Program-made: the position numbers and the translations under genes
Notes under the pieces: generated by a model
Told to the model about the DNA's origin: nothing
What the model saw: only the letters and a program-made list of their open reading frames with translations
The model's database searches: none
Source: Candidatus Pacebacteria bacterium CG10_big_fil_rev_8_21_14_0_10_44_54
GTDB lineage: Bacteria; Patescibacteriota; Microgenomatia; UBA1400; PJMF01
NCBI GenBank assembly: GCA_002772695.1
Contig: PFDI01000001.1
Span: 33,253-97,252 of the forward strand
Length of the DNA stretch: 64,000 nucleotides
Direction of reading: 5' to 3'
Shown: positions 1-64,000 of the stretch, piece by piece
Layout: each line of letters opens with the position of its first letter
Position numbering within the stretch: the stretch's first letter is position 1

Positions 1-594
1 TGCAGCAATGGCTCAATGCCGACTAGTTGTACTGAACAAACTCCAACGCCACAACCAACTCCCGTCATCAATTGTGGGCAATTAGTTGGAACAAGTATTA
101 CAGAAATGTGCAAAATTGGCGATGAGCTACTTGGCCCTAGAAATTATTATGCTTGTCCTACAAACAGAGAATGTTGTAGACAAAGCACTCAATGCACTCC
201 TCTCAACGAAGATCCTGCTACATCTCCAAACCCAAACGAAAATAACAATCCTGCAGACGATGTTGTTGACCCCCCATTCCAAGGTCCAACTGTTGCCACA
301 TTCAATGCCCTCAACCCGCTTATTATAGGAAACAGCGAGTATGCTGTTCATCTGTCGACCCCAGGTGGGATTGTGTCTCGCTTCCTCATTTTTGCATTCC
401 CAATCGCCGGCCTCATTCTCTTTGGCATGCTCGTCTGGGCTGGATTTGAGATTTTGGCCGGAGCAAGCAACCAAAAGTCCCTTGATGCGGGCAAGCAGCG
501 CGCGACTGCAGCTATCGTCGGTTTCCTCTTGCTCTTTGCTTCATACTGGCTTATGCAGATTGTGGAAGTAATTTTTGGAATTTCGATTCTATAA
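1..594 (+). CDS. T4SS-pilin-like small membrane protein, paralog P0. The frame is open from base 1, so the gene is probably 5'-truncated by the window edge.
   Basis: C-terminal two-helix core (FLIFAFPIAGLILFGMLVWAGFEILAGASNQKSLDAGKQRATAAIVGFLLLFASYWLMQIV) is paralogous to the 5.3-9.4 kb array. N-terminal part is Cys/Pro-rich. Frame is open back to position 1. Confidence 0.5.
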   Translation, partial: CSNGSMPTSCTEQTPTPQPTPVINCGQLVGTSITEMCKIGDELLGPRNYYACPTNRECCRQSTQCTPLNEDPATSPNPNENNNPADDVVDPPFQGPTVATFNALNPLIIGNSEYAVHLSTPGGIVSRFLIFAFPIAGLILFGMLVWAGFEILAGASNQKSLDAGKQRATAAIVGFLLLFASYWLMQIVEVIFGISIL

Positions 595-663
595 ACTTAA
601 CGGAGTTCATGAAGCTTTTATGTATTTCAATAAAATATACAATAGTGTATAGTTTAATGAAAC

Positions 664-1206
664 ATGAATAAATATCAAACCCTATTGTCTCAGCCACATA
701 AACTATTTCATGCCTCTGATTTGGCATTGCTATGGGAAATTGATAATAAGGACACACTCAATATGACCCTAAAAAGGTATGTTGATCGTGGAATCTTAAG
801 AAGGATTCATAAAGGTTTCTATACCACCACAGATTTAGACCACTTAGACCTTATTGATTTAGGTTTTTCATACCTACATGTGTACGGCTACCTCTCTCTA
901 GAGAGCATACTAGTGAGGGAGGGTGTTATTTTCCAGGAAACACCCTATATTACTTTTGTGAGTTCCAAAAGCACCACCTTTTCTATTGGTGAAAGAGTGT
1001 ATAAGTCAAGACAGCTAAAAGATGTATGTCTACTAAACACCCTTGGCATAGAAAAAGTTGCTGGTCACTACGAGGCTAATCTAAACAGGGCAGTTGCCGA
1101 CATGCTCTACTACAATCCACAGTACCATTTTGATGCAACAAGCGCCATTAACTTTGACGCAGTCGCAACATTTCAAAAAGAAATAGGCTATGTTAAAAGC
1201 GAATAA
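664..1206 (+). CDS. AbiEi-like antitoxin / transcriptional regulator (type IV TA, abortive-infection family)
   Basis: About 180 aa, placed immediately upstream of and overlapping a DUF1814/AbiEii-like nucleotidyltransferase. The pairing and size are typical of AbiEi. No strong motif of its own. Confidence 0.45.
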   Translation: MNKYQTLLSQPHKLFHASDLALLWEIDNKDTLNMTLKRYVDRGILRRIHKGFYTTTDLDHLDLIDLGFSYLHVYGYLSLESILVREGVIFQETPYITFVSSKSTTFSIGERVYKSRQLKDVCLLNTLGIEKVAGHYEANLNRAVADMLYYNPQYHFDATSAINFDAVATFQKEIGYVKSE

Positions 1207-1927
1207 GCAACAAGCATTGCACAAATCAATCATTTTTAGAGTTTTGACTGCGATCTTGGATGATGCTTTCTTGTCTAGAGCTCTGTTTTTCAAAGGTGGA
1301 ACTTGTGCCAGTATGATCGGAATCCTAGATCGCTTTAGCGTCGACCTAGACTTTGATCTGAAAGAAAAAAGTCTGTCCACAAGAGCTGTCTTGTCTCTGG
1401 AGAGCATCTTCAAGAAACTTGATCTTACGATCAAAGATCAGAGTCACAACACGCTGCAGTATTTCTTGAAGTATGAAGCTGCAAAACAATCTCGAAATAC
1501 CTTAAAAATTGATGCAGTAAGCACACCGTTTTCGAACAATACATATCAAACAGTGCTGTTAAACGACATTAATCGCTATGCTATTTGTCAAACAAAAGGA
1601 ACTATATTTGCCAACAAGCTTGTTGCCTTAATAGACCGGCACAAACAAAACCAAACAATTGCCGCTCGAGATTTATATGACATTCATTATTATCTTGTGA
1701 ATGAGCTTGAATATAATCATCTGCTAATTACGGAACGAACAAATAAGGATCCAAAAACATACCTGATGGATGTAATCTCCTTCATTGAAAACAAAATCAC
1801 ACAAAAGATTATAGATCAGGATTTGAACTATCTATTGGAGTACAAGAAATTTACTGTTATTCGAAAAACGCTTAGACAAGAAACGATTGCTCTGCTTAGA
1901 GATAGGGTCGCCATGTTAGAGGGGTAA
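1190..1927 (+). CDS. AbiEii/AbiGii-family nucleotidyltransferase toxin (DUF1814)
   Basis: Motif FFKGGTCASMIGILDRFSVDLDFD matches the hallmark of the family (KGGTAL...RfSeDlDf). It overlaps the upstream partner by 17 nt. Confidence 0.6.
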   Translation: MLKANKQQALHKSIIFRVLTAILDDAFLSRALFFKGGTCASMIGILDRFSVDLDFDLKEKSLSTRAVLSLESIFKKLDLTIKDQSHNTLQYFLKYEAAKQSRNTLKIDAVSTPFSNNTYQTVLLNDINRYAICQTKGTIFANKLVALIDRHKQNQTIAARDLYDIHYYLVNELEYNHLLITERTNKDPKTYLMDVISFIENKITQKIIDQDLNYLLEYKKFTVIRKTLRQETIALLRDRVAMLEG

Positions 1928-2026
1928 ACAAAATAATTTTCCATTACTTTTGGAAGTTCTGTCCTGTAAATAACTGCTAACTGCGCCATAAATACTATAG
2001 GCACACCCAGCCTTATTCAGATGACC

Positions 2027-2740
2027 TCACCCCGCCCCAAACCTACGCTTCCGTTTGGCAAAATCAGCCAATACCTCGTCTAGTTTGTCTGGAGTAAATT
2101 CTGGAAAATCAAATTTTGGAAAACAAAATTCTGCATAGTTACTCTGCCAAGACATAAAGCCCGACAGCCGCTGCTCACCGCTGGTGCGAACAATAAAATC
2201 TGGTTCTGGCATGTCGGCAGTATCTAGGTGGCTAGCTATCACTTGCTCGGTGATTTCCTCTGGCTTGAGCTTTCCTACTAGTACTTTTTTACCAATTTTT
2301 TGTATTGCCCGCTGGAGCTCATCGTGCCCACCGTAGTTCATGGCAAACGTCAAGGTCAAGCCAGTATTTTTTTTGGTTAGCGCCACCCCATCAGCGATGC
2401 GCTTTTGAATATCTTTTGGCAAACCAGCTACATTACCAATGTGCTTGATGCGATAGTTTTTCTCGTGGAGCCTGGGTACTTTTTCGTCAAACACCTTGCG
2501 AAACAAGTTCATGAGGGCAGTCACCTCACGTCTTTCTCGATCCCAATTTTCGGTACTAAAGACCCAGAAGGTAATGTAGTCTATCCCAAGCGTAGCCGCG
2601 TGATCCGCCAAGGGCTCAAAGATCTCGTCAATTGCAAACTGGTGCCCACGCAGAACGTCCCAACCGTGCGACTTGGCCCACCGCCGGTTGCCGTCACAAA
2701 TGATTGCGAGGTGGGTGGGGAGGATTTTACTGTTACTCAT
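2027..2740 (-). CDS. uppS: Undecaprenyl diphosphate synthase (cis-prenyltransferase)
   Basis: HLAIICDGNRRWAK substrate-binding motif near the N-terminus and RTSGEQRLSGFMSWQSNYAEF near the C-terminus. Length 237 aa. Confidence 0.85.
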   Translation of the reverse strand: MSNSKILPTHLAIICDGNRRWAKSHGWDVLRGHQFAIDEIFEPLADHAATLGIDYITFWVFSTENWDRERREVTALMNLFRKVFDEKVPRLHEKNYRIKHIGNVAGLPKDIQKRIADGVALTKKNTGLTLTFAMNYGGHDELQRAIQKIGKKVLVGKLKPEEITEQVIASHLDTADMPEPDFIVRTSGEQRLSGFMSWQSNYAEFCFPKFDFPEFTPDKLDEVLADFAKRKRRFGAG

Positions 2741-3534
2741 GCTTCTATTCTTGTACCAAGCACTGCTTTGCCCGCCACGGCTTTTGAAAGACTGCCGTGT
2801 TCAATACCATCAATAATAAGACCAGGGATACCTCGCTGCGCCAGCCCCAGTGTCTCTCGCACTTTGTGCAACATCCCACCGGTGACATCAATTCCTCCTG
2901 ATCCCTGCAACACTTTTGCGTATGTGGCAACATTGTTCGAATTTATAAGTGGAATTGTCTCACCATTTTCATCATACACGCCATTAGTTTGGCCGCAATG
3001 AATTACTCGTTTAATCTGATATTTTTTCTGTTTTAAAGCAACCGCAATATAAGTCAAAACTGTTTCTGTCGAGAAGATAGTGCAACCTTTTTCTTCATCT
3101 AGTATTTGGTCACCATATACAACTGGTAGTAACCCAAGAGAGAGCAGCTGTTCGATGCTCTCAGTAAAAATCTTGTTGAGAACAAAGTTTTTCGCTGTCA
3201 TCATACTCAGAGGACTGACGGAAACCGCCAGCACTCCCGCTGCAATCAATTCTTGCAATACTATATCGTTTAGCTGCCGTGCGGCGTTTGCCACTTCTAC
3301 AAATCCTTGTCTCGCTTCTGGGTGAACCAGGCCCTTGTGGGTCTGGTATTTTTTTGCCGGGACGTGACCAAAGGAGCCAGCACCATGTCCAATGATCAGC
3401 TGAGTTCCCGACTGGGTAGCTTTTTTTACTTCCGCCGCAATTGTTCTCAGTGCAACTTCTTTAACCGTGAATGGTTTTGTCTTATCAGTGATGAGAGAGC
3501 CACCAAGCTTGATAAAGGTTAGTGATTTTTTCAT
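2737..3534 (-). CDS. ipk: Isopentenyl phosphate kinase (amino-acid kinase superfamily)
   Basis: N-terminal FIKLGGSLITDK and GHGAGSFGH motifs typical of isopentenyl phosphate kinase. Has a 4-nt overlap with uppS downstream and with the ORF upstream, so translational coupling is likely. Confidence 0.65.
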   Translation of the reverse strand: MKKSLTFIKLGGSLITDKTKPFTVKEVALRTIAAEVKKATQSGTQLIIGHGAGSFGHVPAKKYQTHKGLVHPEARQGFVEVANAARQLNDIVLQELIAAGVLAVSVSPLSMMTAKNFVLNKIFTESIEQLLSLGLLPVVYGDQILDEEKGCTIFSTETVLTYIAVALKQKKYQIKRVIHCGQTNGVYDENGETIPLINSNNVATYAKVLQGSGGIDVTGGMLHKVRETLGLAQRGIPGLIIDGIEHGSLSKAVAGKAVLGTRIEA

Positions 3535-4154
3535 CGCAACTCACCATTCTGGACCAGGGCATTTAGGATATAAACTAACGATGGTCTTAATTTGCTTTCA
3601 TCATTCTTGACAAAATTGCGTACTTCTCCATCTGGAACTACTATCTTTTTCTGTCCTAGTTCTTTGATCTGATCCGCAGTCAATCGAATAATACCTATTT
3701 GCACCCTATAAAGAGATGGCTCCCCGCCATTTTTTTGCAGTACCGGAACATTCATGGGTAAAAGCTGAATTTGCGAGCCCTCGATGCTGAGCGATCTTTC
3801 CTCCAACAACTTGCGAACCAAAGCTTTGCCATACGAACCATTATCAGCTTCGTCCATGCCTCCGGAGACAGCTTCAAATTTATTGCCAATTGCCAGCATT
3901 TCAGATTTATCACCCAACACCCTTTCTACTTTGCCAGCGTTCTCTTTGGCAGACGGCACTATAATTAACTCTCTTTGCGGACCAATAAACACTGCTAACA
4001 CACCTTCTCTCTCTGGAATTCTTAAACTTTCTACTGTATTCATATGTCGTATATATCTAAGCACTCCATTCGGCGCAGCATCTCCCATAGCCCGCAGTCC
4101 CAGATTCCACCCTCTCACCCTATGTAGGCTAGCAGAGCTTTCGTGGGACAGCAT
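3531..4154 (-). CDS. Hypothetical protein co-operonic with ipk and uppS; possibly a Nudix-fold protein. True start is likely an internal Met near 4043.
   Basis: No cysteine. Contains a degenerate Nudix-box-like segment SGGMDEADNGSYGKALVRKLLEERSL (compare Gx5Ex7REUxEExGU). Overlaps the ipk start by 4 nt. Confidence 0.3.
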   Translation of the reverse strand: MLSHESSASLHRVRGWNLGLRAMGDAAPNGVLRYIRHMNTVESLRIPEREGVLAVFIGPQRELIIVPSAKENAGKVERVLGDKSEMLAIGNKFEAVSGGMDEADNGSYGKALVRKLLEERSLSIEGSQIQLLPMNVPVLQKNGGEPSLYRVQIGIIRLTADQIKELGQKKIVVPDGEVRNFVKNDESKLRPSLVYILNALVQNGELR

Positions 4155-4198
4155 ATCTCATTAGTCGCAAAAGTGGGTGAAAATCACGCAAGTACTCG

Positions 4199-4567
4199 TT
4201 ACTCTCGAAAAGCAATCGCAAAGCGCAGCGTCAAGTACAGCAGTAATATTTGCCAATACACACAAAACAGCACTAGCCAATTGGCGATAAATGAAATCAA
4301 GTCACAACCAAAAAATCCAGAAGTGCTGCAAGAGAAAATATAACGAACTATAGGAACAAGTACAAAAAACCAAACAGCTTTTGCCAATACGAACACCGCT
4401 GTTGGCAACAATGCAAGCCACAAAAAAACATGCTCCCGCACCAGCGACTGCATGGTTTGATAAGGATGCAAAAGCAAGCCAACGGTAATTTTGCTACAGG
4501 CATATACAAACGAAATGGTGAAATGAAGTGCTTTCATGAACCCTCTCGCAACCAGAGCTTCAAACAC
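4199..4567 (-). CDS. Small polytopic membrane protein (candidate anti-sigma factor or membrane partner downstream of the ECF sigma gene)
   Basis: 122 aa, mostly hydrophobic helices. Sits between the ECF sigma gene and the ipk/uppS operon on the same strand. Confidence 0.3.
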   Translation of the reverse strand: MFEALVARGFMKALHFTISFVYACSKITVGLLLHPYQTMQSLVREHVFLWLALLPTAVFVLAKAVWFFVLVPIVRYIFSCSTSGFFGCDLISFIANWLVLFCVYWQILLLYLTLRFAIAFRE

Positions 4568-4736
4568 TCAAGTGCCAAGGCAGTTACTCCAGAGCCAAAT
4601 AACAAAACCTGCCAAGTGTATCTCCCAATAAATGACGAGACGGCATCAAGCTGCGACGGCAAAAGTTTTTTTGCCTCAAGCTTTGCTTGTAGCGACGCCT
4701 CTTTTTCGAGTATTTGGAGAAAATCGACGGTATTTT

Positions 4737-5333
4737 TCACATCATACTTTCAACCAAAACTTGCGAATACACGATACGAAATTCTTCACGAGCGCGAAAC
4801 AACTCCGACTCAATCGCCTTAACAGTCTTGCCGAACACACCGGCTATCTCTGTCACGCGCTTTTTGTCGATGTACTTAAGACGCAACAACTCTGCCGAGT
4901 GCGCCTGCATTCGAGCAAGGCAAGTAGTAACTAGCTGGGAAATCTCGGAAGTATCGTCGAGTGGCTTAGTCAAGAGTGCGTCGAGCAGTGGTACAGTATG
5001 CAGAGCTTTTTTTGCGTAGCGTTTGCGGTAGTAATCGGCTATCTCATGGCGAGCAATCGCGATCATCCATGTCCAAAGTGAAGCATCACCGCGAAACAGC
5101 GGCAGCTGCCGCAATGCATTGAGAAATGTTTCTTGAACTAGTTCCTCGCCGTCCTGCGGATCGCCCACTTTGTTTCTGACGTATCGCAACATCCTGTCGT
5201 GATACAGCGTAAACCACTGCCGCACGGCACTCGACTGACCACGCTTCAGCCTCACTATCAGCTGCTTTTCACTAGACATGAGTATATCGTATACTACTTG
5301 TATATGTTTGGCTTCCTTGTACCTGTTGCCCAT
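4737..5333 (-). CDS. ECF-type RNA polymerase sigma-70 family factor; true start is probably near 5279
   Basis: Region 2 (LVQETFLNALRQLPLFRGDASLWTWMIAIARHEIADYYR) and region 4 HTH (RVTEIAGVFGKTVKAIESELFRAREEF). Confidence 0.7.
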   Translation of the reverse strand: MGNRYKEAKHIQVVYDILMSSEKQLIVRLKRGQSSAVRQWFTLYHDRMLRYVRNKVGDPQDGEELVQETFLNALRQLPLFRGDASLWTWMIAIARHEIADYYRKRYAKKALHTVPLLDALLTKPLDDTSEISQLVTTCLARMQAHSAELLRLKYIDKKRVTEIAGVFGKTVKAIESELFRAREEFRIVYSQVLVESMM

Positions 5334-5666
5334 GCTATTACCGACTGCAAACCCGGCGAAGGTACTGAAGGTATTGATCTTGGCAATTGTCTCCGCCTTA
5401 GCAACGATAGCGCAATCAAAGACGTCTACTCCGAACCGGCTTTCTTGGTCAACCTCATCGTTCGCAATGCATTCGTCGCCGCCGGTGTTATTTTGTTTTT
5501 AATGATTTTCTTGGCAGGATTTAAGTTTGTTTCGCAGGGCAAAAAAGGCATGGAAGAAGCCAAAAACATCTCCAAGTCTGTTCTCATCGGCGCAATCTTG
5601 ATGTTTTGTGCCTACTGGATTGTACAAATTGTCCAGCTTTTGACTGGTGTTGATGTAGGGCTGTAA
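5304..5666 (+). CDS. T4SS-pilin-like protein, paralog P1 (TrbC/VirB2-like two-helix topology). The ORF-track start at 5199 overlaps the sigma gene, so ATG 5304 is more likely.
   Basis: Short signal-like N-terminus MFGFLVPVAHA. Core reads ...LFLMIFLAGFKFVSQGKKGMEEAKN...IGAILMFCAYWIVQIVQLL, with a charged loop between two hydrophobic helices. Confidence 0.5.
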   Translation: MFGFLVPVAHAITDCKPGEGTEGIDLGNCLRLSNDSAIKDVYSEPAFLVNLIVRNAFVAAGVILFLMIFLAGFKFVSQGKKGMEEAKNISKSVLIGAILMFCAYWIVQIVQLLTGVDVGL

Positions 5667-5667
5667 T

Positions 5668-6036
5668 ATGTCACAACTCGCAGCAAACAACCTTGGTATC
5701 GGCAAAATTGCTCAACCTCCTGGTGTAGACAAATACCAAGCTGCTGCTGGCAGCGAAATTGGTATCATGCTGTTTATCTCCATGCTCGTCAAGTTTGCCA
5801 TGATCGTGGCTGGTATTTGGGCAATGCTCAATATCTTTTTGGCCGCCTACATCTATATTAATGGCAAAGGTGATCCAGGCAATCACGAAAAAGTGGCCAA
5901 AGTTGTGACAAATACTACCATGGGCTTGGTGCTTCTTATTAGCCTCTATACAATCGTAGCCATTATTGGGCTTGTGTTCTTTGGGGATGCAAATTATATT
6001 TTGCGCCCAACACTAGCGCCGGTACCAGGTTTATGA
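5668..6036 (+). CDS. T4SS-pilin-like protein, paralog P2
   Basis: 122 aa with two hydrophobic helices (FISMLVKFAMIVAGIWAMLNIFLAAYIYINGKGDPGNHEKVAKVV...LVLLISLYTIVAIIGLVFFG). Tightly packed after P1. Confidence 0.5.
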   Translation: MSQLAANNLGIGKIAQPPGVDKYQAAAGSEIGIMLFISMLVKFAMIVAGIWAMLNIFLAAYIYINGKGDPGNHEKVAKVVTNTTMGLVLLISLYTIVAIIGLVFFGDANYILRPTLAPVPGL

Positions 6037-6599
6037 TCAAAATCATAACATTTCTTACTGCGTTCAGTTTATTTCACATATTTTCTGTTTCTGTAGTGCA
6101 GGCAGGTAGTTGCACAAGTGTTGGTGAGTGTGTGGATGGTCGTATCTGCGTCAAAGACACGCAATCAAACTTAATTTATAAAGGAAGTGAGTCATGTGGA
6201 GATGGCTCTGGACAAAGAATAATTGGCGAAATCACTCCCCCAAAATCAATTCGCAATTTAAATAATCTAGCAAGAATTAGAGATGGAGAATCTGTTGGCA
6301 TTGGCCTGATCATTTTCCTCTCGCGCGCACTGCGGCTGTTTACTATTGGGGTGGGATTATTTGTTATTGCCAACGTCGTCATGGCCGCCTACACCTACAT
6401 ATCAGAGTCAGATAGCAGTGACGTCATGACCAAAGTAAAAGAAAAGTTTACCTATACCGCTGTTGGGCTTGCTATAATTGTTGGCGCGTACACGCTTGCT
6501 GCGATCATTGGCTTACTCTTTTTTGGCGACGCAACATTTATCCTCTCACCAGAATTAACATCTGCGCTCGACCTCGCCGAAACTGCAGCCACACCATAA
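6033..6599 (+). CDS. T4SS-pilin-like protein, paralog P3, with a Cys-rich N-terminal extension
   Basis: Signal peptide plus a Cys-rich segment (AGSCTSVGECVDGRICV...SESCGDGSGQR), then the two-helix pilin core. Has a 4-nt overlap with P2. Confidence 0.5.
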   Translation: MIKIITFLTAFSLFHIFSVSVVQAGSCTSVGECVDGRICVKDTQSNLIYKGSESCGDGSGQRIIGEITPPKSIRNLNNLARIRDGESVGIGLIIFLSRALRLFTIGVGLFVIANVVMAAYTYISESDSSDVMTKVKEKFTYTAVGLAIIVGAYTLAAIIGLLFFGDATFILSPELTSALDLAETAATP

Positions 6600-6602
6600 A
6601 AC

Positions 6603-7007
6603 ATGTATAATAATGTCGTCATGAATACCCCACTCACCAGACTCGCGCAATTTGGCTCATTTGAACCACCAGTGGAGAATAAATTTACAACTGGTGCCAA
6701 CTCTGGCACTGGCGCCTTTACCAATCTAGAGCTGCTCATCTCTCATGCCTTTGGTGTCTTGACTGTTTTTGGTGGCTTATTTTTTATCGTCACCTTTCTG
6801 ATCGCTGGCATTAACTGGATTACCGCTGGCGGAGATACTGGCAAGATTGAGAAAGCACGCGGCAGCATGGTCCAGGGGACACTCGGTCTGGTAGTTATCG
6901 TCGCAGCCTATGCCGTGATTGGTGTTATCGGCTCTATCGTTGGCCTCAATTTGCTCAATCCTGCCGAGAGCCTGACTTCTTTGGTTACAAGAATACAAAC
7001 GCCATGA
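6603..7007 (+). CDS. T4SS-pilin-like protein, paralog P4
   Basis: Conserved loop motif INWITAGGDTGKIEKARGSMVQG lies between the two helices. Confidence 0.55.
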   Translation: MYNNVVMNTPLTRLAQFGSFEPPVENKFTTGANSGTGAFTNLELLISHAFGVLTVFGGLFFIVTFLIAGINWITAGGDTGKIEKARGSMVQGTLGLVVIVAAYAVIGVIGSIVGLNLLNPAESLTSLVTRIQTP

Positions 7008-7399
7008 AAAAAATACTAACTGCACTCGCATTTCTTGCGCTATCTACCTCAACCGTTTTGGCTGAGGTAACAAATCCAGCAGTGGGAACACTTGGTGCTG
7101 ATGCTGATGCAGCCGCAAGTGGCGCAACGTTTGCTCGCTACTTCATAATTCTCTGGCGCGCCCTCATTAGTGTTGGTGGTCTTGCGGTCGTTGTGCTCTT
7201 TTTGCAAGGTGGCATCGAGTGGGTTACCTCTGGTGGTGATTCTGGCAAGCTCGAAAAGGCACGCAATCGAATGGTACAGGGTGCGATTGGCTTGTTTGTG
7301 TTGGTAAGCTCCTTCACTCTGATAGCGTATATAAGCAAGTTGTTTTTTGGTCAAGAATTCCAAATTCTACAACTTACTTTTCCATCAGCGATTAAGTAA
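7004..7399 (+). CDS. T4SS-pilin-like protein, paralog P5
   Basis: Signal peptide. Loop motif IEWVTSGGDSGKLEKARNRMVQG. Confidence 0.55.
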   Translation: MKKILTALAFLALSTSTVLAEVTNPAVGTLGADADAAASGATFARYFIILWRALISVGGLAVVVLFLQGGIEWVTSGGDSGKLEKARNRMVQGAIGLFVLVSSFTLIAYISKLFFGQEFQILQLTFPSAIK

Positions 7400-7401
7400 C
7401 C

Positions 7402-7749
7402 ATGCCACCAACAGACGAAACCACCATCGACCTCTTCGAACAAGCAAAAACCCAAGAGCTTCCTGGCAGGAATGGTATTACTGATATCTCGAGTCCACAA
7501 GTTGGCTTGGGCAACCTCACTTCCAACCTTCTAAACATCGCCATGACTATTGCCGCCCTCCTGGTATTCATTTACTTGCTCTGGGGTGCGATTGGTTGGA
7601 TTACTGCTGGCGGCGACAAAGGCAAGATTGAAACAGCTCGCAATAAAATCACCACAGCCGTCATCGGTGTTGTAGTTTTAGCTTCGGTCGTGGCTATATT
7701 CAAAGTCTTACAGCTGGTTCTTGGTATTGAAGTCCTGACGTTTATCTAA
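7402..7749 (+). CDS. T4SS-pilin-like protein, paralog P6
   Basis: Loop motif IGWITAGGDKGKIETARNKITT flanked by hydrophobic helices. Confidence 0.55.
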   Translation: MPPTDETTIDLFEQAKTQELPGRNGITDISSPQVGLGNLTSNLLNIAMTIAALLVFIYLLWGAIGWITAGGDKGKIETARNKITTAVIGVVVLASVVAIFKVLQLVLGIEVLTFI

Positions 7750-7781
7750 TAAACTGATATTTGCATCTAGAAAATCAGAAG

Positions 7782-7790
7782 TGCTATAAT
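7782..7790 (+). promoter_or_regulatory. Extended -10 promoter element TGcTATAAT upstream of pilin P7, embedded in a small inverted repeat (TCAGAAG...CTTCTGA)
   Basis: The sequence agtgctataatc lies about 40 nt upstream of ATG 7831. An AAAGGA ribosome-binding site sits 7 nt before the start. Confidence 0.4.
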
Positions 7791-7830
7791 CTTCTGAACA
7801 AGACGTAGTACAGAGTACTAAAAGGAAAAC

Positions 7831-8304
7831 ATGACCAACTCATTTTCAAAAATTGCAAGTAAAGCAAGCGCTCTAGGCACTGCTGGGTATATTGCCTTAT
7901 CAAACACTCTTGGAAATGTTCTAGCCCAGAACACTGGCATAGGTACTAGCGCCTCTCGTCCAGCACCAGGGGTAGATAATGCTGGTGGCAACGTTCGTCT
8001 TGCCAAGGGTTATGCGGATAATGTTGGTAGTCTTATCACTTCTGTTCTGACGTTTGTTATGTTGATCGCTGCTCTTTTGATCCTTATGTATCTCATTTGG
8101 GGTGGTATCCAGTGGATTACTTCTGGTGGAGATAAAGGAAAGACTGAAGAAGCACGAAATAAGATTACTTCAGCCGTCATTGGTCTGATCATCCTAGCGG
8201 CAGCTTGGGCAGTCTTTTTAATTGTGCTCAAGTTCCTAGGATTTTCAAATTACAATGATCTGTTTAATAATATTCAAAGCATCAATACACCTTCTGCAGG
8301 CTAA
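7831..8304 (+). CDS. T4SS-pilin-like protein, paralog P7
   Basis: Loop motif IQWITSGGDKGKTEEARNKITS. C-terminal tail ...FLGFSNYNDLF is shared with P8. Confidence 0.55.
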   Translation: MTNSFSKIASKASALGTAGYIALSNTLGNVLAQNTGIGTSASRPAPGVDNAGGNVRLAKGYADNVGSLITSVLTFVMLIAALLILMYLIWGGIQWITSGGDKGKTEEARNKITSAVIGLIILAAAWAVFLIVLKFLGFSNYNDLFNNIQSINTPSAG

Positions 8305-8333
8305 TAATGCAGCTTTAGCTTTTTAACATTATG

Positions 8334-8358
8334 ACCCCCGCCGCTGGCGGGGGTTTTT
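8334..8358 (+). terminator. Rho-independent terminator after pilin P7
   Basis: GC stem cccccgcc / gcggggg with loop gctg, followed by TTTTT. Confidence 0.7.
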
Positions 8359-8375
8359 GTACATCATATTCCCAG

Positions 8376-8387
8376 ATGTAGTATAAT
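8376..8387 (+). promoter_or_regulatory. -10 element (TATAAT) upstream of pilin P8
   Basis: gtagtataat with TATAAT at 8382-8387, just upstream of ATG 8395. Confidence 0.35.
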
Positions 8388-8394
8388 ACCCAAC

Positions 8395-8871
8395 ATGATC
8401 AAATGGTATCAAAGTGTCTTTCTATGTCTGGTGGTTTTTGCCTACTTTTTGGCGCCAGCAGCAATCTCTGCTAGCGGTAGCTCGCTCGGTGTTGTTCGTG
8501 ACGGCGACTCTGTCTACCTCTCTACCACCGCTGCAACGCAATCAGCTACTGCAAGTGGTACAGCATTTGGAGACGTCACACTTTTTAAGGGCTACGCTCT
8601 TACACTTGGCGGCCTCATCACCTCGTTGCTCACTTTAATTATTCTTGTATCGGCTCTTCTTGTTTTTCTCCAACTCATCACCGCCGCCTTCCAATGGCTC
8701 ACCTCGGGCGGAGATAAGGGTAAAACAGGCGAAGCCAGAAGTAAAATTGTCGCTGCGATCATTGGCCTTGTTATTGTCGCTGCTTCTTGGGCTGTCTTTA
8801 TGGTGGTACTCAAATTCCTTGGTTTTGAGTCGTACGACGACTTGTTTGCCAATATGCGATCGATTAGTTGA
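8395..8871 (+). CDS. T4SS-pilin-like protein, paralog P8
   Basis: Loop motif FQWLTSGGDKGKTGEARSKIVA. Closest paralog of P7. Confidence 0.55.
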   Translation: MIKWYQSVFLCLVVFAYFLAPAAISASGSSLGVVRDGDSVYLSTTAATQSATASGTAFGDVTLFKGYALTLGGLITSLLTLIILVSALLVFLQLITAAFQWLTSGGDKGKTGEARSKIVAAIIGLVIVAASWAVFMVVLKFLGFESYDDLFANMRSIS

Positions 8872-8945
8872 TGTAAACCTTACTTTTTTTACTATAAAGC
8901 AAGAATACAAACACTCTAAAGCTAGTTTTATTGATCATTTCTGCC

Positions 8946-8954
8946 TGCTATACT
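8946..8954 (+). promoter_or_regulatory. Extended -10 promoter element TGcTATACT upstream of pilin P9
   Basis: ctgctatact ends 8 nt upstream of ATG 8963. Confidence 0.35.
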
Positions 8955-8962
8955 ACTAAGTG

Positions 8963-9409
8963 ATGCGCACACAGGCACTTTTTTTCAAAATGTACAAAAA
9001 TTTTACCACAGCTTTCGCCCTGTTCTTGATCAGTGTGCAGCCAGTCTTTGCCCAAACAGCTGCTTGGGGCGGCAAATGTGTGGATGGTGAACAAGATGAC
9101 GTCGCCACCATCCAAGGTCTTGAGTGTTTGTTTGCCAATGTATTTTTAGTCATTATTCCTCTCATTGGCCTGGCTGCGTTTGTCATGTTTCTGGTCGGAG
9201 CATTTCGCTGGCTCACCTCGGGCGGAGACACCAAACACACTGGTCAAGCCAAACAAACAATGACGTTTGCGGTGATCGGCATCGTAGTAGCACTCAGCGC
9301 TTTTATAATTTTAAACCTCATTGCCAATTTTACCGGTGTCGAGAAAATCAAAGAATTTAGGATTCCTCGCTCAAATGAGCCGCCCGAACAAACGCAATTT
9401 GTCGATTGA
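8963..9409 (+). CDS. T4SS-pilin-like protein, paralog P9, with a Cys-containing N-terminal segment
   Basis: Signal peptide, then AAWGGKCVDGEQDDVATIQGLEC, then loop motif FRWLTSGGDTKHTGQAKQTMT between helices. Confidence 0.5.
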   Translation: MRTQALFFKMYKNFTTAFALFLISVQPVFAQTAAWGGKCVDGEQDDVATIQGLECLFANVFLVIIPLIGLAAFVMFLVGAFRWLTSGGDTKHTGQAKQTMTFAVIGIVVALSAFIILNLIANFTGVEKIKEFRIPRSNEPPEQTQFVD

Positions 9410-9481
9410 GCTGGCATGTAGCTTGTAAATCATAGTAATCACCGAGAAGAGAATGTCTCTATATTCGGTTATACTAGTTGG

Positions 9482-12400
9482 GTGAGAATTTTTGCGAAAT
9501 TTATTGTGCCCCTTTGTCTGACGCTTGTTTTGGGCGCAGCACCTGCTTCTGTACAAGCTGTAGCTTGTGGGATAAATATTGACCCTACAAATCCTGCTGG
9601 ATATCCCAGCCCAAATGCTCTACCTGCTGGCAGTTGGGTACGACTTGAATACAAAGATTGTAGCACTCAAGAACCCGCAACTAACTCTGTTGAAATGTAC
9701 AAAGACGTGCTACAGACATATCGAAATGCCGGAATAAAAACCCTCGTCATTCTTGATTATCTCACCTATCCGGGAGCGGACAAAAATACACAAGCACTAG
9801 CAACACGAACAACATATATTAACGAAGAACTCGGTAGTCTAGTCGATGCCTACGAAATTTGGAATAAACCCGATATAGAACAGGGTGGCAATCTTGCGCC
9901 CAAAAATTTTGCAAAAATACTCGACGCAATCGTGCCAACCCTGAGTGGAAAAACGGTTGTTCTCGGTGGACTTGCATCGGGACAAACCAGCTACCTCGAT
10001 GAAACGCTGCGCGCTGTATCTGAGAACACACTGGGTGGAATTTCCGCCATAGGAATTCATCCTTATGCAAAGTCTGTCGATGGTTTTCCTGGACCAATGA
10101 CGGGAGATATGGGGTTTTTGCTGTCTCAATACAAGGCTTTATCTCAGGGAAAACCACTCTGGATAACCGAGATCGGTATCAACACCAAAAATGCTGAGCA
10201 AATAACCGGTTATCTAGATCGAGTGTTTGCTGCTGGTTATGGAGACCCTACTTTCTGGTTTGCGTGGAGTGATGGTATGGTACAGAATTTTGGCATTGTT
10301 GATGCAGATCAAAATCCAAAAGCTAACTTTTCAAACTACTTTCGGGCATGTGGCGCAGTCGCTCCCTCAGGAAAACAACAAACACTGCCAGCTATTACCC
10401 CAGTTGGAGGGCAAGGCTGTGGGGTAGCAATTTCAAAAAATAACTACAAAGATACCAAGTCAGATGATCCAAACCTATTTCACTTATCACCTTTTGATGG
10501 CTTGTATCCCGATCCAGGCACGCGCGACTATGATCAGTTGCGTCTCGATCTTGTTCAACAGGGCTACCAAGCATACTGTGCCATCCCAGATCAAGAAATT
10601 GTTGGTACCCTGAGTCCGGCAGAGATCGTCAAGTACTTTGTATCAAATGGGGGAGAAAAGGAACTTGAAATAAATCCCATTCTTACACTTGATTACTCGA
10701 AGGCACAAACACCTCTATTTCGCGACAGCGAAAGAAAATACCAAATAAAAAGTGACATAGAAGAATACTGGGTATATCAAGAATCAGAGGGAGATAGTTT
10801 CTCTCAGATCGAATTGCAGTCTGCTCCTATCGAATCAATTCTTTCAGAAGATCAGCGCTGTAGCCAAGGGGTAAAAAACTTGTACTCTCAAGATGATATG
10901 TGCTCAAAACTAACTGAGCCTAAAAGGTGTTCTCTCTATGCATCGCTTATCCCCAATACATCCCACACTGTTGAGAGTATTCTTGAAGAATATAAGTCTC
11001 ATGGGGGATCAAAAGAGAATGGACTTGAAGTATGCAAAAAACTGAGACTCGCAAATGAAAACACTCAGCGAAAACTTTTTTCTGACCTTACTCAAGTTCC
11101 TCTGAGCATTGATACGGGGTTTCGATTTGCTTTTTTGGTGCTCGCATTTCAAGAGCTGAAACCTGCCCCACTAGAGTTATTTCGCTTTTTTGGGCACGGT
11201 GCTCCACCCAGAGACGAAGTGCTGGTGATAGCGTTCAAAATTCCTGATATTATCACCAATAAACCTGAAGGAACTTCCTTCTCGGACTCAAACTCCTTTG
11301 CATATCCGGCCTTCTCTGATGGTGCGCTGCTCGCTAGAGATTCGCTGCTGAGCACCAAACAGCAAGCTGTGGCTCAAGAACAAAAAAAAGAACTCAAACA
11401 AGAGTTAACGACAACTATCGGGAGCGTTGCTGGTCAAAACAATGGTAGTCTCATTTACTGTCTTGATGGAACGCCGCCAAATGGCACTGGCAGTATCGCT
11501 TGCAATGATCAGCTGGTCAAAGCGCTTACAGATATCATCAACGCCCAACACGTCATCGACGATTCACAGCTTGTGTGTGTGGGTAAAGACGAAATTGATG
11601 CTTCATTTGTAATTGATGAACCAGCTGCTGCTCGTATACAGTCTCCTCCCGCTCTGTTTTCTGACCGTCTGGGGGCGCAAATCATTTCGCAGCTATTTTT
11701 AAGCCAAGCGAACACAGCTACCGACGCTCTTGCCAAAGAATTTTTTAGTTCTTTTTTGATAAATATTTCGACTACTGAGGGAGGAAACAAGCTGTCTGGC
11801 AACACAAAACTAAGAAGCTACATAGTCTACCCCGTTGGCTATGAACTTAAAGAAGTAGAAAATGTGCTTGCCAACAGTTTTTTGACCAAACAGCAAATCA
11901 CAGCATTGCAAAAAGATACAAACAACAACGAGCGTTTTGAAATGTACGGCGGCACTACAAAACTTACAGAAACTGAAGCTGGCTTTAGTGTTTTTTATCC
12001 CATAAACTGCATTCCCTCGATTGACTCTTGTTATAGAACTATCACGGGTGCTATCGACATGGGCGTTCTCAAGCCAATCCAGTTTCTTGGCGCCAAACTT
12101 GGCTACTATCTGCGCGCGGTACAGCGCACGCTTGCCAAAGAAGCTAGTTCTGTCCAAGCCTATCTCGCAAACTGCAAAACAACAGAGCAATTCCTGCTTG
12201 ATCGCTGTGCTAGCGTCCAACAAAAACCACCAAAGCAAGCACTGACATACTGCAGCATGAATGAGCTACCGATCACAAACGAGACTACCGAATCTTTCAA
12301 AATCTGTAAGGCAACCGAAAATTGGAGAGAATGCGAGCTTGTTGACGCAGGTAGCCCTACCTATTTTGTTGATGGTGGTTCAGACAACACACTCGAGTAT

Positions 12401-13789
12401 GTGGTACGCATCCTCGATGGCGCAACACTTGTTACCACCGGCAGTGTTGTGACAATGAATCCCGGCCAGGGCTATGATAAGGTTGAAGGCTCATACAAAC
12501 GCTGTGGAGTCGGCGATAGCGAAAGTGCCCCAGGCGAAGTGTGGTATTTGCCCCCAGGTACTCCCGCCGACGAGAGTATTGAGTCTTTTCGAACTTGGGC
12601 GAAGTATGGATCAAAGCTCATGCCGATTATCGGAAGCAACGCTTGGACAAATCTAACCGTCAGCTTGCGGGTGAAACCAGGCTACTACCACATTCCAAGC
12701 TGGACGTTTGGTTGCCTTAGTCGAGGTAAATGGTGGATTAACTCAAAGGGAGAGAAATCTGATGATGGTTTTACTCTTGGCAAGGGTATTATTCCTGTTG
12801 GAATCACTGCTTCCGGTAAACAATCCTACTGTGCGAAAGTCACGCTAAACTCAAATATGCCAGGAGGACCAAGTGACTCCGATGAAATCTTGCTGGACTC
12901 AAGCTACTCCTGCAGTATAGCTGATCCTGGTTATAACCTCACACTCAATAATAATTGTGGTGGACTCAATAGTAGTGGAGATGGACAGCTCTGGAGAGAC
13001 TTGTTTTCGGCGGATGACGAAAGGGGGACAAATAAACTCCCCGGGCTAGCCCTATATGAGAAAATTTTTGGAATAGCGTTCACTGTACCAAGCGATAATA
13101 TCGGCTGTGATCAGTTATTCCCCAACACTATCCGTGAAGTTGCTTGCGATGAGGTGAGTAATTCTGACGTGGGTAGTATTGCCAATTTTGGCAGTGATGT
13201 GTCGTTTGATATCGAGTACTGGAATCACAGTATGGTAACGTTCAAGCCGCCGTCTCAGGAAATTTGGAGTGCCATTCAAACTGCCTCTGCCAAGCATCGC
13301 TGCGATCCGTATCTAGTCTTGGCAGTGGCTCACTCTGAAAGTTCTCAGTATCGCAATGATACGGTCAGTTCAGCGGGAGCAAAAGGTGTCTGGCAATTTA
13401 CTGATGACACCTGGGACACGTGGAAAACTCCACACGCTGCAAGTGCAAATGAATGTCAGGCACACCAGCCACCAACCTTTTCTACCGAGGGTTTGGATTT
13501 TAGCTCTCCAACAAACATCCAGGCGGCCGCCGACTCAGCTTGTCGCAAAATTATGTGGATTGGTATGCAGCGGTATCCAGGTAATCTCAATAGCTTTGCA
13601 CGCGTCTTTGCGGTCAATGGTGATAACCCATATAGTCAGATTTGGAATGCGCACATCGAGCAAGGAAAGTACGTCTGGAGATTGTGGAAAAAACTGAGAG
13701 AGATCATTCCAGATGCCAAAACTCCTAGATCGCATCCTGCCAACTATCCTCAGGCAGGATGGGAAAGCTGTCCACAACGAAGAAATTAG
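9482..13789 (+). CDS. Giant secreted protein (1435 aa). N-terminal part is glycoside-hydrolase-like (TIM-barrel type). C-terminal part is a VirB1-like lytic transglycosylase (SLT) domain.
   Basis: Signal peptide MRIFAKFIVPLCLTLVLGAAPASVQA. GH-type nucleophile context GKPLWITEIGINTK near aa 225. C-terminal SLT signature CDPYLVLAVAHSESSQYRNDTVSSAGAKGVWQFTDDTW. Confidence 0.55.
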   Translation: MRIFAKFIVPLCLTLVLGAAPASVQAVACGINIDPTNPAGYPSPNALPAGSWVRLEYKDCSTQEPATNSVEMYKDVLQTYRNAGIKTLVILDYLTYPGADKNTQALATRTTYINEELGSLVDAYEIWNKPDIEQGGNLAPKNFAKILDAIVPTLSGKTVVLGGLASGQTSYLDETLRAVSENTLGGISAIGIHPYAKSVDGFPGPMTGDMGFLLSQYKALSQGKPLWITEIGINTKNAEQITGYLDRVFAAGYGDPTFWFAWSDGMVQNFGIVDADQNPKANFSNYFRACGAVAPSGKQQTLPAITPVGGQGCGVAISKNNYKDTKSDDPNLFHLSPFDGLYPDPGTRDYDQLRLDLVQQGYQAYCAIPDQEIVGTLSPAEIVKYFVSNGGEKELEINPILTLDYSKAQTPLFRDSERKYQIKSDIEEYWVYQESEGDSFSQIELQSAPIESILSEDQRCSQGVKNLYSQDDMCSKLTEPKRCSLYASLIPNTSHTVESILEEYKSHGGSKENGLEVCKKLRLANENTQRKLFSDLTQVPLSIDTGFRFAFLVLAFQELKPAPLELFRFFGHGAPPRDEVLVIAFKIPDIITNKPEGTSFSDSNSFAYPAFSDGALLARDSLLSTKQQAVAQEQKKELKQELTTTIGSVAGQNNGSLIYCLDGTPPNGTGSIACNDQLVKALTDIINAQHVIDDSQLVCVGKDEIDASFVIDEPAAARIQSPPALFSDRLGAQIISQLFLSQANTATDALAKEFFSSFLINISTTEGGNKLSGNTKLRSYIVYPVGYELKEVENVLANSFLTKQQITALQKDTNNNERFEMYGGTTKLTETEAGFSVFYPINCIPSIDSCYRTITGAIDMGVLKPIQFLGAKLGYYLRAVQRTLAKEASSVQAYLANCKTTEQFLLDRCASVQQKPPKQALTYCSMNELPITNETTESFKICKATENWRECELVDAGSPTYFVDGGSDNTLEYVVRILDGATLVTTGSVVTMNPGQGYDKVEGSYKRCGVGDSESAPGEVWYLPPGTPADESIESFRTWAKYGSKLMPIIGSNAWTNLTVSLRVKPGYYHIPSWTFGCLSRGKWWINSKGEKSDDGFTLGKGIIPVGITASGKQSYCAKVTLNSNMPGGPSDSDEILLDSSYSCSIADPGYNLTLNNNCGGLNSSGDGQLWRDLFSADDERGTNKLPGLALYEKIFGIAFTVPSDNIGCDQLFPNTIREVACDEVSNSDVGSIANFGSDVSFDIEYWNHSMVTFKPPSQEIWSAIQTASAKHRCDPYLVLAVAHSESSQYRNDTVSSAGAKGVWQFTDDTWDTWKTPHAASANECQAHQPPTFSTEGLDFSSPTNIQAAADSACRKIMWIGMQRYPGNLNSFARVFAVNGDNPYSQIWNAHIEQGKYVWRLWKKLREIIPDAKTPRSHPANYPQAGWESCPQRRN

Positions 13790-13807
13790 CTGAGCAACTT
13801 GATAAGC

Positions 13808-14671
13808 CTAGCCGCGTGCAATCGACATGCTCTTGGCTAATGATGCAGTCGAGTTGGTAAGGAGTTTCTTCTTGGTTGACGTTTCTTTTGTGGCCTCAGG
13901 CTGCGACTCTAGTTGTGACACAGTAGATTTTTGTTCAAAACCAACCCTGCGCGCGCCCTGACGCAATAATTGCCCCACTGTTTCAAACGTTTCGGCGCTA
14001 ACACTACGCGACGCCAAACCTCGTGTTGCCATCTCAATCCCATAAAGTAGTTGGGTGGCAGAATCTGCTGACAGTGAAAACCCAAGATCTGCAATAAGCC
14101 GGGCCACTTCCTGACTGACGCTCGCGGCGCTCCCGGTGTTTATACTCAGCGTAGCAAACGCTGGTTCATGCGTGGTGATCGAGATGATTGGCACCTTGGC
14201 ATAGACATCTTCGTAGCTCATGTAGAGTTGCTCGAGTTCAACTAGCTCTTTGACACCTACGGTAAAAATCAGGTCTGCCTCTGCCCCCGTATAGGAAAAC
14301 TCGACTGATTCGGGATCAAGTGGTCTCTCACCTTTTTGTGGTTTGATAGTGAGATAAAAACGACCTGTTTCTTCGCCAATATGATAATTGACATTGTCCA
14401 CCTGCTCCGGCTGATACGCAAAACTCAGCACCAAGTTTTGGTTACCAAGCTCGGTCAAAATAGTTGTATCAACAGACTCAGGATAGCGTGATTTTTCTGG
14501 TTGGCGCGGACTCAATAATCGCACTTCCTTTCCGGCGGCAGCCAGACTTGCTGCCAAAGCCTCGGCAGCGGCTCGCTTGTCTGGTGTGGCAGTGCTCGGG
14601 AAAATAACAAAAATGGAGTTGGCTTGTGCGACCAAATCGGTTAACTGAGTCAGCGTTGCAGCATCAATCAT
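13808..14671 (-). CDS. Hypothetical protein with a DHH-phosphoesterase-like layout but degenerate catalytic motifs
   Basis: N-terminus ANSIFVIFPSTATPDKRAAAEALAASLAAAGKEV parallels the NrnA-type I(V)IxxHxxPDGDAxGSxLAL segment, but the DHH / GGGH motifs are absent. Locally high GC content. Confidence 0.3.
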   Translation of the reverse strand: MIDAATLTQLTDLVAQANSIFVIFPSTATPDKRAAAEALAASLAAAGKEVRLLSPRQPEKSRYPESVDTTILTELGNQNLVLSFAYQPEQVDNVNYHIGEETGRFYLTIKPQKGERPLDPESVEFSYTGAEADLIFTVGVKELVELEQLYMSYEDVYAKVPIISITTHEPAFATLSINTGSAASVSQEVARLIADLGFSLSADSATQLLYGIEMATRGLASRSVSAETFETVGQLLRQGARRVGFEQKSTVSQLESQPEATKETSTKKKLLTNSTASLAKSMSIARG

Positions 14672-14698
14672 AACTATATCAGTGGTATACCATGTATT

Positions 14699-15211
14699 TC
14701 AGAGTGTATCAATGGGGAGGTGTCTACTAGCTGCTCGAACATACTTGAGAGAGAGCATGAGAACAGTTTTACTAATTAGCGATGGTAGAAAACCAAAATG
14801 TAGATAAAAAGCAGCAGCTTCCTTGTGTAGAGCATGAACTAAGATCGCTCGGACACCAATCTTTTCTGCAACCTGCAACGTTCGCAGAATAGCGTCCCGA
14901 AGTAATGCCCTACCAAGCCCTTTGCTTTGCCATACCTCTGCAACAGCCAGTCTGCCCAAAATTACCACTGGAATAGGATTGGGCATATTTCGCCTCACTC
15001 TACCTGGAGTCGCTTGAGCCATAACGGAGCCGCTAGCAAGTGAGTAGTAGGCAACTACCTTGTTCTCTGCCACAGCAACATAGGTGCGCGATGCTCCAGA
15101 AAGCTGGTTCTGCAGTGCTCTGCGCCGCAACCACTGATCCAACTCTAGATCGCCAGAGGAAAAATCGGATAAGTTGTATGATTTGATGAGTAGGGTTGGT
15201 CTCAATCCCAT
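14699..15211 (-). CDS. tacT: GNAT-family acetyltransferase toxin (TacT/AtaT-like). The ORF-track start at 15292 overlaps the antitoxin, so Met near 15211 is more likely.
   Basis: GNAT core VVILGRLAVAEVWQSKGLGRALLRDAILRTLQVAEKIGVRAILVHALHKEAAAFYLHFGF. Sits immediately downstream of, and slightly overlapping, the DUF1778 antitoxin. Confidence 0.6.
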   Translation of the reverse strand: MGLRPTLLIKSYNLSDFSSGDLELDQWLRRRALQNQLSGASRTYVAVAENKVVAYYSLASGSVMAQATPGRVRRNMPNPIPVVILGRLAVAEVWQSKGLGRALLRDAILRTLQVAEKIGVRAILVHALHKEAAAFYLHFGFLPSLISKTVLMLSLKYVRAASRHLPIDTL

Positions 15212-15486
15212 GGAGCTGGAGTAGCTAGCAATGTCTGAAGTGCTTTTGGATGACGGATAGGAGCATCGAGAATTGCGGCAAACTCCTCCCACTTTGTATC
15301 ATCTAACAAAAATAACTGCTGGTCGAGCAATGCGCTCTCGGCTTCTCGTGCAGCTACATCTAAAATAAATTCTGAGCGTGTTTTGCCCCGTACTCGAGCG
15401 GCCTGGTCAATCAAGTCTCGCTGGACTGGAGCTATACGAATATTGATGTGGATGCTTTTTGCAGTTGGTGTTTTCTGTGTTTGCAT
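15202..15486 (-). CDS. tacA: DUF1778 / TacA-family RHH antitoxin
   Basis: 94 aa. IRIAPVQRDLIDQAARVRGKTRSEFILDVAAREAE ribbon-helix-helix segment, typical of partners of GNAT toxins. Confidence 0.6.
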   Translation of the reverse strand: MQTQKTPTAKSIHINIRIAPVQRDLIDQAARVRGKTRSEFILDVAAREAESALLDQQLFLLDDTKWEEFAAILDAPIRHPKALQTLLATPAPWD

Positions 15487-15598
15487 GTTTATATCTTACA
15501 GAATAGTTGTGAGATGTCAACACATTGTGTGTACAAATAAAGATGAATGTACTTTTTATCTTGATATTTTGTGCATCCTGATGTACAATTAGTCAAAT

Positions 15599-16759
15599 AT
15601 GAAATATACTAGACACTTAGAAGCAAATCTGCTTTCTCATTTTTCCAACTACAAACAAGCAATCGTACTGCTTGGAGCACGCCAAACAGGTAAGACAACG
15701 TTGCTCAGGCGGCTGTTTCCAGATGCGCTCTACATCCTACTCGACAACGAGCAAACAAAAAATGTTCTTGAAACATATGACATCTCAACCTATAAGCAAG
15801 CTATTGGTCGCACCAAACAACTCATTATTGACGAACTTCACCTATTACATGACCCTGGGAGGGCCGTTAAAATCATCTACGATCAGGTCCCTGGTTTGCA
15901 ACTTATTGTCACCGGCTCATCCGCACTCCACATAAAAAACAACTCGACAGAAAGTATGGCGGGTCGAAAAATCGAATACAACTTATTTCCACTCACTTTT
16001 TCTGAGTATCTTGTGCAAAAAAATATAGAGACCGTCCTTAATCACTCTGTACTGACCAATGTACTAGAACAAACAACTCCTCCCAAGCATCTGTTCTCCC
16101 CATCAGGACTGCTCGAGCAGGTTCTACTTTACGGTTTGTATCCTGATGTGCTCAACCTACCAGAACCTCGACAATATCTACTCAATTTGGCTGAAAGCGC
16201 TATTTTTAAAGATATAGTCGAGCTAAACCTCATCGACAATCGCAGTAAAGCAAAATCGCTCCTTGAGCTACTCGCGTATCAGATCGGCAATCTTTGCAAC
16301 TACTCAGAGATCGGCGCCAGATTATCTCTAGATAGACGAACAGTAGAGCGATACATAGACATTTTTGAACAAAGTTTTATTGTATTTCGCATCTTTCCTT
16401 ATGCAAACAACAAAAGAAACGAAATAGGAAAAACGCCAAAAATTTACTTTCATGATTTGGGCCTGCGTAATGCTCTGATCGATAACTATGACTCCATCAC
16501 AGTGCGGTCGGATGCAGGCGCGCTGTTTGAAAATTTTATAATTGCGGAACTCAAAAAAAACATTTCTTATCAACAAAGTGATTTCTCACTCAATTACTGG
16601 CGGACAAATAATGGTGCTGAGGTAGATATTGTTCTCAGTAATAACCACACAGTTATTGGCGCAGAAGTTAAAATGCAGAGTGGTTCAGTTTCTACAGCAT
16701 TTACCAATCGCTATCCTGATGCAAAGACGCACGTTATAACCAGACATACTTTTTATTAG
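15599..16759 (+). CDS. AAA-family ATPase with C-terminal DUF4143 domain (COG1373-like)
   Basis: Walker A LLGARQTGKTTLL. Walker B-like LIIDELHLL. C-terminal DUF4143-like region (SEIGARLSLDRRTVERYIDIFEQSFIVFRIFPYANN...). Confidence 0.65.
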   Translation: MKYTRHLEANLLSHFSNYKQAIVLLGARQTGKTTLLRRLFPDALYILLDNEQTKNVLETYDISTYKQAIGRTKQLIIDELHLLHDPGRAVKIIYDQVPGLQLIVTGSSALHIKNNSTESMAGRKIEYNLFPLTFSEYLVQKNIETVLNHSVLTNVLEQTTPPKHLFSPSGLLEQVLLYGLYPDVLNLPEPRQYLLNLAESAIFKDIVELNLIDNRSKAKSLLELLAYQIGNLCNYSEIGARLSLDRRTVERYIDIFEQSFIVFRIFPYANNKRNEIGKTPKIYFHDLGLRNALIDNYDSITVRSDAGALFENFIIAELKKNISYQQSDFSLNYWRTNNGAEVDIVLSNNHTVIGAEVKMQSGSVSTAFTNRYPDAKTHVITRHTFY

Positions 16760-16815
16760 CAACGTATACAAATCCCCCGTTCTCTCCCCCCTCCCAATCC
16801 TGCTATAATACCGGA

Positions 16816-18573
16816 ATGCTCAAGCGGATTCTCACCACCGCCGTTTTGTTTTCGATGGTTTTTTTACCGAATGTTATTTATGCACAACAAGGCGAGTCAG
16901 CATCGCTAGATTACGCCCAATTTAGCACCGAAGAATTTGCCGCCTACAAAGAAGCCACCGAAAATTGTGATAGCCCGTCCCTCGAGTGTTTGACCAAAAA
17001 CACCACCCGCTTCGTCGCTATGGAGTGGATCCATGATATTTTGGGCCAGCCGACAAAAGATCAAGCAACAAGTGAGGTGAGTGCTAACTCACCAACAGAA
17101 ATGCTTGTCAATTCAAACACCGGCCTCATGGGCGGCATGACCAAACTCATCGCCGGTATGTACTCCTACCCACCCGCTCGGACCAGCCGCTTTGTGGCAG
17201 ACGTCGCCCAATCTGCTGGCGTAACTCCAGCTTATGCCCAAGGGCTCGGCTTTGCCGCTCTTGATCCGGTGCTTGATCTTTGGAAGAAGTTTCGCAACCT
17301 TGCCTACTTCTTTTTTATAATCATGTTTCTTGTCATCGGCTTTATGATTATGTTTCGCTCCAAGGTGGGCGGCCAAGCGGCCATCACTGCCCAACAAGCG
17401 ATTCCCTCTATCCTCATTAGCCTGATTCTCGTCACTTTTTCGTATGCGATCTCGGGGTTTCTTATTGACCTCATGTACTTAAGCATGTACCTCATCGTAG
17501 GATTGTTTGGTGAGCTCACTACTGATAGCGGAGCCTCGTCAAGCCTCATTAGTATGAATATCTTTCAACTTGGTGGACAACTTCTCAAAGAATCGGCAGG
17601 AAATTTGGGACAAACGACTGACATTGTAAACCAGGTAATCGTAGGACTTATTGGTACCAGCAATGCAGTCACGGGCTTAGTATCAATCATCTCTGGTCTC
17701 ACTTTGTCACTTGTCTTGGCGGTCGCAATAGTGATCGCCCTGTTTCGACTCTTTTTTGAACTACTCAAATCGTACGCCAGTATCGTGGTTGGTGTCGTCA
17801 CCGCTCCTATCTACCTGATGATGGGAGCTATTCCTGGCAAAAATGCCTTTGCTGGCTGGATTAAAAGCATGATTGGCAATCTAGCTGCCTTCCCCACCGT
17901 ACTTCTGGTTGTCGTGCTTTTTTATGAGTTTACCCAAGCTGGCAGTGCCGGCTCGAGTGTGCGCTCTGGTGGCTTCTTGCCGCCGTTTCTAATTGGTGGT
18001 GGCCAGTCGAGTGTGGCGAGTGCACTGCTTGGCTTTGCCCTGCTCCTTGCGCTGCCAGAAGTGGTGAAGAAAATCAAAGAAGCACTGGGTGCCAAAGCTG
18101 GGTTGGGTGAACAGATTGCTGGGTGGGCGGGTGGTAGAATGAAGGATGCTTGGAGTGGTAAATATGGTGCAAAATCAATAATGAGAGAGGGTGCAAAACT
18201 GCCAGTTCGTGGTGTAGGTGCTTACTATGGAGCAAAATTGGGCTCAAACTTTGCCGAAAAAGCAGGGCTTACAGGATGGAAGAGAAATTTGGCGACTATA
18301 GCTGGATCAGGAGTTGGCTTTCAAGCGGCGCCGTCTGTCCCGGGTTTTGCTATTAACACTTTAAAATCTACTGGAAACCAAGTTCGGGATGCCTATATTA
18401 AAGAACAGCTCGAAGATGTTAAAACTGCAATTGATAAGACTATTCGCAGAAAAGATGCAGACGCATATCGGGATGCTGCAGTTAAATCTCAAGACAATAT
18501 CAAACACCCAGAGTCATCCCAAGCAAAACAGGGTGATGGTATATCTTCTAAGCAAAGATCTACGTTTAGTTAA
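16816..18573 (+). CDS. VirB6/TrbL-like polytopic membrane protein
   Basis: Signal peptide, an extracytoplasmic segment of about 150 aa, then 5 or more long hydrophobic helices and a hydrophilic Gly/Lys-rich C-terminal tail. Located inside the T4SS locus. Confidence 0.45.
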   Translation: MLKRILTTAVLFSMVFLPNVIYAQQGESASLDYAQFSTEEFAAYKEATENCDSPSLECLTKNTTRFVAMEWIHDILGQPTKDQATSEVSANSPTEMLVNSNTGLMGGMTKLIAGMYSYPPARTSRFVADVAQSAGVTPAYAQGLGFAALDPVLDLWKKFRNLAYFFFIIMFLVIGFMIMFRSKVGGQAAITAQQAIPSILISLILVTFSYAISGFLIDLMYLSMYLIVGLFGELTTDSGASSSLISMNIFQLGGQLLKESAGNLGQTTDIVNQVIVGLIGTSNAVTGLVSIISGLTLSLVLAVAIVIALFRLFFELLKSYASIVVGVVTAPIYLMMGAIPGKNAFAGWIKSMIGNLAAFPTVLLVVVLFYEFTQAGSAGSSVRSGGFLPPFLIGGGQSSVASALLGFALLLALPEVVKKIKEALGAKAGLGEQIAGWAGGRMKDAWSGKYGAKSIMREGAKLPVRGVGAYYGAKLGSNFAEKAGLTGWKRNLATIAGSGVGFQAAPSVPGFAINTLKSTGNQVRDAYIKEQLEDVKTAIDKTIRRKDADAYRDAAVKSQDNIKHPESSQAKQGDGISSKQRSTFS

Positions 18574-18833
18574 TAACCAACCGAGAACGGAACAAAATGA
18601 AACTTTCTTCTCTATTGAAAAAATTTTTTTTAGGAAATCTGAATAGAAAACCAGCTTTCAAAAATCTGAGACAGAATTTATCAAAAAAACCACAAGAACC
18701 AAAAAAAAGTAGGGATTATTTATCAATTGGCCTAGGCATTGGCAAAAAATACAGAGATTTGTTTCAAACAAATTGATACAAAACTACTTATAGTCGAAAA
18801 TTTGTGTGAGTGTGGCTAAATTTAATACAAAAT

Positions 18834-21800
18834 TTACTTAAAGATATTGGAAAAGTTAATCTGTTTTATTGTTCCGTCTACGATCGCTCTAACCCTTGAT
18901 GACTGTGAAAAACCTGCCTCTAATGCCTCGACTATAGCCTCTTGCTCTTCGTCAAAAAGAGTATTTTGTAATCCGTAAATCCATCTTTTTACCTCATTCA
19001 TCTCCTTGCCATTTCTCAGCTGTAAAATTGCGGAAGCGAAAGCAATTACATGAATCACTGCATCACGCACCTTGTCACCATTAAGAAAACCCGCCAAAAT
19101 CTCGGGGCCAAACTCAGGAAGAGTCGTTACAGCATATTTATCTTTTTTCTTTAATCCAGCAAGTTTTGATCTTGGAACACCTGAGACTGCAAAGGTTTCC
19201 TCTTCGGCTTTCAAAATTCCAGCGAGAAAATCATGAATATTTTTTGCATTATTGTAATAAGCTCTTATATCATCTTGCTGTGGCCTTAATGTAGAAAAAG
19301 GCATTAGTTCGTAATACAGCTCGCCATCCTCACCAACATAATCAGAAAAAGAAACCAGTTTACCTAAGTTGCCGTTCTCTTCAGGAGCGAACCTCTGGAA
19401 GCTCCCATCACCATTTCTTGACATAAAATACTTTAGGGGAGGTTGAAATATAGTAAATTTGCCTTGGTCATCTGGTTTAACGTCAATGAGTGGAAGCTCA
19501 ACAAGATACCAAAATCTATCATACAGCCCCTTCTCTATGAATCGTTCTTCGATTTTGCTTCTAACCTCTGAAGGATTGACTAGATTTGAAATAAATGTTT
19601 CTACAACACCTGACTTACCAACCACCTGCTCTGGAGCATCTAATGCATAATTTTTCTCTGCTCCCAACGCTCCAAAAAGCACTCTTGTTATAAAAGTGTT
19701 GTATCCATGAACTCCTTGTAGAATTTCTTTGTCAAGATAGTCTAACCAACGAAATGCATAAAAAATATTATCCGGAACAAACGAGCTACTCGGCGCCAAC
19801 CAAGCTTGATTCAGAAACAACACATGAAGCAAAAATGCTCGTTTAACGTGGTTCTCATTTATTCTGCTCTGGTATTTTTGATTAGTTCTTTCAGGAAGCG
19901 GGCTGCCTTTGCTTTTGGCAATTACAAGATCTTCTTCAAATTTGTTGTCCAATCTTCTTTGTTCTAATATCAACACCGTACGTCTAATTAAATCCATGTT
20001 GAAGTTCAGAGATTGTCCAGTTAGTCCAAACTCATCTTCATGATCTCCTCGATAAATTGCGTCTAAATGCCTCATAACTTGACCATACGCTGTCACGTTT
20101 ACTTCAACTTCTTTCGGGTTTCTGGTTTCCCAATCAGCCATCACAATCTTCCTCTTCTCCAGAACTGGATTTGTTTCAATTTCCTCTCGGTAAAGAACTT
20201 CTGCTGGTTTTCCCACCACACTAGTTGACCTTCTAATAAATTGTTCCGCTTGCTTTCCCTCAATCGCAAACAGATCGCTAAGAGCAAGGGGAAAGTCTTT
20301 AGGCACAACAGAATCGCCCGATCCCCAACCCATAATTCTTGAATTTACGCTTTGTTCTGTTAGATAAACCACCATTCTGAGACCTAAATCTGTTTTAAAC
20401 TCTTCAAAGTCGGCTACAAATTTAGCAGATTCATCTGGATGAATGGCTCCAACAATCCGACTAACTCTTGCAAAAATTCTCTGACCAAAAATAACATCCT
20501 TTACCTCATTTCCAACCAAGGCGACTGCGCCTTTATCATCACCCTCGTATGCGGTCATAGTATTGTTTGCGCACTCCTTTGTCTTTCGATAATCTGCTTT
20601 CAAAACTAATTGCTCAAGATCATTAATAGCGTTTTTGTCAAAACTCCTATCTCTTGCTTGGCGAATCGATTCGTACAAACTATCAAAAGTTTCCAAAGGA
20701 TTGTCTTCTTTTGTCATTAAGTACGGCGCCTCACTCTCAATTTGAGCAATCCTTAAAGATATATCGGAAACAAATTGCTCAAAATTCTCAATATTCTCAA
20801 GTGCCTTATTTCTTAGGTCTTTAAAAAGAGACTTTGCTCGCTCTATTTCAGCAGACAAAAGTGATGTTGTAGTGCTATCTTGTTTTACAAGAATGAGAAG
20901 TGTGTCAATTGCACTACCCAAGCTTTTCTCACGTTCAACAATACTTTGTTTGTCATAAACACCCACTCTCGCACTAAGAATCGCTTCTGCCTGAGCAGCT
21001 TCGCTTCTTAAAGAGATGATTTCATCTGATGCCTCCAAAATCGTTAAAATTTGGGCTTCTAGTTGAGATTTTGCAGTCAAGTATCCAGTTTTCCCTTTTA
21101 TATAAATTTCATTTAGGTGGTCAATTGCTTCAAGCCTATTTCTGACTGAACTAAAAAAACCATAGTCAAGATCTTCTAAATACCTTGAATAAAGTAGTCT
21201 TGCATCAACAAGTTTTTGCGTTAGATTTATTAATGAGTCAAGGTCGCCCACACTTTGCCCAGAAACTTGACTTAATACTTCAACACAAACTTTTTCTAAA
21301 TCTAAAGCAAAAACTGGGTGATCATCTTTTTTCCAGTTAGCTAAGTCAACGACTCCTACTAATTGAGACTCAATTTGAAACTTACTGTCTATTTCTTGAG
21401 CTACAGAGGAAATTGTTGTTCTAAGCTCAACCGAGACACGCTCATCATATTGAAAGTCTCTTATAGTTGCAAGAATTCTAGCAGCAGCTGAGATATCTTT
21501 TTCATCGATAGCAATCCTTATACTTCTTAGCCTGGATTCAATCAGAGTTTGCAATTGCTTTGGCTGCTCAAAATATTCGGACGCAACATTTCTTTGCTCC
21601 GATACTGCGCTTCCATCGCTAGAAACAAGATTTTTTTCTAAAAACTCTGCTATCAATAAATTTAGCAATCCCTCTTCCTCATAAAGTAGTTGTTCAGTTG
21701 TCCAAATCTCGTCCCCGTCCAGCTCTTGAAAAAATCCAAGAGATGCTGCGCCCGCAATTTCATTAAGCTTGTCAAGAATTACTCCTATTCTTTCTGCAAC

Positions 21801-22058
21801 TTGTTGCTGAATGGACTCAAGCAACTGGCCAATATCGCCCCCAGAAAGAAGTTTTTGTGCTGCTGCTGCTGCTGCAATATATATTCTCTTAGTTTCAGGA
21901 AAATCCGTGAGTCCCTCTACAATTTTCCGTTGTGTTGAGTGATCAGTTGTGAGTTGCAAAGAATTAACGGATGCCTCCAATCGCCGCACAGATTCTTCCA
22001 CCAGTTCTCTGCGATCATACTGTCGATGACCTAATACACCAACTTCATTAGTTTCCAT
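18834..22058 (-). CDS. Large (1074 aa) predicted cytoplasmic, alpha-helical/coiled-coil protein of unknown function, inside the T4SS locus
   Basis: Long uninterrupted ORF with no transmembrane segment and no P-loop. Contains an in-frame Ala6 run from a (GCT)6 repeat. Confidence 0.5.
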   Translation of the reverse strand: METNEVGVLGHRQYDRRELVEESVRRLEASVNSLQLTTDHSTQRKIVEGLTDFPETKRIYIAAAAAAQKLLSGGDIGQLLESIQQQVAERIGVILDKLNEIAGAASLGFFQELDGDEIWTTEQLLYEEEGLLNLLIAEFLEKNLVSSDGSAVSEQRNVASEYFEQPKQLQTLIESRLRSIRIAIDEKDISAAARILATIRDFQYDERVSVELRTTISSVAQEIDSKFQIESQLVGVVDLANWKKDDHPVFALDLEKVCVEVLSQVSGQSVGDLDSLINLTQKLVDARLLYSRYLEDLDYGFFSSVRNRLEAIDHLNEIYIKGKTGYLTAKSQLEAQILTILEASDEIISLRSEAAQAEAILSARVGVYDKQSIVEREKSLGSAIDTLLILVKQDSTTTSLLSAEIERAKSLFKDLRNKALENIENFEQFVSDISLRIAQIESEAPYLMTKEDNPLETFDSLYESIRQARDRSFDKNAINDLEQLVLKADYRKTKECANNTMTAYEGDDKGAVALVGNEVKDVIFGQRIFARVSRIVGAIHPDESAKFVADFEEFKTDLGLRMVVYLTEQSVNSRIMGWGSGDSVVPKDFPLALSDLFAIEGKQAEQFIRRSTSVVGKPAEVLYREEIETNPVLEKRKIVMADWETRNPKEVEVNVTAYGQVMRHLDAIYRGDHEDEFGLTGQSLNFNMDLIRRTVLILEQRRLDNKFEEDLVIAKSKGSPLPERTNQKYQSRINENHVKRAFLLHVLFLNQAWLAPSSSFVPDNIFYAFRWLDYLDKEILQGVHGYNTFITRVLFGALGAEKNYALDAPEQVVGKSGVVETFISNLVNPSEVRSKIEERFIEKGLYDRFWYLVELPLIDVKPDDQGKFTIFQPPLKYFMSRNGDGSFQRFAPEENGNLGKLVSFSDYVGEDGELYYELMPFSTLRPQQDDIRAYYNNAKNIHDFLAGILKAEEETFAVSGVPRSKLAGLKKKDKYAVTTLPEFGPEILAGFLNGDKVRDAVIHVIAFASAILQLRNGKEMNEVKRWIYGLQNTLFDEEQEAIVEALEAGFSQSSRVRAIVDGTIKQINFSNIFK

Positions 22059-22138
22059 ACCCCAAATTATACCCCAGCCAGACCAGGTGTATCAAGCGCC
22101 CAACCACCAACCACAACTGCAGGTATAATCACCCCCAC

Positions 22139-22534
22139 ATGACTTCGCAATCGACCAACACCACTGCTGACGACTGGATTGCTGCCACCGTCCTACGCGG
22201 CGACCAAACTGGCCGTACTATCAACTTCCCTAGCCTCAATCTAGACGCCGCCCTCTGGCCAAAGGCCCTACAGGCACAACCTGGTGTGTATGCTTCGCTC
22301 GTGCAGATTGCAGGCAGGCGGTACAAAGGCGCGCTCTACTACGGCCCAAGGTTAGTAAAAAAAGAAGTACACAACGTGCTTGAGATCCATGTTTTTGATT
22401 TTGCTGAGGAAATCTATGACCAGACAATCGAGTTTCAGATTGGTGCGTTTGTGCGACCACCCCTAGATTTTGACTCGCTCGATGGGCTCAAGCAGCAGTT
22501 GGCGGAGGATGTGGCGAGGGTTGTGGGCTTATAA
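22139..22534 (+). CDS. Monofunctional riboflavin kinase (RibF C-terminal-domain type)
   Basis: GRTINFPSLNL...PGVYASLVQIAGRRYKGALYYGPRLVKKEVHNVLEIHVFDFAEEIYDQTIEFQIGAFVRP matches the riboflavin kinase domain. Only 131 aa, with no FMN-adenylyltransferase domain. Confidence 0.7.
   Translation: MTSQSTNTTADDWIAATVLRGDQTGRTINFPSLNLDAALWPKALQAQPGVYASLVQIAGRRYKGALYYGPRLVKKEVHNVLEIHVFDFAEEIYDQTIEFQIGAFVRPPLDFDSLDGLKQQLAEDVARVVGL
22487..22520. repeat. Direct repeat copy 1 (34 bp) at the 3' end of the riboflavin kinase gene
   Basis: ctcaagcagcagttggcggaggatgtggcgaggg. It matches 23480-23513 at 31 of 34 positions. Confidence 0.8.
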
Positions 22535-23116
22535 CAAGTGGCGCCAATAATTACCCCTGTCGACCTGTTCAACAGTGCTTCCCGGATATGCGTTCAAGAA
22601 ATCTCGAGGTATTTTTGCAGTTCGTTTTGAACTCCACTTGAACTCAAAGCCTGAAAGCTTTCCGTCTCGTTCTTCAATATAATCTATTTCTTTTTGGTCA
22701 TATGTACGCCAGAAATAGCGATTGCTGAAAATTCTAGAGTGGTTAGCTTTTTTTAGAAACTCAACCACGCAAAAATTTTCCCACAGCACGCCCACATCAT
22801 TGCGCAGCGACAGTGGTGCAAATGCCTGCAAAAGTGCGTTTCTCGCCCCCACATCATAAAAGTAAATCTTCTGTGTTTTGCCGACTTCTTTCCGCAGATT
22901 GCGACTAAATCCGCTCAAAGTAAAAACGACAAACGCTTGCTCTAACACAGAGATATACGACTGTACAGTTCTTCTATCAATACCGATAATTGTTCCTAGC
23001 TCTGCGTATGAAACCTCATTGCCGACTTGCAACGCTAACAGTCGCAACAAATCAATTATCACTTTAGAGCGCTTAACACCCAGATACATCAGTGCGTCTT
23101 TGTAATTGTGACGCAA
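22529..23116 (-). pseudogene. Truncated DUF4143 paralog. It is C-terminal-domain only and lacks the AAA/P-loop half.
   Basis: LLRLLALQVGNEVSYAELGTIIGIDRRTVQSYISVLEQAFVVF...KIYFYDVGARNALL aligns with the C-terminal half of the 15599-16759 protein. No Walker A is present. Confidence 0.5.
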
Positions 23117-23119
23117 ATA

Positions 23120-23527
23120 TCAAATAAACCTCAATTGTAATTTTTTATCCATCGCAGATGCAAGCGAAAGCAGTGTGCTAATCGTCGGGTTATAACTGCC
23201 TGACTCAATCTTTGTAATTGTTGTTCTTGGCATAGCAGCTTTTTGCGCCAACTCCGCCTGGGTTAAGCCCAGCTGCTTTCTCAGATCGCGCAATTGCAAA
23301 AGCAAGTCATATCTATAGACCTCATTTGCAACGCGTTCTTCTTGAATTGGGGTAAAATGACCAAATACCTCCGCTAGCGAAATGGCACTCTTCTTTACGG
23401 TTTTCTTCACTAGTAAATTGTTCCTTAAAAAGAACATTTTGTCAAGAACGCGTAAATTGGTGTCTATAAACTTGCAGAACTCAAGCGGCAGTTGGCGGAG
23501 GATGTGGAGAAGGCTAAACCAACCCAA
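23120..23527 (-). CDS. XRE-family helix-turn-helix transcriptional regulator. True start is likely internal, near 23437.
   Basis: C-terminal HTH LRKQLGLTQAELAQKAAMPRTTITKIESGSYNPTISTLLSLASAM. Confidence 0.55.
   Translation of the reverse strand: MGWFSLLHILRQLPLEFCKFIDTNLRVLDKMFFLRNNLLVKKTVKKSAISLAEVFGHFTPIQEERVANEVYRYDLLLQLRDLRKQLGLTQAELAQKAAMPRTTITKIESGSYNPTISTLLSLASAMDKKLQLRFI
23480..23513. repeat. Direct repeat copy 2 (34 bp). It encodes a remnant riboflavin-kinase C-terminal peptide in the same frame as the downstream EamA gene.
   Basis: ctcaagcggcagttggcggaggatgtggagaagg. The frame reads ...ELKRQLAEDVEKAKPTQDKKTSHY-stop, parallel to the RibK end ...DGLKQQLAEDVARVVGL. Confidence 0.8.
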
Positions 23528-23659
23528 GATAAAAAAACATCACACTACTAGAAACAATCATCTGTTCAAGCTACACTACAACTTCTGAAGTTCAAACAAC
23601 CGCTCCCCACCGGCTCGCTGCTGATCGTCCTCGCCGCAACGCTCTGGGCGCTGGATGGG

Positions 23660-24502
23660 TTGCTCAGAAGAAGCCTCTACTCACTGCCGCCTATTACCAT
23701 CGTTTTTCTCGAGACACTCATCGGTAGTATTATTCTGTTGCCTGTTTTTGTCCGCCAGCTAAACAAAGAAAAAATCACCCGGCTCGGCCTGGTTCAGGCA
23801 GCGGCGGTGGCTCTCCTCAGTGGTTTGCTTGGCACACTCTGGTTTACGGCTGCGCTGGTTAAGGTCAACTTTATTTCGCTCAGTGTGGTGTTTTTGCTGC
23901 AGAAACTCCAACCACTGTTTGCCATTTCCACTGCGCGGATTTTCCTCAGAGAATCACTGCCAAAATCATTTGTTATTTGGGCCGGAGTCGCCTTGGTGGC
24001 TGCCTATTTTGTCACCTTCCCAGGCGGAGTAGTGAACCTCAACACTGGCGCTGGCACTGCGCACGCTGCCCTCTTGGCCCTGGGTGCCGCGGCGGCTTGG
24101 GGCTCAAGCACAACACTGTCAAAATCTCTGCTTACCAAACAATCTGGTGCCATGAGCACCAGCTTGCGCTTTTTTATTACTACCGCTCTGGCTGGTGGTG
24201 CGCTGTTACTATTTGGACAATCGTCGAGCATTGCTCAAGTCACTCCGCCACAAATAGGCATGCTCACGCTTATCGCAGTCTCGACTGGCATGGTGGCTCT
24301 CTACATCTACTACCAAGGACTCAAGCGGACGCAAGCTAAAGTAGCAACTATTCTAGAGCTTACCTTTCCGCTACTGGCAATTGTTATTGATGCGTTTGTC
24401 TACAAAATCTTCCTCTCGCCAATCCAACTCATTGCTGCTGTAGTATTGCTGTTTGCGATACTGCGGGTGGGGAAAACAAAATTGTTCTTTGATGACTGCT
24501 GA
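23660..24502 (+). CDS. EamA/DMT-family transporter (10 transmembrane segments)
   Basis: Two EamA-like halves of hydrophobic helices. The frame is open upstream to the stop at 23549-23551 (LIVLAATLWALDG...), so the real start is uncertain (TTG 23660 or earlier). Confidence 0.6.
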   Translation: MLRRSLYSLPPITIVFLETLIGSIILLPVFVRQLNKEKITRLGLVQAAAVALLSGLLGTLWFTAALVKVNFISLSVVFLLQKLQPLFAISTARIFLRESLPKSFVIWAGVALVAAYFVTFPGGVVNLNTGAGTAHAALLALGAAAAWGSSTTLSKSLLTKQSGAMSTSLRFFITTALAGGALLLFGQSSSIAQVTPPQIGMLTLIAVSTGMVALYIYYQGLKRTQAKVATILELTFPLLAIVIDAFVYKIFLSPIQLIAAVVLLFAILRVGKTKLFFDDC

Positions 24503-24602
24503 TTGCTCTGGATTTCTATCTCGATCGTGCCGTTTTTCGTCTGAGAAATGATTACTTTGGCGTGATCGAGCTTCAGGGCTCGACGCAGTGCAATGGGGTT
24601 TG

Positions 24603-24631
24603 CATTAGATTTTTATTTTCCCATTAGATTT
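24603..24631 (+). promoter_or_regulatory. Two direct 10-bp repeats CATTAGATTT, spaced 19 bp apart, upstream of the giant gene. A TATAAT -10 follows at 24661-24666.
   Basis: gCATTAGATTTttattttccCATTAGATTTcgc, then cacgTATAATcacaaggtATG. Confidence 0.3.
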
Positions 24632-24674
24632 CGCATTTCCTGTCATCCCCCACAACCACGTATAATCACAAGGT

Positions 24675-27600
24675 ATGGCGGATTCTGATAGAGATCAAAC
24701 TACCACAACAACGGGATCTGATTTAAAAGACCAAGCTCGACAAGCATTTGGCTCGATTTTTTCATCAGCAAACATCATTCCACTCGACAAGGTTAAGCGC
24801 CTTGGTGTGTATAGGCCAGAAGAACGACCGCAGCTGGCAGCTGTCTTTGATCGACTCACCAAATTTATAAATGCACAGTATCGCTTGATAGATAACCAAA
24901 AAATAATCATTAGGTTGCTCGATCAAGGCGCGGTAGAGTTAACTACCGAAGACCAGCGACAATACAGTGAAGTACCAGAAGCAGAGCGACGCACTCGCCT
25001 CTTTATGGCCGACCTCATTCAGCTTGCCAGTGACATCGGTAAAACACTCTGGAGCTGGGAACAAAGCGAACAATTGCGCGAATTTGGCGAGGTTGATGAG
25101 TGGTATTGGCTCAAAGAGCTCGGCGAAGAGGCTGGTACTAACCAGATTTCAAATTTTTTTGCTAAAGAAAAAATTGCCAAACTGCAACGCGAGCTCTTCG
25201 CTGATATTTGGCATGCATTCAAAGTCGGCGAACCAGAACCAACTGACGAACCAGCGGCAGCTGTCCCCGATGCTTCTGGCGCTACAGTCCCTGGCGAAAA
25301 ACTCGAAGCAATAACAGCTGCCTATGCTGCGAGTGGTAAGGGAGGAGATTCCGACGCTCAAACAGATACAAGCGAAACAGTGACGGCCAAAGAAAGAACT
25401 CCTGCAGAGGAGCTTGGTATTAGAGAGCGGCAAATAGAGCAACAAACCCTACTTATCAAACTACAACAAGAACTCTTTGAAAATATTGTTGGGGACCTAA
25501 CCACAAAAGAGATCGATCAGATGTGGAGTGATCTCGAACCTGGTTTGATCGCAGAAATTACTGATTTTTTTGCTACTCACCCCGAATTGCGAGAAAAGTT
25601 GGCTGTGGCATCGGCTGGTGACAGTCTAGTTCGAAGCGAAATTTATCAACAATTTTTACTTGCTTTACACACAAATGCAAATCTTATAAATAGGTTGACG
25701 CAAATGTATACAGCAGCCAGCGACCGAGCGGTGGTTGTCGGCCCTAATCGAGCTGTTGAACTAGAAAAAAGCCTCAAGCAAGCTGTAGATATTCTCGGAG
25801 AGAACCAAGTTTCGCGGATTATCTCTCATATTGAACAAACAGCGACAATTGCCCAAATCCCCAAGACAAAACCTGCTCCAATTACTACCGAAGCTTCGCC
25901 GCTTGACCAACAAGTATTGCTAGAACCCGAGAGCAAACTGCAGAAGTCTGCTTTTGAGTACCTCACTTCACACGCAGAGTACGAAATATTTCGCAAAACG
26001 CGCATTTTTTTGCACCAGCTTTCGCCAGAGCTTGATCTATCTGCCCAAAACATTCACACAGCGATTGCCGAATTTGCCCGACAAGAGACACTTAGCCTAA
26101 CCACCACCCAACTTCGTTTGGCCCAAGCAGATCCAGCATATCTCAGATCACTTTACGAGCGCTTTGCCAGCAACCTACAGAGACAATATCCAGAAATTAC
26201 CAATTTTCTCATCGACTATGGCTGGTTTATTTCTCAGACAAGCCCCGCTGAGGCAGCCCAGTTTGAACATATCTACCGCAATGGCATTTTGGGCAAAACA
26301 CTGTCTGCCAAAGATGCGCTCAAAACAGAGTTGCAAAATACCCTCAAGGGTGCTGCAACTGCCGTAGTCATCGAAAACACGATCACAACCATCGACGCGA
26401 TGATTCTTGAGTTTGGGGACAAGGCGCCAGAGTTTGTGGAGAGCATATCTATCGATCGACTTGAGCTCGCTTTTGGTCTAGCCAGCGGCACGCTGACAAG
26501 CGAAACAGCTCCGCTCTTTCTGACAACTTTGCGCGGTCAAATGCAGTTGCGTCTCACAGAACTGCGCATGGCTGGTAATCCAGAATTTTTGGCAGCTGGT
26601 GGTTTCCAGGGCGGCGTGCTACCAACCACACCAAAACAAACTGAGACTGTGTTGGCGGCAGTACCACTGTCAAGACAACTGCTAACCACCACACAATCAG
26701 ACACAGAAACAACAATAGCAGCCCTCGGTGCCCCGACGAAGCCTGTTGAAAAAAACCATGCTGCTTGGTGGAGTTCACTGCCCAAGGACGCACAGCTGCA
26801 AGTGTACGCGAAACTCATGGGTTCTGCAGCAGCTGGTGAGTATGCTGCGTTTAGCGCCGTGCCGTTCCCAGATAAATTGTCTGCCTTGAGCAATACTGAG
26901 ATTCGCAAAATGTTGGTTGGAATTTGGTCTGAGTCTCCCCAATTAACGCCAGATCAAACAGCACAATTTCAAACAATTGATCGTGAGCTTGAAACACTCG
27001 ATCGCCTCGTCATTGCACAAGTCAAAACAGCTGAGCTACACAAACAAGTTGTGGCGGCAATCATGCAAGACATCAAGGATGAACAAGCAGCAATAATTGC
27101 TGCTCAACTTGGTCTGCAGGTTGCAGAAAAGGCTTCGGCTCAAGCAACAATTATCGCAGCGGTCAATTCTGGCCAAGCTCCGATTCCAGCTCAAAATCTG
27201 GTAACCATGAATGAAGCACTGGTGCAAGGCGGCTCAAATGCTTTAGTAGGTGCTGATCCGTATGCTAGCAATTTTGCGCAACAATTTGCTGGTCGAGCTG
27301 GTTCGCTTGCGAGCTCGCTGCGATCTGCAGCTATGGAAAAACTCAAAAAAAAGTTGGCAGGCAATCTTTTGAAAGGAGCTGCTACGAAAGCAGGGCTGGC
27401 TGCAACCGGTGTTGGCCTGCCTGCTGCAGCAATTCTCACGCTGCTACAGAATAAAACAGCAAGAAAAATTGTGCTTGGTGGTGGAGCTCTGCTTGTTGCA
27501 AAAACACTATATTCATTGACGACATATGGTGGAGCTCTCGGAGCCATAGCTGGGGGGCTTATTGGAGGACCGATTGGCGCACTGATTGGAGCAAATGTTG

Positions 27601-29021
27601 GGGCAATGATTCCTGGCCTTGGAGGTCAATGGACTGGCCTAATGGGCTGGACTCCCCATGCTCCCACTTCACCATTCTCTACTTCTGGCAGCACCGCCGG
27701 AAGCTTGTCGTCATCGGGTACTAGTTCGCTTCGAGCGCTCAGATCAGAGGGCGCTGCAAACTCAAGCACTGCCGCGCATTCCGTCTCGAGTACTGGAGGA
27801 GAGTCGTTTTCTGCCGCCAACCAAACTGCAACAGCGGCGACACCGGCTTCGGGTAGCACTTTTGTCCAAGGCGACCCAACGGCCGCCACAACCGCAGCAG
27901 GCTCCTCGTCTCTTACTGGATTACTTGGTGCTACTACCGCCACAGTTGTTGCCACCGCTGCCCCTCTTCTCGGTATTGGAGTTGGCTTATTTTTATCAAT
28001 TCAAGTTTTGTTTATAATTTACGGCGCATTTTTGGTTGATGTGCCATCGGAGGGTCTGGGTGGTCCAACTGCAGAACTTTCAAAGTATGCCACACTCACC
28101 AAAAAAGCTAATCCCAATACGCTTCCCATTAATATTCCAAGCGAGGTAACATATACAGTTGAATTTGCCCCGAAAAGCAAATACCGTCTGCAGATCACTC
28201 GGGTTGAAGATGTTTTCTCATATCAGGGCTGTGATAAGACTCAAGCTAATAGTTGCGACCTTAGCCTTGAATCACCTCTCGAACTTGGATCGTTTCCCAC
28301 CGAATCTATAACTAGCCCTGCAGAGGTAGGCTATTCGGTCACAATAAATGGTAGTGATGTTATGGTCATCAATTCACTCACTATCACCTTTGATGTGTAT
28401 GATTCTGCGGGCACCAAGCTTGCCACCAATGAAAGTATTACGGCGCTAGAGTCAGTTGTTGTCGGCAATCCACAGGTGGGTTGCTTTGTGCCTGGAGAGT
28501 CGGGGGAGGCGTTTATAACTAATTTCGGAACAATCTATTCTATGTCGTGGAACGACAAAAACTCTGCTAGTGACTTTAACAAAATTTTATCTGCTTATAG
28601 CAATACTGTTGGAGCCAACGAACAATTTACCAACTTGCTTTGCGCCAAAGGGCCTATCACTCTTTATAGACTTGATAAAAACCCCAATAACTACTATGGC
28701 TGGGCCATGGGATATAGCAAAATTGGTTTTTACGCAGATACGTTTAACAATGTAGTTGGTACCGAATACACACTTGTTCACGAACTAGGACACATCATTG
28801 ATTATCGCAACGCAGGGCTGCGCGCTTCTTTTACCACACTACTTCCCAGAAATCTCTATGCCTGTTTTGATTATCCTGGAAGCACTTGTTCGGATGGTGA
28901 GGCATTTCCCGAAGCTATTGCTCGCTATGCTACAAATTATAAAAACTACAACTTAAAACAAAAACACCCCAAAGTACACACTTGGCTTAAAAATAACATC
29001 TTTGGGGGTATAGAATATTAA
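24675..29021 (+). CDS. Giant (1448 aa) membrane protein. It has a long coiled-coil N-terminal region, glycine-zipper transmembrane segments, a Ser/Thr/Ala-rich linker, and a C-terminal domain with a HExxH zincin motif.
   Basis: Transmembrane/Gly-zipper segments GLAATGVGLPAAAILTLL...GGALGAIAGGLIGGPIGALIGANVGAMIPGLGG and APLLGIGVGLFLSIQVLFIIYGAFLV. C-terminal YTLVHELGHIIDYRN, with downstream acidic residues (GEAFPEAIARY). Confidence 0.5.
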   Translation: MADSDRDQTTTTTGSDLKDQARQAFGSIFSSANIIPLDKVKRLGVYRPEERPQLAAVFDRLTKFINAQYRLIDNQKIIIRLLDQGAVELTTEDQRQYSEVPEAERRTRLFMADLIQLASDIGKTLWSWEQSEQLREFGEVDEWYWLKELGEEAGTNQISNFFAKEKIAKLQRELFADIWHAFKVGEPEPTDEPAAAVPDASGATVPGEKLEAITAAYAASGKGGDSDAQTDTSETVTAKERTPAEELGIRERQIEQQTLLIKLQQELFENIVGDLTTKEIDQMWSDLEPGLIAEITDFFATHPELREKLAVASAGDSLVRSEIYQQFLLALHTNANLINRLTQMYTAASDRAVVVGPNRAVELEKSLKQAVDILGENQVSRIISHIEQTATIAQIPKTKPAPITTEASPLDQQVLLEPESKLQKSAFEYLTSHAEYEIFRKTRIFLHQLSPELDLSAQNIHTAIAEFARQETLSLTTTQLRLAQADPAYLRSLYERFASNLQRQYPEITNFLIDYGWFISQTSPAEAAQFEHIYRNGILGKTLSAKDALKTELQNTLKGAATAVVIENTITTIDAMILEFGDKAPEFVESISIDRLELAFGLASGTLTSETAPLFLTTLRGQMQLRLTELRMAGNPEFLAAGGFQGGVLPTTPKQTETVLAAVPLSRQLLTTTQSDTETTIAALGAPTKPVEKNHAAWWSSLPKDAQLQVYAKLMGSAAAGEYAAFSAVPFPDKLSALSNTEIRKMLVGIWSESPQLTPDQTAQFQTIDRELETLDRLVIAQVKTAELHKQVVAAIMQDIKDEQAAIIAAQLGLQVAEKASAQATIIAAVNSGQAPIPAQNLVTMNEALVQGGSNALVGADPYASNFAQQFAGRAGSLASSLRSAAMEKLKKKLAGNLLKGAATKAGLAATGVGLPAAAILTLLQNKTARKIVLGGGALLVAKTLYSLTTYGGALGAIAGGLIGGPIGALIGANVGAMIPGLGGQWTGLMGWTPHAPTSPFSTSGSTAGSLSSSGTSSLRALRSEGAANSSTAAHSVSSTGGESFSAANQTATAATPASGSTFVQGDPTAATTAAGSSSLTGLLGATTATVVATAAPLLGIGVGLFLSIQVLFIIYGAFLVDVPSEGLGGPTAELSKYATLTKKANPNTLPINIPSEVTYTVEFAPKSKYRLQITRVEDVFSYQGCDKTQANSCDLSLESPLELGSFPTESITSPAEVGYSVTINGSDVMVINSLTITFDVYDSAGTKLATNESITALESVVVGNPQVGCFVPGESGEAFITNFGTIYSMSWNDKNSASDFNKILSAYSNTVGANEQFTNLLCAKGPITLYRLDKNPNNYYGWAMGYSKIGFYADTFNNVVGTEYTLVHELGHIIDYRNAGLRASFTTLLPRNLYACFDYPGSTCSDGEAFPEAIARYATNYKNYNLKQKHPKVHTWLKNNIFGGIEY

Positions 29022-29022
29022 T

Positions 29023-29592
29023 ATGCATAATTTGCAGACAACTCACTGGATTTTTGCTCGCTGGTATTACACGCTAGCTGCAGCTGCTTTTATCCTATTG
29101 GCGAGCGCTGCAATACTACAGCTTCTCACACCAAAACCAGAAAAAACTGCCACTAGTTTTTCTGCACTCATGCCAGGAAACACCTTTTCGAGTAAAAAAC
29201 AACAAGAGCTTGGAGAGCCTATTGAAAGCGCAATAACCGAACAAGGCGACACAAAATATCTCTATCAATCGAGTTTCGCTGCACTGCCAAACGAGTTGTA
29301 TATTAGTAAAGAAAATAAGGTAGTGTTTATAAAGGAGTTTGTTTTACCAGATCACGAACACACCGTCTCACAATATGCGGCAGAATACGGTGAGCCCGAC
29401 CTGGTTATGTATGACTCTAGCTCGCCCGACTCGGTACGAGCGCATGTATTTTTGGAAGCTGGCTTGGTAGTGGTAGCCCATGTAGACGGCGACATTGTCG
29501 AACAAAAATGGCTTTTTGAACCAACCACGAAAGAGAAGTTTTTGGCAGGATATGGCGATACACTCTCAGAAATTGGCTCTGGACCAGAATAA
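29023..29592 (+). CDS. Small bitopic protein: one N-terminal transmembrane helix plus an extracytoplasmic domain of about 150 aa. Possibly a VirB8/PrgL-like T4SS component.
   Basis: Transmembrane helix WIFARWYYTLAAAAFILLASAAILQLL. Size and topology match VirB8-like proteins. Located between the giant protein and the PrgI-like gene. Confidence 0.3.
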   Translation: MHNLQTTHWIFARWYYTLAAAAFILLASAAILQLLTPKPEKTATSFSALMPGNTFSSKKQQELGEPIESAITEQGDTKYLYQSSFAALPNELYISKENKVVFIKEFVLPDHEHTVSQYAAEYGEPDLVMYDSSSPDSVRAHVFLEAGLVVVAHVDGDIVEQKWLFEPTTKEKFLAGYGDTLSEIGSGPE

Positions 29593-29621
29593 TCAAATGG
29601 TTCTCTATTGATCTTGGCTCT

Positions 29622-30833
29622 TTGCTTCATTACCTCTACAATGAAATAACCCGTATGCGAGAACATCCGATCCCACAAGACATAACCGGTTACCGCTTTC
29701 ACATCGTTGGCAGCATGACGCTCAAGCAGTTTGGGGAGCTCGCACTTGGCGCCATAATTGCTTTTATTATTTATAGCACCAATCTTTTTCCTGTCATCAA
29801 GTGGCCGCTCATGTTTGTCGCCTTTGGCTTGGGGGCGTTGGCAGCGTTTGTCCCGATCGCAGAGCGTCCAATCGACCACTGGATCATCACGTTTTTTAAA
29901 GTGTTGTACAAGCCAACACAGTACTATTGGAAACGAAAAGAAAAAATTCCCGATGTATTTTTGTTCAAACCAGGCAAAATTACCGAGGCTCCAGAAGATG
30001 AGGTCGACCTCACCCCGCTGCGTCGACAGCGAATTAGAGAATACCTCTCCTCCACACAATACGAGACTCCTAGCGACGACCTATTGGTAGAAGAACGTGC
30101 TCAAATCCAAGAAATTACAAAGTTATTTGGCGCCACCCATGTACGTCCAAAAGATATGTCAAGCACACAGCCAAAAATAACCCAACGACCCAACCTCACA
30201 ACTCGGGTAAGAGAAATGAGACAAGATGCTTCATTTGACCAAGTCTTTACTATATTTTCACAAGGAGATGCTCGGTCCGCACCAGTAGAGAAGGCTCGGG
30301 GCGTGCAAGACTTGGTTCAAGAAACGACTAATAGCAACAAAAAGTCTATGTACCTTACTACAGAACAGGTGGCGCAAAACATAGAAGTGCCCGAAACCGA
30401 CTCTATTGCTGTAGAAAAAAACCAAGCAAACAAATCTCTAGAGAGAGCAACTGCTTCGTCTGCACCAGAAGAGCAGTTTTTTATTGCCGATCAAAGCGAA
30501 GCAGATTCTGGACCTGCCGCAGCGGGAGCGGCCACTTACAACACGAGTCTGCCATTTCCAGACAAACCAAGCGTGCCAAATAAGTTGGTTGGCATGGTTC
30601 TCTCTGCACAAAACGAGCTGATTCCCGACGCAATTGTAGAAATTCGCACAGCAAGCGGCTCGATTGAGCGCGCGGTCAAAAGCAATGCTTTGGGTCAATT
30701 TTTTATTACCACTCCTCTGGCAAACGGCGAGTATGTGATTGAGGCAGAAAAAGATCGGCTGCAATTCCCAGCCCAAAGTTTTGTTTTGACTGGCAAGCCA
30801 GTTGATCCAATCGAAATCAGAAGCAGCGCATAA
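29622..30833 (+). CDS. PrgI/VirB3-like T4SS membrane protein with a C-terminal carboxypeptidase-regulatory-like beta-sandwich extension
   Basis: Two closely spaced transmembrane helices near the N-terminus (LALGAIIAFIIYSTNLF, WPLMFVAFGLGALAAFVPI), directly upstream of VirB4. The C-terminus (LVGMVLSAQNELIPDAIVEIRTASGSIERAVKSNALGQFFITTPLANGEYVIEAEKDRL) resembles a CarboxypepD_reg-type fold. Confidence 0.45.
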   Translation: MLHYLYNEITRMREHPIPQDITGYRFHIVGSMTLKQFGELALGAIIAFIIYSTNLFPVIKWPLMFVAFGLGALAAFVPIAERPIDHWIITFFKVLYKPTQYYWKRKEKIPDVFLFKPGKITEAPEDEVDLTPLRRQRIREYLSSTQYETPSDDLLVEERAQIQEITKLFGATHVRPKDMSSTQPKITQRPNLTTRVREMRQDASFDQVFTIFSQGDARSAPVEKARGVQDLVQETTNSNKKSMYLTTEQVAQNIEVPETDSIAVEKNQANKSLERATASSAPEEQFFIADQSEADSGPAAAGAATYNTSLPFPDKPSVPNKLVGMVLSAQNELIPDAIVEIRTASGSIERAVKSNALGQFFITTPLANGEYVIEAEKDRLQFPAQSFVLTGKPVDPIEIRSSA

Positions 30834-30884
30834 CTTGCCGCCTGCCTTGAAACACGCTACGATACTACACAGAGACAAACTTGC

Positions 30885-31916
30885 ATGCCCGATACAATTA
30901 CCACCACCCAATCGTTTTTGGATATTTACGACATCACCAACGACCTACTGTTGATGAAAGACGGCACTACTTCACTAGTGATGATCGTCGACGCGATGAA
31001 CTTTGGCCTGCTTGCAGAATCAGAACAGGACGCCATTATGTATGCCTACGCGGGCCTGCTCAACTCAATCAATTATCCCATTCAAATTGTTATCAACTCG
31101 CGCACCAAAGATGTAACAACCTATCTACATTTACTCGAGCAGCAAGAGTCTGAAACTGCTTCGCCCATTATGCAGGGTCGCATTCGTGCATATCGAGAGT
31201 TTGTTGGCAATCTCATCCACGATCGCAATGTGCTCGACAAAAAGTTTTATGTCGTCATCCCCGCCACTCCGCTAGAGCTCGGTATGATCGCGCCCTCAAG
31301 CGTTCTGCCTGGTAAACAATCGCCGGGGATCGAAAGTATGGAGAGATCTGTTATCATTGAAAAAGCGGTAAACCTGCTTGAGCCAAAACGAGATCATCTT
31401 GCAGCACAGTTTGCGCGAATCGGCCTTTTTTCTCGCCAACTGACTACGCAAGAAATTATCCAATTGTTTTATATCAAGTACAACCCAGAGGCTGCCGAAG
31501 GGCAGCACATCGCTGAAAGTAGTAGTTATAGCGCGCCGCTAGTACACGCGCGCATTCAAGGAGAACATATGGATGCTCCAACACCAACCAACCCAACACC
31601 CACGGCCGTGCCGGAACCAACTGCGACGCCAGTGACTCCGCAGCCAGCTGCTGCAGAACCCACTCCACCAACACCTGTGGCTCAACCTACTTCGCCCACT
31701 CCGCCAGAGCCAGCTGCTGCTACAGCACCTGCTGTATCGCCTGCCCCAACTGCCACAGACGAGAGCGCAATACAAGCAGATCTCAACGCAAGTGTTCAAT
31801 CTATGGGACAGGCGCCAATCACACCAATTCCGCCAGGAGGACCAGCGGCAACAACACCAACTACTCCTGATACTGCGGTTCAACCAGCAACACCCGCGCA
31901 ACTGCCAGAGATTTAG
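30885..31916 (+). CDS. VirB4/TrbE N-terminal domain ORF, ending in a Pro/Thr/Ala-rich low-complexity tail (first part of a split VirB4)
   Basis: FLDIYDITNDLLLMKDGTTSLVMIVDAMNFGLLAESEQDAIMYAYAGLLNSINYPIQIVINS matches the VirB4/PrgJ N-terminal region. The tail is PTPTNPTPTAVPEPTATPVTPQPAAAEPTPPTP... Confidence 0.55.
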   Translation: MPDTITTTQSFLDIYDITNDLLLMKDGTTSLVMIVDAMNFGLLAESEQDAIMYAYAGLLNSINYPIQIVINSRTKDVTTYLHLLEQQESETASPIMQGRIRAYREFVGNLIHDRNVLDKKFYVVIPATPLELGMIAPSSVLPGKQSPGIESMERSVIIEKAVNLLEPKRDHLAAQFARIGLFSRQLTTQEIIQLFYIKYNPEAAEGQHIAESSSYSAPLVHARIQGEHMDAPTPTNPTPTAVPEPTATPVTPQPAAAEPTPPTPVAQPTSPTPPEPAAATAPAVSPAPTATDESAIQADLNASVQSMGQAPITPIPPGGPAATTPTTPDTAVQPATPAQLPEI

Positions 31917-31938
31917 GATTTGGCCAATAAACAATACT

Positions 31939-31967
31939 CAACCCACAACTTTCATTGTTGTGGGTTG
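31939..31967 (+). other. Perfect 11-bp stem / 7-nt loop hairpin in the 70-bp gap between the two VirB4 ORFs
   Basis: caacccacaac-tttcatt-gttgtgggttg. No following T-tract, so it is not a canonical intrinsic terminator. Confidence 0.6.
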
Positions 31968-31986
31968 TTGCGTACAATAGCTTGTA

Positions 31987-33909
31987 ATGCCCAGTCTAAG
32001 CTCGCTCCTACCATTTGCAAAAAAACCAAAAGAAGCAGATCGCTCTTTGCAAGATAACGCGGCGGCTCGCTCGCTCGAAAAAATTCAAGAATTTTCTCGA
32101 GGTCTAGTGACGATTCAAGATATTATTGCACCCGAGGCTATTGAAGTAGATTTTACCTACCAAAAAATTAATTCTACATACACCCGCACCCTATTTGTGG
32201 CCGGTTATCCCCGCAGTGTTCCAGCAAACTGGCTTGGTCCGCTCATCAATTTTCCCCATCAAATGCACGTCTCTATGTTTATTTTTCCAGTTGATTCTGG
32301 AGAAGTGCTCGACAACCTTAAACGCAAAATTACCGAGATGGAAGCAGAAATTCAATCTGACTTACGAGCGGGCAAAATCAGTAACATCAATACCGAGGTA
32401 AAGCTCGAGGACGCTCGCTTTATTCGCGAAGAGCTCGCCAAAGGTTCGGAGCGGTTTTTTCAATTTGGCTTATATGTCACTGTCACCGCCCAATCACTCG
32501 AAGAGCTGAACCGAGTCACCAAGAGTATTCAATCCTCACTTGGTTCATTGCTTATCGTCTCAAAAAATGCCACTCTCCAAATGGATGAGGGATTCAAAAC
32601 CACACTACCAATGGGTGTTGATAAGCTGCTTGTAACTCGCAATATGGATACCACCTCGCTTGCGACAACCTTTCCTTTTACCTCGTCTGAACTCACGATG
32701 GAGAGCGGCATAATGTATGGGATCAATGAACACAACGACTCGCTTGTCATTTTTGATCGATTTGAAATGGAAAATGCCAATATGATTATTTTTGCCAAAT
32801 CTGGTGCTGGCAAGTCCTACACAGTCAAACTCGAAATTTTGCGTCAACTTATGTTTGGAATTGATGTCATCGTGCTCGACCCAGAGCATGAGTATGAAGA
32901 ATTATCCAAAGCAGTTGGTGGTGAGTACCTCAATTTCACCTTTAGTTCAAAAGCGCGCATCAACCCCTTTGATCTCTCCAATATTTATGAAGAGGGAGAA
33001 AATGAGCTAGGACAAAAAATTATCTCACTCCACGGTTTGCTCAAAGTCATGCTCGGCGAGATGACGCCACAACAAGACGCGCTACTCGATCGAGCGCTTG
33101 TGGCAGCTTACAAAGCCAAAGGAATTACTCCTGATCCTGCCACTCAAACACTCGAGCCACCCCTCATGGAGGATGTATATAAGGCACTCATTGGCATGGA
33201 AAATGAGGATGCCAATAACATTGCTGCACGCCTCGAAAAGTTTATCACCGGCTCATTCCGCGGCATTTTTGATCAACCTTCCAATTTTAATATTACTAAT
33301 CAACTCACTGTTTTTTCGGTCAAAGAAATGGAGGAGGGTCTGCGACCAATTGCTATGTACATAATACTCGACTATATCTGGACAAAAGTAAAGAAAAATC
33401 TCAAAAAGCGAATTTTGGTTATTGATGAAGCCTGGTACTTCATGACAAGCAAAGACTCGGCCTCATTTATTTACTCAATGGTAAAACGAGCCCGCAAGTA
33501 CTACCTTGGTATAACCACTATTACGCAAGATGTTGAAGACTTCGTTTCTAACGACTACGGCAAGGCTATTATCTCTAATGCCTCTATTCAGTTTTTGATG
33601 AAACAATCAACCGCCTCTATTCCTGTTCTGGCCGAAACTTTCTACCTTTCTCAGGGAGAAAGACAACTCCTCATCACCGCCGACATTGGTGAAGGTATCT
33701 TTTTTGCTGGACAAAATCACGTTGCGCTTCGTGTGGTGGCCTCGCCAGAAGAGCACGGGATTATTACTACCAATCCGGAAGAGATTCTTAGAAAAAACAA
33801 ACAACGCACGCTTGTTGCTTCCCAAGAAGCAACCAATCAAAATAAATCGCCAGTTACACAAGAAAGTCTGTCGAGTAGTATTGATGACTATTCCCCGCCC
33901 CCAAACTAA
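31987..33909 (+). CDS. VirB4/TrbE/CagE-family T4SS ATPase (central and C-terminal ATPase domains)
   Basis: Walker A IFAKSGAGKSYTV. Walker B LVIDEAWYF. Upstream CagE/TrbE-type region (YTRTLFVAGYPRSVPANWLGPL). Confidence 0.8.
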   Translation: MPSLSSLLPFAKKPKEADRSLQDNAAARSLEKIQEFSRGLVTIQDIIAPEAIEVDFTYQKINSTYTRTLFVAGYPRSVPANWLGPLINFPHQMHVSMFIFPVDSGEVLDNLKRKITEMEAEIQSDLRAGKISNINTEVKLEDARFIREELAKGSERFFQFGLYVTVTAQSLEELNRVTKSIQSSLGSLLIVSKNATLQMDEGFKTTLPMGVDKLLVTRNMDTTSLATTFPFTSSELTMESGIMYGINEHNDSLVIFDRFEMENANMIIFAKSGAGKSYTVKLEILRQLMFGIDVIVLDPEHEYEELSKAVGGEYLNFTFSSKARINPFDLSNIYEEGENELGQKIISLHGLLKVMLGEMTPQQDALLDRALVAAYKAKGITPDPATQTLEPPLMEDVYKALIGMENEDANNIAARLEKFITGSFRGIFDQPSNFNITNQLTVFSVKEMEEGLRPIAMYIILDYIWTKVKKNLKKRILVIDEAWYFMTSKDSASFIYSMVKRARKYYLGITTITQDVEDFVSNDYGKAIISNASIQFLMKQSTASIPVLAETFYLSQGERQLLITADIGEGIFFAGQNHVALRVVASPEEHGIITTNPEEILRKNKQRTLVASQEATNQNKSPVTQESLSSSIDDYSPPPN

Positions 33910-33976
33910 CACTCGTTTTCTCACTTGCTAATTGTGGAAAAGACTGTGTATAACTAAGTGCTCTGCCCCAGTTATT

Positions 33977-35458
33977 ATGGAATCTCGTACGCTCTCACCA
34001 GAAGAAACTTCGCGCGTGTGGCAACAATGTTGTGCACAACTCAAAAAAGACCTAAGTGCGGCTGTTTATAACACGTGGATTGTGGCAAATCCTCTTACCC
34101 ACCTAGAATATATTGATCTGTCTCGGGCAGTTGCAAACATTACAAGCCCAACGGCATTTCACTCAACCAATGTCAAAAAAAACTTTCATACCCAATTAAC
34201 ACAAACTTTGTCTGAACTCACTCAAAGACAAGTAGAAATTTCCTACTACATTGGTTCGCTGCCACAAAACACTGCTGGAGTAATAAAAACAATTAAACCG
34301 GGCAACAACCCTTCCTCAAGACCAATCCTCACCAAACCAGAGTTTTCGCCGTCTCCTCGAGTTGAAGAGCTCTTTTCTCCAAATACAATCGAGTCTGCTG
34401 GTGTGGATCGGATTGCACTAAAAAGTAAACAAATTGGTTTGCGTACCGACTTCACGTTTGAAACTTTTGCCGTCTCAACAAGTAATGAAATGGCACACGC
34501 AGCGGCTACAGCAGTCTCAAATCAGCCAGGAAGCTCTTATAACCCCCTCTTTCTTTATGGTGGCGTCGGCGTCGGCAAAACCCACCTGATGCATGCTATT
34601 GCCAATAATATTCTACAAACAAACCCACAGTCTCGCATGATTTACTGCACTGGTGAGGAGTTTACTAATGAAATTGTTCAGGCGATTCAAACTAAAAGAG
34701 CGGGTGTTTTCAAAGATCGCTATCGCTCAGCACAAGTTTTGCTTATTGATGATATCCAGTTTATCGCTGGAAAAAATGCAGTACAGGAAGAATTTTTTCA
34801 CACGTTCAACGCCCTAACCAAAAAAAGTCATCAAATTGTGCTCACCTCAGACCGACCCCCACAAGAAATTCGACTACTCGAAGATAGGCTGCGGTCGAGA
34901 TTTGAAGCCGGACTTATGATTGATATCCAAGAACCGTCGTTTGAACTGCGAACGGCCATAATTTTACTCAAAAGCCAAGCTCAAAATATAACAATTTCCA
35001 TTGATCTTGCCAAAAAAATTGCTGAAACTGTTGATTCTGCTCGAAGAATTGAGGGTATTATCACCCTGATTCGATCGGCGGTTGAGTTGCAAGGTCGAAA
35101 AATTGATCTTGAACTAATCGAACAGATTATAAAAACTTCCCAACCACTTGAGCAGCGAGGCGTGCTGAAAAAATCTCCTAGTGAAGTCATCAAAACTGTC
35201 GCGACTCACTTTTCTGTCAAACAATTAGCAATCAAAGGCAAAAGTAGAGTAAAGAATCTGGTTACAGCGCGTCATATTGCTATGTATCTTCTCAAAACAG
35301 AGCTTTCACTCCCATTAGTAGAAATTGGTCGTTGGTTTGCAAACCGTGATCACACAAGCGTACTACATGCCGTCAAAAAAATTGAAGCAGAACTCTTGCG
35401 AGACACACAATTACAGCGAGAAATATCATTTATTCGCAAGTCTCTTCAAACCACCTAG
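33977..35458 (+). CDS. dnaA: Chromosomal replication initiator DnaA. ATG 33977 is preferred; the ORF track begins at TTG 33932.
   Basis: AAA+ motif GGVGVGKTHLMHAIAN. Sensor and box motifs. C-terminal DNA-binding domain (VTARHIAMYLLKTELSLPLVEIGRWFANRDHTSVLHAVKKIE). DnaA-box-like TGTGGAAAA and TGTGTATAA at 33934-33954, just upstream. Confidence 0.9.
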   Translation: MESRTLSPEETSRVWQQCCAQLKKDLSAAVYNTWIVANPLTHLEYIDLSRAVANITSPTAFHSTNVKKNFHTQLTQTLSELTQRQVEISYYIGSLPQNTAGVIKTIKPGNNPSSRPILTKPEFSPSPRVEELFSPNTIESAGVDRIALKSKQIGLRTDFTFETFAVSTSNEMAHAAATAVSNQPGSSYNPLFLYGGVGVGKTHLMHAIANNILQTNPQSRMIYCTGEEFTNEIVQAIQTKRAGVFKDRYRSAQVLLIDDIQFIAGKNAVQEEFFHTFNALTKKSHQIVLTSDRPPQEIRLLEDRLRSRFEAGLMIDIQEPSFELRTAIILLKSQAQNITISIDLAKKIAETVDSARRIEGIITLIRSAVELQGRKIDLELIEQIIKTSQPLEQRGVLKKSPSEVIKTVATHFSVKQLAIKGKSRVKNLVTARHIAMYLLKTELSLPLVEIGRWFANRDHTSVLHAVKKIEAELLRDTQLQREISFIRKSLQTT

Positions 35459-35711
35459 TCCTTGTTGATAACTTTGGTGATATCTTTGTATTACTGTTAA
35501 TAAAGTTGGTATAAAAATCGATAATAATTACTACGTGTTCACAAGTACTCACAATTGTTCCCTACAAATTCACAAGCTTTTCCCCGCAGTTGTACATTTG
35601 TTATCCACACCTTACTACTTGGCTAAAACACTCTGTTATACCCAAAGTATCTGCTCTCTACTACTACTATGACTACTAATTAGAACTGGATAAATACAGT
35701 ACAATGCACAC
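35459..35711. other. Putative oriC: the AT-rich dnaA-dnaN spacer with DnaA boxes
   Basis: Perfect TTATCCACA at 35601-35609. Box-like TGTTCACAA (35536-35544), CTCACAAT and TTCACAAG. AT-rich stretch 35464-35534. Confidence 0.6.
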
Positions 35712-36815
35712 ATGAAGTTTTTAGTTTCCAAAACAACATTTCACACAACACTACAAAAGTTGCAGCGAGTACTTCCAAATAAACCACAACTACCTACTTT
35801 GGCTGCAATTCATATTTTGGTAAAAAAAAATCGAGTAATACTTACAGCCACAGACCTGTATCTAGGTATTCAAGCGCCACTTGAATCTCAGATTGAATCA
35901 GAGGGAGTGGTTGTAGTGCCGGGTAAGTTACTTCTAGCTGCCGTCAGTTCGTTTCCGGAAGGCGAGATTGTGGTAACAGAAACAGCCGGAACACTAAACC
36001 TAGTGTCTCGCGCAAGTAAGGTGAAGTTGCAAACCCTCTCACTCGAAGAATATCCAGAATTTCCCGAGGTAAGCGGAGAAAGTGTTTTGCTTGCCACAAG
36101 TGATTTACTTTCTGTTGAACAGTATGTACTACCAAGTGTTTCAAAAGACATTACTAGACCAGTGCTCACGGCGGTACAACTCGAATTGACAACAACTACT
36201 TTTCGCGCCGTTGGTACAGATGGTTTTCGTTTATCTGTGTTTGGTACAACCACCGAGTCAGAACACGCAAAGACACTACTAGCCCCCGCCCGTACACTCC
36301 TTGAATATATTAAACTTGCCCAGGCAGAGGAAGTATCCAATGTAGAGCTGCTCGTTTCGAGTAAGCTACAACAAGTATTGGCAAAAATTGGCGACGTATT
36401 GGTATTTTCTCGACTTGTTACGGGGGAGTATCCACCATTCGAACAGATTATTCCCAGTGAAAGTACGACAGAAGTTGTTTGTGAAGCCGATGAGTTGCTC
36501 GAGCAGGTGCGACGAGCACACGTGTTAACCAGCGGTTCTTCACATATAGTGCAGTTTCGTATTTCACCTGAATTAGTTGAGATTTCTACCCCGACGACAA
36601 CAGAGGGCTCGTTTGAAGGAGTGTTAACCTCAGCAAAAGTGACAGGAAATCCATTGAAAATAGCCTTTAATGCTGTGTATTTACTTGATATGTTAAAACA
36701 ATTTTCATCACAAGAATTGCGTCTTGGTATGACTGAGGCACTAAAACCAGTGATTTTTCGCTCTCAAACGCTTTCATCGTTTCTCTACGTCGTTATGCCA
36801 TTTCGAGTGGTATAA
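35712..36815 (+). CDS. dnaN: DNA polymerase III beta sliding clamp
   Basis: 367 aa with a three-domain clamp-like sequence. Canonical position after dnaA. Confidence 0.8.
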
Positions 36816-36825
36816 TTCGCACTCT

Positions 36826-36966
36826 ATGTCAAAAAGAACTTTTCAACCAAAAAAAAAGAAACGAGTCAGAAAACATGGCTTTTTAGCAAGAATGAGGTCT
36901 ATTGGTGGTAGAGCGACAATCAAGCGACGTCGAGCAAAAGGTCGCAGTTCACTCGCTGTTTCGTAG
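36826..36966 (+). CDS. rpmH: 50S ribosomal protein L34. Below the ORF-track length cut-off, so found by eye.
   Basis: Translates to [46 protein letters not shown]. Confidence 0.85.
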
Positions 36967-36969
36967 TTT

Positions 36970-37317
36970 ATGCTTAAAAAACGCAATCGATTGCGCTTGC
37001 GCCAAGAAAAAAACTTTTTTTCTCAAGCAGTCCGTTTTCCTTTGTCCGGATACAGCTTATTTATTCGCAACAAAGTTTGTAAACAACCACAAATTGCGGT
37101 GGTAGTAGGAAAAAAGATAGCGCCGCTCGCTTCGAGAAGACAAGTGATTTTGCGCAAAGCTCGAGTTTGCTGCGGGCGGGCAATTAGAAGTTCTCTACTC
37201 GCTCCGCTAGAGTATGTGCTCGTACTCAAAAAAGAATTTGTTCGATTGCCAGAAAAACAAGTAGTTCAGGAGTTGCAAGAAAAAGCGAACAAGGTATACT
37301 CCTCGACAGGAAAATAA
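36970..37317 (+). CDS. rnpA: RNase P protein component
   Basis: LKKRNRLRLRQEKNFF... basic N-terminus typical of RnpA. Position directly after rpmH. Confidence 0.75.
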   Translation: MLKKRNRLRLRQEKNFFSQAVRFPLSGYSLFIRNKVCKQPQIAVVVGKKIAPLASRRQVILRKARVCCGRAIRSSLLAPLEYVLVLKKEFVRLPEKQVVQELQEKANKVYSSTGK

Positions 37318-37499
37318 TGTTGCTTGCGTTCTATTCATTTACCAGAGCATTTCGTCAAGCTGTGCTTACAAGTATGTTTGGCGTGGTAATACCTTGCAAA
37401 CATACACCAACATGTGGGCAGCGCATGCTTGTTGCAGTGCGAACACACTCATGGAGCGCAATGCTCCAGGCAGGAAAACAATTAGTAACTTGTATATAA
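37317..37499 (+). CDS. yidD: Membrane protein insertion efficiency factor YidD
   Basis: CKHTPTCGQRMLVAVRTHSWSAMLQAGKQLVTC resembles the YidD Cys motif. Position between rnpA and yidC. Confidence 0.55.
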   Translation: MLLAFYSFTRAFRQAVLTSMFGVVIPCKHTPTCGQRMLVAVRTHSWSAMLQAGKQLVTCI

Positions 37500-37504
37500 C
37501 TTTT

Positions 37505-38251
37505 ATGCAGTGGATTACACAACTTTTTACTTTTGGCATCGTTGAGTTTTATACCCTAACCGGCAATCTTGGTTGGGCAATCATTATTTTTACCCTCTTG
37601 TTGAGATCACTACTCTTTCCCCTCAGTCTTTCGTCTCAACGAGCAATGCAAAAAATGCGCGAGCTTCAGCCAGCACTCGACAAACTCAAAACAAAGCATG
37701 GCAAAGATAAAAAAGCTATACAGCAAGCACAACTTGAGTTATACCAAAAAAATAAAGTTAATCCAGTAGCCGGTTGCATTCCTCAAATTATCCAGCTGGT
37801 TATTCTGATTGTTTTATATAGGTTTTTCCTCGATTTTCTTGGCCATGATGTTAGTAATGGCGTGACGATCAACCCAACTTTTTATTGGCTCGATCTGCGT
37901 CATCCCGACTCACTGTACATTTTGCCGATACTTGCAGGATTAACACAATTGGTGTTGTCGCTTATGATGGCGCCGCTCAAGAGTCCTGAAGCCAAAAAGC
38001 ACAAGTCGACCAAAAAAGAGCCGGCTCCAGAAGGTATTGCAGATATGGCACAAACCATGCAGAAGCAAATGGTTTTTATGATGCCGCTGTTTACTGCTTT
38101 TATTGCGCTACAGTTTCCATCAGGGCTCGCGCTTTACTGGGTTGTAACGACTATTTTTAGTATTATTCAGCAGTATTATGTTTCAGGTTTTGATAGTCTA
38201 AAGCAACAAGTGTCTGGAGCACTACAGAAGATACAAGGAGCTAGATCATGA
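37505..38251 (+). CDS. yidC: YidC/Oxa1-family membrane insertase, short form. The ORF-track start at 37394 overlaps yidD, so ATG 37505 is more likely.
   Basis: Multi-transmembrane segments with a conserved polar segment (QKNKVNPVAGCIPQIIQLVILIVLYRFF). Position in the rnpA-yidC-jag cluster. Confidence 0.75.
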   Translation: MQWITQLFTFGIVEFYTLTGNLGWAIIIFTLLLRSLLFPLSLSSQRAMQKMRELQPALDKLKTKHGKDKKAIQQAQLELYQKNKVNPVAGCIPQIIQLVILIVLYRFFLDFLGHDVSNGVTINPTFYWLDLRHPDSLYILPILAGLTQLVLSLMMAPLKSPEAKKHKSTKKEPAPEGIADMAQTMQKQMVFMMPLFTAFIALQFPSGLALYWVVTTIFSIIQQYYVSGFDSLKQQVSGALQKIQGARS

Positions 38252-38709
38252 CGACAAAAACTTTTTTGACACAACTTTGTGAACATTGTGGACTAACCAC
38301 AGACTCTGTCTCGTATTCCGAAGAGCAGGTTGAAAATACTAAAAAAATTACACTCACTGTTCCCGAAGAAGACTCGGGCTTATTCATCGGCTTTCACGGC
38401 GAGACACTCGACTCACTACAACGATTATTGCGCATAATTTTTCAGGAATCTGCAGATGAAAAAATTATTGTAAACATAAATGATTATCGCCAACAACGAG
38501 AGACACACCTACAAGAATTGACAAAATTAGCGGTTGAGCGAGTGTTGCAAGGTGAGTCGGTGTACACTTTTCATTCTTATTTACCAGCTTATGAGCGATT
38601 TATTATTCATACTGCCTTGGCGGAAATCCCGGAGGCAGCAGAATTAGAAAGCGTTTCGACTGGCAGTGGTAGAGACCGACGGCTGAGTATCCAGCGCAAA
38701 CAAGCATGA
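38248..38709 (+). CDS. jag: Jag/KhpB-like RNA-binding protein (KH + R3H)
   Basis: C-terminal R3H-like segment TFHSYLPAYERFIIHTALAEIPEAAELESVSTGSGRDRRLSIQRK. Position after yidC. Confidence 0.65.
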   Translation: MTTKTFLTQLCEHCGLTTDSVSYSEEQVENTKKITLTVPEEDSGLFIGFHGETLDSLQRLLRIIFQESADEKIIVNINDYRQQRETHLQELTKLAVERVLQGESVYTFHSYLPAYERFIIHTALAEIPEAAELESVSTGSGRDRRLSIQRKQA

Positions 38710-39119
38710 AACTATGCGTGTTTTCGGATGGCGGATCTCGAGGTAATCCAGGTCCAGCGGCAGTTGGCGTTGTGTGTTATCAGGATAAGAAAATTGTATT
38801 TGAGTTTGGCAAGCTGTTGGGAGAAACAACCAATAATGTAGCTGAATATACTGCAGTTATTGAAGGACTGAAACGATTACAAAAGCTTTTGGAGAGTAAT
38901 TCTGGGGTAACGCAAGTACTGTGGCAGCTTGATTCAAAACTTGTGGTGGAACAGCTCGCGCGCCGCTGGAAGATTAAAGAACCACACTTACAACAGCTCG
39001 CAACAACATGTTGGCAGGCCCTTGATGAACTAAAAATTCCTTGCACTTTTGTCCACATTCCTCGAGAAAAAAATTCATATGCTGATGGTTTAGTCAACAC
39101 CGCACTCGACGCACCTTAG
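38706..39119 (+). CDS. rnhA: Ribonuclease HI
   Basis: CVFSDGGSRGNPGPAAVGVV...NNVAEYTAVIEGL...HIPREKNSYADGL catalytic DEDD-type motifs. Confidence 0.75.
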   Translation: MKLCVFSDGGSRGNPGPAAVGVVCYQDKKIVFEFGKLLGETTNNVAEYTAVIEGLKRLQKLLESNSGVTQVLWQLDSKLVVEQLARRWKIKEPHLQQLATTCWQALDELKIPCTFVHIPREKNSYADGLVNTALDAP

Positions 39120-39145
39120 TCGCTCAACTATACTTCTTAAAAGAT

Positions 39146-41980
39146 ATGTCTGCCCTCCTTACGCAAGCGATCAGCGATCAGCCTGAAGTGATTTTTTTTA
39201 GCGATGACACTTTACTCGCGAAGCAAATTACCACAAAACTACAAACACAAGGCTTGACGGTGCGTAGTTTTGGTTTTAGCGAAATTAGAGATGCCGCCAT
39301 TGTCTCTTTGTGTGAAACTGCCTATAAAACAATTTTTTTGCTTGAACCAACCAAAAAAAATTTACTCGAAAAAATTGCTCAAAACATCCCACAACAAGTC
39401 TTGGCTCAATGCATTGTTCCTGTAATTACGCCCTGTTTTTCGAGCGCACCAAAACTGCAGTTTTGGCAAAAAGTCAGCCACCTTCAGGCAGATTTCTTGT
39501 CACAGCTTAATTATCTACTGCCAAACACGCAGTGTATTTTTTTGCGAGATTGTATCGATATCCCTATCGTCTCACCACTGGCTGAGGTGTTTTCACAACT
39601 GCCAGCGCAACAACTTCTACTTCCAGAACTGAGTATTGCTCCAACCAAACTGTCGGTGTCATTGGAAGAAATACAACGAGCGATTTTTCACCCCACTCGA
39701 TCAAGTATTCTAATTCAGGGCACCGAGGTATCTGGCGCAGCGTTTTTTGCCCAGGCGATTGAGATATATTCACGCATCCATCAGTGTAAGTTACAAACAA
39801 GTGTTACACCAGTTGAAACAACCACAACAATTCCTTTCTACGTTGTGGTCGAAGAAGTAGAGATAAATTTAGAAAGTCTCAGTACCGAATATATTAAGAC
39901 ACTCCCCTCACCACAACACTGGCGACCACTTTTTTCTTTGGCAAGCGAACAAAAGAAGACCGAAGTAGTCGAATCACAAGCTGCTACTTATCCTGAGCCC
40001 GCACCCCCTCCAGCTGTCAAAAAATTTTCACCATCAGTAGCGACCAACGTAGTGTCGGATATTACTTCGCTGTTTACTCTCTCACATCAAAAGCACCAAG
40101 CTGTTCGTTCTAAAGAAGTGAGTACAGTTGAGAAAAAAATCTCTAAAAAAAAGAAAAAAAACACCGCACTTTTTTTACTCGGCTTGGTTTCAACCGGAGT
40201 TACCTTGGGAACCTTGTTTTTAGCCGGGTTTTTTTGGTTGAGCGTTTTTTTGACCGAGCGAACAGTTTTACAAGAACTTGCCAACTTGTTTTCTGATTCA
40301 GGTGAACAAGCTGAGACAGGAGGTTGGAGTCAGCGTTGGAACTCGCTTTTAGCTGTACAAGCAGACAGCTATGGTTCTATTCTTGATATAGCACTCGTCT
40401 CAAAAGCAGAAAAAATTCTTGCGGTGGCAGCAGTGCTTCAGTCATATAGAGAGCTTGTGCCACAAGCTCGTCAAACAGAACAAACTCTTGTACAACACTT
40501 GTTTGGACAAACTGATAGCGATCTAAGTCTATTAGCCCAAAATGCCACAACTCAGTCGCAAAGCAGCTATGAATTACTTGCCACATTAGAATCAGAATTA
40601 AGCGGTGTTTTGAGTGAGACAGAGGAACACAAACAATTGCAGACAAAACTTACCAACACCCTGCTTGAACTACGAGGCGAAGTAGCCTTAAGCCAACAGA
40701 TTACTCCCCTACTTCCTGCAATGGGTGGAATCAGAAGCAAGCAGACCTACGCTGTTTTATTTCAAAATAGCCAAGAGTTACGTCCTACTGGTGGATTTTT
40801 ACAGAGCATTGCCTTTGTCACCCTAGCGCAAGGTTCGGTTATAGATGTACAAACAATTGGTAGTTACGAGCTAGACGCTGCTATTGGCGGCGTAGTTACG
40901 CCGCCGCAGGACATAGAGCGATTATTGGGCGAGTCAAATTGGTTTGCTCGTGATGCCAATTGGGACCCTGATTTTCCAAGTACTGCCACCACAATTCGAT
41001 GGTTTGTTGATCGCGCTCGCAATATCCAGCTCTCTGGAGTGCTCGCGCTCGACACCCAGGGAATGGCAGAAATAATCGAGGCGCTTGGACCAGTAGATTT
41101 GCCAGAGTATAACGAGGTTATAACCCACAAAAACTTATTTGAGCGACTTGAGTATCATTCAGAAGCCGTTTTGGTTCCAGAGAGTGGTGCCAAAGACTAC
41201 TCTGCTGCCCTACTTGACCGAGTACTGCAAAAAATTCTTGCAGCGCCAGTTGAGAAATTTCCTACTCTACTTCAAAGCACTCGCTTGGCAGCCGAAGGGC
41301 AACACCTTCTTTTTTCGTTTACCGACGAGACACAGCAGTCTGCTTTTACGGCCCTGGGTTGGAGCGGCAGCATCTTACACCCCCCCTGCCCTTCACAGCT
41401 GACGGCTACCACCTGTGTGGTTGATCCACTTTATCAAGTTGAAGCCAATGTTGGGGTTAATAAGGCCAACTATTACCTGACGAGAGCTATTTCACATCAA
41501 GTTGCACTCAGCACGACCCAAGCACTTCACACACGGATTGTCGAGTATAACAACACCGCCCAATCAAACTCTTGGCCCAAGGGTCCTTACAAGGCATATG
41601 TTCGCTATTATCTAGCACCAAACTCCGAATTTTCTCAATTACTTGTCAACGGATCGCCTATTTCGGTGCAAAACTTAGTCGTTAGCCGAGAACACGGTCG
41701 TACTTTGGTTGGCGCAACAATCACAGTACCAGTTGGAGCTTCTGTGACAACACAACTGGAATACGTTACCCCACTAACCACCAAGAGTGGTTCGTCTGCA
41801 TACGTCTTTTTCAATCAAAAACAACCCGGCACCAACGCGGCTCCGTTGGCAGTTACTTTGTCGTATCCACCCGAGCTGCAGCCTGAAAAGATAGCGCCAC
41901 AAGCCGAAGTAACTGATACAGCAATTATTTTTAGTGACAAAGAAGAAAAAAGCCGTATGTATGGCGCTAAATTCTTCTAA
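39146..41980 (+). CDS. Large membrane-anchored envelope protein with a C-terminal DUF4012-like domain
   Basis: Cytoplasmic N-terminal region of about 330 aa, a single transmembrane helix (TALFLLGLVSTGVTLGTLFLAGFFWLSVFL), then an extracytoplasmic region including GGFLQSIAFVTLAQGSVIDVQTIGSYELD...WDPDFPSTATTIRWFVD. Confidence 0.45.
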   Translation: MSALLTQAISDQPEVIFFSDDTLLAKQITTKLQTQGLTVRSFGFSEIRDAAIVSLCETAYKTIFLLEPTKKNLLEKIAQNIPQQVLAQCIVPVITPCFSSAPKLQFWQKVSHLQADFLSQLNYLLPNTQCIFLRDCIDIPIVSPLAEVFSQLPAQQLLLPELSIAPTKLSVSLEEIQRAIFHPTRSSILIQGTEVSGAAFFAQAIEIYSRIHQCKLQTSVTPVETTTTIPFYVVVEEVEINLESLSTEYIKTLPSPQHWRPLFSLASEQKKTEVVESQAATYPEPAPPPAVKKFSPSVATNVVSDITSLFTLSHQKHQAVRSKEVSTVEKKISKKKKKNTALFLLGLVSTGVTLGTLFLAGFFWLSVFLTERTVLQELANLFSDSGEQAETGGWSQRWNSLLAVQADSYGSILDIALVSKAEKILAVAAVLQSYRELVPQARQTEQTLVQHLFGQTDSDLSLLAQNATTQSQSSYELLATLESELSGVLSETEEHKQLQTKLTNTLLELRGEVALSQQITPLLPAMGGIRSKQTYAVLFQNSQELRPTGGFLQSIAFVTLAQGSVIDVQTIGSYELDAAIGGVVTPPQDIERLLGESNWFARDANWDPDFPSTATTIRWFVDRARNIQLSGVLALDTQGMAEIIEALGPVDLPEYNEVITHKNLFERLEYHSEAVLVPESGAKDYSAALLDRVLQKILAAPVEKFPTLLQSTRLAAEGQHLLFSFTDETQQSAFTALGWSGSILHPPCPSQLTATTCVVDPLYQVEANVGVNKANYYLTRAISHQVALSTTQALHTRIVEYNNTAQSNSWPKGPYKAYVRYYLAPNSEFSQLLVNGSPISVQNLVVSREHGRTLVGATITVPVGASVTTQLEYVTPLTTKSGSSAYVFFNQKQPGTNAAPLAVTLSYPPELQPEKIAPQAEVTDTAIIFSDKEEKSRMYGAKFF

Positions 41981-42013
41981 ATGTAAGGCTCTACACTTGG
42001 TGTAAGAAAGTAG

Positions 42014-42022
42014 TGATATAAT
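42014..42022 (+). promoter_or_regulatory. Extended -10 promoter TGaTATAAT upstream of rplY
   Basis: agtgatataat is located about 30 nt upstream of ATG 42053. Confidence 0.4.
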
Positions 42023-42052
42023 GCGCCAGGACCCTCCGTTAAGCAAAAAATT

Positions 42053-42742
42053 ATGACAAAAAACACTGCGGCCTATAAATTTCACGTTTCATCTCGAGAT
42101 ATCAAAACAGATTCTATTGGCAATATGGCAAAAAATGGTGATATACCAGCCAATATTTTTGGTTTATCAAAACCGTCTATTTCGGTAAAATGTGCCAAAC
42201 AACTAGTACAAAAGCAACAAGAAGACCTCGAATCGGGTCTTTTGTATGTCGTTTTGGATACAAAAGAAGAAATCCCGGTTTTACTAGAAGAAATTCAAAA
42301 ACACCCGGTCACAAAAGAGCCACAACACGTGACCTTTAAACGTGTAAATTTGTCTGAGAAGATCGAAGCAGACGTACCACTTGAGATTATAGGGACGTGT
42401 GAGGTTAAAAATGCCAACGTGCTGTTGGTTCGAGACGAGCTGCCAATCGAAGCATTGCCATCCAATATTCCAGAGAATATTACCATTGATATCTCTGTCC
42501 TCACAGAAATTGGACAAACACTTGGCGTCGCAGATTTGCAGTTTGATCGAGCCAGCATCGCACTTAAGTTGTCAGAAGAAGAACTTGGGGCACCGCTCGT
42601 GATTGTGCAAGAACAAAAAGAGGAAGTTGTAGAGGAAACCGTGGCTCAGGATGAGGATGTTGAAAATCATCCAGAAACGCCAGATTCTAAAACCGAAGAC
42701 GCAACCTCACAAGAAGCACCTACTTCACAAGCCAAAGAGTAA
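42053..42742 (+). CDS. rplY: 50S ribosomal protein L25 / general stress protein Ctc form, with an acidic C-terminal tail
   Basis: L25-like beta-barrel N-terminal region and a Ctc-type extension ending in a Glu/Asp-rich tail. Confidence 0.55.
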   Translation: MTKNTAAYKFHVSSRDIKTDSIGNMAKNGDIPANIFGLSKPSISVKCAKQLVQKQQEDLESGLLYVVLDTKEEIPVLLEEIQKHPVTKEPQHVTFKRVNLSEKIEADVPLEIIGTCEVKNANVLLVRDELPIEALPSNIPENITIDISVLTEIGQTLGVADLQFDRASIALKLSEEELGAPLVIVQEQKEEVVEETVAQDEDVENHPETPDSKTEDATSQEAPTSQAKE

Positions 42743-42748
42743 GTTTTT

Positions 42749-43183
42749 TTAGTCACGAATAATTTTTTGAGAAGACCAAGTGTTGTTTGCTGCTCGGTTA
42801 AAGTAGTATTCAGACTCTCGAGTATTGCCAAGAGCTTCGTAGATAATCCCAATGTTGAGGAGTGTTTGTGCGTGAGTCGGTTGTTGTTTTTCTAATTCCA
42901 AAAAAAAATCCAGCTGTTCTTTGAGCTCGCTTGGACTGAGGCGATATGTCTTACTTGCTGGTTCGGTGTGGATTGCTAGAACAACTGGAGCAGGGGATTC
43001 AAGCGCTGTCTCGAGAACCTTAACTCCTTGTAGTACCGCAATTGCAGTTACGAGCAAAACAACTCCCGTTGAAACAAGTAGGAGTTTGCGCTGTGCCAGC
43101 TCAGCCAAGCAAAGACGAGAGAGAAAAGTACAAATAGACCAGACTAACTGGGTTGAGTGCCAGAGAGAGGCGAGCCAATTCAT
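42749..43183 (-). CDS. Small membrane-anchored TPR-like protein. The ORF-track start at 43405 overlaps valS, so Met near 43183 is more likely.
   Basis: N-terminal transmembrane helix (LLVSTGVVLLVTAIAVL) and a C-terminal TPR-like helix pair (TLLNIGIIYEALGNTRESEYYFNRAAN). Confidence 0.4.
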   Translation of the reverse strand: MNWLASLWHSTQLVWSICTFLSRLCLAELAQRKLLLVSTGVVLLVTAIAVLQGVKVLETALESPAPVVLAIHTEPASKTYRLSPSELKEQLDFFLELEKQQPTHAQTLLNIGIIYEALGNTRESEYYFNRAANNTWSSQKIIRD

Positions 43184-43218
43184 GGGTTCAGTATAGCAGT
43201 CTTGAGTGCTTCTCGTCG

Positions 43219-45444
43219 TTAGGTGGGCCAAGCGCTGTTGATGAGCAGCGAGTCTGGGCATAGTTCTCGCCAACAGACCTCGGTCACAAACGGCATGAAG
43301 GGGTGGAGTAGTTGCAGGAAGGTTTGTAGGGTAGCGCTCAGGCAGGTAGTTGAGATTTCTGCCTTTTTGTGTGACTCGATACAGTCGTCGCAAAACCAAT
43401 GCCAAAATGCGTCGTATGTGACATCAGCGGCTACACCAATTTTTCGAGTGAGTAACAATTTCGTCAGTTTGCTGCTCAGTTGCGCACGTTTTTTTTCTAC
43501 CACCACATCACCTGGAGCAGTGGGGGAGTCTTCTCGATCTTGTAGTAAGACATAGCGGGTGGCATTCCAGATTTTGTTCGTCAAGTTGCGCATTGCAATG
43601 AAGTCGCGCTCACCAACTGACTTATCAATACCTGGAGTAGAGCGGATAACAAGCGCCATACGAACCGCATCAGCACCATATTTTTCGACCATGTCGAGGG
43701 GATTGACGACATTTCCCTTGCTTTTACTCATTTTTTTGCCGTGGCTGTCGCGGACAAGGCCGTGCAAATACACTTCGCTGAAGGGAGATTTTCCGGTCAG
43801 GTAGATACCAAGGAGCATCATACGCATGACCCAAAAGGGCAAAATATCATAGCCAGTTTCCATGAGGGTGGTAGGGTAGAAGCGTGCAAAATCTCCCTGC
43901 TTGGTAGTCTTGAGGGTGGTGACTGGCCACTGGGCAGAAGAAAACCACGTGTCAAAAGTATCTGTTTCTGGGAGGTAGTTGTGGCTGTTGCTTGGTGCTG
44001 TATCACCGACTTGGTAGGGAACACTCGCATCTGCCAAAAGACTTTGCAAACCTTTTTTGATGGTGGCAATGCTATATTTTTTGAGTAATTCCCCAAGTGT
44101 TCCAGAGGTGTATTCTCCTTTTTTGTTTAAAAATGAAACAGTAATGGCTGCCTCGTACCCGTCAGTTTGGTACCAAACTGGCATGCGAATTCCCCACACT
44201 ATTTGACGACTGATATTCCAATCATGCAAGTTGGTAAGCCAGTGTTTGAGAATTTTTTCTCGTCCGGCGCCGTAGATTTTGGTTTCTTTGTTAGCGAGTG
44301 CTCGAAGCGCTGCTTTAGTCAAGCTGTTGTTTGGCTTATTGACCGAAACAAAAAATTGTGGCAGGGGCAGTGGCTCGATTACCCGGGAGCATTTATAGCA
44401 AATCTTAACAGTATTTTTATATGATGTATCAATCTTTTCTATCAATCCTTGTGTTTGTAAATCTGCCACTATCTGTATTCGTGCCTCAGCCACCTTGAGG
44501 CCTGCATATTTGCCCGCCAACTCAGTTAATTTGCCCTCACGAGTGATCGCGATGTGTGCGGGTAGTTTGTGTTTTTGGGCAACTGCAAAATCATTGGCGT
44601 CGTGCGCAGGGGTGAGTTTTACGATGCCGGTGCCAAATTTTGGATCGACAAATTCGTCGGCGATAATACTCATCGGTTTTTGGGTGAGTGGGTTGCACAC
44701 TTGTTTGCCAATCAATTGCCGGTGTTTTTTATCTTTGGGATGGACGGCCAAATGTGTGTCAGCAAAGATCGGCTCTGGCCTGGTGGTAGCTACTACAATG
44801 TGTTCTTTGGGAGAGTCGAGGAGGGGATAGCGCACATAGTAGAGGTTGGTGGTTTGTTCGAGTGATTGAACCTCAAGCTCCGAGTAACTAGTGCCGCATT
44901 TGGTGCAGTAGTTTACAAGTCGTATATCACGATATATCAATCCGTCTTCATGCATTTTTGTAAACGTCTCTTTGGTCAGCCGTACCACATCATCGTCGAG
45001 CATAAACTTGAAGCGCGACCAGTCGCAGCTGGCACCTAGTTTTTTTATTTGATCGACCGCGGTGTTTGAATTATCTTGGACATACTGCCAAATCATTTGA
45101 TAGAGTGTTTTGCGGTCAAATTGAAAGCGGGATTTGCCTTGTTTTTGTAGTTTTTTTTCGAAAACAAACTGAGTTTCAATGCCAGCGTGGTCGGTGCCAG
45201 GAAGCCAGAGCGTGTCGTCGCCACGCATGCGGTGAAAACGTGTCAGTGTATCTTCAAGCGCCACAAACATGGCATGGCCAATGTGGAGCGGGTCATTGGC
45301 ATTTGGTGGTGGCATAATAATAGAAAAAGGCTTGGTTTTTCCATTCTTTTTTTGCTTATTATGGTCGGGATTGAATGCTTGTGCTTGCTGCCAAAGGTCA
45401 TAGATTTTTTGCTCGTGTTCCTCTGGGATGTAGCGCGTTTGCAT
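43219..45444 (-). CDS. valS: Valyl-tRNA synthetase (short form lacking the C-terminal coiled coil)
   Basis: Class I HIGH motif PPPNANDPLHIGHA. LWLPGTDHAGIETQ. KMSKSKGN motif. Editing-domain region. Confidence 0.8.
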   Translation of the reverse strand: MQTRYIPEEHEQKIYDLWQQAQAFNPDHNKQKKNGKTKPFSIIMPPPNANDPLHIGHAMFVALEDTLTRFHRMRGDDTLWLPGTDHAGIETQFVFEKKLQKQGKSRFQFDRKTLYQMIWQYVQDNSNTAVDQIKKLGASCDWSRFKFMLDDDVVRLTKETFTKMHEDGLIYRDIRLVNYCTKCGTSYSELEVQSLEQTTNLYYVRYPLLDSPKEHIVVATTRPEPIFADTHLAVHPKDKKHRQLIGKQVCNPLTQKPMSIIADEFVDPKFGTGIVKLTPAHDANDFAVAQKHKLPAHIAITREGKLTELAGKYAGLKVAEARIQIVADLQTQGLIEKIDTSYKNTVKICYKCSRVIEPLPLPQFFVSVNKPNNSLTKAALRALANKETKIYGAGREKILKHWLTNLHDWNISRQIVWGIRMPVWYQTDGYEAAITVSFLNKKGEYTSGTLGELLKKYSIATIKKGLQSLLADASVPYQVGDTAPSNSHNYLPETDTFDTWFSSAQWPVTTLKTTKQGDFARFYPTTLMETGYDILPFWVMRMMLLGIYLTGKSPFSEVYLHGLVRDSHGKKMSKSKGNVVNPLDMVEKYGADAVRMALVIRSTPGIDKSVGERDFIAMRNLTNKIWNATRYVLLQDREDSPTAPGDVVVEKKRAQLSSKLTKLLLTRKIGVAADVTYDAFWHWFCDDCIESHKKAEISTTCLSATLQTFLQLLHPFMPFVTEVCWRELCPDSLLINSAWPT

Positions 45445-45529
45445 GGAGGTATTGTAGCAGGTGGAATGAACGTCGTTCTAAACAAATAGCGGATAATTAT
45501 AGGATTTCTTTTGAAACTTTCATTCTAGA

Positions 45530-45940
45530 TCAAAATAACAGAAGTGATTGCTGTAGTTTTGCCAACCGAAGTTTGGCGATGTGAGAAAAGTGTTTGGTGT
45601 TGAGCGTCGCCAGCTGAGAGTTATGTTCTAATGCTGTTGCAGCGATTGCGGCGTCTGCAAAAGTAATCGCTACAGACGTATCTCGAGCAAGTTCTCCTGC
45701 TCGTTTTGCGATTTTTGTATCGCACTCGAGCACAAGTAAGGGCTTGATGATTTTATACAATGCCGCAAGCTTTCTTGCGTTTTTAGTACTTTTCCCTTCA
45801 AACAACTCTTGAATTGAAATGACCGACAAGCCAAGCTTTGCATCGGGATATTTACTTGTTAGATACTCTAATTCAGATTGTTGAGCAGCTTCTTGCAAGC
45901 GTAAGTGATCGATAATTATATTGGTGTCCAAGACTACCAT
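45530..45940 (-). CDS. vapC: PIN-domain toxin (VapC-like)
   Basis: MVVLDTNIIIDHL... and a C-terminal TLNTKHFSHI PIN signature. Overlaps the upstream antitoxin by 7 nt. Confidence 0.65.
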   Translation of the reverse strand: MVVLDTNIIIDHLRLQEAAQQSELEYLTSKYPDAKLGLSVISIQELFEGKSTKNARKLAALYKIIKPLLVLECDTKIAKRAGELARDTSVAITFADAAIAATALEHNSQLATLNTKHFSHIAKLRLAKLQQSLLLF

Positions 45941-46233
45941 GCTTTTTTTGGCTTATCTGCAGCTATACGCTCGATGTTGTCTCGGCTTTTTTGCGTCTCT
46001 GGCCAGGAGTCGTTTGCCCAAGCGCCTTTCGTTTCTTCTAACACATCGGCATAGGTTTGGTTTTCAAGTAGTTTTGGAAATGTTGTATTGGTTAGTGGCG
46101 TAATGACAAAGGAGGAAGCGGAGGATACAAGGTGTAGTTGTGTGTTGCTAGTAATGCCAAGTTGCTGTCTAATTGCTTTTGGGATAACGATTTGACCTTT
46201 TTGGTTTGGTTGCACAATAGTTTGAATTTTCAT
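45934..46233 (-). CDS. vapB: AbrB/MazE/SpoVT-type antitoxin (VapB-like). Start is trimmed to the internal Met.
   Basis: MKIQTIVQPNQKGQIVIPKAIRQQLGI swapped-hairpin motif. Confidence 0.55.
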   Translation of the reverse strand: MKIQTIVQPNQKGQIVIPKAIRQQLGITSNTQLHLVSSASSFVITPLTNTTFPKLLENQTYADVLEETKGAWANDSWPETQKSRDNIERIAADKPKKAW

Positions 46234-46316
46234 ACTAGTAGTAATTTTACTACAAAATATATCTCGGGACAACATGCGCTATACTATCTATAACACTAAG
46301 TAAAGCAAGGAGCCAC

Positions 46317-47078
46317 ATGGGATCACTCATCTTTCTCGCCGTCGTAGTTATTTTCTTTCTCTCATTTCTCAAACAAATCAATCAATACGAGCGCGGGGTG
46401 GTGTACACCATGGGGCGGTTTACCAGCATAATTAATCCTGGCTGGCGTTTTATTTGGCCGATATTTCAGACTTTTCGTAAAGTAGATATTCGCACCAAAG
46501 CGGTTGATGTGCCAAAACAAGAGACGATTACGAGAGATAACGTTTCGTGCAAGATGAATGCGGTTATTTACTACAAAATTGCGGATGCAGCTAAGGCTAT
46601 CAACGAAGTAGAAGACGTGTTTTGGGCCGTGTCGCAGTTGGCGCAAACTACCATGCGGAGAGTGGCGGGCGAGGCAACCCTTGACGAACTGCTTTCTAAT
46701 CGAGAAAAAATTGCTGAGCAGATTCTCAAGTCGGTAGATAAAACAACCGACCAATGGGGTGTTGACGTTGAGGCAGTGGAGCTCAAGGATATTGAGCTGC
46801 CAGAAACAATGGTGCGGACAATGGCCAAGCAAGCTGAGGCTGAGCGTGAGAAGCGGGCGACCATTATCAGTAGTGAGGGAGAGGTAATGGCGGCTGAGAA
46901 CCTCATGCAAGCTGCCAAGATGCTAGCAACGACGCCAGGCGCACTCCACTTGAGAACTCTCAACTCAATCAACGACATTTCCTCTGATCAATCTAATACG
47001 GTTATTTTTGCCGTACCACTCGAGGTGCTTAGGGCAGTCGAGGGCATGGGCAATCTGATTGCTAAGCGAACAAAATAA
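46317..47078 (+). CDS. SPFH/band-7 (stomatin/prohibitin-like) membrane protein
   Basis: N-terminal transmembrane segment plus YERGVVYTMGRF...RTKAVDVPKQETITRDNVSCKMNAVIYYKI SPFH core. Confidence 0.75.
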   Translation: MGSLIFLAVVVIFFLSFLKQINQYERGVVYTMGRFTSIINPGWRFIWPIFQTFRKVDIRTKAVDVPKQETITRDNVSCKMNAVIYYKIADAAKAINEVEDVFWAVSQLAQTTMRRVAGEATLDELLSNREKIAEQILKSVDKTTDQWGVDVEAVELKDIELPETMVRTMAKQAEAEREKRATIISSEGEVMAAENLMQAAKMLATTPGALHLRTLNSINDISSDQSNTVIFAVPLEVLRAVEGMGNLIAKRTK

Positions 47079-47082
47079 TTTT

Positions 47083-48918
47083 TTAGACGCCCTGCAAGAA
47101 TTTAGCTGCCCATGGTCGATAGACCGAAGTGTAGGTGTCATTGTGTATCTCATTGCCGTTTTTATCTCGCACAATGTTGGTAAACTTAGCGCTGATGCCA
47201 GGCGCAGACCAGTCGACTTGTTGCAACTTGCCTTTTGGTAGTGCTGTGCTTGGGATGTATTCTGGGGGTAGGGGAGGGCGCGGATTCCAGGTGCTGTGGT
47301 CAACAATTTCGCTCGTACGCCCATCACTCGTGCCGTACAATTCAATTTTCATCGTGAGGTTATCACTATTTGCTTCGCCCGAAATCAAGACATAGTGATC
47401 AGTGTCGTTGATAAAGCGGAAATCGGTTTCTCCCGAGTAGACTGTGGCATCAATGCCGGGTTTGTTGTCGAGTTCGTAGTAGCTGACGCGGTAACTATGG
47501 GGGAGTCTGCGCGTTACTTTGAGGCCGGCATCGAGCACGGCGCGGAAGAGCGTGGTGCTGACTTGACAAACACCGCCGCCATCGCCGAGCTGTGTTTGGC
47601 CATTTTTAATCACATACGCAGAGCGAAATCCAGTTCTAGCTGATACATCACCCAAAGTTTTGTTGAATGAAAATTGTTCTCCTGGTGGGATTAGGTGTAA
47701 GGAAATTTTGTTTGTGGTGAGTGCTACATTGTGAATACGATTGGGAATTGAGTGAGCATACTCGCTGGTACCGAGGCCAATGCGTTCATTGATACCAAGA
47801 GAGTTGGTTTCTGCCAGCGATTTGGTGGGCGCAGTTCGCTGAAGTGACAATTTTGCTTGTTGTATTTCTGCTTCGTCACCCGACTCAATTTTTGCTAGTG
47901 CCGCAAGCAGGTTCTCTCTGGTTTCACGAACGAGCAGCCTTGTGCCATCGAGCGGAGCAACAAACTTGCTAACCACCAGACTATTTTGGTCATACTCAAA
48001 AACTGGCTCAACTGCATCGCGATAAAAAACACTCTCCCAGTTGGCAAGCAACTCAGTTGTTTTATGTTGACTAGCGCCGTCTGGAAAAGCGAGCAGCTCA
48101 ATGAGTGATATGTCGTCGAGTGTTATCCGCTGTTCATCGCTGCTTATGATTATTTTTTTTCCAACAAATTTCTCTGCTCGTGCCTGGGCTGCTGCGATTT
48201 CTTGATCAGACAATTCACCGGCTGTCGAGGCGACTACGGCAGTGATACCAAATGTTCCCGTATTGAGTCCTCGAAGAACACTTTCTTTTGTGGCTGCCTG
48301 ATTGAGCTTGCGACCGAATTGGCCAGGGAAGATATCGAGAGTGTGTTTGTTGCCCGATAGGCGCAACGTAGCCCCTGGCTCCTGACCTGGTTGATCTACT
48401 TTTTCTGCCAAGAGCTTGATCATACTCTCTAGCGTTTCATTTTGATACGACAGTCGAGTTTCGAATATTCTTGGTCTAAACACAACAGAAACAAACTGTG
48501 CAAAGCGATGCAGCAATGATCCTTGTCGGCCGATAGCAAAAGCTTTTTCTAGTTCTTGATCAACCAACCTAGTCAGGCCAAGTTCGGTTGAGCTTTTAGC
48601 AACGACGACGTTGTCAGCTTGTATAGTGAGCGTGTGTTCTTCAGGAAAAGTAGCTCTACTCAGTAGCAACTCGCGTGCTTCAAGCGCAGATTTGCCACCA
48701 ATATTGTGTCCGTCTATAAAGACATTGGGCAACATTTTTTGATGGTATCGAATGAAGATGGCTACGACAAAAAGTCCTACAAGTAGGGCAAAAATTGCAG
48801 CAATCTTTTGTATAATTTTGTACTGCTGATTAAAAAAAGTTGGCGACAATGACATTGTTCTTGTGCTATGATGATTTATGCTAGTCTCTCGAGAGTCGTG
48901 GTTATTAGTAGTTACCAT
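47083..48918 (-). CDS. VanW-family protein with an N-terminal membrane anchor
   Basis: C-terminal GGGVCQVSTTLFRAVLDAGL VanW signature. N-terminal transmembrane helix. Confidence 0.7.
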   Translation of the reverse strand: MVTTNNHDSRETSINHHSTRTMSLSPTFFNQQYKIIQKIAAIFALLVGLFVVAIFIRYHQKMLPNVFIDGHNIGGKSALEARELLLSRATFPEEHTLTIQADNVVVAKSSTELGLTRLVDQELEKAFAIGRQGSLLHRFAQFVSVVFRPRIFETRLSYQNETLESMIKLLAEKVDQPGQEPGATLRLSGNKHTLDIFPGQFGRKLNQAATKESVLRGLNTGTFGITAVVASTAGELSDQEIAAAQARAEKFVGKKIIISSDEQRITLDDISLIELLAFPDGASQHKTTELLANWESVFYRDAVEPVFEYDQNSLVVSKFVAPLDGTRLLVRETRENLLAALAKIESGDEAEIQQAKLSLQRTAPTKSLAETNSLGINERIGLGTSEYAHSIPNRIHNVALTTNKISLHLIPPGEQFSFNKTLGDVSARTGFRSAYVIKNGQTQLGDGGGVCQVSTTLFRAVLDAGLKVTRRLPHSYRVSYYELDNKPGIDATVYSGETDFRFINDTDHYVLISGEANSDNLTMKIELYGTSDGRTSEIVDHSTWNPRPPLPPEYIPSTALPKGKLQQVDWSAPGISAKFTNIVRDKNGNEIHNDTYTSVYRPWAAKFLQGV

Positions 48919-50759
48919 TGTGGCAAATTGCTACCCGCCTGACTAGACCAAGTTTTATTGTCATGCCCGACACCACAAACACCGCACTACCAAAACCAAC
49001 TCCTCCGCCCAGCGCAATGCCTGCTCCAAGTACCACCCCACAGCCGGTGCCACCAACCCAGCCAATACAGCGGACCCAGTCCACTCAAGCACAAACTCCC
49101 ACGCCAACCCCAGCTGCACCAGCCTCCTCTACAGTTAGCGCTTTACCACCATCAAGAGCTCAAGCAGAGTATGCGGCAAAATCGACCTCAACAACACAAT
49201 TGCCTCCAAGCACCTTGACAGCACTCTCATCTATGTCTAGCTCTAAGGTGCCAAATACGATTTTGCCAGAAACAAAGGAGTCGGTTGAGACAAAAAAAGC
49301 TGCTGCCCTGCCGCAAGCATCTGCGCCAGACTCGCTCAAGGTAGTACCAGAAAAGACTAAGAATACTGTCGCACAGTCTCGAATCAAACTGGCTAGTTTA
49401 AAAAAATCGCCTTTACGGTTTTTGCCATTTATTCTTATCGGTTTTCTCGTTATTGGCGTAGCTGTATTTGCATACAGAGCAATTAGTGGTGGCTCACGTA
49501 CTTCGGTTACTCCCCCAAGTTCGTCTGGTTCTGGTGCAAATTCAAGTGCTGGAGGCGCGAGCACTCCGAGCACTTCTGGTGGTCAGGCAGTAACCCTTGA
49601 GTATTGGGGATTATGGGAACCCGCTGAAGTAATGACGCAGGTCTTGAGTGATTTTGAAAAAGCCAATCCTGGTGTCTCTATACGCTATACCAAACAATCT
49701 TATCGAGACTATCGCCAGCGGTTGCAAACAGCTATTGCCTCTGGCAATGGACCAGATCTTTTTCGATTTCATGCCTCGTGGACGCCAATGTTATCGGCAG
49801 AGCTCGCACGTATGCCGGCATCAGTTTACTCTGCGGCAGAGTACCAAAAGACTTTTTATCCGGCAGCAGCAGCTCAACTCCAGGTACAAGGACAGCTTGT
49901 TGGTATTCCACTAATGTATGATGGCTTGGCACTTTTTTATAACAAAGAAGCATTGCAAACAGCTGCGGTAGATCCTCCAACAACCTGGTCTGAGTTGCGC
50001 ACTTTGGCTGCAAAACTAACCATCAAGTCTGGCAGTGAAATAAAACGTGGTGGTGTAGCGCTTGGTAACGCGACCAATGTTGACCATTTTTCCGATATTA
50101 TTGCTTTGCTGATGCTGCAAAACGGAGCAGATTTGGCAGAACCAAATTCTGCTGAAGGGAGAGACGCACTTTTGTTTTACACTAATTTTCAGAAAGCCGA
50201 TGGCGTTTGGAATAGTGTTTTACCCAGTTCAACTGTCGCTTTTGCTCGAGGTGAGGCGGCAATGCTGTTTGCACCTTCCTGGCGTGCGCATGATATTTCA
50301 GCGATTAACCCCGATTTACAATTTGGCATTACTTCGGTGCCACAATTGAGCGACACGAGAATCGCTTGGGCATCATTTTGGGCAGAAGGTGTTAGCCAGC
50401 AGAGCAAGCAGCAGGAGTTATCTTGGAAACTGCTCGAGTATTTGAGTAGCAAAGAGGTTCAACTTCGCCTACATGCTGATCAAGCTGGCCTGCGCGCATT
50501 TGGTGAAATTTACTCAAGAACAGATCTAGCTGATCAAGCGGCGAGCAATGAGTTTATGCGACCATACTTGCAGGACGCCCCGTTTGCAAGTGGTTGGTAT
50601 CTAAGCTCTGCGACATTTGATGCTGGAATCAATGATCAATTGATTGGTTATTATGAAAAGGCAGTTACAGGCTTGCTTGGTTCAAGCAGCATGAACACAG
50701 TGCTGACAGAATTAGAACAAGGCACGACTCAAACCCTTACCCAATACTCGGCAAAGTAG
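48918..50759 (+). CDS. Membrane-anchored extracellular solute-binding protein (ABC transporter SBP, family 1) with a Pro/Thr/Ser-rich N-terminal region
   Basis: Low-complexity N-terminal region, a transmembrane helix (FLPFILIGFLVIGVAVFAY), then an SBP_bac_1-like domain (VTLEYWGLWEP...NGPDLFRFHASW). Confidence 0.65.
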   Translation: MWQIATRLTRPSFIVMPDTTNTALPKPTPPPSAMPAPSTTPQPVPPTQPIQRTQSTQAQTPTPTPAAPASSTVSALPPSRAQAEYAAKSTSTTQLPPSTLTALSSMSSSKVPNTILPETKESVETKKAAALPQASAPDSLKVVPEKTKNTVAQSRIKLASLKKSPLRFLPFILIGFLVIGVAVFAYRAISGGSRTSVTPPSSSGSGANSSAGGASTPSTSGGQAVTLEYWGLWEPAEVMTQVLSDFEKANPGVSIRYTKQSYRDYRQRLQTAIASGNGPDLFRFHASWTPMLSAELARMPASVYSAAEYQKTFYPAAAAQLQVQGQLVGIPLMYDGLALFYNKEALQTAAVDPPTTWSELRTLAAKLTIKSGSEIKRGGVALGNATNVDHFSDIIALLMLQNGADLAEPNSAEGRDALLFYTNFQKADGVWNSVLPSSTVAFARGEAAMLFAPSWRAHDISAINPDLQFGITSVPQLSDTRIAWASFWAEGVSQQSKQQELSWKLLEYLSSKEVQLRLHADQAGLRAFGEIYSRTDLADQAASNEFMRPYLQDAPFASGWYLSSATFDAGINDQLIGYYEKAVTGLLGSSSMNTVLTELEQGTTQTLTQYSAK

Positions 50760-50789
50760 TGTGTTTCGAGTACCACGTATAATGTTAGC

Positions 50790-51683
50790 ATGACGCTTAG
50801 AAACTCATTGTTGCTGACTCTCTCGTACTCAGCCCAGTTTTCTTATCCGCTTCGTGTTTCTCAGCTGTGGTTGCGGTTGCTAACAGTGCCACACCAGCGA
50901 TTCTCAAAAAAACTGTTTGTGCAAGAAATTCTTGTTTTGGTTGGCAGAAAAAAAATTATCTATCAAGACGGCTATTTGTTTTTTCCTGGATATGAGCGTG
51001 ATATTGCTCTTAGAATTGCTCGAGAGCGGCGAGCAGAGCAGAAACAGTCGCAAATTAAAAAAGTTGTATGGTTATGTAAAAAAATTCCTTGGATTGTGGG
51101 GTTGGCGGTGACCGGGTCTGTCGCCTTACGTCAAGCGCGAGAGCAAGATGACCTAGATTTTTTGGTAGTGACAAAACATAATAGCTTGTGGTTGGCTCGA
51201 TCGCTGCTCGTTGGTTTTGGTATTTTGCTTGGCATGTATCGATCGAGGAACAACGCTCACACAGATGGTTGGTGCTTTAATATGTGGCTTGAGCGACCTC
51301 GCTTTGTATTGTCACCAGAAAGGCGCAGCCTATATACAGCTTATGAAGTGCTGCAGGCAGATTGGGTGTATGACCAAGGCGCAGTTCAACGGGAATTTTT
51401 GCTCGCAAATGCTTGGGTGTCTCAGGTCTTGCCGACATTTTATGTGCAAAAATTTTCTGCATGCAGTGTTGCTGCCAAGATCAAGATTTTTGCAAGCATC
51501 GGTAGCTTGTTATCACCAATTGGCTCGCTTCTTAACGTCTTGGCATTTATACTGCAACGCTGGCACATGCATGCAGCAATGACTCGCGAAGTTGTGGTGT
51601 TTTCGCAAGCCTACTTTCATCCTAGGAATACACAACAATATGTTACAAAGCGGTGGCGAGAGTTATTGCAAGAGATAGCATGA
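50790..51683 (+). CDS. Hypothetical protein with a polymerase-beta-like nucleotidyltransferase motif
   Basis: GLAVTGSVALRQAREQDDLDFLVVT resembles the GS...D.D minimal nucleotidyltransferase signature. Confidence 0.35.
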   Translation: MTLRNSLLLTLSYSAQFSYPLRVSQLWLRLLTVPHQRFSKKLFVQEILVLVGRKKIIYQDGYLFFPGYERDIALRIARERRAEQKQSQIKKVVWLCKKIPWIVGLAVTGSVALRQAREQDDLDFLVVTKHNSLWLARSLLVGFGILLGMYRSRNNAHTDGWCFNMWLERPRFVLSPERRSLYTAYEVLQADWVYDQGAVQREFLLANAWVSQVLPTFYVQKFSACSVAAKIKIFASIGSLLSPIGSLLNVLAFILQRWHMHAAMTREVVVFSQAYFHPRNTQQYVTKRWRELLQEIA

Positions 51684-52126
51684 AAGTAAATAGAATCGTA
51701 CTAGTAACTGGCGTGTTTGATTGTTTGCACCAAGAGCACATTCTGTTTTTGCAGAAGGCCAAACTATTGGGTACCAAATTGGTGATAGGTGTGGAGAGCG
51801 ATGAGCGTGTTAAAAAAATAAAGGGACACAATCGACCGATTTATTCTGAGAAACAGCGAGTAGAAAAATTGCGGTCGCTTCGGTTGGCTCAACAGGTATT
51901 TGTTTTACCGCAGTCATTTTCTCATCCCGATGAACATCGCATGCTCTTGCAGAAACTAAAACCAGATATTCTTGCAGTTTCCTCTCACTCGCCTCACTTG
52001 CGAGAAAAGCAACGATTGATGCAAGAAATAGGTGGTAGAGTAGTAGTCGTGCACAAACACAATCCCAAGATCTCAACTACTTTGCATTTAGCACAAAAAC
52101 AACAGGAGGCGTATGGCACGAGCTGA
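51680..52126 (+). CDS. Cytidylyltransferase-like (HxGH-type) small nucleotidyltransferase; possibly a RibL-like FMN adenylyltransferase
   Basis: VLVTGVFDCLHQEHILFL matches the G-FD-LH-GH motif of TagD/RfaE-II/RibL-type enzymes. About 150 aa. Confidence 0.45.
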   Translation: MKVNRIVLVTGVFDCLHQEHILFLQKAKLLGTKLVIGVESDERVKKIKGHNRPIYSEKQRVEKLRSLRLAQQVFVLPQSFSHPDEHRMLLQKLKPDILAVSSHSPHLREKQRLMQEIGGRVVVVHKHNPKISTTLHLAQKQQEAYGTS

Positions 52127-53504
52127 AACTGTGTTTGTATGCCAAGAGTGTGGTTGGCAAAATGCTCGTTGGCAAGGACAGTGTGCACAGTGTCGTGCCT
52201 GGAATTCATTGGTAGAAGAATTGATCACACAACCTATCTCAGCAGGAAAGAAAGCAAGTTCTGCAATTTCTAGTCTCACGCTACCAGAGGTCGAGCGCCT
52301 GAGCCGCTCATTTTCGCGTTTTTCTAGCGGATTTGATGAGTTGGACAGGGTTTTGGGCGGGAGCGGAAGCGATGTCGGTATTGTACAAGGCGCTGTTATG
52401 CTTGTGTCCGGAGAGCCGGGAATTGGTAAGTCAACAGTTTTGACCCAAATTGGGCTCTCAATGAAGGTGAGTACAAAAAGTTCTCGAAAAGAACCCCTTG
52501 TAGCCTACCTGTGTGGTGAAGAAAATCCAGAGCAAATCCTGCTAAGAATCAAGCGATTACAGAATTCTGGAACCAAAAAAAACTCGAAGCAAAAAGTAAT
52601 TCCTCCATCTTGGCATTTTTTTACTACTCAAAGCATCGACGCAGCACTGCAAGCTTTGAACAAACTAAAACCAGATCTAGTAGTGGTCGATAGTGTGCAA
52701 AGCTTTCGTAGCGAAGAGCTTAGCGGTGCAGTCGGCTCTGTTGGACAGGTGCGGGCAGTGACTACTGCAGTTACCGCTTGGGCAAAACAACAGACTACTC
52801 CGGTTTTTATTGTTGGTCATGTTACCAAAGAGGGTGGCATCGCTGGTCCCAAGGTGTTAGAGCACATTGTTGATGTGGTGCTCGATATTTCTGGCGAGCG
52901 AACCAGCGATCTTCGTCTCATTCGAACCTACAAAAATAGGTTTGGTGCCAGTGATGAAGTTGGGGTTTTTCGGATGGCAGAAGAAGGCTTTGTTGAAGTA
53001 CCAAATCCGAGCGACGTACTTGTTCAGCAGGGAACAAACAACACACCCGGATCTGTTTTGGCGGGAATTTTGGAAGGTACTCGTCCGCTGTTAATTGAAT
53101 TACAAGCGCTCGCTGTTGCTTCAAATCTCGCAATGCCTCGACGAGTGGGTCGAGGGGTGAGCTTGTCTCGTATTCAAGTCTTGGCAGCGGTACTCGAGAA
53201 ACACTGTAGATTGCCAGTTTCTAAGTACGATGTATTTTTGAGTGTAGCTGGAGGTATTGTCGTACGCGAACCAGCAATAGATCTAGGATTTGCTGTTGCT
53301 ATAGCGAGCTCCTTGGCTGGCAAGCCAATTCCACGCTCCTATGCATTTATTGGCGAGGTCGGCTTGCTTGGCGAGGTGCGCTCAGTACCATACGCAGATT
53401 CCCGAGCAAAATCAGCTCAGCGGTTGGGGGTAGAGCGGATTTTTTCTCATCAGAGTCATAGTTCGGTGGCAGAAGTGCTCAAAGAGCTTCAAATTCGTAA
53501 ATAA
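52113..53504 (+). CDS. radA: DNA repair protein RadA/Sms
   Basis: N-terminal Zn finger CQECGWQNARWQGQCAQCRAWNS. Walker A GEPGIGKST. KNRFG motif. C-terminal Lon-like domain. Confidence 0.85.
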   Translation: MARAETVFVCQECGWQNARWQGQCAQCRAWNSLVEELITQPISAGKKASSAISSLTLPEVERLSRSFSRFSSGFDELDRVLGGSGSDVGIVQGAVMLVSGEPGIGKSTVLTQIGLSMKVSTKSSRKEPLVAYLCGEENPEQILLRIKRLQNSGTKKNSKQKVIPPSWHFFTTQSIDAALQALNKLKPDLVVVDSVQSFRSEELSGAVGSVGQVRAVTTAVTAWAKQQTTPVFIVGHVTKEGGIAGPKVLEHIVDVVLDISGERTSDLRLIRTYKNRFGASDEVGVFRMAEEGFVEVPNPSDVLVQQGTNNTPGSVLAGILEGTRPLLIELQALAVASNLAMPRRVGRGVSLSRIQVLAAVLEKHCRLPVSKYDVFLSVAGGIVVREPAIDLGFAVAIASSLAGKPIPRSYAFIGEVGLLGEVRSVPYADSRAKSAQRLGVERIFSHQSHSSVAEVLKELQIRK

Positions 53505-53659
53505 TTCACCAGGCTTGTTTTGAGTTATTCACACTCTATAATTGGTAATTATCTATGTTGATAACTTTTTATTTTTCTCAATAAATTCACTCATAAAATA
53601 ACTATAAGATATTTTAACCAAAAACTATAGGTTGACTCTAAAATAGACGAGAGTTATAC

Positions 53660-53689
53660 TGCTATATCTTTGTGTACATAGATATAGCA
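53660..53689. promoter_or_regulatory. 30-bp palindrome (10-bp arms tgctatatct / agatatagca, 10-nt spacer containing TGTACA) in the radA-rho intergenic region
   Basis: tgctatatct-ttgtgtacat-agatatagca. Candidate dimeric regulator-binding site. Confidence 0.35.
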
Positions 53690-53750
53690 AGTACTCAAAG
53701 TGCTCTTTACTAAATCAGTAGTTTGGGATGATGTTTTTGAAAAGAAAAAA

Positions 53751-53792
53751 GCATTATTACCGCTGGACAGACCACGAGTAATAATGCCTTTT
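53751..53792 (+). terminator. Hairpin (10-bp stem gcattattac / gtaataatgc, 17-nt loop) followed by a CTTTT tract; possible terminator or attenuator
   Basis: gcattattac cgctggacagaccacga gtaataatgc cttttcat. Confidence 0.3.
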
Positions 53793-53939
53793 CATACGTT
53801 GTCTTCACCTTTGATAGAATCAAGAATGCGAAGACACAACATCGGTTACAATAGCAGCTGAGCTGCCAAATTGTAAATTCTATCTTTCTGGTTGTAACTA
53901 GATCAAATAAAATCGATTACAGCGTATATTCAGTTTTTA

Positions 53940-53979
53940 GTGGAGGTTCGGCGAGTTGGGCAGGCAGCCGAGCTTCCAC
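53940..53979 (+). other. Stable 13-bp stem hairpin (with two G-U pairs) in the rho 5' leader, about 150 nt upstream of the rho start
   Basis: gtggaggttcggc-gagttgggcaggca-gccgagcttccac. Confidence 0.5.
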
Positions 53980-54126
53980 CAAGGACTGAACAAGAGTTTG
54001 TTTTGACACATTCTTCTAATTCTGGCATACTAGGGGCTGTTCTACTCCTTTCAAACTTTTGTGCCTCAATACTCCAGCTTTATCAATTTTGTACACTGCG
54101 AGCATTTAGTAAATTAGGAATACTGT

Positions 54127-55353
54127 ATGACAACAAAAACCCAGAGTGAGACTCCTTCAATCAAAAAGTCTATCGGCAGACCGAAGGTAGTGCCAGTCGT
54201 GCCGTTACAAAAAAATACAACACAAGAAACAAACAAGCTCACTGGCGTACTCGATACGTCGCGCGACGGGCATGGCGTTGTGCGTGCGAGCATGTGTGGC
54301 ATTGATGATAGGGATGCCTATATTTCTACCGCAATTATCCGCAGATTCAATTTGCGACCAGGCGACTCTATCTCTGGAGTGGTGCGAGAACCCAAAGACA
54401 ACGAGCGATACTGGGGGTTTATGCAGCTTGATACGGTCAATGGTAGGCCGGCAGCTGAACACCAATCGATGCAGCGAAAAAAGTTTCAGTCATTTGTGCC
54501 AGTCTATCCAGATAAGCGGATTCATCTCGAGTCAAACGACGAGCAGATTGCGCTGCGTATTATCGATCTGATTGCCCCAATCGGAAAAGGACAGCGCAGC
54601 CTTATTGTCTCTCCACCAAAGGCGGGAAAAACATCGATTTTAAAAGACATTGCCTCTGGTGTGGCAAGCAATCATCCCGAAATTTATATCCTGGCTGTTT
54701 TGGTTGGGGAGCGTCCAGAAGAAGTGACCGACATCAAAAGACACATAGAGCGAATCACAAAGGGTACTGGTGAGGTGGCGGCAAGCAACTTTGATGAGTC
54801 TGCTTCAGATCAGTGTCATGTGGCCGAGTTGGCTTTGGAAAAGGCCAAGCGTATGGTAGAAGAGGGTAAGGACGTGCTTATTTTGCTTGATTCTATTACT
54901 CGCCTTGCCCGCGCCTACAACCTCTCTATTCCCACCTCTGGTAGAACTCTGTCTGGTGGTTTTGATCCGGCAGCCTTGTTCCCACCAAAGAAGTTCTTTG
55001 GTGCTGCACGCAATCTTGAGACGCCGGGCAGTTTGACTATTATCGGCACTGCATTGGTCGACACCGGCTCTCGTATGGACGATCTGGTTTACGAAGAATT
55101 TAAGGGTACGGGCAATCAAGAGATACACCTTGACCGCAAGCTGGCCGAGCGACGGGTGTATCCTGCCATTGATGTTCAACGCTCTAGTACGCGCAGAGAC
55201 GACTTGCTGTTTGATTCAGTCGAGTACCAATCGATCACCACACTACATCGTATGCTTGATATGCTTGATCGAGATGAAAGAACTGCCACACTCATCAATC
55301 GTTTGCGTCGAACCAAGACAAATAAAGAGTTTTTGGCTTCTTTGAAGTCGTAA
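54127..55353 (+). CDS. rho: Transcription termination factor Rho
   Basis: RNA-binding OB region. Walker A SPPKAGKTSILKDIA. Q-loop/R-loop region (LTIIGTALVDTGSRMDDLVYEEFKGTGN). Confidence 0.85.
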   Translation: MTTKTQSETPSIKKSIGRPKVVPVVPLQKNTTQETNKLTGVLDTSRDGHGVVRASMCGIDDRDAYISTAIIRRFNLRPGDSISGVVREPKDNERYWGFMQLDTVNGRPAAEHQSMQRKKFQSFVPVYPDKRIHLESNDEQIALRIIDLIAPIGKGQRSLIVSPPKAGKTSILKDIASGVASNHPEIYILAVLVGERPEEVTDIKRHIERITKGTGEVAASNFDESASDQCHVAELALEKAKRMVEEGKDVLILLDSITRLARAYNLSIPTSGRTLSGGFDPAALFPPKKFFGAARNLETPGSLTIIGTALVDTGSRMDDLVYEEFKGTGNQEIHLDRKLAERRVYPAIDVQRSSTRRDDLLFDSVEYQSITTLHRMLDMLDRDERTATLINRLRRTKTNKEFLASLKS

Positions 55354-55356
55354 GCA

Positions 55357-56472
55357 ATGCGCACTCGAATCTCGAAAACTTTTGGAAACATTACAACAGA
55401 CTTTTTGGTGTTTTTTCACTCTCTGAAGAGTTATGTGCGATTTCGTGGCTACAGATTGTTTGGACGATTCGAGGGAGTTAAAGGTGTGCTTGTCGACGTC
55501 TTGTACAAAAAGCGAGGTCGGTATGTTCGGCCATTCCTGCATGTTGGCACAATCGGTTTAATTTTTTTTACGATTATTTTGGGTCCCAAAGTCATTTCCT
55601 ATGCAGATCAAGGCAGTGAACGAGAAGGAGAGTCTGGCGTTCTTGAGAGTGGAGCCAGTGGCACCAGTTTTTATACCCAACAGGCAGAAGAAGTGCGACA
55701 GTTTCGTGGTGGAGAAATTTTGCTTCATACCGTAGTCGAAGGAGAGACGCTGTCTTCGATTGCCGAGCGCTATGGTCTTCAGGTAGAGACAATTTTGTGG
55801 GAAAATGATCTGACCGAGCGCAGTAAAATAAAGCCAGGCGATGAATTACGGATTCTTCCGGTTGATGGCATTCGTCACAAGGTTGCGCGCGGTGAAACAA
55901 TTTTTTCAATTGGCAAAAAATACAATTTGGAAGGATCGGAAGTCCAGGTGCTTGTCGACTACCCATTTAATGATTTTTTGAACGATGAAACATTCGAACT
56001 CGCTACGGGACAATTTTTGATGGTGCCAAATGGTACTAGAACTGTGGTGGCAAGTAGCTCTCGACCAACTGTTACTCGCGTCACCCCCGACGCAGGCTCT
56101 GTTACGGCTTTTGGTTCTTTTGTTTGGCCTGCTGCAGGCAGAATTACCCAAGGATACAGTTTCTTTCACAAGGCATTTGATATCGCTAATTCTTCTGGTG
56201 GCTCAATTCTTGCGGCAGACTCTGGCGTGGTGACTCAGGCAGGCTGGCTCGATGGCTTTGGTTACGGTAATCGCGTCATGATTGATCACGGCAATGGTAT
56301 GCAAACACTTTACGCACATATGTCGTCTATTCAAGTGCGAAGCGGCCAACGCGTCAATAGAGGAGATGTTTTGGGACAAATGGGAAGCACGGGCCGCTCA
56401 ACAGGAACACACCTCCACTTTGAAATTCGTCAGGGTGGGTCACTCCTCAATCCACAGAATTTTCTCCGGTAG
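55357..56472 (+). CDS. Membrane-anchored LysM-domain M23 family metallopeptidase
   Basis: Two LysM-like segments (HTVVEGETLSSIAERYG..., HKVARGETIFSIGKKYN...). C-terminal M23 motifs (NRVMIDHGNGMQTLYAHM...GSTGRSTGTHLHFEI). Confidence 0.8.
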   Translation: MRTRISKTFGNITTDFLVFFHSLKSYVRFRGYRLFGRFEGVKGVLVDVLYKKRGRYVRPFLHVGTIGLIFFTIILGPKVISYADQGSEREGESGVLESGASGTSFYTQQAEEVRQFRGGEILLHTVVEGETLSSIAERYGLQVETILWENDLTERSKIKPGDELRILPVDGIRHKVARGETIFSIGKKYNLEGSEVQVLVDYPFNDFLNDETFELATGQFLMVPNGTRTVVASSSRPTVTRVTPDAGSVTAFGSFVWPAAGRITQGYSFFHKAFDIANSSGGSILAADSGVVTQAGWLDGFGYGNRVMIDHGNGMQTLYAHMSSIQVRSGQRVNRGDVLGQMGSTGRSTGTHLHFEIRQGGSLLNPQNFLR

Positions 56473-56486
56473 GGTACAATGCTGCC

Positions 56487-57692
56487 ATGATTGATATTGT
56501 TGCGTTGCAATTTGTTGCAGGAGCCGGCGGTCGAGGCAGAGTCTCATTTTGTCGCTCTAAGTATATTTTAAAAGGTGGTCCAGACGGCGGTACGGGTGGT
56601 AGTGGTGGCTCGATTATTTTGCGGGCAGAGCGGTCGCAAAGCACGCTCAAGCGATACTCTGGTATCAAAACAATCTCGGCGGAATCAGGCAAAGATGGTG
56701 GTGCGAAAAATTGCACGGGAGCGTCGGCCAAAGACATAATCGTTTCTGTTCCGGTCGGAACAAATGTTTGGCAAATTAGTGAGAACAAGGTAGCTCAGCG
56801 ACGACGCCTTGCCAATGGATTGCGTAAAAAAAACTCGAGTAAGGCAGTGGAGCGTGAGGCATTTGTGCTCGAGCGAGAGGGAGCGGCGATACCTGTTCGA
56901 GAGCCAGACGTTGCGGAAGTACCAAAACACCTCACGACGAAAGTCCTCGCAGACGTTTCTCTAGCTACATCTGGCTACAAACTGATTGCATCACTTGCAG
57001 AGTCTGGACAAGAAATTGTTATTTGTCAGGGCGGTTTTGGTGGGCGCGGCAACGAACAGTTTAAGAGTTCTCGTGAGACAACACCCCTGCGAGCTGAGTA
57101 TGGCACCCCAGGAGAAGAGCGTTGGCTTGTGTTGGAGCAACAGCTTTTGGCCGACATTGGTCTTATTGGCCTGCCAAACGTGGGCAAAAGCACGCTGCTT
57201 TCAGTGCTTACTCAGGCAACTCCAGCAATTGGTTCATATCCGTTTACGACACTCGAACCCCAACTCGGAGTGTTATCTCAGGATGATCAGTCACAAGAAG
57301 TGGTTGTCGCCGATATCCCTGGATTGATCGCTGGTGCAAGCAAGGGTAAAGGTTTGGGTTTTTCCTTCCTGCGTCATGTGCGTCATTGTCGCGGACTTGT
57401 CTTTGTTTTGTCAGTTCCCGATGAGTTTCTTATTCGCTCTGTTTCAGAGCAAATAACAGCCCTACACGAGCAGTTTTTGCTCATTCGAAAAGAGTTGTCG
57501 GCCTATGACGTGAGTTTGACTGAAAAGAAAATGGTTGTTTGCATAACCAAGAGGGATCTATATTCGCCAGAATTGCTTACAGCACTCGAAAAAGAAGTGA
57601 TTGCTCATCAATCACCAATACTTGTGAGTGCTGCAACACACGATGGTTTGCAGCTTTTGCATCAAGCTTGTTTGCGATTGGCCAATTATTGA
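56487..57692 (+). CDS. obg: GTPase Obg, with an insertion of about 90 aa in the N-terminal Obg fold
   Basis: Gly-rich Obg N-terminus (KGGPDGGTGGSGGSIILRA). G1 motif GLIGLPNVGKSTLL. Additional FTTLEP and DIPGLI motifs. Confidence 0.8.
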   Translation: MIDIVALQFVAGAGGRGRVSFCRSKYILKGGPDGGTGGSGGSIILRAERSQSTLKRYSGIKTISAESGKDGGAKNCTGASAKDIIVSVPVGTNVWQISENKVAQRRRLANGLRKKNSSKAVEREAFVLEREGAAIPVREPDVAEVPKHLTTKVLADVSLATSGYKLIASLAESGQEIVICQGGFGGRGNEQFKSSRETTPLRAEYGTPGEERWLVLEQQLLADIGLIGLPNVGKSTLLSVLTQATPAIGSYPFTTLEPQLGVLSQDDQSQEVVVADIPGLIAGASKGKGLGFSFLRHVRHCRGLVFVLSVPDEFLIRSVSEQITALHEQFLLIRKELSAYDVSLTEKKMVVCITKRDLYSPELLTALEKEVIAHQSPILVSAATHDGLQLLHQACLRLANY

Positions 57693-59731
57693 GCGGGAGC
57701 GGGCGAAAGGCTTGTGTCTGGGGAAAGCTCGACATCATTTTCAGTTGGTTGTTGCATTCTGTCTTGACCAGCTTGGGGGACATTTTGATCGATTATGCTC
57801 GGCTGTGTTGTTTGATTCGCGCTTGCAGATGCTGACGCCGCTTGTTCTCCTATGGCTTTTTCGAGTTGCTCGAGTTCTGTTGTGATCGTAACGTAGTCTT
57901 CAGAACTAGGATCGAGTAAAGCTAAGACTTGCTGGTAGGAAGCTCTTGCTTGCTCGAGTTGATTGAGTCTGATTAGTGCTGTCGCCAAGTTGTAGTGAGC
58001 GTTGGCAAAATCTGGTTTGATCTCTACAGCTTGTTGGAAGAGGGTTGCCGCTTGAGCAAATTGTTCTTGAGAAAGAAAGATACCGCCGAGTGTAATGCGT
58101 AGGGCAGGGTTGGTGGGGTCGCTTTCGATAGCAGTCAGGTATGACTGAACTGTGAACTCCTCAGCTTGATCAGCAATGCCAATCATATTTTGATAAATCT
58201 GAGACAAGACTGCCCAATTTTGCGAGTCGTTTGGATCAAGGGCGGTGGCTGCACGAGCCTCTCGCACGGCTTGCTGCAAAAGTTCGCCGACCTGTGCTTG
58301 TTCTGCCTCGGTTGCATCTGTTTTATTTGAAAGTGCTGCAGCGATTAACATGTTGGTTAGGGCATACTGTCGGCGGAAGCTGTCGACATAGGGATTGATG
58401 GTGACAGCTCGTTGGTGTTGCTCGTATACAGCGATGCCGTCGTTTCTTTGGGCAGCGAGTGTTCCTTGGTGAATTGCTAGTTCGGCTGCGTATGCTTTGC
58501 CGACAAAAAAGAGTAGTGTGCCAAAACCGGCGGCGAAGAGTAGTGCAATGATATAAATAGGTGCGACAGCTTTGGAAGCTTGAGGAGATTGGCCGCCCTC
58601 GGTAATTAGTGATAGCGAAGGAGCTTTTAGTTTAAACATCGTATGATGTTCTGATTCTCCTGCCAAGTAGGCTGCCAAAAACACAAATTGTAAAAATGTG
58701 ACGATAACATTTGTTGGCAAGAACAGCTGCAACACACCACAAACAAGTGCAGCAAACAAAACAGGTTTGTTGCTAGCTTGCGTGTATTTTTGTGCGCCGT
58801 ACATTCTTGCGAGCAAAAATAACCAAGTAAACAGGCCAATAAAACCACCGATCGTCAGAAGGTAGAGTGGTGCGTTGGCTGCTTGGGAAAATTGGATGTT
58901 CCAGTTACTAGTCGCGTTTACCCAGAGTGGCTTAAATCGTAGGTAGGCATTGGAGTACGAAGCTGTGCCGACTCCGATGAGAGCAGTACGAGGTTCGCGA
59001 ATACTATCGAGCGCTATTGACCAACTTGCTTTAAACGACGGCAGTAGGACGGTACTTGGTTTGCCGGGAAGAATCGACCAGGTATGTAGGGCAACACCAA
59101 TGAGTAGGATAGGGAGTGTGATGGCGGCAAACTTAGAAATATGTTTGCTGTGCAGTACACCAGCAACAACACCGATTATTGCAATCACAAGGACTTGCAA
59201 AGCAATAAACGATGAACCAGCAAGGTTGAAGACGATACTATGTGGCAGAGGAACACCCAGGAGTGGTTCGATGAGTTTGCTGGGTCCAAAGCCGAGCAAC
59301 TGCAGTGCGCTACTGAGCGTGATGAGGATGGAGGCGATGACAACTGCTTTGAGTAAGACAGCTCCCGCATTCTTTGGCAAAATAACGCTACCGAGCAAAG
59401 TGATGATACTAGTGGCAACGAATACACCACCCATGCCAAGCAAGCTCTCCTGGGGGTATGAGTTGGTAAGCAGGCTGGAGGCAAGCATGCTGGCGCCAAA
59501 CAATAAAACAGGAAGTGAGAGTGGAGTCCAGAGAAAAGAAATAGCTTGTTTACTAATCGATTTGAGTGCAAAGAGCAAGCCAACAATACCAGCAAACCCA
59601 AGAACGGTGTAGAGCTTACTCAGAACGATGAAGTTGTCGGTGAAGGGAAACAATCCGACAACGGCTGCAAAGACAGCAACTACAAATACGGCAAGTGATA
59701 TTTTGGAGACAAGATCTGTATTATTTTTCAT
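57686..59731 (-). CDS. Polytopic membrane protein (O-antigen-ligase/Wzy-like region) fused to C-terminal TPR repeats
   Basis: About 12 hydrophobic helices in the N-terminal 400 aa. C-terminal TPR units (ATLFQQAVEIKPDFANAHYNLATALIRLNQLEQARASYQQVLAL). Confidence 0.45.
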   Translation of the reverse strand: MKNNTDLVSKISLAVFVVAVFAAVVGLFPFTDNFIVLSKLYTVLGFAGIVGLLFALKSISKQAISFLWTPLSLPVLLFGASMLASSLLTNSYPQESLLGMGGVFVATSIITLLGSVILPKNAGAVLLKAVVIASILITLSSALQLLGFGPSKLIEPLLGVPLPHSIVFNLAGSSFIALQVLVIAIIGVVAGVLHSKHISKFAAITLPILLIGVALHTWSILPGKPSTVLLPSFKASWSIALDSIREPRTALIGVGTASYSNAYLRFKPLWVNATSNWNIQFSQAANAPLYLLTIGGFIGLFTWLFLLARMYGAQKYTQASNKPVLFAALVCGVLQLFLPTNVIVTFLQFVFLAAYLAGESEHHTMFKLKAPSLSLITEGGQSPQASKAVAPIYIIALLFAAGFGTLLFFVGKAYAAELAIHQGTLAAQRNDGIAVYEQHQRAVTINPYVDSFRRQYALTNMLIAAALSNKTDATEAEQAQVGELLQQAVREARAATALDPNDSQNWAVLSQIYQNMIGIADQAEEFTVQSYLTAIESDPTNPALRITLGGIFLSQEQFAQAATLFQQAVEIKPDFANAHYNLATALIRLNQLEQARASYQQVLALLDPSSEDYVTITTELEQLEKAIGEQAASASASANQTTQPSIIDQNVPQAGQDRMQQPTENDVELSPDTSLSPAPAQ

Positions 59732-59811
59732 GCAGGATCATTTAAGCAATAATAAAGTGGTTTGTAAACAGGCAACCCAGAACCCAAAACTAGCAGTAAA
59801 AGTGCTACACT

Positions 59812-60525
59812 TTGCTAGTCATGAAACGCGGCTTTTCTCTCATAGAGGTACTCATTATAGTTGCTATTATTGGATTGCTTTTGACAGTCTTGTATTTTTT
59901 TTCTTTTCCACATCTGGCTCGAGGTCGCGACGGCAAGCGTTTGAGCGATCTCGATAAGTTGAAGGTTGTGTTTGAAGATTATTATAATGACAAGGGCTGC
60001 TACCCCCCAAGGAATACGCTAGAGCTGTACTGCGGCGGTGGTGGCAGCACTCTTCTCGACGCCTACATTCCAAAAGTCCCGTGTGACCCTCTCACAAAAG
60101 GGCCATACCTCTATAATGTTTTGAGCGATGACGACGTCAACCTCGACTGTCCCGTTCATGGATATAGGATTCTGGCTAATCTAGAGAGAGATGGGAGTGA
60201 GGCTAGTAATGTGATCAACTGTGGCGGCGAATATGGCTGTGGTTTTGGTGAAGATGGGGTCTTCTATGACTATGGTATCGCACAAGGTGCTGCAGTTTCG
60301 CTCTATGGTGCCGTCGCAGAATTGGAGGGTGGTGATGAAGAAGGAGGTGGTGGTGATGAAGAAGGGGGAGGCGAGGGTGGTTGGGAAGATTGGTGCTGTG
60401 CAGTGAGCACAGGAGTATGCACGGACATAACCGGAACACCAACCGCCTGCACGGGTGATCCCTTGGGAAACAGAGATTATCATGGTGCTGGCTCACAAGC
60501 ATCGTGTCTATCAAATTGCCAATGA
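59812..60525 (+). CDS. Type IV pilin-like protein (prepilin-type N-terminal cleavage/methylation domain) with a Gly/Glu-rich repeat and a Cys-rich C-terminus
   Basis: N-terminus MKRGFSLIEVLIIVAIIGLL (G-F-x-x-x-E class III signal). GGDEEGG tandem repeat. Six or more Cys residues in the C-terminal 60 aa. Confidence 0.7.
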   Translation: MLVMKRGFSLIEVLIIVAIIGLLLTVLYFFSFPHLARGRDGKRLSDLDKLKVVFEDYYNDKGCYPPRNTLELYCGGGGSTLLDAYIPKVPCDPLTKGPYLYNVLSDDDVNLDCPVHGYRILANLERDGSEASNVINCGGEYGCGFGEDGVFYDYGIAQGAAVSLYGAVAELEGGDEEGGGGDEEGGGEGGWEDWCCAVSTGVCTDITGTPTACTGDPLGNRDYHGAGSQASCLSNCQ

Positions 60526-60571
60526 TAGATCACAATTGTATAAACTATGGTACTAGGTATATGATGTTGGT

Positions 60572-61120
60572 ATGTTGCAGAAAGGTCGCTTTTCTTTGTG
60601 TGGTTTTACTTTGATTGAGCTTTTGGTGGTGATAGCTATTCTTGGCATTTTATCAACAATTGGTATTGGCTCGTTTCTCTCAAGTCAGATGAAGTCTCGA
60701 GACGCTCGTCGCAAAACAGATCTCAAAAATATAGCTATAGTGCTTGAGACGTACTATAACGATAAGAATTCCTATCCAACAGCAAGTTCGGGCAAAATAG
60801 TTGGCTGCGGTGCGGCAGGTACTGAGCCATGTTCTTGGGGTCAGGAATGGGCAGGAAATGGCGCCTTGTATATGGCAGTATTGCCCGACGATTCTTCTGC
60901 CTACAACTATACATATGTGTCAGACGGAGTTTCGTATGCTTTGTATGCACGACTTGAAAATACAGGCGATCCCAAAGCAGCCAAGGTAGGCGATGTGCCG
61001 GGTGGGTATACAGGAATTATTTGCGAAGGTACGACCACCCGCTGTAATTATGTAGTAGCAAGTAGTAATGCAACCCTCCCAGGTATTGTTGCTGATGGTT
61101 CAGAAGATCCAGAAGAATAA
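60572..61120 (+). CDS. Type IV pilin / pseudopilin-like protein
   Basis: N-terminus GFTLIELLVVIAILGILSTIGIGSF prepilin motif, then TDLKNIAIVLETYYNDKNSYP. Confidence 0.7.
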   Translation: MLQKGRFSLCGFTLIELLVVIAILGILSTIGIGSFLSSQMKSRDARRKTDLKNIAIVLETYYNDKNSYPTASSGKIVGCGAAGTEPCSWGQEWAGNGALYMAVLPDDSSAYNYTYVSDGVSYALYARLENTGDPKAAKVGDVPGGYTGIICEGTTTRCNYVVASSNATLPGIVADGSEDPEE

Positions 61121-61126
61121 TTTTTT

Positions 61127-61549
61127 ATGAGCAGCAAGAGAACTATCGATGTTGGTTTCACACTTATTGAGCTTTTGGTGGTGATTTCTATTATTGCTGT
61201 CTTGACGGCAATTTTATTGCCAAACCTGGTCGGTATCCGTGGGCGCGCAGCTGATGCGCGCAAGAAGGCAGACCTCAAAGAGTTTCAATCGGCGTTGCGG
61301 TTGTATTACAATGATAATCAGAAATATCCAGAGGAAGCAGATCTGGATGAAGCAACGGGACCTTTTCAGAACGGAACATATTCAATCTCGGTTCCAGAAG
61401 ACAGTGAGTATGTTCGTCTGAGTGACGATGCCTACAATATGTACGTCACCCTCACCAACGAAGCTGATCCTGATATCAATGAGAGCAAAACAAAATGTGG
61501 TATTTCACTTGATCCAGACAACTTTGATTACTATGTGTGCGCGCGGTAA
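61127..61549 (+). CDS. Type IV pilin / pseudopilin-like protein
   Basis: N-terminus GFTLIELLVVISIIAVLTAILLPNL prepilin motif, then ADLKEFQSALRLYYNDNQKYP. Confidence 0.7.
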   Translation: MSSKRTIDVGFTLIELLVVISIIAVLTAILLPNLVGIRGRAADARKKADLKEFQSALRLYYNDNQKYPEEADLDEATGPFQNGTYSISVPEDSEYVRLSDDAYNMYVTLTNEADPDINESKTKCGISLDPDNFDYYVCAR

Positions 61550-61576
61550 CGTCTTAGGAAAACTTCTACTTCCTGC

Positions 61577-63973
61577 TTAATTTACCATCCACCAGTTAAA
61601 CGGAACATCAACAACGGCTAGCGAGTCGAACCCGACGACAAAGAATCCATCCTGTTGGTTCTTGACGTACAACACCTGATTGTCTGTACTGCCAACTGGA
61701 GTGACGTAGATCAAACTTTGTTCTGTCAGGCCAGCAGCGTGGATAGTTAGTTCACTGGTTCCAGCTGCAATACGAGCCTTGCCAGAAGTCTTGTCGGTTG
61801 TAATTTCGCCGCTACTTGATGCAGTTTGTGTCTCGCTGCCGACGCCGATACCACCAGCAAAGTCGGCTTTGCCCTGGGCAGAGATGGTAGCCACGGGAGT
61901 GCCGAGTTCATTGATAATTTCAAAACGCGACTGCTTGACCTGGCCAGATTCGGTAGCAATACCAGCGACTTGTACCTGGAAAGGATTGCCAAAGTCGGCG
62001 GGTTGCAGGAGATTGGTGAGCAAGGTGTCCGCTTCGAGGGTACCCGCAACGTTGAGATTGCCATTGATCGCCACTGTGCCGTCGTCGCTCAATGTCATGA
62101 GACCAGCCAGGAGCGAGATTGTGCCTTTACCAGATGGTTGGATGTAGAGTGTTGGCTGTTCGACATCGGTTGGGTTGTAGGCGATGATACCATCAGAAAA
62201 CTCGAGGCCATTGCCGACGAAGAGTTTGTTGCCTACCCCGAGTGAGTCGGCGATATATCCCGTGCCGTTGACCGAAAAGTATTGATCGACAAAGAGGGCG
62301 GTGCTAGTAAGCACAACATCACCTTCGCCAAGTTGTAAATCTGCTAGTGTTGCTTGCAAAGCAGCAGACGGGGTTGCTTGGTAACCTGCTTGTTCGATGC
62401 TGGCGATAAGTTCTGAGTTTTCTGGAGTTGGTGTTTGTTGACCAATCAGTGTCTCGAGCAGGGTTGGTTCTTTTAGGCTCGTCGCTAATTTTTCTTCAAA
62501 GCCGTAAATGTTATTGGCATAGAGTGTACCCGAGATAGTAGCATCGACAATCTCTGCCGTCTGTGCGCGCACAGACTCGAGTTGGGCTATACCAGCTTCG
62601 AGTGCAGCAATCCGAGCCGAAGTGGCTTCGATTTCTCCCGCGACTAGGGTAGGAGTCTCGATTCTTTCTGCTGTTAGTGTCCCTGCGATTGTGGCGTTGT
62701 CGGCCAAAAGGGAGCCGAGTTTGGTTGGTCCAGTCACTCGGAGCGACTGGGTGGTGGTGCTGCCAGAAACAGTGGCGGTTTGGGCGGTGAGGGTCTCGAT
62801 CTGGGCGACTGGACTGACGAGGGTTTGTGATGGCGTGGTTGTAGGCGCAGTATTTTGCAGTGCTGTCTGGACGATTCCTTCGACATAGGCTTGCAGTGAT
62901 TGGCCACCAACTCTTAGTGACGTGACCGAGAGATCTGCAATGATGGCAGATTTGGTGACTACCAGATCTTGAGTGGTGATGAGACCAGCGCGGAGTTTGC
63001 CGATGACAGCTTCGGCGAGGAGCGAGATGCGAGTGATGGCGCTGCCAGATTGGGTGACGGTGTAGTTTTGGGATTGGTTGGCAATACTAACTGCTCCAGT
63101 GGAGGTGAGAGAAAGATCGGGGTCGTACCAAGAGAGCGAAACAAGCACAAGAATTTTTCCGACAGTATTTGGATTGGTGGCATTGTAATCTTCTAATGCT
63201 CGACCAACGATGAACCCAGCCTCTGTCGCTTTCTTACCAACACCTGGAGTGTTGCTAATCGTGATAGGATCTCCCATCTTAATGGTTCCATTTGTATTGC
63301 TTACTTTTACCGGAACTCTTCCGCTGAGAGCAAGTGGGCGCACTTTTGTTTTATCAACTATGCCTTCTTCGTTGAAACCATATCCTCTCATGAGCACACC
63401 AGGGTTTTCGGAAATAATGCCAATTATCCTATCTTTAGAGCTAGCCACTGCTTTGTCTGCAACAAAAGTATTGTAGTCTGGGTTCCAAGCTGGGTCCTGA
63501 CTGGCGGTATTTGCCATCACAATATCTCCTGCCTCGACATTGGTATTTTCAACGAGTACATTTTCTGCTAAGTCAAATGCGTTTGCATTGACATTGCCAT
63601 CAAAATCAGTTCTTCCATCCACGCCATGGTAGAAGCGTGCGGCATCAGAAGTGCCATCCCAAATATTAAAACTCGTGCCAGTATTGACCAGCCAAGCAAC
63701 AGCCCCAGTGGCGGGGGTAAGTAACACCGATGCATTGCCAGAGCTTGCTCGCACCCTGGCTGTGGCACTAGCGCCATACACATCGAGTGGATACGATGCG
63801 CTCGTCGTCCCGATGCCGACGTTGCCACCATTTGGTTGTAGTAGTACATAACTTGATGTTCGTGTTCCACTGGTTGTGCCTTGCAGAGTAAGATTTCCGT
63901 TGGCCGCGTCACTACCATTTATTGTCGCATTGTCAGCGGTAAAGGTAATACTAGTGGTAGTGTCCCAGTTCAT
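61577..63973 (-). CDS. Large (798 aa) Thr/Ser/Gly/Ala-rich, predicted beta-rich surface protein with a tail-fibre-like N-terminal motif
   Basis: N-terminal GNVGIGTTSASYPLDVYG segment reminiscent of phage tail-fibre/fibre-like proteins. Low-complexity T/S/G/A-rich body. Convergent with the pilin trio. Confidence 0.35.
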   Translation of the reverse strand: MNWDTTTSITFTADNATINGSDAANGNLTLQGTTSGTRTSSYVLLQPNGGNVGIGTTSASYPLDVYGASATARVRASSGNASVLLTPATGAVAWLVNTGTSFNIWDGTSDAARFYHGVDGRTDFDGNVNANAFDLAENVLVENTNVEAGDIVMANTASQDPAWNPDYNTFVADKAVASSKDRIIGIISENPGVLMRGYGFNEEGIVDKTKVRPLALSGRVPVKVSNTNGTIKMGDPITISNTPGVGKKATEAGFIVGRALEDYNATNPNTVGKILVLVSLSWYDPDLSLTSTGAVSIANQSQNYTVTQSGSAITRISLLAEAVIGKLRAGLITTQDLVVTKSAIIADLSVTSLRVGGQSLQAYVEGIVQTALQNTAPTTTPSQTLVSPVAQIETLTAQTATVSGSTTTQSLRVTGPTKLGSLLADNATIAGTLTAERIETPTLVAGEIEATSARIAALEAGIAQLESVRAQTAEIVDATISGTLYANNIYGFEEKLATSLKEPTLLETLIGQQTPTPENSELIASIEQAGYQATPSAALQATLADLQLGEGDVVLTSTALFVDQYFSVNGTGYIADSLGVGNKLFVGNGLEFSDGIIAYNPTDVEQPTLYIQPSGKGTISLLAGLMTLSDDGTVAINGNLNVAGTLEADTLLTNLLQPADFGNPFQVQVAGIATESGQVKQSRFEIINELGTPVATISAQGKADFAGGIGVGSETQTASSSGEITTDKTSGKARIAAGTSELTIHAAGLTEQSLIYVTPVGSTDNQVLYVKNQQDGFFVVGFDSLAVVDVPFNWWMVN

Positions 63974-64000
63974 AGCTGCACTGTTGCTTGCAAGGCTATA

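Follow-up and report, generated by a model that had tools for sequence, protein, structure and literature searches.

A three-part, predicted exported protein with PslG/GH39-like and SLT-like domains is encoded directly behind VirB2-like pilin genes in a Candidatus Pacebacteria genome

The Agrobacterium-type hydrolase VirB1 combines an SLT core carrying an ES motif with a signal peptide and a gene next to that of the VirB2 pilin, and all of these features recur in the protein described here. A published survey reports that most classes of Patescibacteria have no VirB1-type hydrolase linked to their type IV secretion system (T4SS) and suggests other glycosidases instead. For Southlakia, a member of a different class and the sole source of experimental data on a T4SS of Patescibacteria, this system and its pilin array are reported to be essential for epibiotic growth (PMC10633639). 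Our study concerns one gene in the window, by which we mean the whole stretch of 64,000 nucleotides analysed (GCA_002772695.1, PFDI01000001.1:33253-97252), from Candidatus Pacebacteria bacterium CG10_big_fil_rev_8_21_14_0_10_44_54, an ultra-small member of the Patescibacteria (CPR). Its product may be a pilus- or T4SS-associated accessory protein of the Microgenomatia-type VirB2-pilus locus that cuts envelope glycans, a reading towards which the balance tips slightly; on this best reading, the protein would fill the VirB1-like role reported missing in Microgenomatia.

The open reading frame starts with GTG, stops with TAG and encodes 1,435 amino acids (Table 1). The protein is an exact match to PIR60876.1, from a Candidatus Pacebacteria MAG, and all of its homologues are encoded by one single ORF. 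Its sole hydrophobic segment on the Kyte-Doolittle scale covers residues 1-26 and ends in SVQA/V, a pattern shared by the homologues; this fits a Sec signal peptide, with presumed cleavage at that site; the earlier note had likewise described a signal peptide. The mature protein has 30 cysteines and no membrane anchor, and a lipoprotein reading was rejected in the absence of a canonical lipobox before C29. In the domain search, PF11790 and PF01464 both scored above their gathering cut-offs, with nothing significant in Pfam between the two; nothing significant was returned by NCBIfam, VirB1 included, and no match was found in PHROGs. Two terminal domains predicted to cleave glycans, together with export, are thus supported by the sequence. 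Promoter and terminator scans gave results at chance level, and for this reason we draw no operon claim from them.

Table 1. Coordinates of the features in the window.
Feature	Position	Strand	Basis or remark
Whole gene, three-part exported protein, 1,435 aa	9482..13789	+	ORF call; identical to NCBI PIR60876.1
N-terminus resembling a signal peptide, aa 1-26 (MRIFAKF, then a hydrophobic core and SVQA/V)	9482..9559	+	Kyte-Doolittle
PslG/GH39-like glycosidase domain of clan GH-A, (beta/alpha)8-type, aa ~27-310	9560..10411	+	Pfam PF11790, profile vs PDB, invariant columns
K129 codon (AAA), natural E129K polymorphism at GH-A acid/base position	9866..9868	+	Alignment, sister alleles
Conserved Cys-rich central module, aa 325-915	10454..12226	+	Family alignment; no known homologue
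Lineage-specific insert, aa ~927-1254	12260..13243	+	Close family only
SLT/GH23 lytic-transglycosylase-like domain, aa ~1255-1435	13244..13786	+	Pfam PF01464, motifs, profile alignment
Nine tandem VirB2-like T4SS pilin genes (PF18895)	5304..9409	+	End 72 bp upstream of the gene
PrgI/VirB3-like gene	29622..30833	+	Same window
VirB4/TraG-type ATPase gene	31987..33909	+	Same window

By sequence resemblance, the N-terminal domain is nearest to the PslG/GH39 exopolysaccharide hydrolases and not to known peptidoglycan hydrolases, which leaves the term 'wall-degrading' that had been applied to it a conjecture. Pfam recognises Glyco_hydro_cc (PF11790) at residues 127-250 with 25.0 bits, above the cut-off of 21, and a profile of 15 homologues compared with the PDB matches 5jvk, an uncharacterized protein (E 8.5e-16), PslG (5bx9/4zn2; E 9.4e-16, query positions 20-282) and GH39 xylosidases (E 1.7e-8 to 1e-5), the PslG/GH39 matches spanning nearly the whole domain. 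In enzymes of clan GH-A, strand 4 ends with an N-E-P motif that contains the acid/base glutamate, and strand 7 ends with the nucleophile in T-E-x-G. The WITEIG motif from which a nucleophile context had been deduced lies at residues 227-232; its glutamate, E230 (codon 10169-10171), is kept in all 15 sequences and lines up with PslG E276 (chain E250), and the acid/base position aligns with PslG E165 (chain E139). R54, N128, H193-P-Y195 and W259/W262 also form invariant or near-invariant columns, and the placement of the signature residues on their strands (Arg on 2, His-x-Tyr on 6, Trp on 8) we take to be that of clan GH-A in general. With R54, N128, H193-x-Y195, E230 and W262, the clan signature is complete bar one residue. 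E165 and E276 are the two residues mutated in an inactive PslG variant (PMC4928890). The same head is also found in big secreted multi-domain proteins of Chloroflexi, in architectures with C39 peptidase, GH5 and PF16158 domains.

The exception in this signature is the acid/base position itself, which is occupied in the window by K129 (WNKPD) and not by glutamate, a substitution that the earlier note had overlooked. WNEPD is present in every outgroup and E129 in two sister alleles, and wherever else this type of head occurs in the family it has WNEPD...WITE[IF]G. The lysine could have been a sequencing error or an artefact peculiar to the window, but this was rejected, as the same residue is present in four independently assembled records, two of them NCBI entries. 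When E129K was phased against neighbouring SNPs, all four haplotype combinations were present; recombination or recurrent mutation was not adopted as an explanation, as metagenome consensus assemblies can be chimeric. Because the acid/base glutamate is replaced by lysine, the head encoded in the window is probably a crippled glycosidase that would at most bind glycan, while nearly clonal sister genomes keep E129. Of the expected catalytic pair, then, the nucleophile is kept and the acid/base residue is lost in this allele. The enzyme with two activities envisaged in the earlier note is accordingly doubtful for the window genome, because a GH catalytic residue, whose presence that note had made the measure of its proposal, is absent, although sister alleles with E129 exist. 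The K129 allele shows that at least one of the activities is dispensable in a natural population, and the E129/K129 pair, in otherwise nearly identical genomes, offers a ready natural control for the first enzyme activity.

It is possible that the protein is instead an adhesin of the pilus tip or cell surface, whose enzyme-like heads would act mainly as lectin-type glycan binders for host recognition, with host range set by the exchangeable N-terminal one and catalysis secondary or lost. Such a role would accommodate the E129K change, which is both tolerated and common (four of the six full-length near-identical assemblies carry K129) and is the only non-synonymous difference from the L006 locus across 23.8 kb. 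It would also suit the exchange of N-terminal heads among lineages around a conserved core, and we know of no VirB5-like tip protein in the T4SSs of Patescibacteria. The position of the gene directly behind pilin arrays, which are highly variable, points the same way (PMC12102498). We nonetheless regard an adhesin as unlikely: elsewhere the two catalytic residues are strictly conserved, as WNEPD...WITE[IF]G with this head type and as an invariant NE...E in other N-terminal subtypes, and the E-S of the SLT domain is invariant, so that catalysis is to be expected in most members.

At the C-terminus, the SLT region described in the earlier note is present with its catalytic Glu-Ser and GxxQ motifs, whereas the label 'VirB1-type' goes further than the matches, since only a generic SLT core of 50-60 residues matches and NCBIfam returned no VirB1 model. 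Pfam places SLT (PF01464) at residues 1264-1313 with 23.9 bits, above the cut-off of 21.3, but covering only profile positions 2-50 of 117. The stretch AHSESS...GAKGVWQF (residues 1283-1306) contains the catalytic E1286 (codon 13337-13339), followed by S1287, and motif II, G-A-K-G-V-W-Q at 1299-1305 (G1302-V-W-Q1305); S-E-S, G and Q do not vary among seven close homologues. In a profile alignment, these motifs fall on the ESS...GLMQ of MltC, but weakly (E 0.12). An insertion of about 45 residues follows motif II, and at the position of motif III (A-Y-N-x-G) there is only a degenerate F-A-[VI]-x-G-[DE]-N. Foldseek searches with an AF2 model of low to moderate confidence gave g-type lysozyme, MltF, MltE, MltC and FlgJ as top matches, all of them GH23/lysozyme-like and none significant (E 0.29-10); a T7 core protein was also among the fold matches. 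A single-sequence phmmer search of the region against the PDB gave nothing significant. Against plasmids, tblastn with the SLT core aligned about 55 residues of the generic core (E 2e-3 to 1), in the SLT portions of 'NlpC/P60 family' proteins from Gram-positive plasmids, and weak matches fell on PRD1-like transglycosylases and jumbo-phage tail-fibre lytic transglycosylases.

The roughly 900 residues that the earlier note had left unassigned between these two domains indeed have no Pfam match, but they are not a mere linker, about 590 of them constituting the conserved module that defines the family. Profile and fold searches with this central module (residues 325-915) gave no match in Pfam, the PDB or PHROGs and no fold match; the structure prediction proposed earlier, run with AF2, was of low confidence (mean pLDDT 51). 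Ten residues are nevertheless invariant among 37 diverse members: R414, E427, C474, C483, R548, P588, N687, C699, P784 and G786. The lineage-specific insert that follows is beta-rich at residues ~927-1124 (pLDDT 65-85) and continues into a Cys/Gly/Ser-rich stretch; its profile has a weak cupin-like match to 1qwr (E 0.003).

Defined by the central module, which lies at about residues 320-950, the family comprises 208 clusters at 50% identity, 158 of them at E<=1e-30, with proteins of 1,100-1,700 residues. Its members usually appear to begin with an exchangeable domain and to end in a lysozyme-like region, and the only Pfam domains in the flanking regions are SLT_3, GH5, Glyco_hydro_cc and SLT. 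The dominant N-terminal type (70 members) aligned with clan GH-A in hhalign with a probability of only 28%, with NE and TE correctly placed, and a PDB profile search with it gave nothing significant; a firm tie of this type to the clan was dropped. Two of the three C-terminal types are probably lysozyme-like, as judged from their E[S/G][S/T]...G..Q motifs and moderate hhalign scores to the SLT profile of our query (80% and 56%); PDB profile searches with C-terminal types 1 and 2 gave nothing significant. The architecture of glycosidase, novel core and lysozyme-like domain is unusual: the kind of enzyme is already known, and the combination of a GH-A head with a novel core and an SLT domain would be a variant new to it.

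The earlier note had placed the gene immediately after a pilin array and linked it to a T4SS, and the comparison of loci strengthens this link beyond what could be known from the window alone: the gene lies directly 3' of 2-10 same-strand VirB2-like pilin genes in all 20 loci examined, at identities of 20-64%. This synteny weighs heavily against a housekeeping autolysin, or wall remodeller for growth or division, merely encoded beside pilin genes, a role which we consider very unlikely. Wall turnover commonly involves SLT-type lytic transglycosylases, the locus lies on the chromosome near the replication origin, the PrgI-like/VirB4-like region (29622..33909) adjoining dnaA and dnaN, and at one locus (L003) the wall genes SpoIID and VanW/PG_binding_4 are close by. 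However, the order behind the pilins is kept on the same strand down to 20% identity, other unassigned genes of the locus are syntenic too, the family is confined to lineages with pilin arrays, and housekeeping autolysins seldom carry exchangeable glycosidase heads directed at substrates other than peptidoglycan. Neither this synteny nor the conserved 600-residue module would be explained by a secreted polysaccharidase or muramidase that, irrespective of secretion, digests host or environmental glycans and peptidoglycan to supply an auxotrophic CPR cell with nutrients; the window has no adjacent sugar-uptake or catabolic genes, and the population retains a catalytic knock-out allele. We find nutrient harvesting highly doubtful, despite the signal peptide without a membrane anchor, the occurrence of the head in large secreted Chloroflexi proteins and the many biosynthetic pathways that CPR bacteria are reported to lack (PMC12102498).

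Gene adjacency shows co-inheritance and not physical association. In the favoured reading of a T4SS-associated glycan-cutting protein, Sec would export the protein, and the Cys-rich module, as the part tying it to the pilin locus, would most likely dock it to the pilus or secretion apparatus at the cell surface, as gene order suggests. SLT chemistry is the established basis for cleavage of the MurNAc-GlcNAc bond of peptidoglycan, and the SLT/GH23 domain would perform this cut via E1286. The PslG/GH39-like head, replaced elsewhere by other GH-A-type or unrelated heads, is a putative retaining endoglycosidase acting on a surface polysaccharide other than peptidoglycan, and both domains together could open a path through the envelope for the pilus or T4SS, whether through the cell's own wall, the host envelope or both. 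A bolder version, which we put forward only tentatively and think improbable, would make the family a pilus-borne 'drill' for episymbiosis: the module would mount on the VirB2-like pilus or its tip, the tail would cut host peptidoglycan, the exchangeable head would recognise and destroy a host-specific surface polysaccharide and thereby set host range, in the manner of a phage tailspike, and E129/K129 would be a selected switch between cutting and binding. Exchangeable heads could reflect host specificity, and the 600-residue module is a defined target to test for pilus binding. The family represents a concrete and strictly syntenic candidate for the VirB1-like role reported missing in Microgenomatia-type genomes.

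VirB1 itself has about 240 residues with its SLT domain at the N-terminus, whereas here the SLT domain is C-terminal and is preceded by a large, novel core and a glycosidase head; the gene order is also reversed, our gene following the pilins, and no VirB1-specific profile matches. The non-catalytic part of VirB1 (VirB1*), which is needed for pilus biogenesis, may be a functional analogue of the proposed docking module. PrgK (pCF10), TraG (pIP501), TcpG (pCW3) and TgaA, multidomain peptidoglycan hydrolases from conjugative T4SSs of the Gram-positive MPF-FATA type, are likewise exported, belong to monoderm-type T4SS loci and combine an SLT or lysozyme-like domain with a second hydrolytic domain. 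In them this second domain is a peptidase of the CHAP/NlpC-P60 or LytM kind, where ours is a clan GH-A glycosidase; they have no 600-residue Cys-rich module, are typically membrane-anchored at the N-terminus and are smaller than the members of this family. Their genes are also not found behind pilin arrays, since Gram-positive T4SSs, to our knowledge, lack VirB2. PslG of Pseudomonas aeruginosa, one of the two best matches among solved structures, shares the GH-A signature, and its NEP and TE motifs align with ours, the equivalent of E165 being lysine in the window allele; it is, however, a periplasmic or secreted enzyme of a single domain, which hydrolyses exopolysaccharide and is encoded in a biosynthesis operon, whereas its counterpart here forms a head within a protein of three parts. 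Phage tailspike glycanases, PRD1 P7 and T7 gp16 share the logic of a filament or injection device that crosses a target envelope by means of glycan cutters, with exchangeable, receptor-destroying heads; similarity to these virion enzymes is not significant beyond the generic SLT core, PHROGs gave no match, and the gene described here is a chromosomal, cellular one.

Our analysis showed that the ORF directly behind the pilin array is real and no assembly curiosity; it runs exactly as the earlier note gave it, with a GTG start and a TAG stop, its product is identical to PIR60876.1 ('hypothetical protein COU67_00260', from a 99-kb contig of a Candidatus Pacebacteria MAG at NCBI), and five further assemblies hold near-identical copies of the 1,435-aa protein. 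The best-supported reading of this protein is that of an accessory enzyme, exported by Sec, that belongs to the pilus/T4SS locus, and we count its domain identities, conserved core, strict synteny and E129K polymorphism as established. Its sole hydrophobic stretch, residues 1-26, opens with MRIFAKF, continues as a hydrophobic core and closes with SVQA/V, consistent with a putative Sec signal peptide; the mature product has 30 cysteines and lacks any further membrane segment. Pfam bears out the proposed fusion of a glycosidase-like head and an SLT tail: it assigns aa 127-250 to PF11790 (Glyco_hydro_cc) and aa 1264-1313 to PF01464 (SLT), each with a score barely above its curated cut-off, and finds no significant match between aa 250 and 1264.

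A profile of the head built from 15 homologous domains and run against solved structures matched the uncharacterized protein 5jvk (E 8.5e-16) and, over nearly the full domain length, the Pseudomonas exopolysaccharide hydrolase PslG (E 9.4e-16), followed by GH39 beta-xylosidases (E 1e-8 to 1e-5) and, weakly, GH128, the family of the Pfam match (about 1e-4). In the alignment, PslG chain residue E139 pairs with the W-N-x-P motif of the head, and chain residue E250 with the T-E of WITEIG; an offset of +26, the same for both, turns these into E165 and E276, the positions mutated in a catalytically inactive PslG variant (PMC4928890). Further signature columns of clan GH-A are invariant or nearly so (R54, N128, H193-x-Y195, W259/W262). 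The profile matches, the motif alignment and these columns together identify the N-terminal domain, at the level of sequence, as a clan GH-A glycosidase of the PslG/GH39 type. Its nearest likeness is to enzymes that cut non-peptidoglycan polysaccharides, and the earlier description of the head as wall-degrading is not established, since its relatives are exopolysaccharide hydrolases and not wall hydrolases. PslG-like heads also occur in Chloroflexi proteins (P0013-P0023, from Anaerolineae and Promineifilaceae), at about 28-31% identity and with WITE[IFL]G kept, where they sit mid-protein or C-terminally in large proteins that also carry C39 peptidase, GH5 and PF16158 domains; the head is thus a mobile module with a range wider than CPR.

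The catalytic pair expected of this domain is present only in part in the window genome: the nucleophile E230 is in place, and the acid/base position is occupied by lysine (K129, encoded by AAA at 9866-9868, in a WNKPD motif). Every remoter homologue that has the close head form (P0002, P0003, P0006-P0012) reads WNEPD, by a motif search that did not capture the still more distant Chloroflexi copies. Among the six near-identical full-length assemblies, four have K129 and two E129. The window differs from L006, a sister contig with the E129 allele, at 3 positions in 23,789 bp: the G/A change giving E129K, one synonymous change in the same gene and one intergenic change, so that E129K is the sole amino-acid difference between these haplotypes over about 24 kb. 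Given the K129 majority, the WNEPD homologues and this three-site difference, K129 is a real, common and derived allele of a near-clonal population. In retaining glycosidases, loss of the acid/base glutamate should strongly lower activity on natural substrates; the lysine may also pair with the nucleophile. That such a catalytic mutation is tolerated lends some weight to the alternative that the protein is a lectin-like adhesin, a reading that is nonetheless less well supported than that of an accessory enzyme. One more K129 haplotype additionally bears E116Q and R1181S; variable positions noted in the gene besides 9866 include 9827, 13024 and 13087, and comparison of the window with the related locus L008 gives 28 SNPs, 5 of them inside the gene. 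All four combinations of sites 8325 and 9866 are found among the assemblies, a pattern that we leave without a reading because metagenome assemblies can be chimeric.

The C-terminal tail (A-H-S-E1286-S-S ... S-A-G-A-K-G-V-W-Q1305-F) matches SLT motifs I and II, and its S-E-S, G and Q are invariant across seven close homologues; the catalytic glutamate on which the SLT assignment of the earlier note depended is present. Of the 117 positions in the PF01464 profile, the match takes in just the first 50; beyond the matched stretch lies an insertion of about 45 residues, and motif III is degenerate. A profile of the tail aligned to MltC (ESS...GLMQ) at E 0.12-0.7. In Foldseek searches with an AlphaFold2 model of aa 905-1435 (mean pLDDT 56), each match was individually non-significant, and the top ones were nearly all GH23/lysozyme-like (g-type lysozyme, MltF, MltE, MltC, FlgJ and the T7 core protein). 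We conclude that the tail belongs to the SLT type, in a divergent form, and retains its catalytic glutamate. The name 'VirB1-type' is a description of context and not of a demonstrated sequence relationship: tblastn gave weak matches only, to the SLT portions of 'NlpC/P60 family' hydrolases from Gram-positive plasmids and to phage transglycosylases of the PRD1 type.

Between head and tail, residues 325-915 are, judging from their conservation, a module and no linker, with 20-32% identity among proteins with differing ends. An exhaustive HMMER search recovered 208 clusters at 50% identity (158 at E<=1e-30), in which the module typically occupies about residues 320-950 of 1,100-1,700-aa proteins. 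R414, E427, C474, C483, R548, P588, N687, C699, P784 and G786 are invariant across 37 diverse members, and many more of its cysteines are nearly so. The module matched nothing in Pfam, PDB or PHROGs, nor by fold, for which the model was of low confidence (mean pLDDT 51), and we found no description of the family in the literature. An additional segment (residues ~927-1254), seen in the close family only, combines a beta-rich region (pLDDT 65-85) with a stretch rich in Cys, Gly and Ser; the sole clue to this segment is a weak, cupin-like profile match.

Mapping the architecture of 160 family members placed an N-terminal domain of 280-400 aa in 108 and a C-terminal domain of 150-250 aa in 112. 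BLAST grouping resolved several head types, of which the PslG-like one is a minority (8 members); a second group of 17 is homologous to it (hhalign probability 92%), the largest has a weak tie to clan GH-A (28%), and two small groups appear unrelated. Several head groups keep an invariant N-E and another E about 100 residues on, and Pfam detects GH5 in some heads. The three main C-terminal groups (64, 45 and 29 members) all have motifs of the E[S/G][S/T]...G..Q type; Pfam assigns the first to SLT/SLT_3, and the other two match the query SLT profile with hhalign probabilities of 56% and 80% and gave nothing in PDB searches. In general, members of the family are built from a glycosidase head that can be exchanged, a core that is conserved and a tail of lysozyme-like character.

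Features of the pilin/hydrolase locus and the adjoining T4SS genes, in window coordinates
Feature	Coordinates	Strand	Description
ECF-type sigma factor	4737..5333	-	Sigma70_r2/r4_2/ECF; divergent from pilin array
VirB2-like pilin array (PF18895)	5304..9409	+	nine tandem genes; ends 72 bp upstream of gene under study
Gene under study	9482..13789	+	1,435 codons
Opposite-strand gene	13808..14671	-	287 aa; syntenic downstream counterparts about 290-350 aa
Polytopic protein	16816..18573	+	585 aa, ~nine TM-like segments; syntenic in distant loci (about 545-641 aa)
Opposite-strand gene	18834..22058	-	1,074 aa; syntenic counterparts about 880-1,120 aa
Large protein	24675..29021	+	1,448 aa; similar-sized proteins (~1,340-1,440 aa) at same place in related loci
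T4SS genes, dnaA, dnaN	29622..36815	+	PrgI/VirB3-like (CarboxypepD_reg-like C-terminus), 343-aa Pro/Thr-rich protein, VirB4/TraG-type ATPase, then dnaA and dnaN

The interpretation in the earlier note is partly supported, and its link to a T4SS proved correct: 2-10 same-strand pilin-like genes directly precede the family gene in 20/20 loci examined, at 20-64% identity, among them 12 that come from GTDB species representatives with the labels Paceibacterota, Woesebacteria or Patescibacteria. The alternatives of a housekeeping autolysin and of a nutrient-harvesting enzyme are less well supported than an accessory enzyme of this locus. In the window, the first three array ORFs (5304..6599, +) score under the Pfam cut-off for PF18895 and clearly match a pilin HMM made from the window's own array, and we therefore count nine members; the mechanically called ORF 5199..5666 runs into the sigma gene, and its true start is probably near 5304. 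The repeated divergent placement of an ECF-type sigma factor, also seen in related loci L001, L002, L004, L006 and L008, marks it as a candidate for a regulator dedicated to the pilin/hydrolase locus. The 585-aa polytopic protein has no Pfam match and may be a highly divergent VirB6/PrgH-like channel subunit, a component reported as 'scarce' in Microgenomatia. The 1,448-aa protein, likewise without a Pfam match, contains low-complexity regions rich in Ala, Ser and Thr, four TM-like segments around aa 900-1,120 and a HELGH zinc-protease-like motif close to its C-terminus; the two opposite-strand proteins have no TM segment, Pfam match or PHROG match. Accessory-looking insertions (14699..16759 and 22529..23527) between the conserved genes carry a GNAT toxin/TacA-like antitoxin pair, an ATPase of the AAA_14/DUF4143 type, an HTH gene and a second DUF4143 gene, which is truncated; the equivalent places in L001 are taken by another toxin-antitoxin set (Gp49/HTH, PIN). 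Several GTDB or NCBI records with this CPR-type locus (L011, L012, L013, L017 and L018) are titled 'uncultured Pseudomonadales' (one isolate HK-STAS-PATE-16), which looks like mislabelled taxonomy.

As an accessory enzyme of the pilus/T4SS locus, the protein would cut peptidoglycan with its tail and another surface polysaccharide with its head, while the core would dock it to the pilus or apparatus; the target could be the cell's own wall, the envelope of a host, or both. The gene family is a testable candidate for a missing T4SS component, for which the natural E129/K129 allele pair offers a means of testing, and should be of relevance to work on CPR biology and on secretion systems. Epibiotic growth in Southlakia requires both the T4SS cluster and its pilin array (PMC10633639; PMC12857230). 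A 2025 survey related the T4SS of Patescibacteria to monoderm conjugation systems, frequently near dnaA and with VirB2 arrays of 2-11 genes, notably in Microgenomatia and Saccharimonadia (PMC12102498); the PrgI/VirB3-like and VirB4-like genes directly upstream of dnaA/dnaN in the window agree with this origin-proximal position. The same survey found linkage of VirB1 homologues to virB4 to be rare outside Paceibacteria, and its authors suggest that other glycosidases may take the VirB1 role (PMC12102498). The protein described here probably belongs among T4SS-associated cell-envelope hydrolases, with a family-defining core that is novel.

Follow-up and report, generated by a model that had tools for sequence, protein, structure and literature searches.

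The rhs, cdiA and T6SS arrays have a constant 5′ part and an alternative 3′ end, which is acquired laterally together with the adjacent cargo. The old 3′ end is shifted downstream and remains as a stub that retains a conserved piece, and repetition of the process produces arrays. Homologous recombination with circular intermediates has been proposed for the Rhs tips (Jackson et al. 2009, PMC2935791), and homology-facilitated illegitimate recombination for the T6SS effector/immunity arrays (Kirchberger et al. 2017, PMC5361080, where a parallel with integrons is also drawn). No dedicated recombinase is known for these arrays: the proposals involve either circles or an anchor together with an illegitimate join.

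Integron arrays are built from compact cassettes of one or two genes, many of them toxin-antitoxin modules, which are stacked at one site with the newer ones proximal. Defence and toxin-antitoxin hotspots, including the Xer-dependent pdif modules, hold variable small cargo between core genes, which turns over from one close strain to another without a linked recombinase. The 3′ end of a protein-coding gene can itself be an integration site, as for e14, a ~15-kb prophage with its own integrase. In the icd gene of E. coli, e14 (and phage 21) supplies an alternative end that keeps the gene intact, the displaced end (icdC) lies beyond the element, several substitutions distinguish the two ends, and the crossover core is fixed and 11 bp long (PMC4759930).

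The locus described here lies between the riboflavin kinase gene (ribK) and an EamA transporter gene in a 64-kb stretch of DNA (the window). It works like the Rhs/CDI/T6SS arrays as regards the constant gene body, the alternative 3′ ends and the displaced stubs next to laterally acquired cargo, with one displaced stub in the window and, in the related contigs L001 and L005, a second ribK copy besides two or three stubs. It is not a member of that group, as it has no toxin-domain tip and no immunity cargo. Its host is a CPR bacterium (Paceibacteria), its anchor is a small housekeeping gene with a variable tail of no known function, and its cargo consists of unrelated toxin-antitoxin and defence modules in either orientation, with no toxin-matched immunity gene. 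As in integration of the e14/icd type, the insert sits between direct repeats of which one completes ribK, and a relative has an empty site; however, the insert is ~1 kb long without a recombinase, and the stubs in relatives start at differing positions. The stacking of compact toxin-antitoxin-type cassettes at one site recalls integron arrays and integrase-less attC clusters, but no intI was found among the scanned ORFs, the cassettes in the arrays of relatives lie in both orientations with non-uniform boundaries, and the separators are ribK stubs without hairpins (folding of the repeat regions was no better than that of shuffles on both strands, with z-scores of −0.6 to +1.3) rather than attC sites. 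Variable small defence or toxin-antitoxin cargo between conserved core genes is shared with the hotspots, from which, and from pdif modules, this locus differs in being marked by stubs of the flanking gene itself and in a repeat that, in the window, has no dif-like palindrome.

The ribK–EamA junction in the window

The features of the junction are:
22139–22534, + strand: ribK, riboflavin kinase, 131 aa, intact (Pfam Flavokinase, E 2.5e-26)
22487–22520, + strand: repeat copy 1, the current ribK 3′ end (...LKQQLAEDVARV)
22529–23116, − strand: DUF4143 fragment, the C-terminal half of an AAA_14-DUF4143 ATPase (Pfam DUF4143, E 1.3e-39; no AAA_14)
23120–23410 (longest ORF to 23527), − strand: XRE/HTH_3 gene, orphan higA-type antitoxin, 96 aa (Pfam HTH_3, E 2.6e-15)
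23417–23445, − strand: putative higBA-type promoter/operator (close matches in L222, L223 and L224)
23480–23513, + strand: repeat copy 2, stub of the displaced ribK 3′ end, without a start codon
23514–23551, + strand: remaining tail of the displaced end of ribK, EKAKPTQDKKTSHY, closed by a TAG stop codon (23549–23551)
23552–23584, + strand: spacer that separates the EamA start from the displaced ribK stub
23585–24502, + strand: EamA/DMT transporter gene, which followed ribK ancestrally (Pfam EamA, E 7.1e-31)
24514–24597, − strand: MazE-type antitoxin remnant (tblastn, 86% to aa 15–42 of the L025 MazE gene)

The first-pass annotation had described a cassette of about 1 kb between 34-bp direct repeats at the 3′ end of ribK, and the repeats stand as described: CTCAAGCAGCAGTTGGCGGAGGATGTGGCGAGGG at 22487–22520 and CTCAAGCGGCAGTTGGCGGAGGATGTGGAGAAGG at 23480–23513 are identical at 31 of 34 positions and offset by 993 bp. 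They are the only matches to the 34-base repeat with up to three mismatches in the 64-kb window, and 100 shuffles gave no chance match. The repeat core, CARTTGGSGGARGATGTGG, was considered as a phage attP candidate and rejected, the similarity of its 14 viral-contig matches being confined to the pattern. Among the 96 metagenome contigs with the same pattern, only L129, L152 and L200 are related, and these are already known L005-type loci; the remaining matches look like chance. No Rfam family (e.g. the FMN riboswitch) was found in 21800–24800.

Copy 1 forms the last codons of the Flavokinase ORF at 22139–22534, as had been annotated, and the last 6 nt of ribK overlap the stop codon of the convergent DUF4143 fragment. 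The identical RibK protein (P0001) is present in 16 contigs. In an alignment of RibK against 13 homologues, the tails are 6–20 residues long and contain no domain. Copy 1 is nearest to the ribK ends of L002 (37/41) and L216 (36/41). Copy 2 translates as ...ELKRQLAEDVEKAKPTQDKKTSHY up to the TAG at 23549–23551; its homology to other ribK alleles begins at ~23475, i.e., before 23480, and its tail has the motif AACCAACC in common with the ribK tail of L001. It had been read as a Met-less remnant running in the same frame straight into the EamA ORF: the frame is the same, but the TAG separates the two, and the stub survives as non-coding sequence before EamA.

The EamA gene starts at 23585 with a CTG codon, which lines up with the GTG used as start in relatives. 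An ATG, GTG or TTG first appears at 23660, within TM1, and the gene is probably mis-started by gene callers. The spacer at 23552–23584 aligns with what directly precedes EamA in L002; its alignment with L025 is looser. NCBIfam gave no support for EamA as a riboflavin transporter. On the far side of EamA, the MazE remnant is a second decayed toxin-antitoxin cassette: the pair containing MazE occurs in L025 (Pfam), and L222 is without that pair.

Decayed cargo of the insert

The insert (22521–23479) has a GC content of 0.416, compared with 0.528 for ribK and 0.515 for EamA, and its ORFs are solely the XRE gene and the DUF4143 fragment on the minus strand. It contains no transposase ORF and no terminal inverted repeats at 22521/23479, and Pfam scans of the insert and of 29 ORFs of the window revealed no tyrosine or serine recombinase.

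Pfam confirmed that the cargo consists of an XRE regulator and a P-loop-less DUF4143 protein on the opposite strand to ribK; the latter is, as proposed, paralogous to the full ATPase at 15599–16759, with 37% identity to its C-terminal half. The full ATPase has both the AAA_14 P-loop domain and DUF4143, and the family is a candidate defence gene by its PADLOC PDC-S01 score. The fragment spans PDC-S01 profile positions 184–373 of 375 and, without AAA_14, does not count as PDC-S01; the lack of the P-loop domain makes it a probable pseudogene fragment. Its closest longer relative is P0025 (305 aa, 81%), and its identity to contig L215 ends at 22669/22670. The XRE/DUF4143 junction occurs again in L215, in another sequence context, and therefore the cargo of the window has a multi-step history. 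A donor with a full-length ATPase convergent with ribK was sought among the closest relatives of the fragment (P0025/L214 and P0024/L215) and rejected, as these do not adjoin ribK.

The XRE gene probably starts with the GTG at 23410, which gives a protein of 96 aa, and not where the longest ORF does; the 96-aa call is also present in L016–L018. An intact Gp49+XRE pair is present in L222, and its XRE shares 72% identity with the window protein. The window gene opens with codons (VKKTV) that can be aligned to the beginning of the Gp49/HigB toxin in relatives where the pair is intact, and thus the toxin gene looks to have been deleted in frame. In higBA-type type II toxin-antitoxin modules, a Gp49/HigB toxin gene is followed by XRE under one autoregulated promoter; here the toxin ORF is absent, and the XRE unit is a decayed member of these modules. 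The putative promoter has a −35 element TTGACA (23445–23440) and a −10 element AACAAT (23422–23417), with the palindrome TGTTC..GAACA at 23419–23436 as putative operator. The first-pass description of a decayed element without a recombinase is borne out by the missing toxin ORF, the halved ATPase and the Pfam scan of the ORFs.

The junction in related genomes

In L025, a related Paceibacterota genome, the uninterrupted junction that the annotated insertion calls for was found: ribK stop and EamA start are 12 bp apart. The two genes come after a large minus-strand protein and before a large plus-strand one, an order common to L025 and the window. In other relatives, the junction is a hotspot. 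It holds an intact Gp49+XRE (higBA) pair in L222, HepT/MNT in L002, AbiE, HEPN/MNT and an ATPase in L216, and arrays of three to five modules in L001 and L005/L022; a 77/138-aa pair and the full AAA_14-DUF4143 ATPase (PDC-S01) are also among the cargo. The annotation had allowed that relatives might show the same arrangement with diverged repeats, suggesting an ancient structure; instead, their junctions are empty or hold different cassettes. For the window's own species, 10 of the 16 contigs on record were compared and are all at least 99.9% identical across the region, so that they count as one lineage, with no polymorphism to time or polarise the event.

What parts the cassettes in relatives is a second ribK copy or additional ribK 3′ stubs, which are 22 to 90 nt long. 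L001 has stubs at 2736–2782 and 3424–3478, together with a second ribK with an internal deletion (5474–5650); L005 has stubs at 2820–2909 (90 nt) and 3770–3791 (22 nt), and carries two full, divergent ribK copies that are 73% identical. The 5′ ends of the stubs range from none in L222 (6 nt replaced) through 22, 34, ~47, 55 and 90 nt to whole genes, although later deletions could have shortened some. In L001, one stub and the HepT/MNT following it are 88% identical over 690 nt to the ribK end and HepT/MNT of L002. A newer ATPase unit separates that HepT/MNT stub from ribK: new cargo enters adjoining ribK. A recurring unit consists of the ATPase, a spacer of ~90 bp and ribK. Some junctions cut genes: a DUF4143 C-terminal remnant abuts the 22-nt stub in L005, and L001 has an AbiEii 3′ remnant as well as an ATPase with an internal deletion, as would be expected of illegitimate joins or deletions. 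A GTCAA direct repeat at the ends of the L222 cassette was considered as a crossover site and rejected, its flanking bases, read by eye, being a misfit.

The two repeat copies in the window differ in allelic affinity. At two of their three differences, each of the two bases recurs in other genomes, whether in ribK ends or in stubs. Copy 1 and its tail match L216/L002-type alleles and copy 2 matches L001_3/L005-type stubs, an argument drawn from three variable positions and short tails. The stubs of L005 are closer to window-clade alleles than to either L005 ribK gene. When the ribK genes of the window and L001 are aligned and compared by eye, ~110 nt are nearly identical and the last 90 nt are much more divergent (78% identity over the last 74 nt); recombination inside ribK is visible in this comparison, with a breakpoint that is not assignable to the window lineage because L001 had its own displacement. 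Between L222 and L025, mismatches beside the cassette number 13 per 400 nt and 13 per 200 nt, compared with 3 per 780 nt farther away, a pattern of cassette import by flanking homology.

Origin of the arrangement and its meaning

The best fit to these observations, to which we give a probability of roughly 60%, is that recombination with ribK as its anchor displaced the 3′ end of the gene, at an insertion hotspot specific to the lineage. The insertion, the empty site, the hotspot, the decay of the cargo and the differing allelic affinity of the copies are observed; from the scars, we infer the recombination mechanism and the following order of events. In the ancestor, ribK would have directly adjoined the EamA gene. 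The donor would have been DNA of a related strain, with small toxin-antitoxin or defence genes and its own last ribK codons at one end. The incoming ribK end would have recombined with the resident ribK by homology, the other end being joined illegitimately, unless a single crossover brought the DNA in as a circle. Incoming copy 1 would then have completed ribK, and copy 2, the resident end, would have been shifted ~1 kb downstream together with the tail and stop codon belonging to it, and left as a stub before EamA. The cargo has decayed, and would have done so later, the higBA-type module losing its toxin and keeping the XRE antitoxin and promoter, and the ATPase being reduced to its C-terminal half. 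Repeats of the process, with deletions and exchange between strains, could have produced the multi-stub cassette arrays of relatives. Against this model, neither a recombination intermediate nor a donor configuration was seen; the homology left in the window is 34 nt, little for recombination of the RecA type if the stub never was longer; and a sequence-specific enzyme could be behind the recurrence, in several lineages, of the last ~90 nt of ribK as the site used.

It is unlikely that the end of ribK is instead an att site for a tyrosine or serine recombinase encoded elsewhere, the cassettes being, or deriving from, small integrative elements with a ribK-like attP. The insert does lie between direct repeats of which one completes ribK, an empty site exists in L025, the insertions fall within the last ~90 nt of ribK in several lineages, and relatives have tandem arrays with repeated att-like stubs. 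The same outcome, with alternative 3′ ends, is produced at icd by the 11-bp core of e14 (PMC4759930). The mutual similarity of all the stubs ends just past ...GAGGATGTGG, but a loss of similarity after GATGTGG is expected because the ribK tails vary among orthologues. The 5′ ends of the stubs differ, from none to whole genes, and are abutted by truncated genes; higBA cassettes with the same promoter occur at unrelated junctions elsewhere without flanking repeats; and none of the viral-contig matches to the repeat core is related. With no recombinase in the insert or the 29 scanned window ORFs and with stub lengths that vary, a classical att site is poorly supported. The first-pass suggestion of att-site integration was right in outcome, because the incoming sequence completes the 3′ end of ribK; of a site-specific recombinase, the insert and the scanned ORFs gave no evidence.

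A broader version, which we regard as rather improbable, makes the ribK end a dedicated capture site, at which a Paceibacteria (CPR) clade stacks recombinase-less toxin-antitoxin and defence mini-cassettes via an enzyme acting in trans; this could be an unlinked recombinase, an Xer-like host system or the DUF4143 nuclease-ATPase.

That the AAA_14-DUF4143 protein itself mobilises the cassettes, by cutting near the ribK end so that repair copies its gene into the break, as happens with free-standing homing endonuclease genes, is very improbable. DUF4143 is reportedly mentioned in a survey of the PD-(D/E)XK nuclease superfamily, and we take the family to be a member, with a nuclease-like C-terminal domain; ATPase genes or fragments of the family adjoin ribK or its stubs in the window, L001, L005 and L216, and the unit of ATPase, spacer and ribK recurs. 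However, L222 (higBA only) and L002 (HepT/MNT) have occupied junctions without such an ATPase, the ribK-adjoining ATPases come from different sub-lineages (34–39% identical), the family scores as a candidate defence gene, and homing alone does not produce a target duplication.

Duplication of the target by a transposable element that later lost its transposase, the other origin that the annotation had offered, would account for a ~1-kb segment of lower GC content than its surroundings between direct repeats. Usual target duplications are far shorter than 34 bp, and relatives have stubs of very different lengths; since two of the three copy differences recur in other ribK alleles and neither terminal inverted repeats nor a transposase were found, this origin is to be set aside as highly improbable. 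Hardly credible is an ancient arrangement without any insertion, its repeat a chance match or local duplication: the arrangement is present in all contigs of the window's own species, but these count as one lineage, the shuffles gave no chance match, the GC content of the insert differs, and the empty junction in L025 refutes it.

The locus shows how the very small genomes of CPR bacteria gain and lose defence and toxin-antitoxin genes: at the junction of two core genes, ribK and EamA, cassettes pile up, swap between strains and decay, and ribK is kept whole by the replacement end that comes with each arrival. Annotation should not treat the stub or the DUF4143 fragment as genes, and the XRE gene is an orphan antitoxin. 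If capture were driven by an enzyme, the locus would be a new kind of cassette platform, integron-like, with stubs of a housekeeping gene as separators. The ribK stubs record the order of arrival, and could help to reconstruct gene flow among uncultivated lineages.

An insertion between ribK and EamA

The riboflavin kinase gene (ribK) and the EamA transporter gene are now 1 kb apart in the window, with opposite-strand DNA between them. Two 34-nt direct repeats (copy 1 and copy 2) accompany this DNA.

Features of the ribK–EamA junction (window positions)
22139-22534: ribK (riboflavin kinase, 131 aa; Pfam Flavokinase, E 2.5e-26)
22487-22520: repeat copy 1, encoding the final residues of riboflavin kinase
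22529-23116, minus strand: DUF4143-only ORF, without the AAA_14 P-loop domain
23120-23527, minus strand: XRE/HTH_3 ORF
23480-23513: repeat copy 2, a start-less ribK end

The two copies are identical at 31 of 34 positions and lie 993 bp apart; the window holds no third match with three or fewer mismatches, and 100 shuffles gave 0. Copy 2, which has no start codon, reads ...ELKRQLAEDVEKAKPTQDKKTSHY to a TAG stop at 23549-23551, and its translation aligns with the C-termini of ribK homologues. The first-pass annotation had thus described correctly both the gene end in copy 1 and the remnant in copy 2. In the alignment, ribK tails differ freely between homologues, and the ribK of the window stays intact, with its tail replaced.

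The ~1-kb segment is an insertion into the ribK–EamA junction. An uninterrupted junction was sought in relatives and found in L025 (Paceibacterota CG_2015-01t_44_17; ribK 63% identical), which has the gene order of the window (large minus-strand protein, ribK, EamA, large plus-strand protein) and 12 bp between the ribK stop and the GTG start of EamA. In more distant relatives ribK and EamA are adjacent in the opposite order, without extra ribK pieces. The GC content of the insert is 0.416, compared with 0.528 for ribK and 0.515 for EamA. Candidatus Pacebacteria MAGs have an annotated ribK protein identical to that of the window, and the window arrangement is present in all ten contigs fetched, of 16 carrying this protein; as they share at least 99.9% identity, the ten represent one lineage and are uninformative on presence or absence.

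Cargo of the junction

The two minus-strand ORFs between the copies share a frame and are one stop codon apart. The DUF4143 ORF, which shares 37% identity with the C-terminal half of the ATPase at 15599-16759, spans positions 184-373 of the 375 in the profile of PDC-S01 (a PADLOC candidate defence family of AAA_14-DUF4143 ATPases), the ATPase domain being absent, which agrees with the earlier description of an opposite-strand XRE gene and a P-loop-less DUF4143 fragment. The ATPase at 15599-16759 is itself complete and of PDC-S01 type, and is followed by a 585-aa protein without a Pfam match. The XRE protein and the antitoxin of an intact Gp49 + XRE pair in L222, a related locus, share 72% identity. 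Upstream of the XRE gene on the minus strand, at ~23445-23417, is TTGACAAAATGTTCTTTTTAAGGAACAAT, a close match to the toxin-gene promoter/operator in L222 and in two further loci, L223 and L224. This promoter leads directly into GTG AAG AAA ACC GTA, aligned with the opening codons of the toxin (VRKTI in L222), and then into antitoxin sequence; the toxin gene therefore seems to have been lost by an in-frame deletion, and what remains is a 96-aa orphan antitoxin. The window feature is a decayed scar. A 1186-bp contig (L215), whose sample bears a neighbouring ENA accession, is 99.9% identical to window 22670-23455 (786 nt), beyond which the DUF4143 C-terminus differs from that of the window and the DNA becomes AT-rich, matching nothing among the sequences fetched; therefore, the XRE/truncated-DUF4143 junction has a second context, and the history of the window cargo was multi-step.

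The ribK–EamA junction is a hotspot, at which closer relatives carry other cargo; the junction ATPases match PDC-S01.

Gene order at the junction in related loci
L222: ribK, intact Gp49 (HigB-like) + XRE pair, EamA
L002: ribK, HepT/MNT, 77-aa gene remnant, EamA
L216: ribK, AbiEii/AbiEi, HEPN/MNT, AAA_14-DUF4143 ATPase
L001: ribK, internally deleted ATPase, HepT/MNT, HEPN/MNT, full ATPase, internally deleted second ribK, XRE remnant, EamA
L005/L022: ribK_A, HepT/MNT, HEPN/MNT, DUF4143 remnant, AbiE, full ATPase, ribK_B, 77-aa + 138-aa pair, EamA

A unit consisting of a minus-strand ATPase, a ~90-bp spacer with the palindrome TTGTAGTTTGTCAAGCTACAA, and ribK recurs (L001 2615-2653 and 5429-5467; L005 5919-5957), and the ATPase–ribK pair may travel as a block.

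The far side of EamA looks like a second cassette hotspot. Between EamA and a 1448-aa gene lies a MazE-type antitoxin remnant (24514-24597, minus strand; 86% to amino acids 15-42 of the L025 gene), at which site L025 has an intact MazE/PIN pair and L222, with flanks 96-98% identical, has none. A tandem 19-nt direct repeat (CATTAGATTTTTATTTTCC / CATTAGATTTCGCATTTCC, 79% identical) occupies 24603-24640, just upstream of the 1448-aa gene. Elsewhere in the window are an AbiEi/AbiEii pair (664-1927), counted with the complete ATPase at 15599-16759 as additional defence/TA genes, a PrgI-like protein (29622-30833), dnaA and dnaN (33932-36815; dnaA is ~10 kb from the hotspot), and pilin-like proteins bearing N-terminal methylation motifs (59812-61120). 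Gp49 + XRE cassettes with closely similar promoter/operators are found at other core-gene junctions in other CPR genomes: near tsf (L223 4001-4649), and between an M23 peptidase gene and rho (L224 4001-4617), genes that are 3 nt apart in the window (55353/55357).

Displaced ribK ends and the mode of insertion

Pieces of the ribK 3' end (stubs) sit between the cassettes.

Stubs of ribK in related loci
L001: 2736-2782; 3424-3478
L005: 2820-2909 (90 nt); 3770-3791 (22 nt)

Besides these stubs, L001 carries the second ribK with its internal deletion, and in L005/L022 ribK is present as two complete genes, only 73% identical to one another. The L001 stub at 2736 and the HepT/MNT genes behind it match the ribK end and HepT/MNT of L002 at 88% identity over 690 nt, and a newer ATPase unit lies between this stub and ribK; therefore, new DNA enters beside ribK and displaces older ends outward. 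The L005 stubs are closer to ribK ends of the window/L001/L002 clade than to either ribK of L005, and thus came with imported cassettes. As for the repeats, copy 1 with its tail GATGTGGCGAGGGT is closest to L002 and L216 (37/41 and 36/41), and is identical across those 14 nt to the L216 ribK end; for copy 2 (GATGTGGAG...), the best matches are two displaced stubs, L001_3 and L005_1, and AACCAACC occurs both in its tail and in the ribK tail of L001.

Homologous recombination is directly visible in two comparisons. Aligned by eye, the ribK genes of the window and L001 are near-identical for ~110 nt and far more divergent over the last 90 nt (78% over the last 74 nt). L222 and L025 differ at 13 positions within 400 nt of the L222 cassette on its left and at 13 within 200 nt on its right, compared with 3 in the next 780 nt; the cassette substitutes for 6 nt of L025 sequence, without a flanking repeat. 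Given this recombination and the weak cases for a duplicated target or an att site, the best fit (probability about 0.6, the recombination step being inferred) is the homology-anchored displacement proposed for Rhs tips (PMC2935791) and T6SS effector/immunity arrays (PMC5361080). Arriving DNA homologous to a conserved gene's end would recombine at that point, being circular or else attaching its far side by an illegitimate join; the resident gene end would be displaced downstream, and redundant pieces would be trimmed by later deletions.

The first-pass annotation had also proposed integration at an att site, regenerating the ribK 3' end. A site-specific system acting in trans is unlikely. The outcome fits a classical att site, as for e14 at icd (PMC4759930), but such a site is poorly supported: neither the insert nor the 29 window ORFs scanned encode a recombinase (the cassette had rightly been described as lacking one), stub start positions vary widely, genes are truncated at several junctions, no hairpins form in the repeats, and same-promoter higBA cassettes occur at unrelated junctions, with no flanking repeats at L223 or L224. 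The other proposal, duplication of the target by the insertion, finds no support, since the repeat is long, its three differences are not all private, no inverted repeats lie at the insert boundaries, and Pfam revealed no transposase in the insert.

Consequences for EamA and ribK

The DNA ahead of EamA yielded no sigma-70-like promoter. Where L002 and L025 have their GTG start codon, the aligned codon of the window is CTG (23585), which reflects either a rare kind of start or damage to the gene once the insertion had parted it from ribK. EamA has no ATG, GTG or TTG ahead of its first transmembrane helix (23552-23660), and gene callers begin EamA at 23660 or later, losing this helix. ribK and EamA are neighbours, in either order, in every relative examined (window 22139-24502; L021, L026-L030). 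Because RibN-type DMT transporters are known, ribK and EamA may be a pair for riboflavin uptake and phosphorylation, for which NCBIfam gave no specific support. The wider pattern in a CPR clade, a cassette hotspot anchored on ribK and marked by displaced gene-end stubs, is a new variation on a known process.

Follow-up and report, generated by a model that had tools for sequence, protein, structure and literature searches.

The 1448-aa protein encoded in the window (the whole stretch of 64,000 nucleotides analysed here) is best read, on its sequence, as the large membrane-embedded subunit of a chromosomal type IV secretion system (T4SS) of Patescibacteria, the candidate phyla radiation. The interpretation we favour, and regard as reasonably probable, is that of a secretion-system subunit with its N-terminus inside and its C-terminus outside the cell, carrying an exchangeable, envelope-cutting head in a role like that of VirB1 or PrgK and working with a cognate partner.

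The gene opens a five-gene operon which continues with a small bitopic partner, a PrgI/VirB3-like protein, a TrsD-like protein and VirB4 (Table 1). Lying beside dnaA and dnaN, this operon is the published Patescibacteria T4SS locus (PMC12102498). The preliminary description had placed the gene between an EamA transporter and a VirB8-like/PrgI/VirB4 block: the frame runs intact from ATG to stop, and EamA, VirB4 and PrgI all stand (the last at 27.2 bits against a cut-off of 27), but the VirB8-like label is not supported: the 189-aa gene so named showed no detectable VirB8 homology. The PrgI-like product also gave a CarboxypepD_reg match under its cut-off (24.7 bits), while the TrsD-like product matched NCBIfam VirB4_plasma (positions 112-235) and TrsD weakly, with PF26593 TraC-like present in its orthologues. 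The same five genes adjoin dnaA/dnaN in P0002, P0003, the distant P0075 and P0022 and about 35 metagenome loci; as had been proposed for checking, orthologues do sit next to VirB4, near and distant ones always within an operon ending in it. The window codes for a further protein of 1435 aa, secreted and equipped with an SLT domain, that could equally serve as the wall hydrolase of the system.

Both the direct repeats and the -10 box reported upstream were found. The two exact copies of CATTAGATTT have no further exact copy within the window, and the TATAAT ends so near the ATG (8 nt further on) that the leader would be very short or absent; a simple sigma-70 scan of the upstream region returned no -35/-10 pair. 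This stretch of ~75 nt is nearly invariant in an alignment of four genomes (the window, L003, L012 and L001) despite the big proteins being just 42-56% identical.

Table 1. Features of the operon and of its first gene, in window coordinates
Feature	Position	Strand	Residues	Basis or detail
Conserved upstream control region	24600..24674	+		repeats, TATAAT, conservation in relatives
Direct repeats CATTAGATTT	24603-24612, 24622-24631			exact copies
TATAAT	24661-24666			
Whole ORF, first operon gene	24675..29021	+	1448 aa	ATG at 24675, stop at 29021
Soluble N-terminal region, helical, Cys-free, fast-evolving	24675..27314	+	~880 aa	hydropathy, composition, family searches
Best-conserved N-terminal module, all-alpha bundle	25929..26624	+	419-650	
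Hydrophobic cluster, about three membrane segments including glycine-zipper stretch	27387..27617	+	905-981	hydropathy
Ser/Thr/Ala/Gly-rich low-complexity linker	27627..27911	+	985-1079	composition
44-residue hydrophobic stretch, then acidic flank	27912..28043	+	1080-1123	hydropathy
Beta-rich stalk domain	28047..28478	+	1125-1268	phmmer, partial model
Junction motif G-N-P-Q-V-G-C, fixed point before catalytic head	28464..28484	+	1264-1270	family alignment
Putative lethal-factor/Pro-Pro-endopeptidase-like zinc metallopeptidase head	28485..29018	+	1271-1448	profile, Foldseek, alignment
HELGH	28779-28793	+	1369-1373	
Y1400	28872-28874	+	1400	
E-A-F-P-E motif	28899-28913	+	1409-1413	
Bitopic partner, 189 aa	29023..29592	+	anchor 14-38, ectodomain ~150 aa	comparison of loci
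PrgI/VirB3-like membrane protein, C-terminal CarboxypepD_reg-like domain	29622..30833	+		Pfam-type matches
TrsD/TraC-like protein, resembles VirB4 N-terminal part	30885..31916	+		weak NCBIfam matches
VirB4-family ATPase	31987..33909	+		NCBIfam conju_CD1110, E 3e-112
dnaA	33932-35458			downstream of VirB4
dnaN	35712-36815			downstream of VirB4

The long N-terminal region is probably cytoplasmic: by hydropathy it has no signal peptide and no hydrophobic segment before about residue 905, and the first Cys of the protein is residue 1186. Searches with its sub-regions N1, N2 and N4 detected them in 4-12 of 153-186 family proteins. Its best-conserved module, of which a degenerate internal copy lies at aa 253-406, is predicted (residues 415-650) to be an all-helical bundle with no long coil; the coiled coil of the preliminary description gains no support from this model. 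Beyond it, the membrane elements of the preliminary description were recovered: the glycine-zipper stretch GGLIGGPIGALIGANVGAMIPGLGG inside the hydrophobic cluster, the linker (residues 1000-1085: S 26%, A 19%, T 15%, G 13%; linker identity to orthologues 38-40%) and a further transmembrane segment, the 44-residue stretch, which is either a single long helix or a helical hairpin and is 78-80% identical to orthologues. Membrane regions of relatives gave Gly-zipper_Omp matches, all sub-threshold. What had been taken for one C-terminal domain of about 330 aa does contain the HExxH but consists of two domains in ~325 aa, a stalk and the head. The stalk, marked by the motifs S-K-Y...K-x-A-x-P...T-Y-T and the Cys pair 1186 and 1194, was detected by phmmer in 79 of 153 family proteins, is shared by variants with M23 heads, has strands at its end in the predicted structure and, across aa 1125-1268, has no Pfam match; it would be extracellular. 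It leads into a junction whose key residues are highly conserved (G1264 96%, P1266 87%, C1270 99%).

A remote relationship of the head to known peptidases could be traced by the kind of search that the preliminary description had proposed. A 35-sequence family profile run against PDB sequences matches the lethal factor catalytic domain (E 3e-4) and PPEP-1/Zmp1 (E 5e-3), with HExxH, Tyr and the E-x-F-A-E motif in register, and in a Foldseek search PPEP-1 and lethal factor come out as the best matches of the modelled head, both weak; the threshold of Pfam ATLF is reached by no family member. Profile and model thus suggest a distant relationship to anthrax lethal factor and the Pro-Pro endopeptidases (MEROPS M34). 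The 'acidic cluster' seen downstream of HELGH corresponds to E1409-A-F-P-E1413, and the third zinc ligand that had been looked for would be E1409, 40 residues after HExxH in E-A-F-x-E, which is invariant in 142 diverged family members. Indeed, H1369, E1370, H1373, Y1400 and E1409 are 100% conserved and E1413 99% conserved in these 142 domains, which share 25-45% identity. H1369 and H1373 would bind zinc with E1409 as third ligand, as in gluzincins, E1370 would be the general base and Y1400 would stabilise the transition state; in the profile alignment Y1400 and E1409 align by position with lethal factor Y728 and E735. Since the homology, third-ligand and context checks were all positive (predicted zincin fold, invariant ligands, constant operon context), the idea of a membrane-integrated, putative metallopeptidase that is also a T4SS subunit is supported.

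The members of the M34 group (lethal factor, PPEP-1/Zmp1, PPEP-2 and PPEP-3; ATLF PF07737) share with the head a gluzincin core with HExxH, followed ~40-50 residues downstream by a Tyr and then a Glu in an E-x-F-A-E helix, and they act extracellularly, as the head would. However, identity between the two is just 14-19%, and two nearly invariant Cys (1270 and 1323) and an N-terminal sub-domain of the head are absent from the M34 group. Moreover, M34 enzymes are soluble and secreted, whereas a polytopic protein of 750-1670 aa, encoded in a T4SS operon, holds the head at the membrane, and the substrate of the head probably differs from theirs.

An outward-facing head is suggested by hydropathy, charge bias and Cys distribution, which together point to an N-in/C-out topology. 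All 6 Cys of the protein fall in its last 263 residues; across the family, Cys makes up 0.08% of the N-terminal region and 1.48% of the C-terminal 330 aa. In 77 proteins, against 22, a net positive flank precedes the first membrane segment and a net acidic one follows the last. M23 and CHAP enzymes, the alternative heads described below, work on extracytoplasmic substrates, which points the same way. One element at odds with a simple topology model is the QNKTARK loop, which separates the first hydrophobic segment from the second.

The architecture, described earlier as unusual, is no one-off but that of a large, uncurated family for which there is no Pfam model, with 399 representative clusters at E<=1e-3 and at least 151 at E<=1e-10. 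The common layout is a long soluble N-terminus, a membrane cluster, a last membrane segment, stalk and head, and in almost all members, which are 750-1670 aa long, the domain stands last, right at the C-terminus. Tandem fusions join it to M23 (P0116) or GDSL (P0106) modules ahead of it and to NAGPA (P0067) or a weak SLT (P0151) behind it. Past the fixed G-x-P-x-x-G-C junction, head type varies among close relatives: at the same operon position we found lethal-factor-like heads in 10 loci, M23 in 20 (Pfam E 1e-11 to 2e-17), C39-like cysteine peptidase in 6 (a sub-threshold match, E 1e-3) and CHAP in 1 (Pfam E 1e-6, over the cut-off), and the junction, as G-x-P-x-x-G-C-W, precedes M23 heads too. 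The window and L001 carry different heads while their VirB4 proteins are 92% identical, and on the VirB4 tree the loci with lethal-factor-like heads are scattered among those with M23 heads, in at least 5 separate places.

The next gene changes with the head. Its product has no Pfam, NCBIfam or PDB sequence match, but its ectodomain type tracks the head type of the big protein in 37/37 loci, and its length splits perfectly by head type (189-210, 316-356, 136-142 and 210 aa); the membrane anchor (residues 1-67) is the sole region common to partners of the lethal-factor-like and M23 types. Within the lethal-factor-like loci (9 sequences), head and partner identities correlate with a partial r, controlling for VirB4, of 0.70, compared with 0.32 for PrgI and 0.46 for TrsD, a result that is suggestive only. 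An inhibitor or immunity protein would explain the co-variation of head and partner just as well as a structural component.

Given the M23, CHAP and C39-like heads at the same position and the tandem fusions, the lethal-factor-like head is most likely envelope-cutting. In the model that we favour, the helical N-terminus would remain in the cytoplasm, the glycine-rich helix cluster and a second hydrophobic hairpin would anchor the protein, and the beta-rich stalk would carry the 180-aa zinc metallopeptidase outside the cell. There it would be the machine's envelope-cutting tool, a functional counterpart of VirB1, PrgK or TraG (pIP501), hydrolysing peptide bonds of the cell wall or of a wall-associated protein and so letting the secretion channel or pilus through the wall of the cell itself, of its host, or of both. 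The co-swapped ectodomain may then be its docking, regulatory, inhibitory or immunity protein. To our knowledge, all characterised M34 members cleave proteins rather than peptidoglycan, and a peptidoglycan substrate would thus be new for the fold.

An alternative that we consider unlikely is an antagonistic effector resembling polymorphic toxins: a contact-dependent weapon or feeding tool, with a variable enzyme at its C-terminus that would be directed against the envelope of the host and might first be released at the G-x-P-x-x-G-C junction, while the membrane-anchored partner protects the producer as an immunity protein. A conserved body, a fixed junction, a variable C-terminal enzyme and a co-varying gene directly downstream, here in all 37 loci, are the hallmark of such toxins and recur in CdiA-CT/CdiI, Rhs and LXG. 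The swaps among near-identical machines, at least 5 in number, agree with this, as does the fact that the big protein (42-56% identity) and the partner (23-59%) evolve fastest in the operon, against 92% for VirB4. On the other hand, no domain for secretion or trafficking can be recognised in this protein, which has several membrane segments; there is no sign of head release, and unlike polymorphic toxins the protein is not secreted as far as can be discerned. The operon is housekeeping-like, single-copy and next to dnaA; the flanks examined hold no orphan cassettes or arrays of heads or immunity genes; and every partner retains a homologous anchor in the membrane, as would befit a component with a set structural position in the machine. 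Known self-protection against the M23 bacteriocins lysostaphin and zoocin A works by modification of the wall, not by an inhibitor protein. Patescibacteria are nevertheless obligate epibionts whose T4SS function is unknown (PMC11665869). The chemistry overlaps with that of our preferred model, and the two differ mainly in target (host only) and in the role of the partner.

Very improbable, in our view, is a maturation protease that acts on another part of the T4SS or on what it exports, for example VirB2-like pilins or secreted proteins, and leaves the envelope uncut. The characterised fold relatives are sequence-specific protein endopeptidases, and C39 peptidases, which classically cut off leader peptides, have a counterpart among the heads; VirB2-like pilin arrays are frequent in Patescibacteria T4SS loci (PMC12102498). 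Yet Pfam/NCBIfam-type domain searches identified no pilin gene in the five-gene operon, the commonest alternative heads (M23 and CHAP) are peptidoglycan enzymes, the fusion partners are M23, SGNH, NAGPA and SLT modules, and one would not expect near-identical machines to exchange a dedicated processing enzyme for chemically unrelated ones. Interchangeability with M23, CHAP and C39-like modules points to envelope cutting and away from the maturation of substrates or pilins, and the 'proteolytic processing activity' once suggested is not favoured. Least probable of all is a purely structural subunit, a divergent VirB6-type channel or scaffold with an inactive HExxH binding or adhesion module: operon place, several membrane helices and large hydrophilic extensions recall 'extended VirB6' (PMC12857230), and several Patescibacteria classes are reported to have few or no detectable VirB6 homologues (PMC12102498), but full-length proteins and five isolated membrane regions gave no TrbL/VirB6/PrgH signal, five invariant catalytic or ligand residues in 142 highly diverged sequences are unexpected in a degenerate module, and a scaffold body is compatible with the envelope-cutting model, leaving only the 'inactive' part as a rival.

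Among known systems, an envelope-cutting subunit would resemble membrane-anchored or secreted wall openers encoded with VirB4, namely PrgK (pCF10), TraG (pIP501), TrsG (pGO1), TcpG (pCW3) and CwlT (ICEBs1) of Gram-positive conjugative T4SSs and diderm VirB1, and the operon belongs to the same MPF-FATA lineage, with its TrsC/PrgI, TrsD, TrsE(VirB4) order. PrgK and TraG are made up of LytM/M23, CHAP and SLT-type modules (PMC12102498), module types that also appear here as alternative heads. In contrast to the Gram-positive T4SS wall hydrolases, the window protein contains none of the modules SLT, CHAP, NlpC/P60 and M23; its enzyme forms one polypeptide with a very large body, cytoplasmic in part and polytopic, and its family exchanges heads among close relatives together with a partner gene. 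Its head is a zincin not known to have been reported in this role.

Loci of the same type, with VirB4, TrsD and PrgI/VirB3 homologues adjacent to dnaA/dnaN and no relaxase, have been published for Patescibacteria (Quinonero-Coronel et al. 2025, PMC12102498; Wang et al. 2023, PMC10633639), and in Saccharibacteria a differently arranged T4SS cluster is essential for epibiotic growth (PMC10633639). As far as their text and supplements are searchable, these studies describe neither the large protein with its lethal-factor-like head nor the swapping of heads and the co-variation of the partner; head swapping after a fixed junction and the accompanying swap of the partner ectodomain both appear to be new. 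VirB1 and VirB6 homologues are reported there as rare near virB4 in most classes (PMC12102498, PMC10633639). The extended VirB6 proteins (F-plasmid TraG, Rickettsia RvhB6, TcpH and ConG) are likewise polytopic T4SS proteins with large hydrophilic domains, but the window protein has no detectable sequence similarity to them, has fewer membrane segments, of glycine-zipper type, and bears a catalytic-type head. Like them, it is a candidate for the 'missing VirB6' of several Patescibacteria classes (PMC12102498, PMC12857230).

The first gene of the five-gene T4SS operon encodes a very large protein (hereafter the big protein) that lacks a signal peptide and whose first hydrophobic segment appears, by hydropathy, only at about residue 905, with some 4-5 membrane segments indicated in all. 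The extent of the ORF, the glycine-zipper string, the linker rich in Ser, Thr and Ala and the further hydrophobic stretch, all noted in the preliminary description, were borne out by ORF calling and hydropathy, as was an HExxH motif in the C-terminal region (HELGH, residues 1369-1373). In the N-terminal region, for which a coiled coil had been suggested, residues 415-650 form a helical bundle in the structure model, and the last membrane segment is followed by two domains, a beta-rich stalk (residues 1125-1268) and a 180-aa HExxH domain, which we call the head. The first membrane segment is preceded by a Lys/Arg-rich flank and the last is followed by an acidic one, a bias seen across the family (77 proteins versus 22). 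All six cysteines lie within the last 263 residues, with none in the predicted cytoplasmic and membrane part (residues 1-1185, nt 24675-28229), and family-wide they make up 0.08% of the N-terminal region against 1.48% of the C-terminal 330 residues, i.e., the ectodomain. The enzymes that replace the head in related proteins (see below) act outside the membrane. From the lack of a signal peptide, the charge bias, the distribution of cysteines and this site of action, we infer an N-in, C-out topology.

Features of the big protein, its operon and other parts of the window
Feature	Position	Strand	Remarks
Big-protein ORF	ATG 24675 to stop 29021	+	1448 aa
Hydrophobic cluster	aa 905-981	+	Hydropathy; includes glycine-zipper string
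Low-complexity linker	aa 1000-1085	+	Ser 26%, Ala 19%, Thr 15%, Gly 13%
Hydrophobic stretch	aa 1080-1123	+	44 residues; hydropathy
Conserved upstream region	24600-24674		75 nt
EamA gene	upstream of big gene		Pfam/NCBIfam scan
Partner gene	29023-29592	+	189 aa; start codon one base past big gene's stop; bitopic, N-terminal membrane anchor
Rest of operon	downstream of big gene		Weak PrgI match, VirB4-N-terminal-like protein, clear VirB4 ATPase
PrgI/VirB3-like gene	29622-30833	+	403 aa
VirB4 gene	31987-33909
dnaA	33932-35458		Directly after VirB4 gene
dnaN	35712-36815		Next after dnaA
SLT protein	9482-13789	+	1435 aa
AAA_14/DUF4143 ATPase gene	15599-16759		Intact
Low-GC stretch	18000-22100		GC 0.39
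ORF in low-GC stretch	18834-22058	-	1074 aa
DUF4143-only copy	22529-23116		Truncated
HTH gene	23120-23527		Adjoins truncated DUF4143 copy

The placement of the gene between EamA and the PrgI (a weak match) and VirB4 genes was likewise confirmed, and the suggested look for orthologues beside VirB4 in related genomes found them there. The orthologues P0002 and P0003, like the distant family members P0075 and P0022, are products of an operon of this kind, co-directional and lying beside dnaA and dnaN, and the gene order, namely big protein, small protein, PrgI-like, TraC/TrsD-like and VirB4, also holds at the related loci L001, L003, L004 and L005. A metagenome scan with a VirB4 alignment gave 80 loci, 40 of which were examined, chosen for having several kb of upstream DNA; around 35 of these 40 carry the same operon, in a sample skewed towards VirB4 sequences 63-93% identical to that of the window. 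No relaxase domain was found among the scanned neighbours (a subset of ORFs) within the window. Patescibacteria have been reported to carry an MPF-FATA-like T4SS without relaxase, often beside dnaA (Quinonero-Coronel et al. 2025, PMC12102498), and the operon studied here is the locus described there. The VirB4 proteins of the window and of L001 and L003 are 92% identical, which is unusually high next to DnaA (82-83%) and DnaN (71-72%). The PrgI/VirB3-like protein is long, with a sub-threshold C-terminal match to CarboxypepD_reg, a beta-sandwich, and from this match it may also project an extracellular domain.

Relatives of the full-length big protein are few by sequence (three proteins in a word-index search) because the N-terminal 880 residues evolve very fast; the architecture is nevertheless family-wide. 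An identity as VirB6 was considered and is unsupported by Pfam searches of isolated membrane regions: no VirB6, TrbL or PrgH match was obtained in Pfam or NCBIfam with the full-length protein, seven orthologous big proteins or five isolated membrane regions.

Searches of Pfam, NCBIfam and PDB sequences with the whole protein gave no match at all, and domain-wise and profile searches were needed. When 1.84 billion representative proteins were searched exhaustively with a profile, 399 clusters (defined at 50% identity) were recovered at E<=1e-3, of which 151 reach E<=1e-10 and 53 reach E<=1e-30; in nearly all of them the head domain is the extreme C-terminus of a protein of 750-1670 aa. The genomes bearing relatives belong to Patescibacteria or Paceibacterota; a search for related loci with a narrower alignment (A2) gave six genomes. 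Across 142 family domains, the HExxH residues H1369, E1370 and H1373 are 100% conserved, as are the candidate third zinc ligand E1409 and the preceding Y1400, with E1413 at 99%, F1411 at 98%, C1270 at 99% and C1323 at 98%. The two cysteines may pair with each other in heads of this type.

A profile built from 35 family members, 25-43% identical to the head of the window, matches the catalytic domain of lethal factor (E 3e-4) and PPEP-1/Zmp1 (E 5e-3). In the alignment, HExxH falls on the HEFGH of lethal factor, the invariant Tyr meets the Tyr of that protein, and the motif E-A-F-x-E coincides with EFFAE, E1409 taking the position of its first Glu. A feature of MEROPS family M34, a catalytic Tyr followed, some 40-50 residues past HExxH, by a zinc-binding Glu within an E-x-x-A-E helix, is thus present. 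PPEP-1 and lethal factor also ranked first in Foldseek, both weakly, and on the strength of a model of moderate confidence, for which only a shallow alignment was available, the head appears to share the M34 fold. The zincin-like domain of the preliminary description therefore stands, given that HExxH is conserved and the fold is of peptidase type. Pfam gave no match to the head of the window even at E<=10, and no family member reached the curated threshold of ATLF (PF07737), which four of the 35 match with a best E of 0.015; this makes the head a distant sister family and not a member of the curated one. Judged from these profiles, it is an uncurated sister of the M34-type gluzincins in which the predicted catalytic set is fully conserved, and we refer to it as lethal-factor-like (LF-like). 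To our knowledge, all characterised relatives of this fold are protein endopeptidases. Our literature search found no paper that connects Patescibacteria with lethal factor, Pro-Pro endopeptidases or ATLF domains.

The head is exchanged between otherwise similar proteins. P0003 is 41% identical to the big protein across the first ~1270 residues and then continues into Peptidase_M23 instead of the HExxH domain. Four head types were found at the same place in the operon: LF-like at 10 loci (none above the Pfam threshold), M23 at 20 (Pfam E 1e-11 to 2e-17 in the five proteins scanned, the others typed by motif), a cysteine peptidase resembling Peptidase_C39_2 at six (sub-threshold in Pfam, E 1e-3) and CHAP at one (E 1e-6, above the cut-off). 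The switch always falls just past a junction motif, G-x-P-x-x-G-C (G-N-P-Q-V-G-C, residues 1264-1270, in the window). It separates even close relatives: the heads of the window and L001 (M23) differ, with VirB4 92%, TrsD 84% and DnaA 83% identical, and in a neighbour-joining tree of VirB4 without support values the LF-like loci are spread over at least five positions amid the M23 ones. Some family members have a second module alongside the LF-like domain: M23 in P0116, a GDSL/SGNH hydrolase in P0106, an NAGPA phosphodiester glycosidase in P0067 (just under the cut-off) and a weak SLT match in P0151, all in tandem with it. A profile of 22 beta-rich stalk sequences, used in a word-index search for more head types, returned nothing. 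Nearly all M23-headed variants (among them L013, L014, L015, L021, L026 and L028) have a conserved Cys near the C-terminus, for example in TCFN, SCYE or TCYE, and this residue and the Cys of the junction (G-x-P-x-x-G-C-W) may form a pair.

Wall hydrolases of Gram-positive T4SSs, PrgK and TraG of pIP501 among them, are assembled from M23, CHAP and SLT modules (PMC12102498). The big protein of the window has no SLT, CHAP, NlpC/P60, M23/LytM or lysozyme-type domain in Pfam or NCBIfam, unlike VirB1, PrgK, TraG of pIP501 and TrsG, whereas its positional equivalents in other genomes do carry wall-hydrolase domains (M23, CHAP). Its likeness to these hydrolases would thus be a functional analogy through module replacement, not membership, and the common denominator of the heads appears to be cell-envelope degradation.

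The head does not change alone. The protein encoded immediately downstream, which we call the partner, had been suggested to be VirB8-like; it has no match to VirB8 or anything else in Pfam, and its profile matches nothing among PDB sequences. Its length follows the head type throughout: 189-210 aa with LF-like heads (10/10 loci), 316-356 aa with M23 (20/20), 136-142 aa with C39-like heads (6/6) and 210 aa at the single CHAP locus. Profile-profile comparison between partner types confines homology to the anchor (residues 1-67), the ectodomains being unrelated. The big protein and the partner are the fastest-evolving products of the operon. Within LF-like loci, head identity and partner-ectodomain identity are correlated beyond VirB4 divergence (partial r 0.70, compared with 0.32 for PrgI and 0.46 for TrsD), which is suggestive only of the two tracking each other.

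We consider it reasonably probable that the big protein is a large T4SS subunit whose stalk presents an exchangeable envelope-cutting enzyme, here an LF-like zinc peptidase, together with a cognate partner. The cytoplasmic helical body and glycine-zipper membrane region would either belong to the VirB3/TrsD/VirB4 core or be joined to it, and the stalk would hold out the enzyme, whose candidate targets are the producer's own wall during assembly, the host wall at the contact site, or surface proteins. With polymorphic toxin systems our locus shares a variable C-terminal enzyme past a conserved junction and a co-varying gene adjacent downstream; that the big protein is an effector of this kind with its immunity protein we regard as unlikely. 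No known secretion or trafficking domain is found in the big protein by Pfam or NCBIfam. That the head is a maturation protease is very improbable given its replacement by M23 and CHAP, and a purely structural protein with an inactive HExxH domain, disfavoured by the invariant catalytic residues, is the least credible of all.

The 75 nt upstream of the big gene show much stronger conservation than its coding sequence, with counterparts at three related loci (L003 1393-1467, L012 2766-2840 and L001 9926-10000). They contain the two CATTAGATTT repeats described previously, 19 nt apart, as well as ATTTCGCATTTCC and ACCACGTATAATCACAAGGTATG, and the -10 box proposed alongside the repeats is present as a conserved TATAAT that ends 8 nt before the ATG. 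A sigma-70 promoter scan found no canonical -35/-10 pair upstream of the gene. These features suggest a leaderless or near-leaderless transcript and a conserved, putative regulator-binding site.

Several other features of the window deserve mention. The SLT protein, likewise very large, begins with a signal peptide, has a Glyco_hydro_cc match and matches SLT lytic transglycosylases at its C-terminus. It was considered as a paralogue of the big protein and rejected, as it shows no significant similarity and carries a signal peptide, which the big protein lacks; it may be a further envelope-degrading factor of the organism. The low-GC stretch stands out from most 2-kb windows around it (~0.45-0.47) and contains a 1074-aa ORF without Pfam or NCBIfam match; on one side lies the intact AAA_14/DUF4143 ATPase gene, on the other the truncated copy with DUF4143 alone. 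At the matching place L001 has toxin-antitoxin-like genes instead, and the stretch may be an inserted or variable island. Finally, GC skew changes sign near 42 kb (about 42000-43000), at the cumulative-skew minimum some 6 kb past dnaN, where genes of the + and - strands converge. Were this the origin, transcription of the T4SS operon, dnaA and dnaN would run towards it.

What is apparently new is the zincin family, the architecture with its swapped heads and the partner that co-varies with them; the T4SS locus itself and its place beside dnaA were already known. Neither the big protein nor its head is described in the searchable texts and supplements of PMC12102498 and PMC10633639, nor did a literature search bring up a description, and M23, CHAP and ATLF go unmentioned in the supplements of the former as far as these are searchable. 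Homologues of VirB1 and VirB6 are scarce near virB4 in most classes (PMC12102498), and the big protein may plausibly fill the vacant role of a VirB1-type hydrolase. The lethal factor and PPEP group also gains a large uncurated family, of at least 151 clusters (50% identity), in a new biological setting.

A bolder and rather doubtful proposal is that head and partner form a host-range cassette in which the envelope-breaching enzyme of these epibionts' T4SS matches the surface chemistry of the prey. The LF-like version would then be specialised for proteinaceous envelopes, not peptidoglycan, with S-layers, sheaths and wall-anchored proteins, those of archaeal hosts among them, as possible targets. 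The membrane-anchored partner that is swapped with it would be an inhibitor through which the producer protects itself. If true, head type would predict host type across Patescibacteria. The function of the Patescibacteria T4SS has been called 'completely unknown' (PMC11665869), and in Saccharibacteria, where one species has been tested, the T4SS cluster proved essential to growth as an epibiont (PMC10633639). On our preferred reading, that of a T4SS subunit presenting an exchangeable enzyme, the outward tip of the machine would be a cassette that changes between near-identical machines along with its matching partner. Such exchange is expected of the part that meets the host, so that head and partner offer concrete, testable targets for host specificity. 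The finding matters because it points, in a machine essential to the only species tested, to a part that would face the host and is rapidly exchanged.
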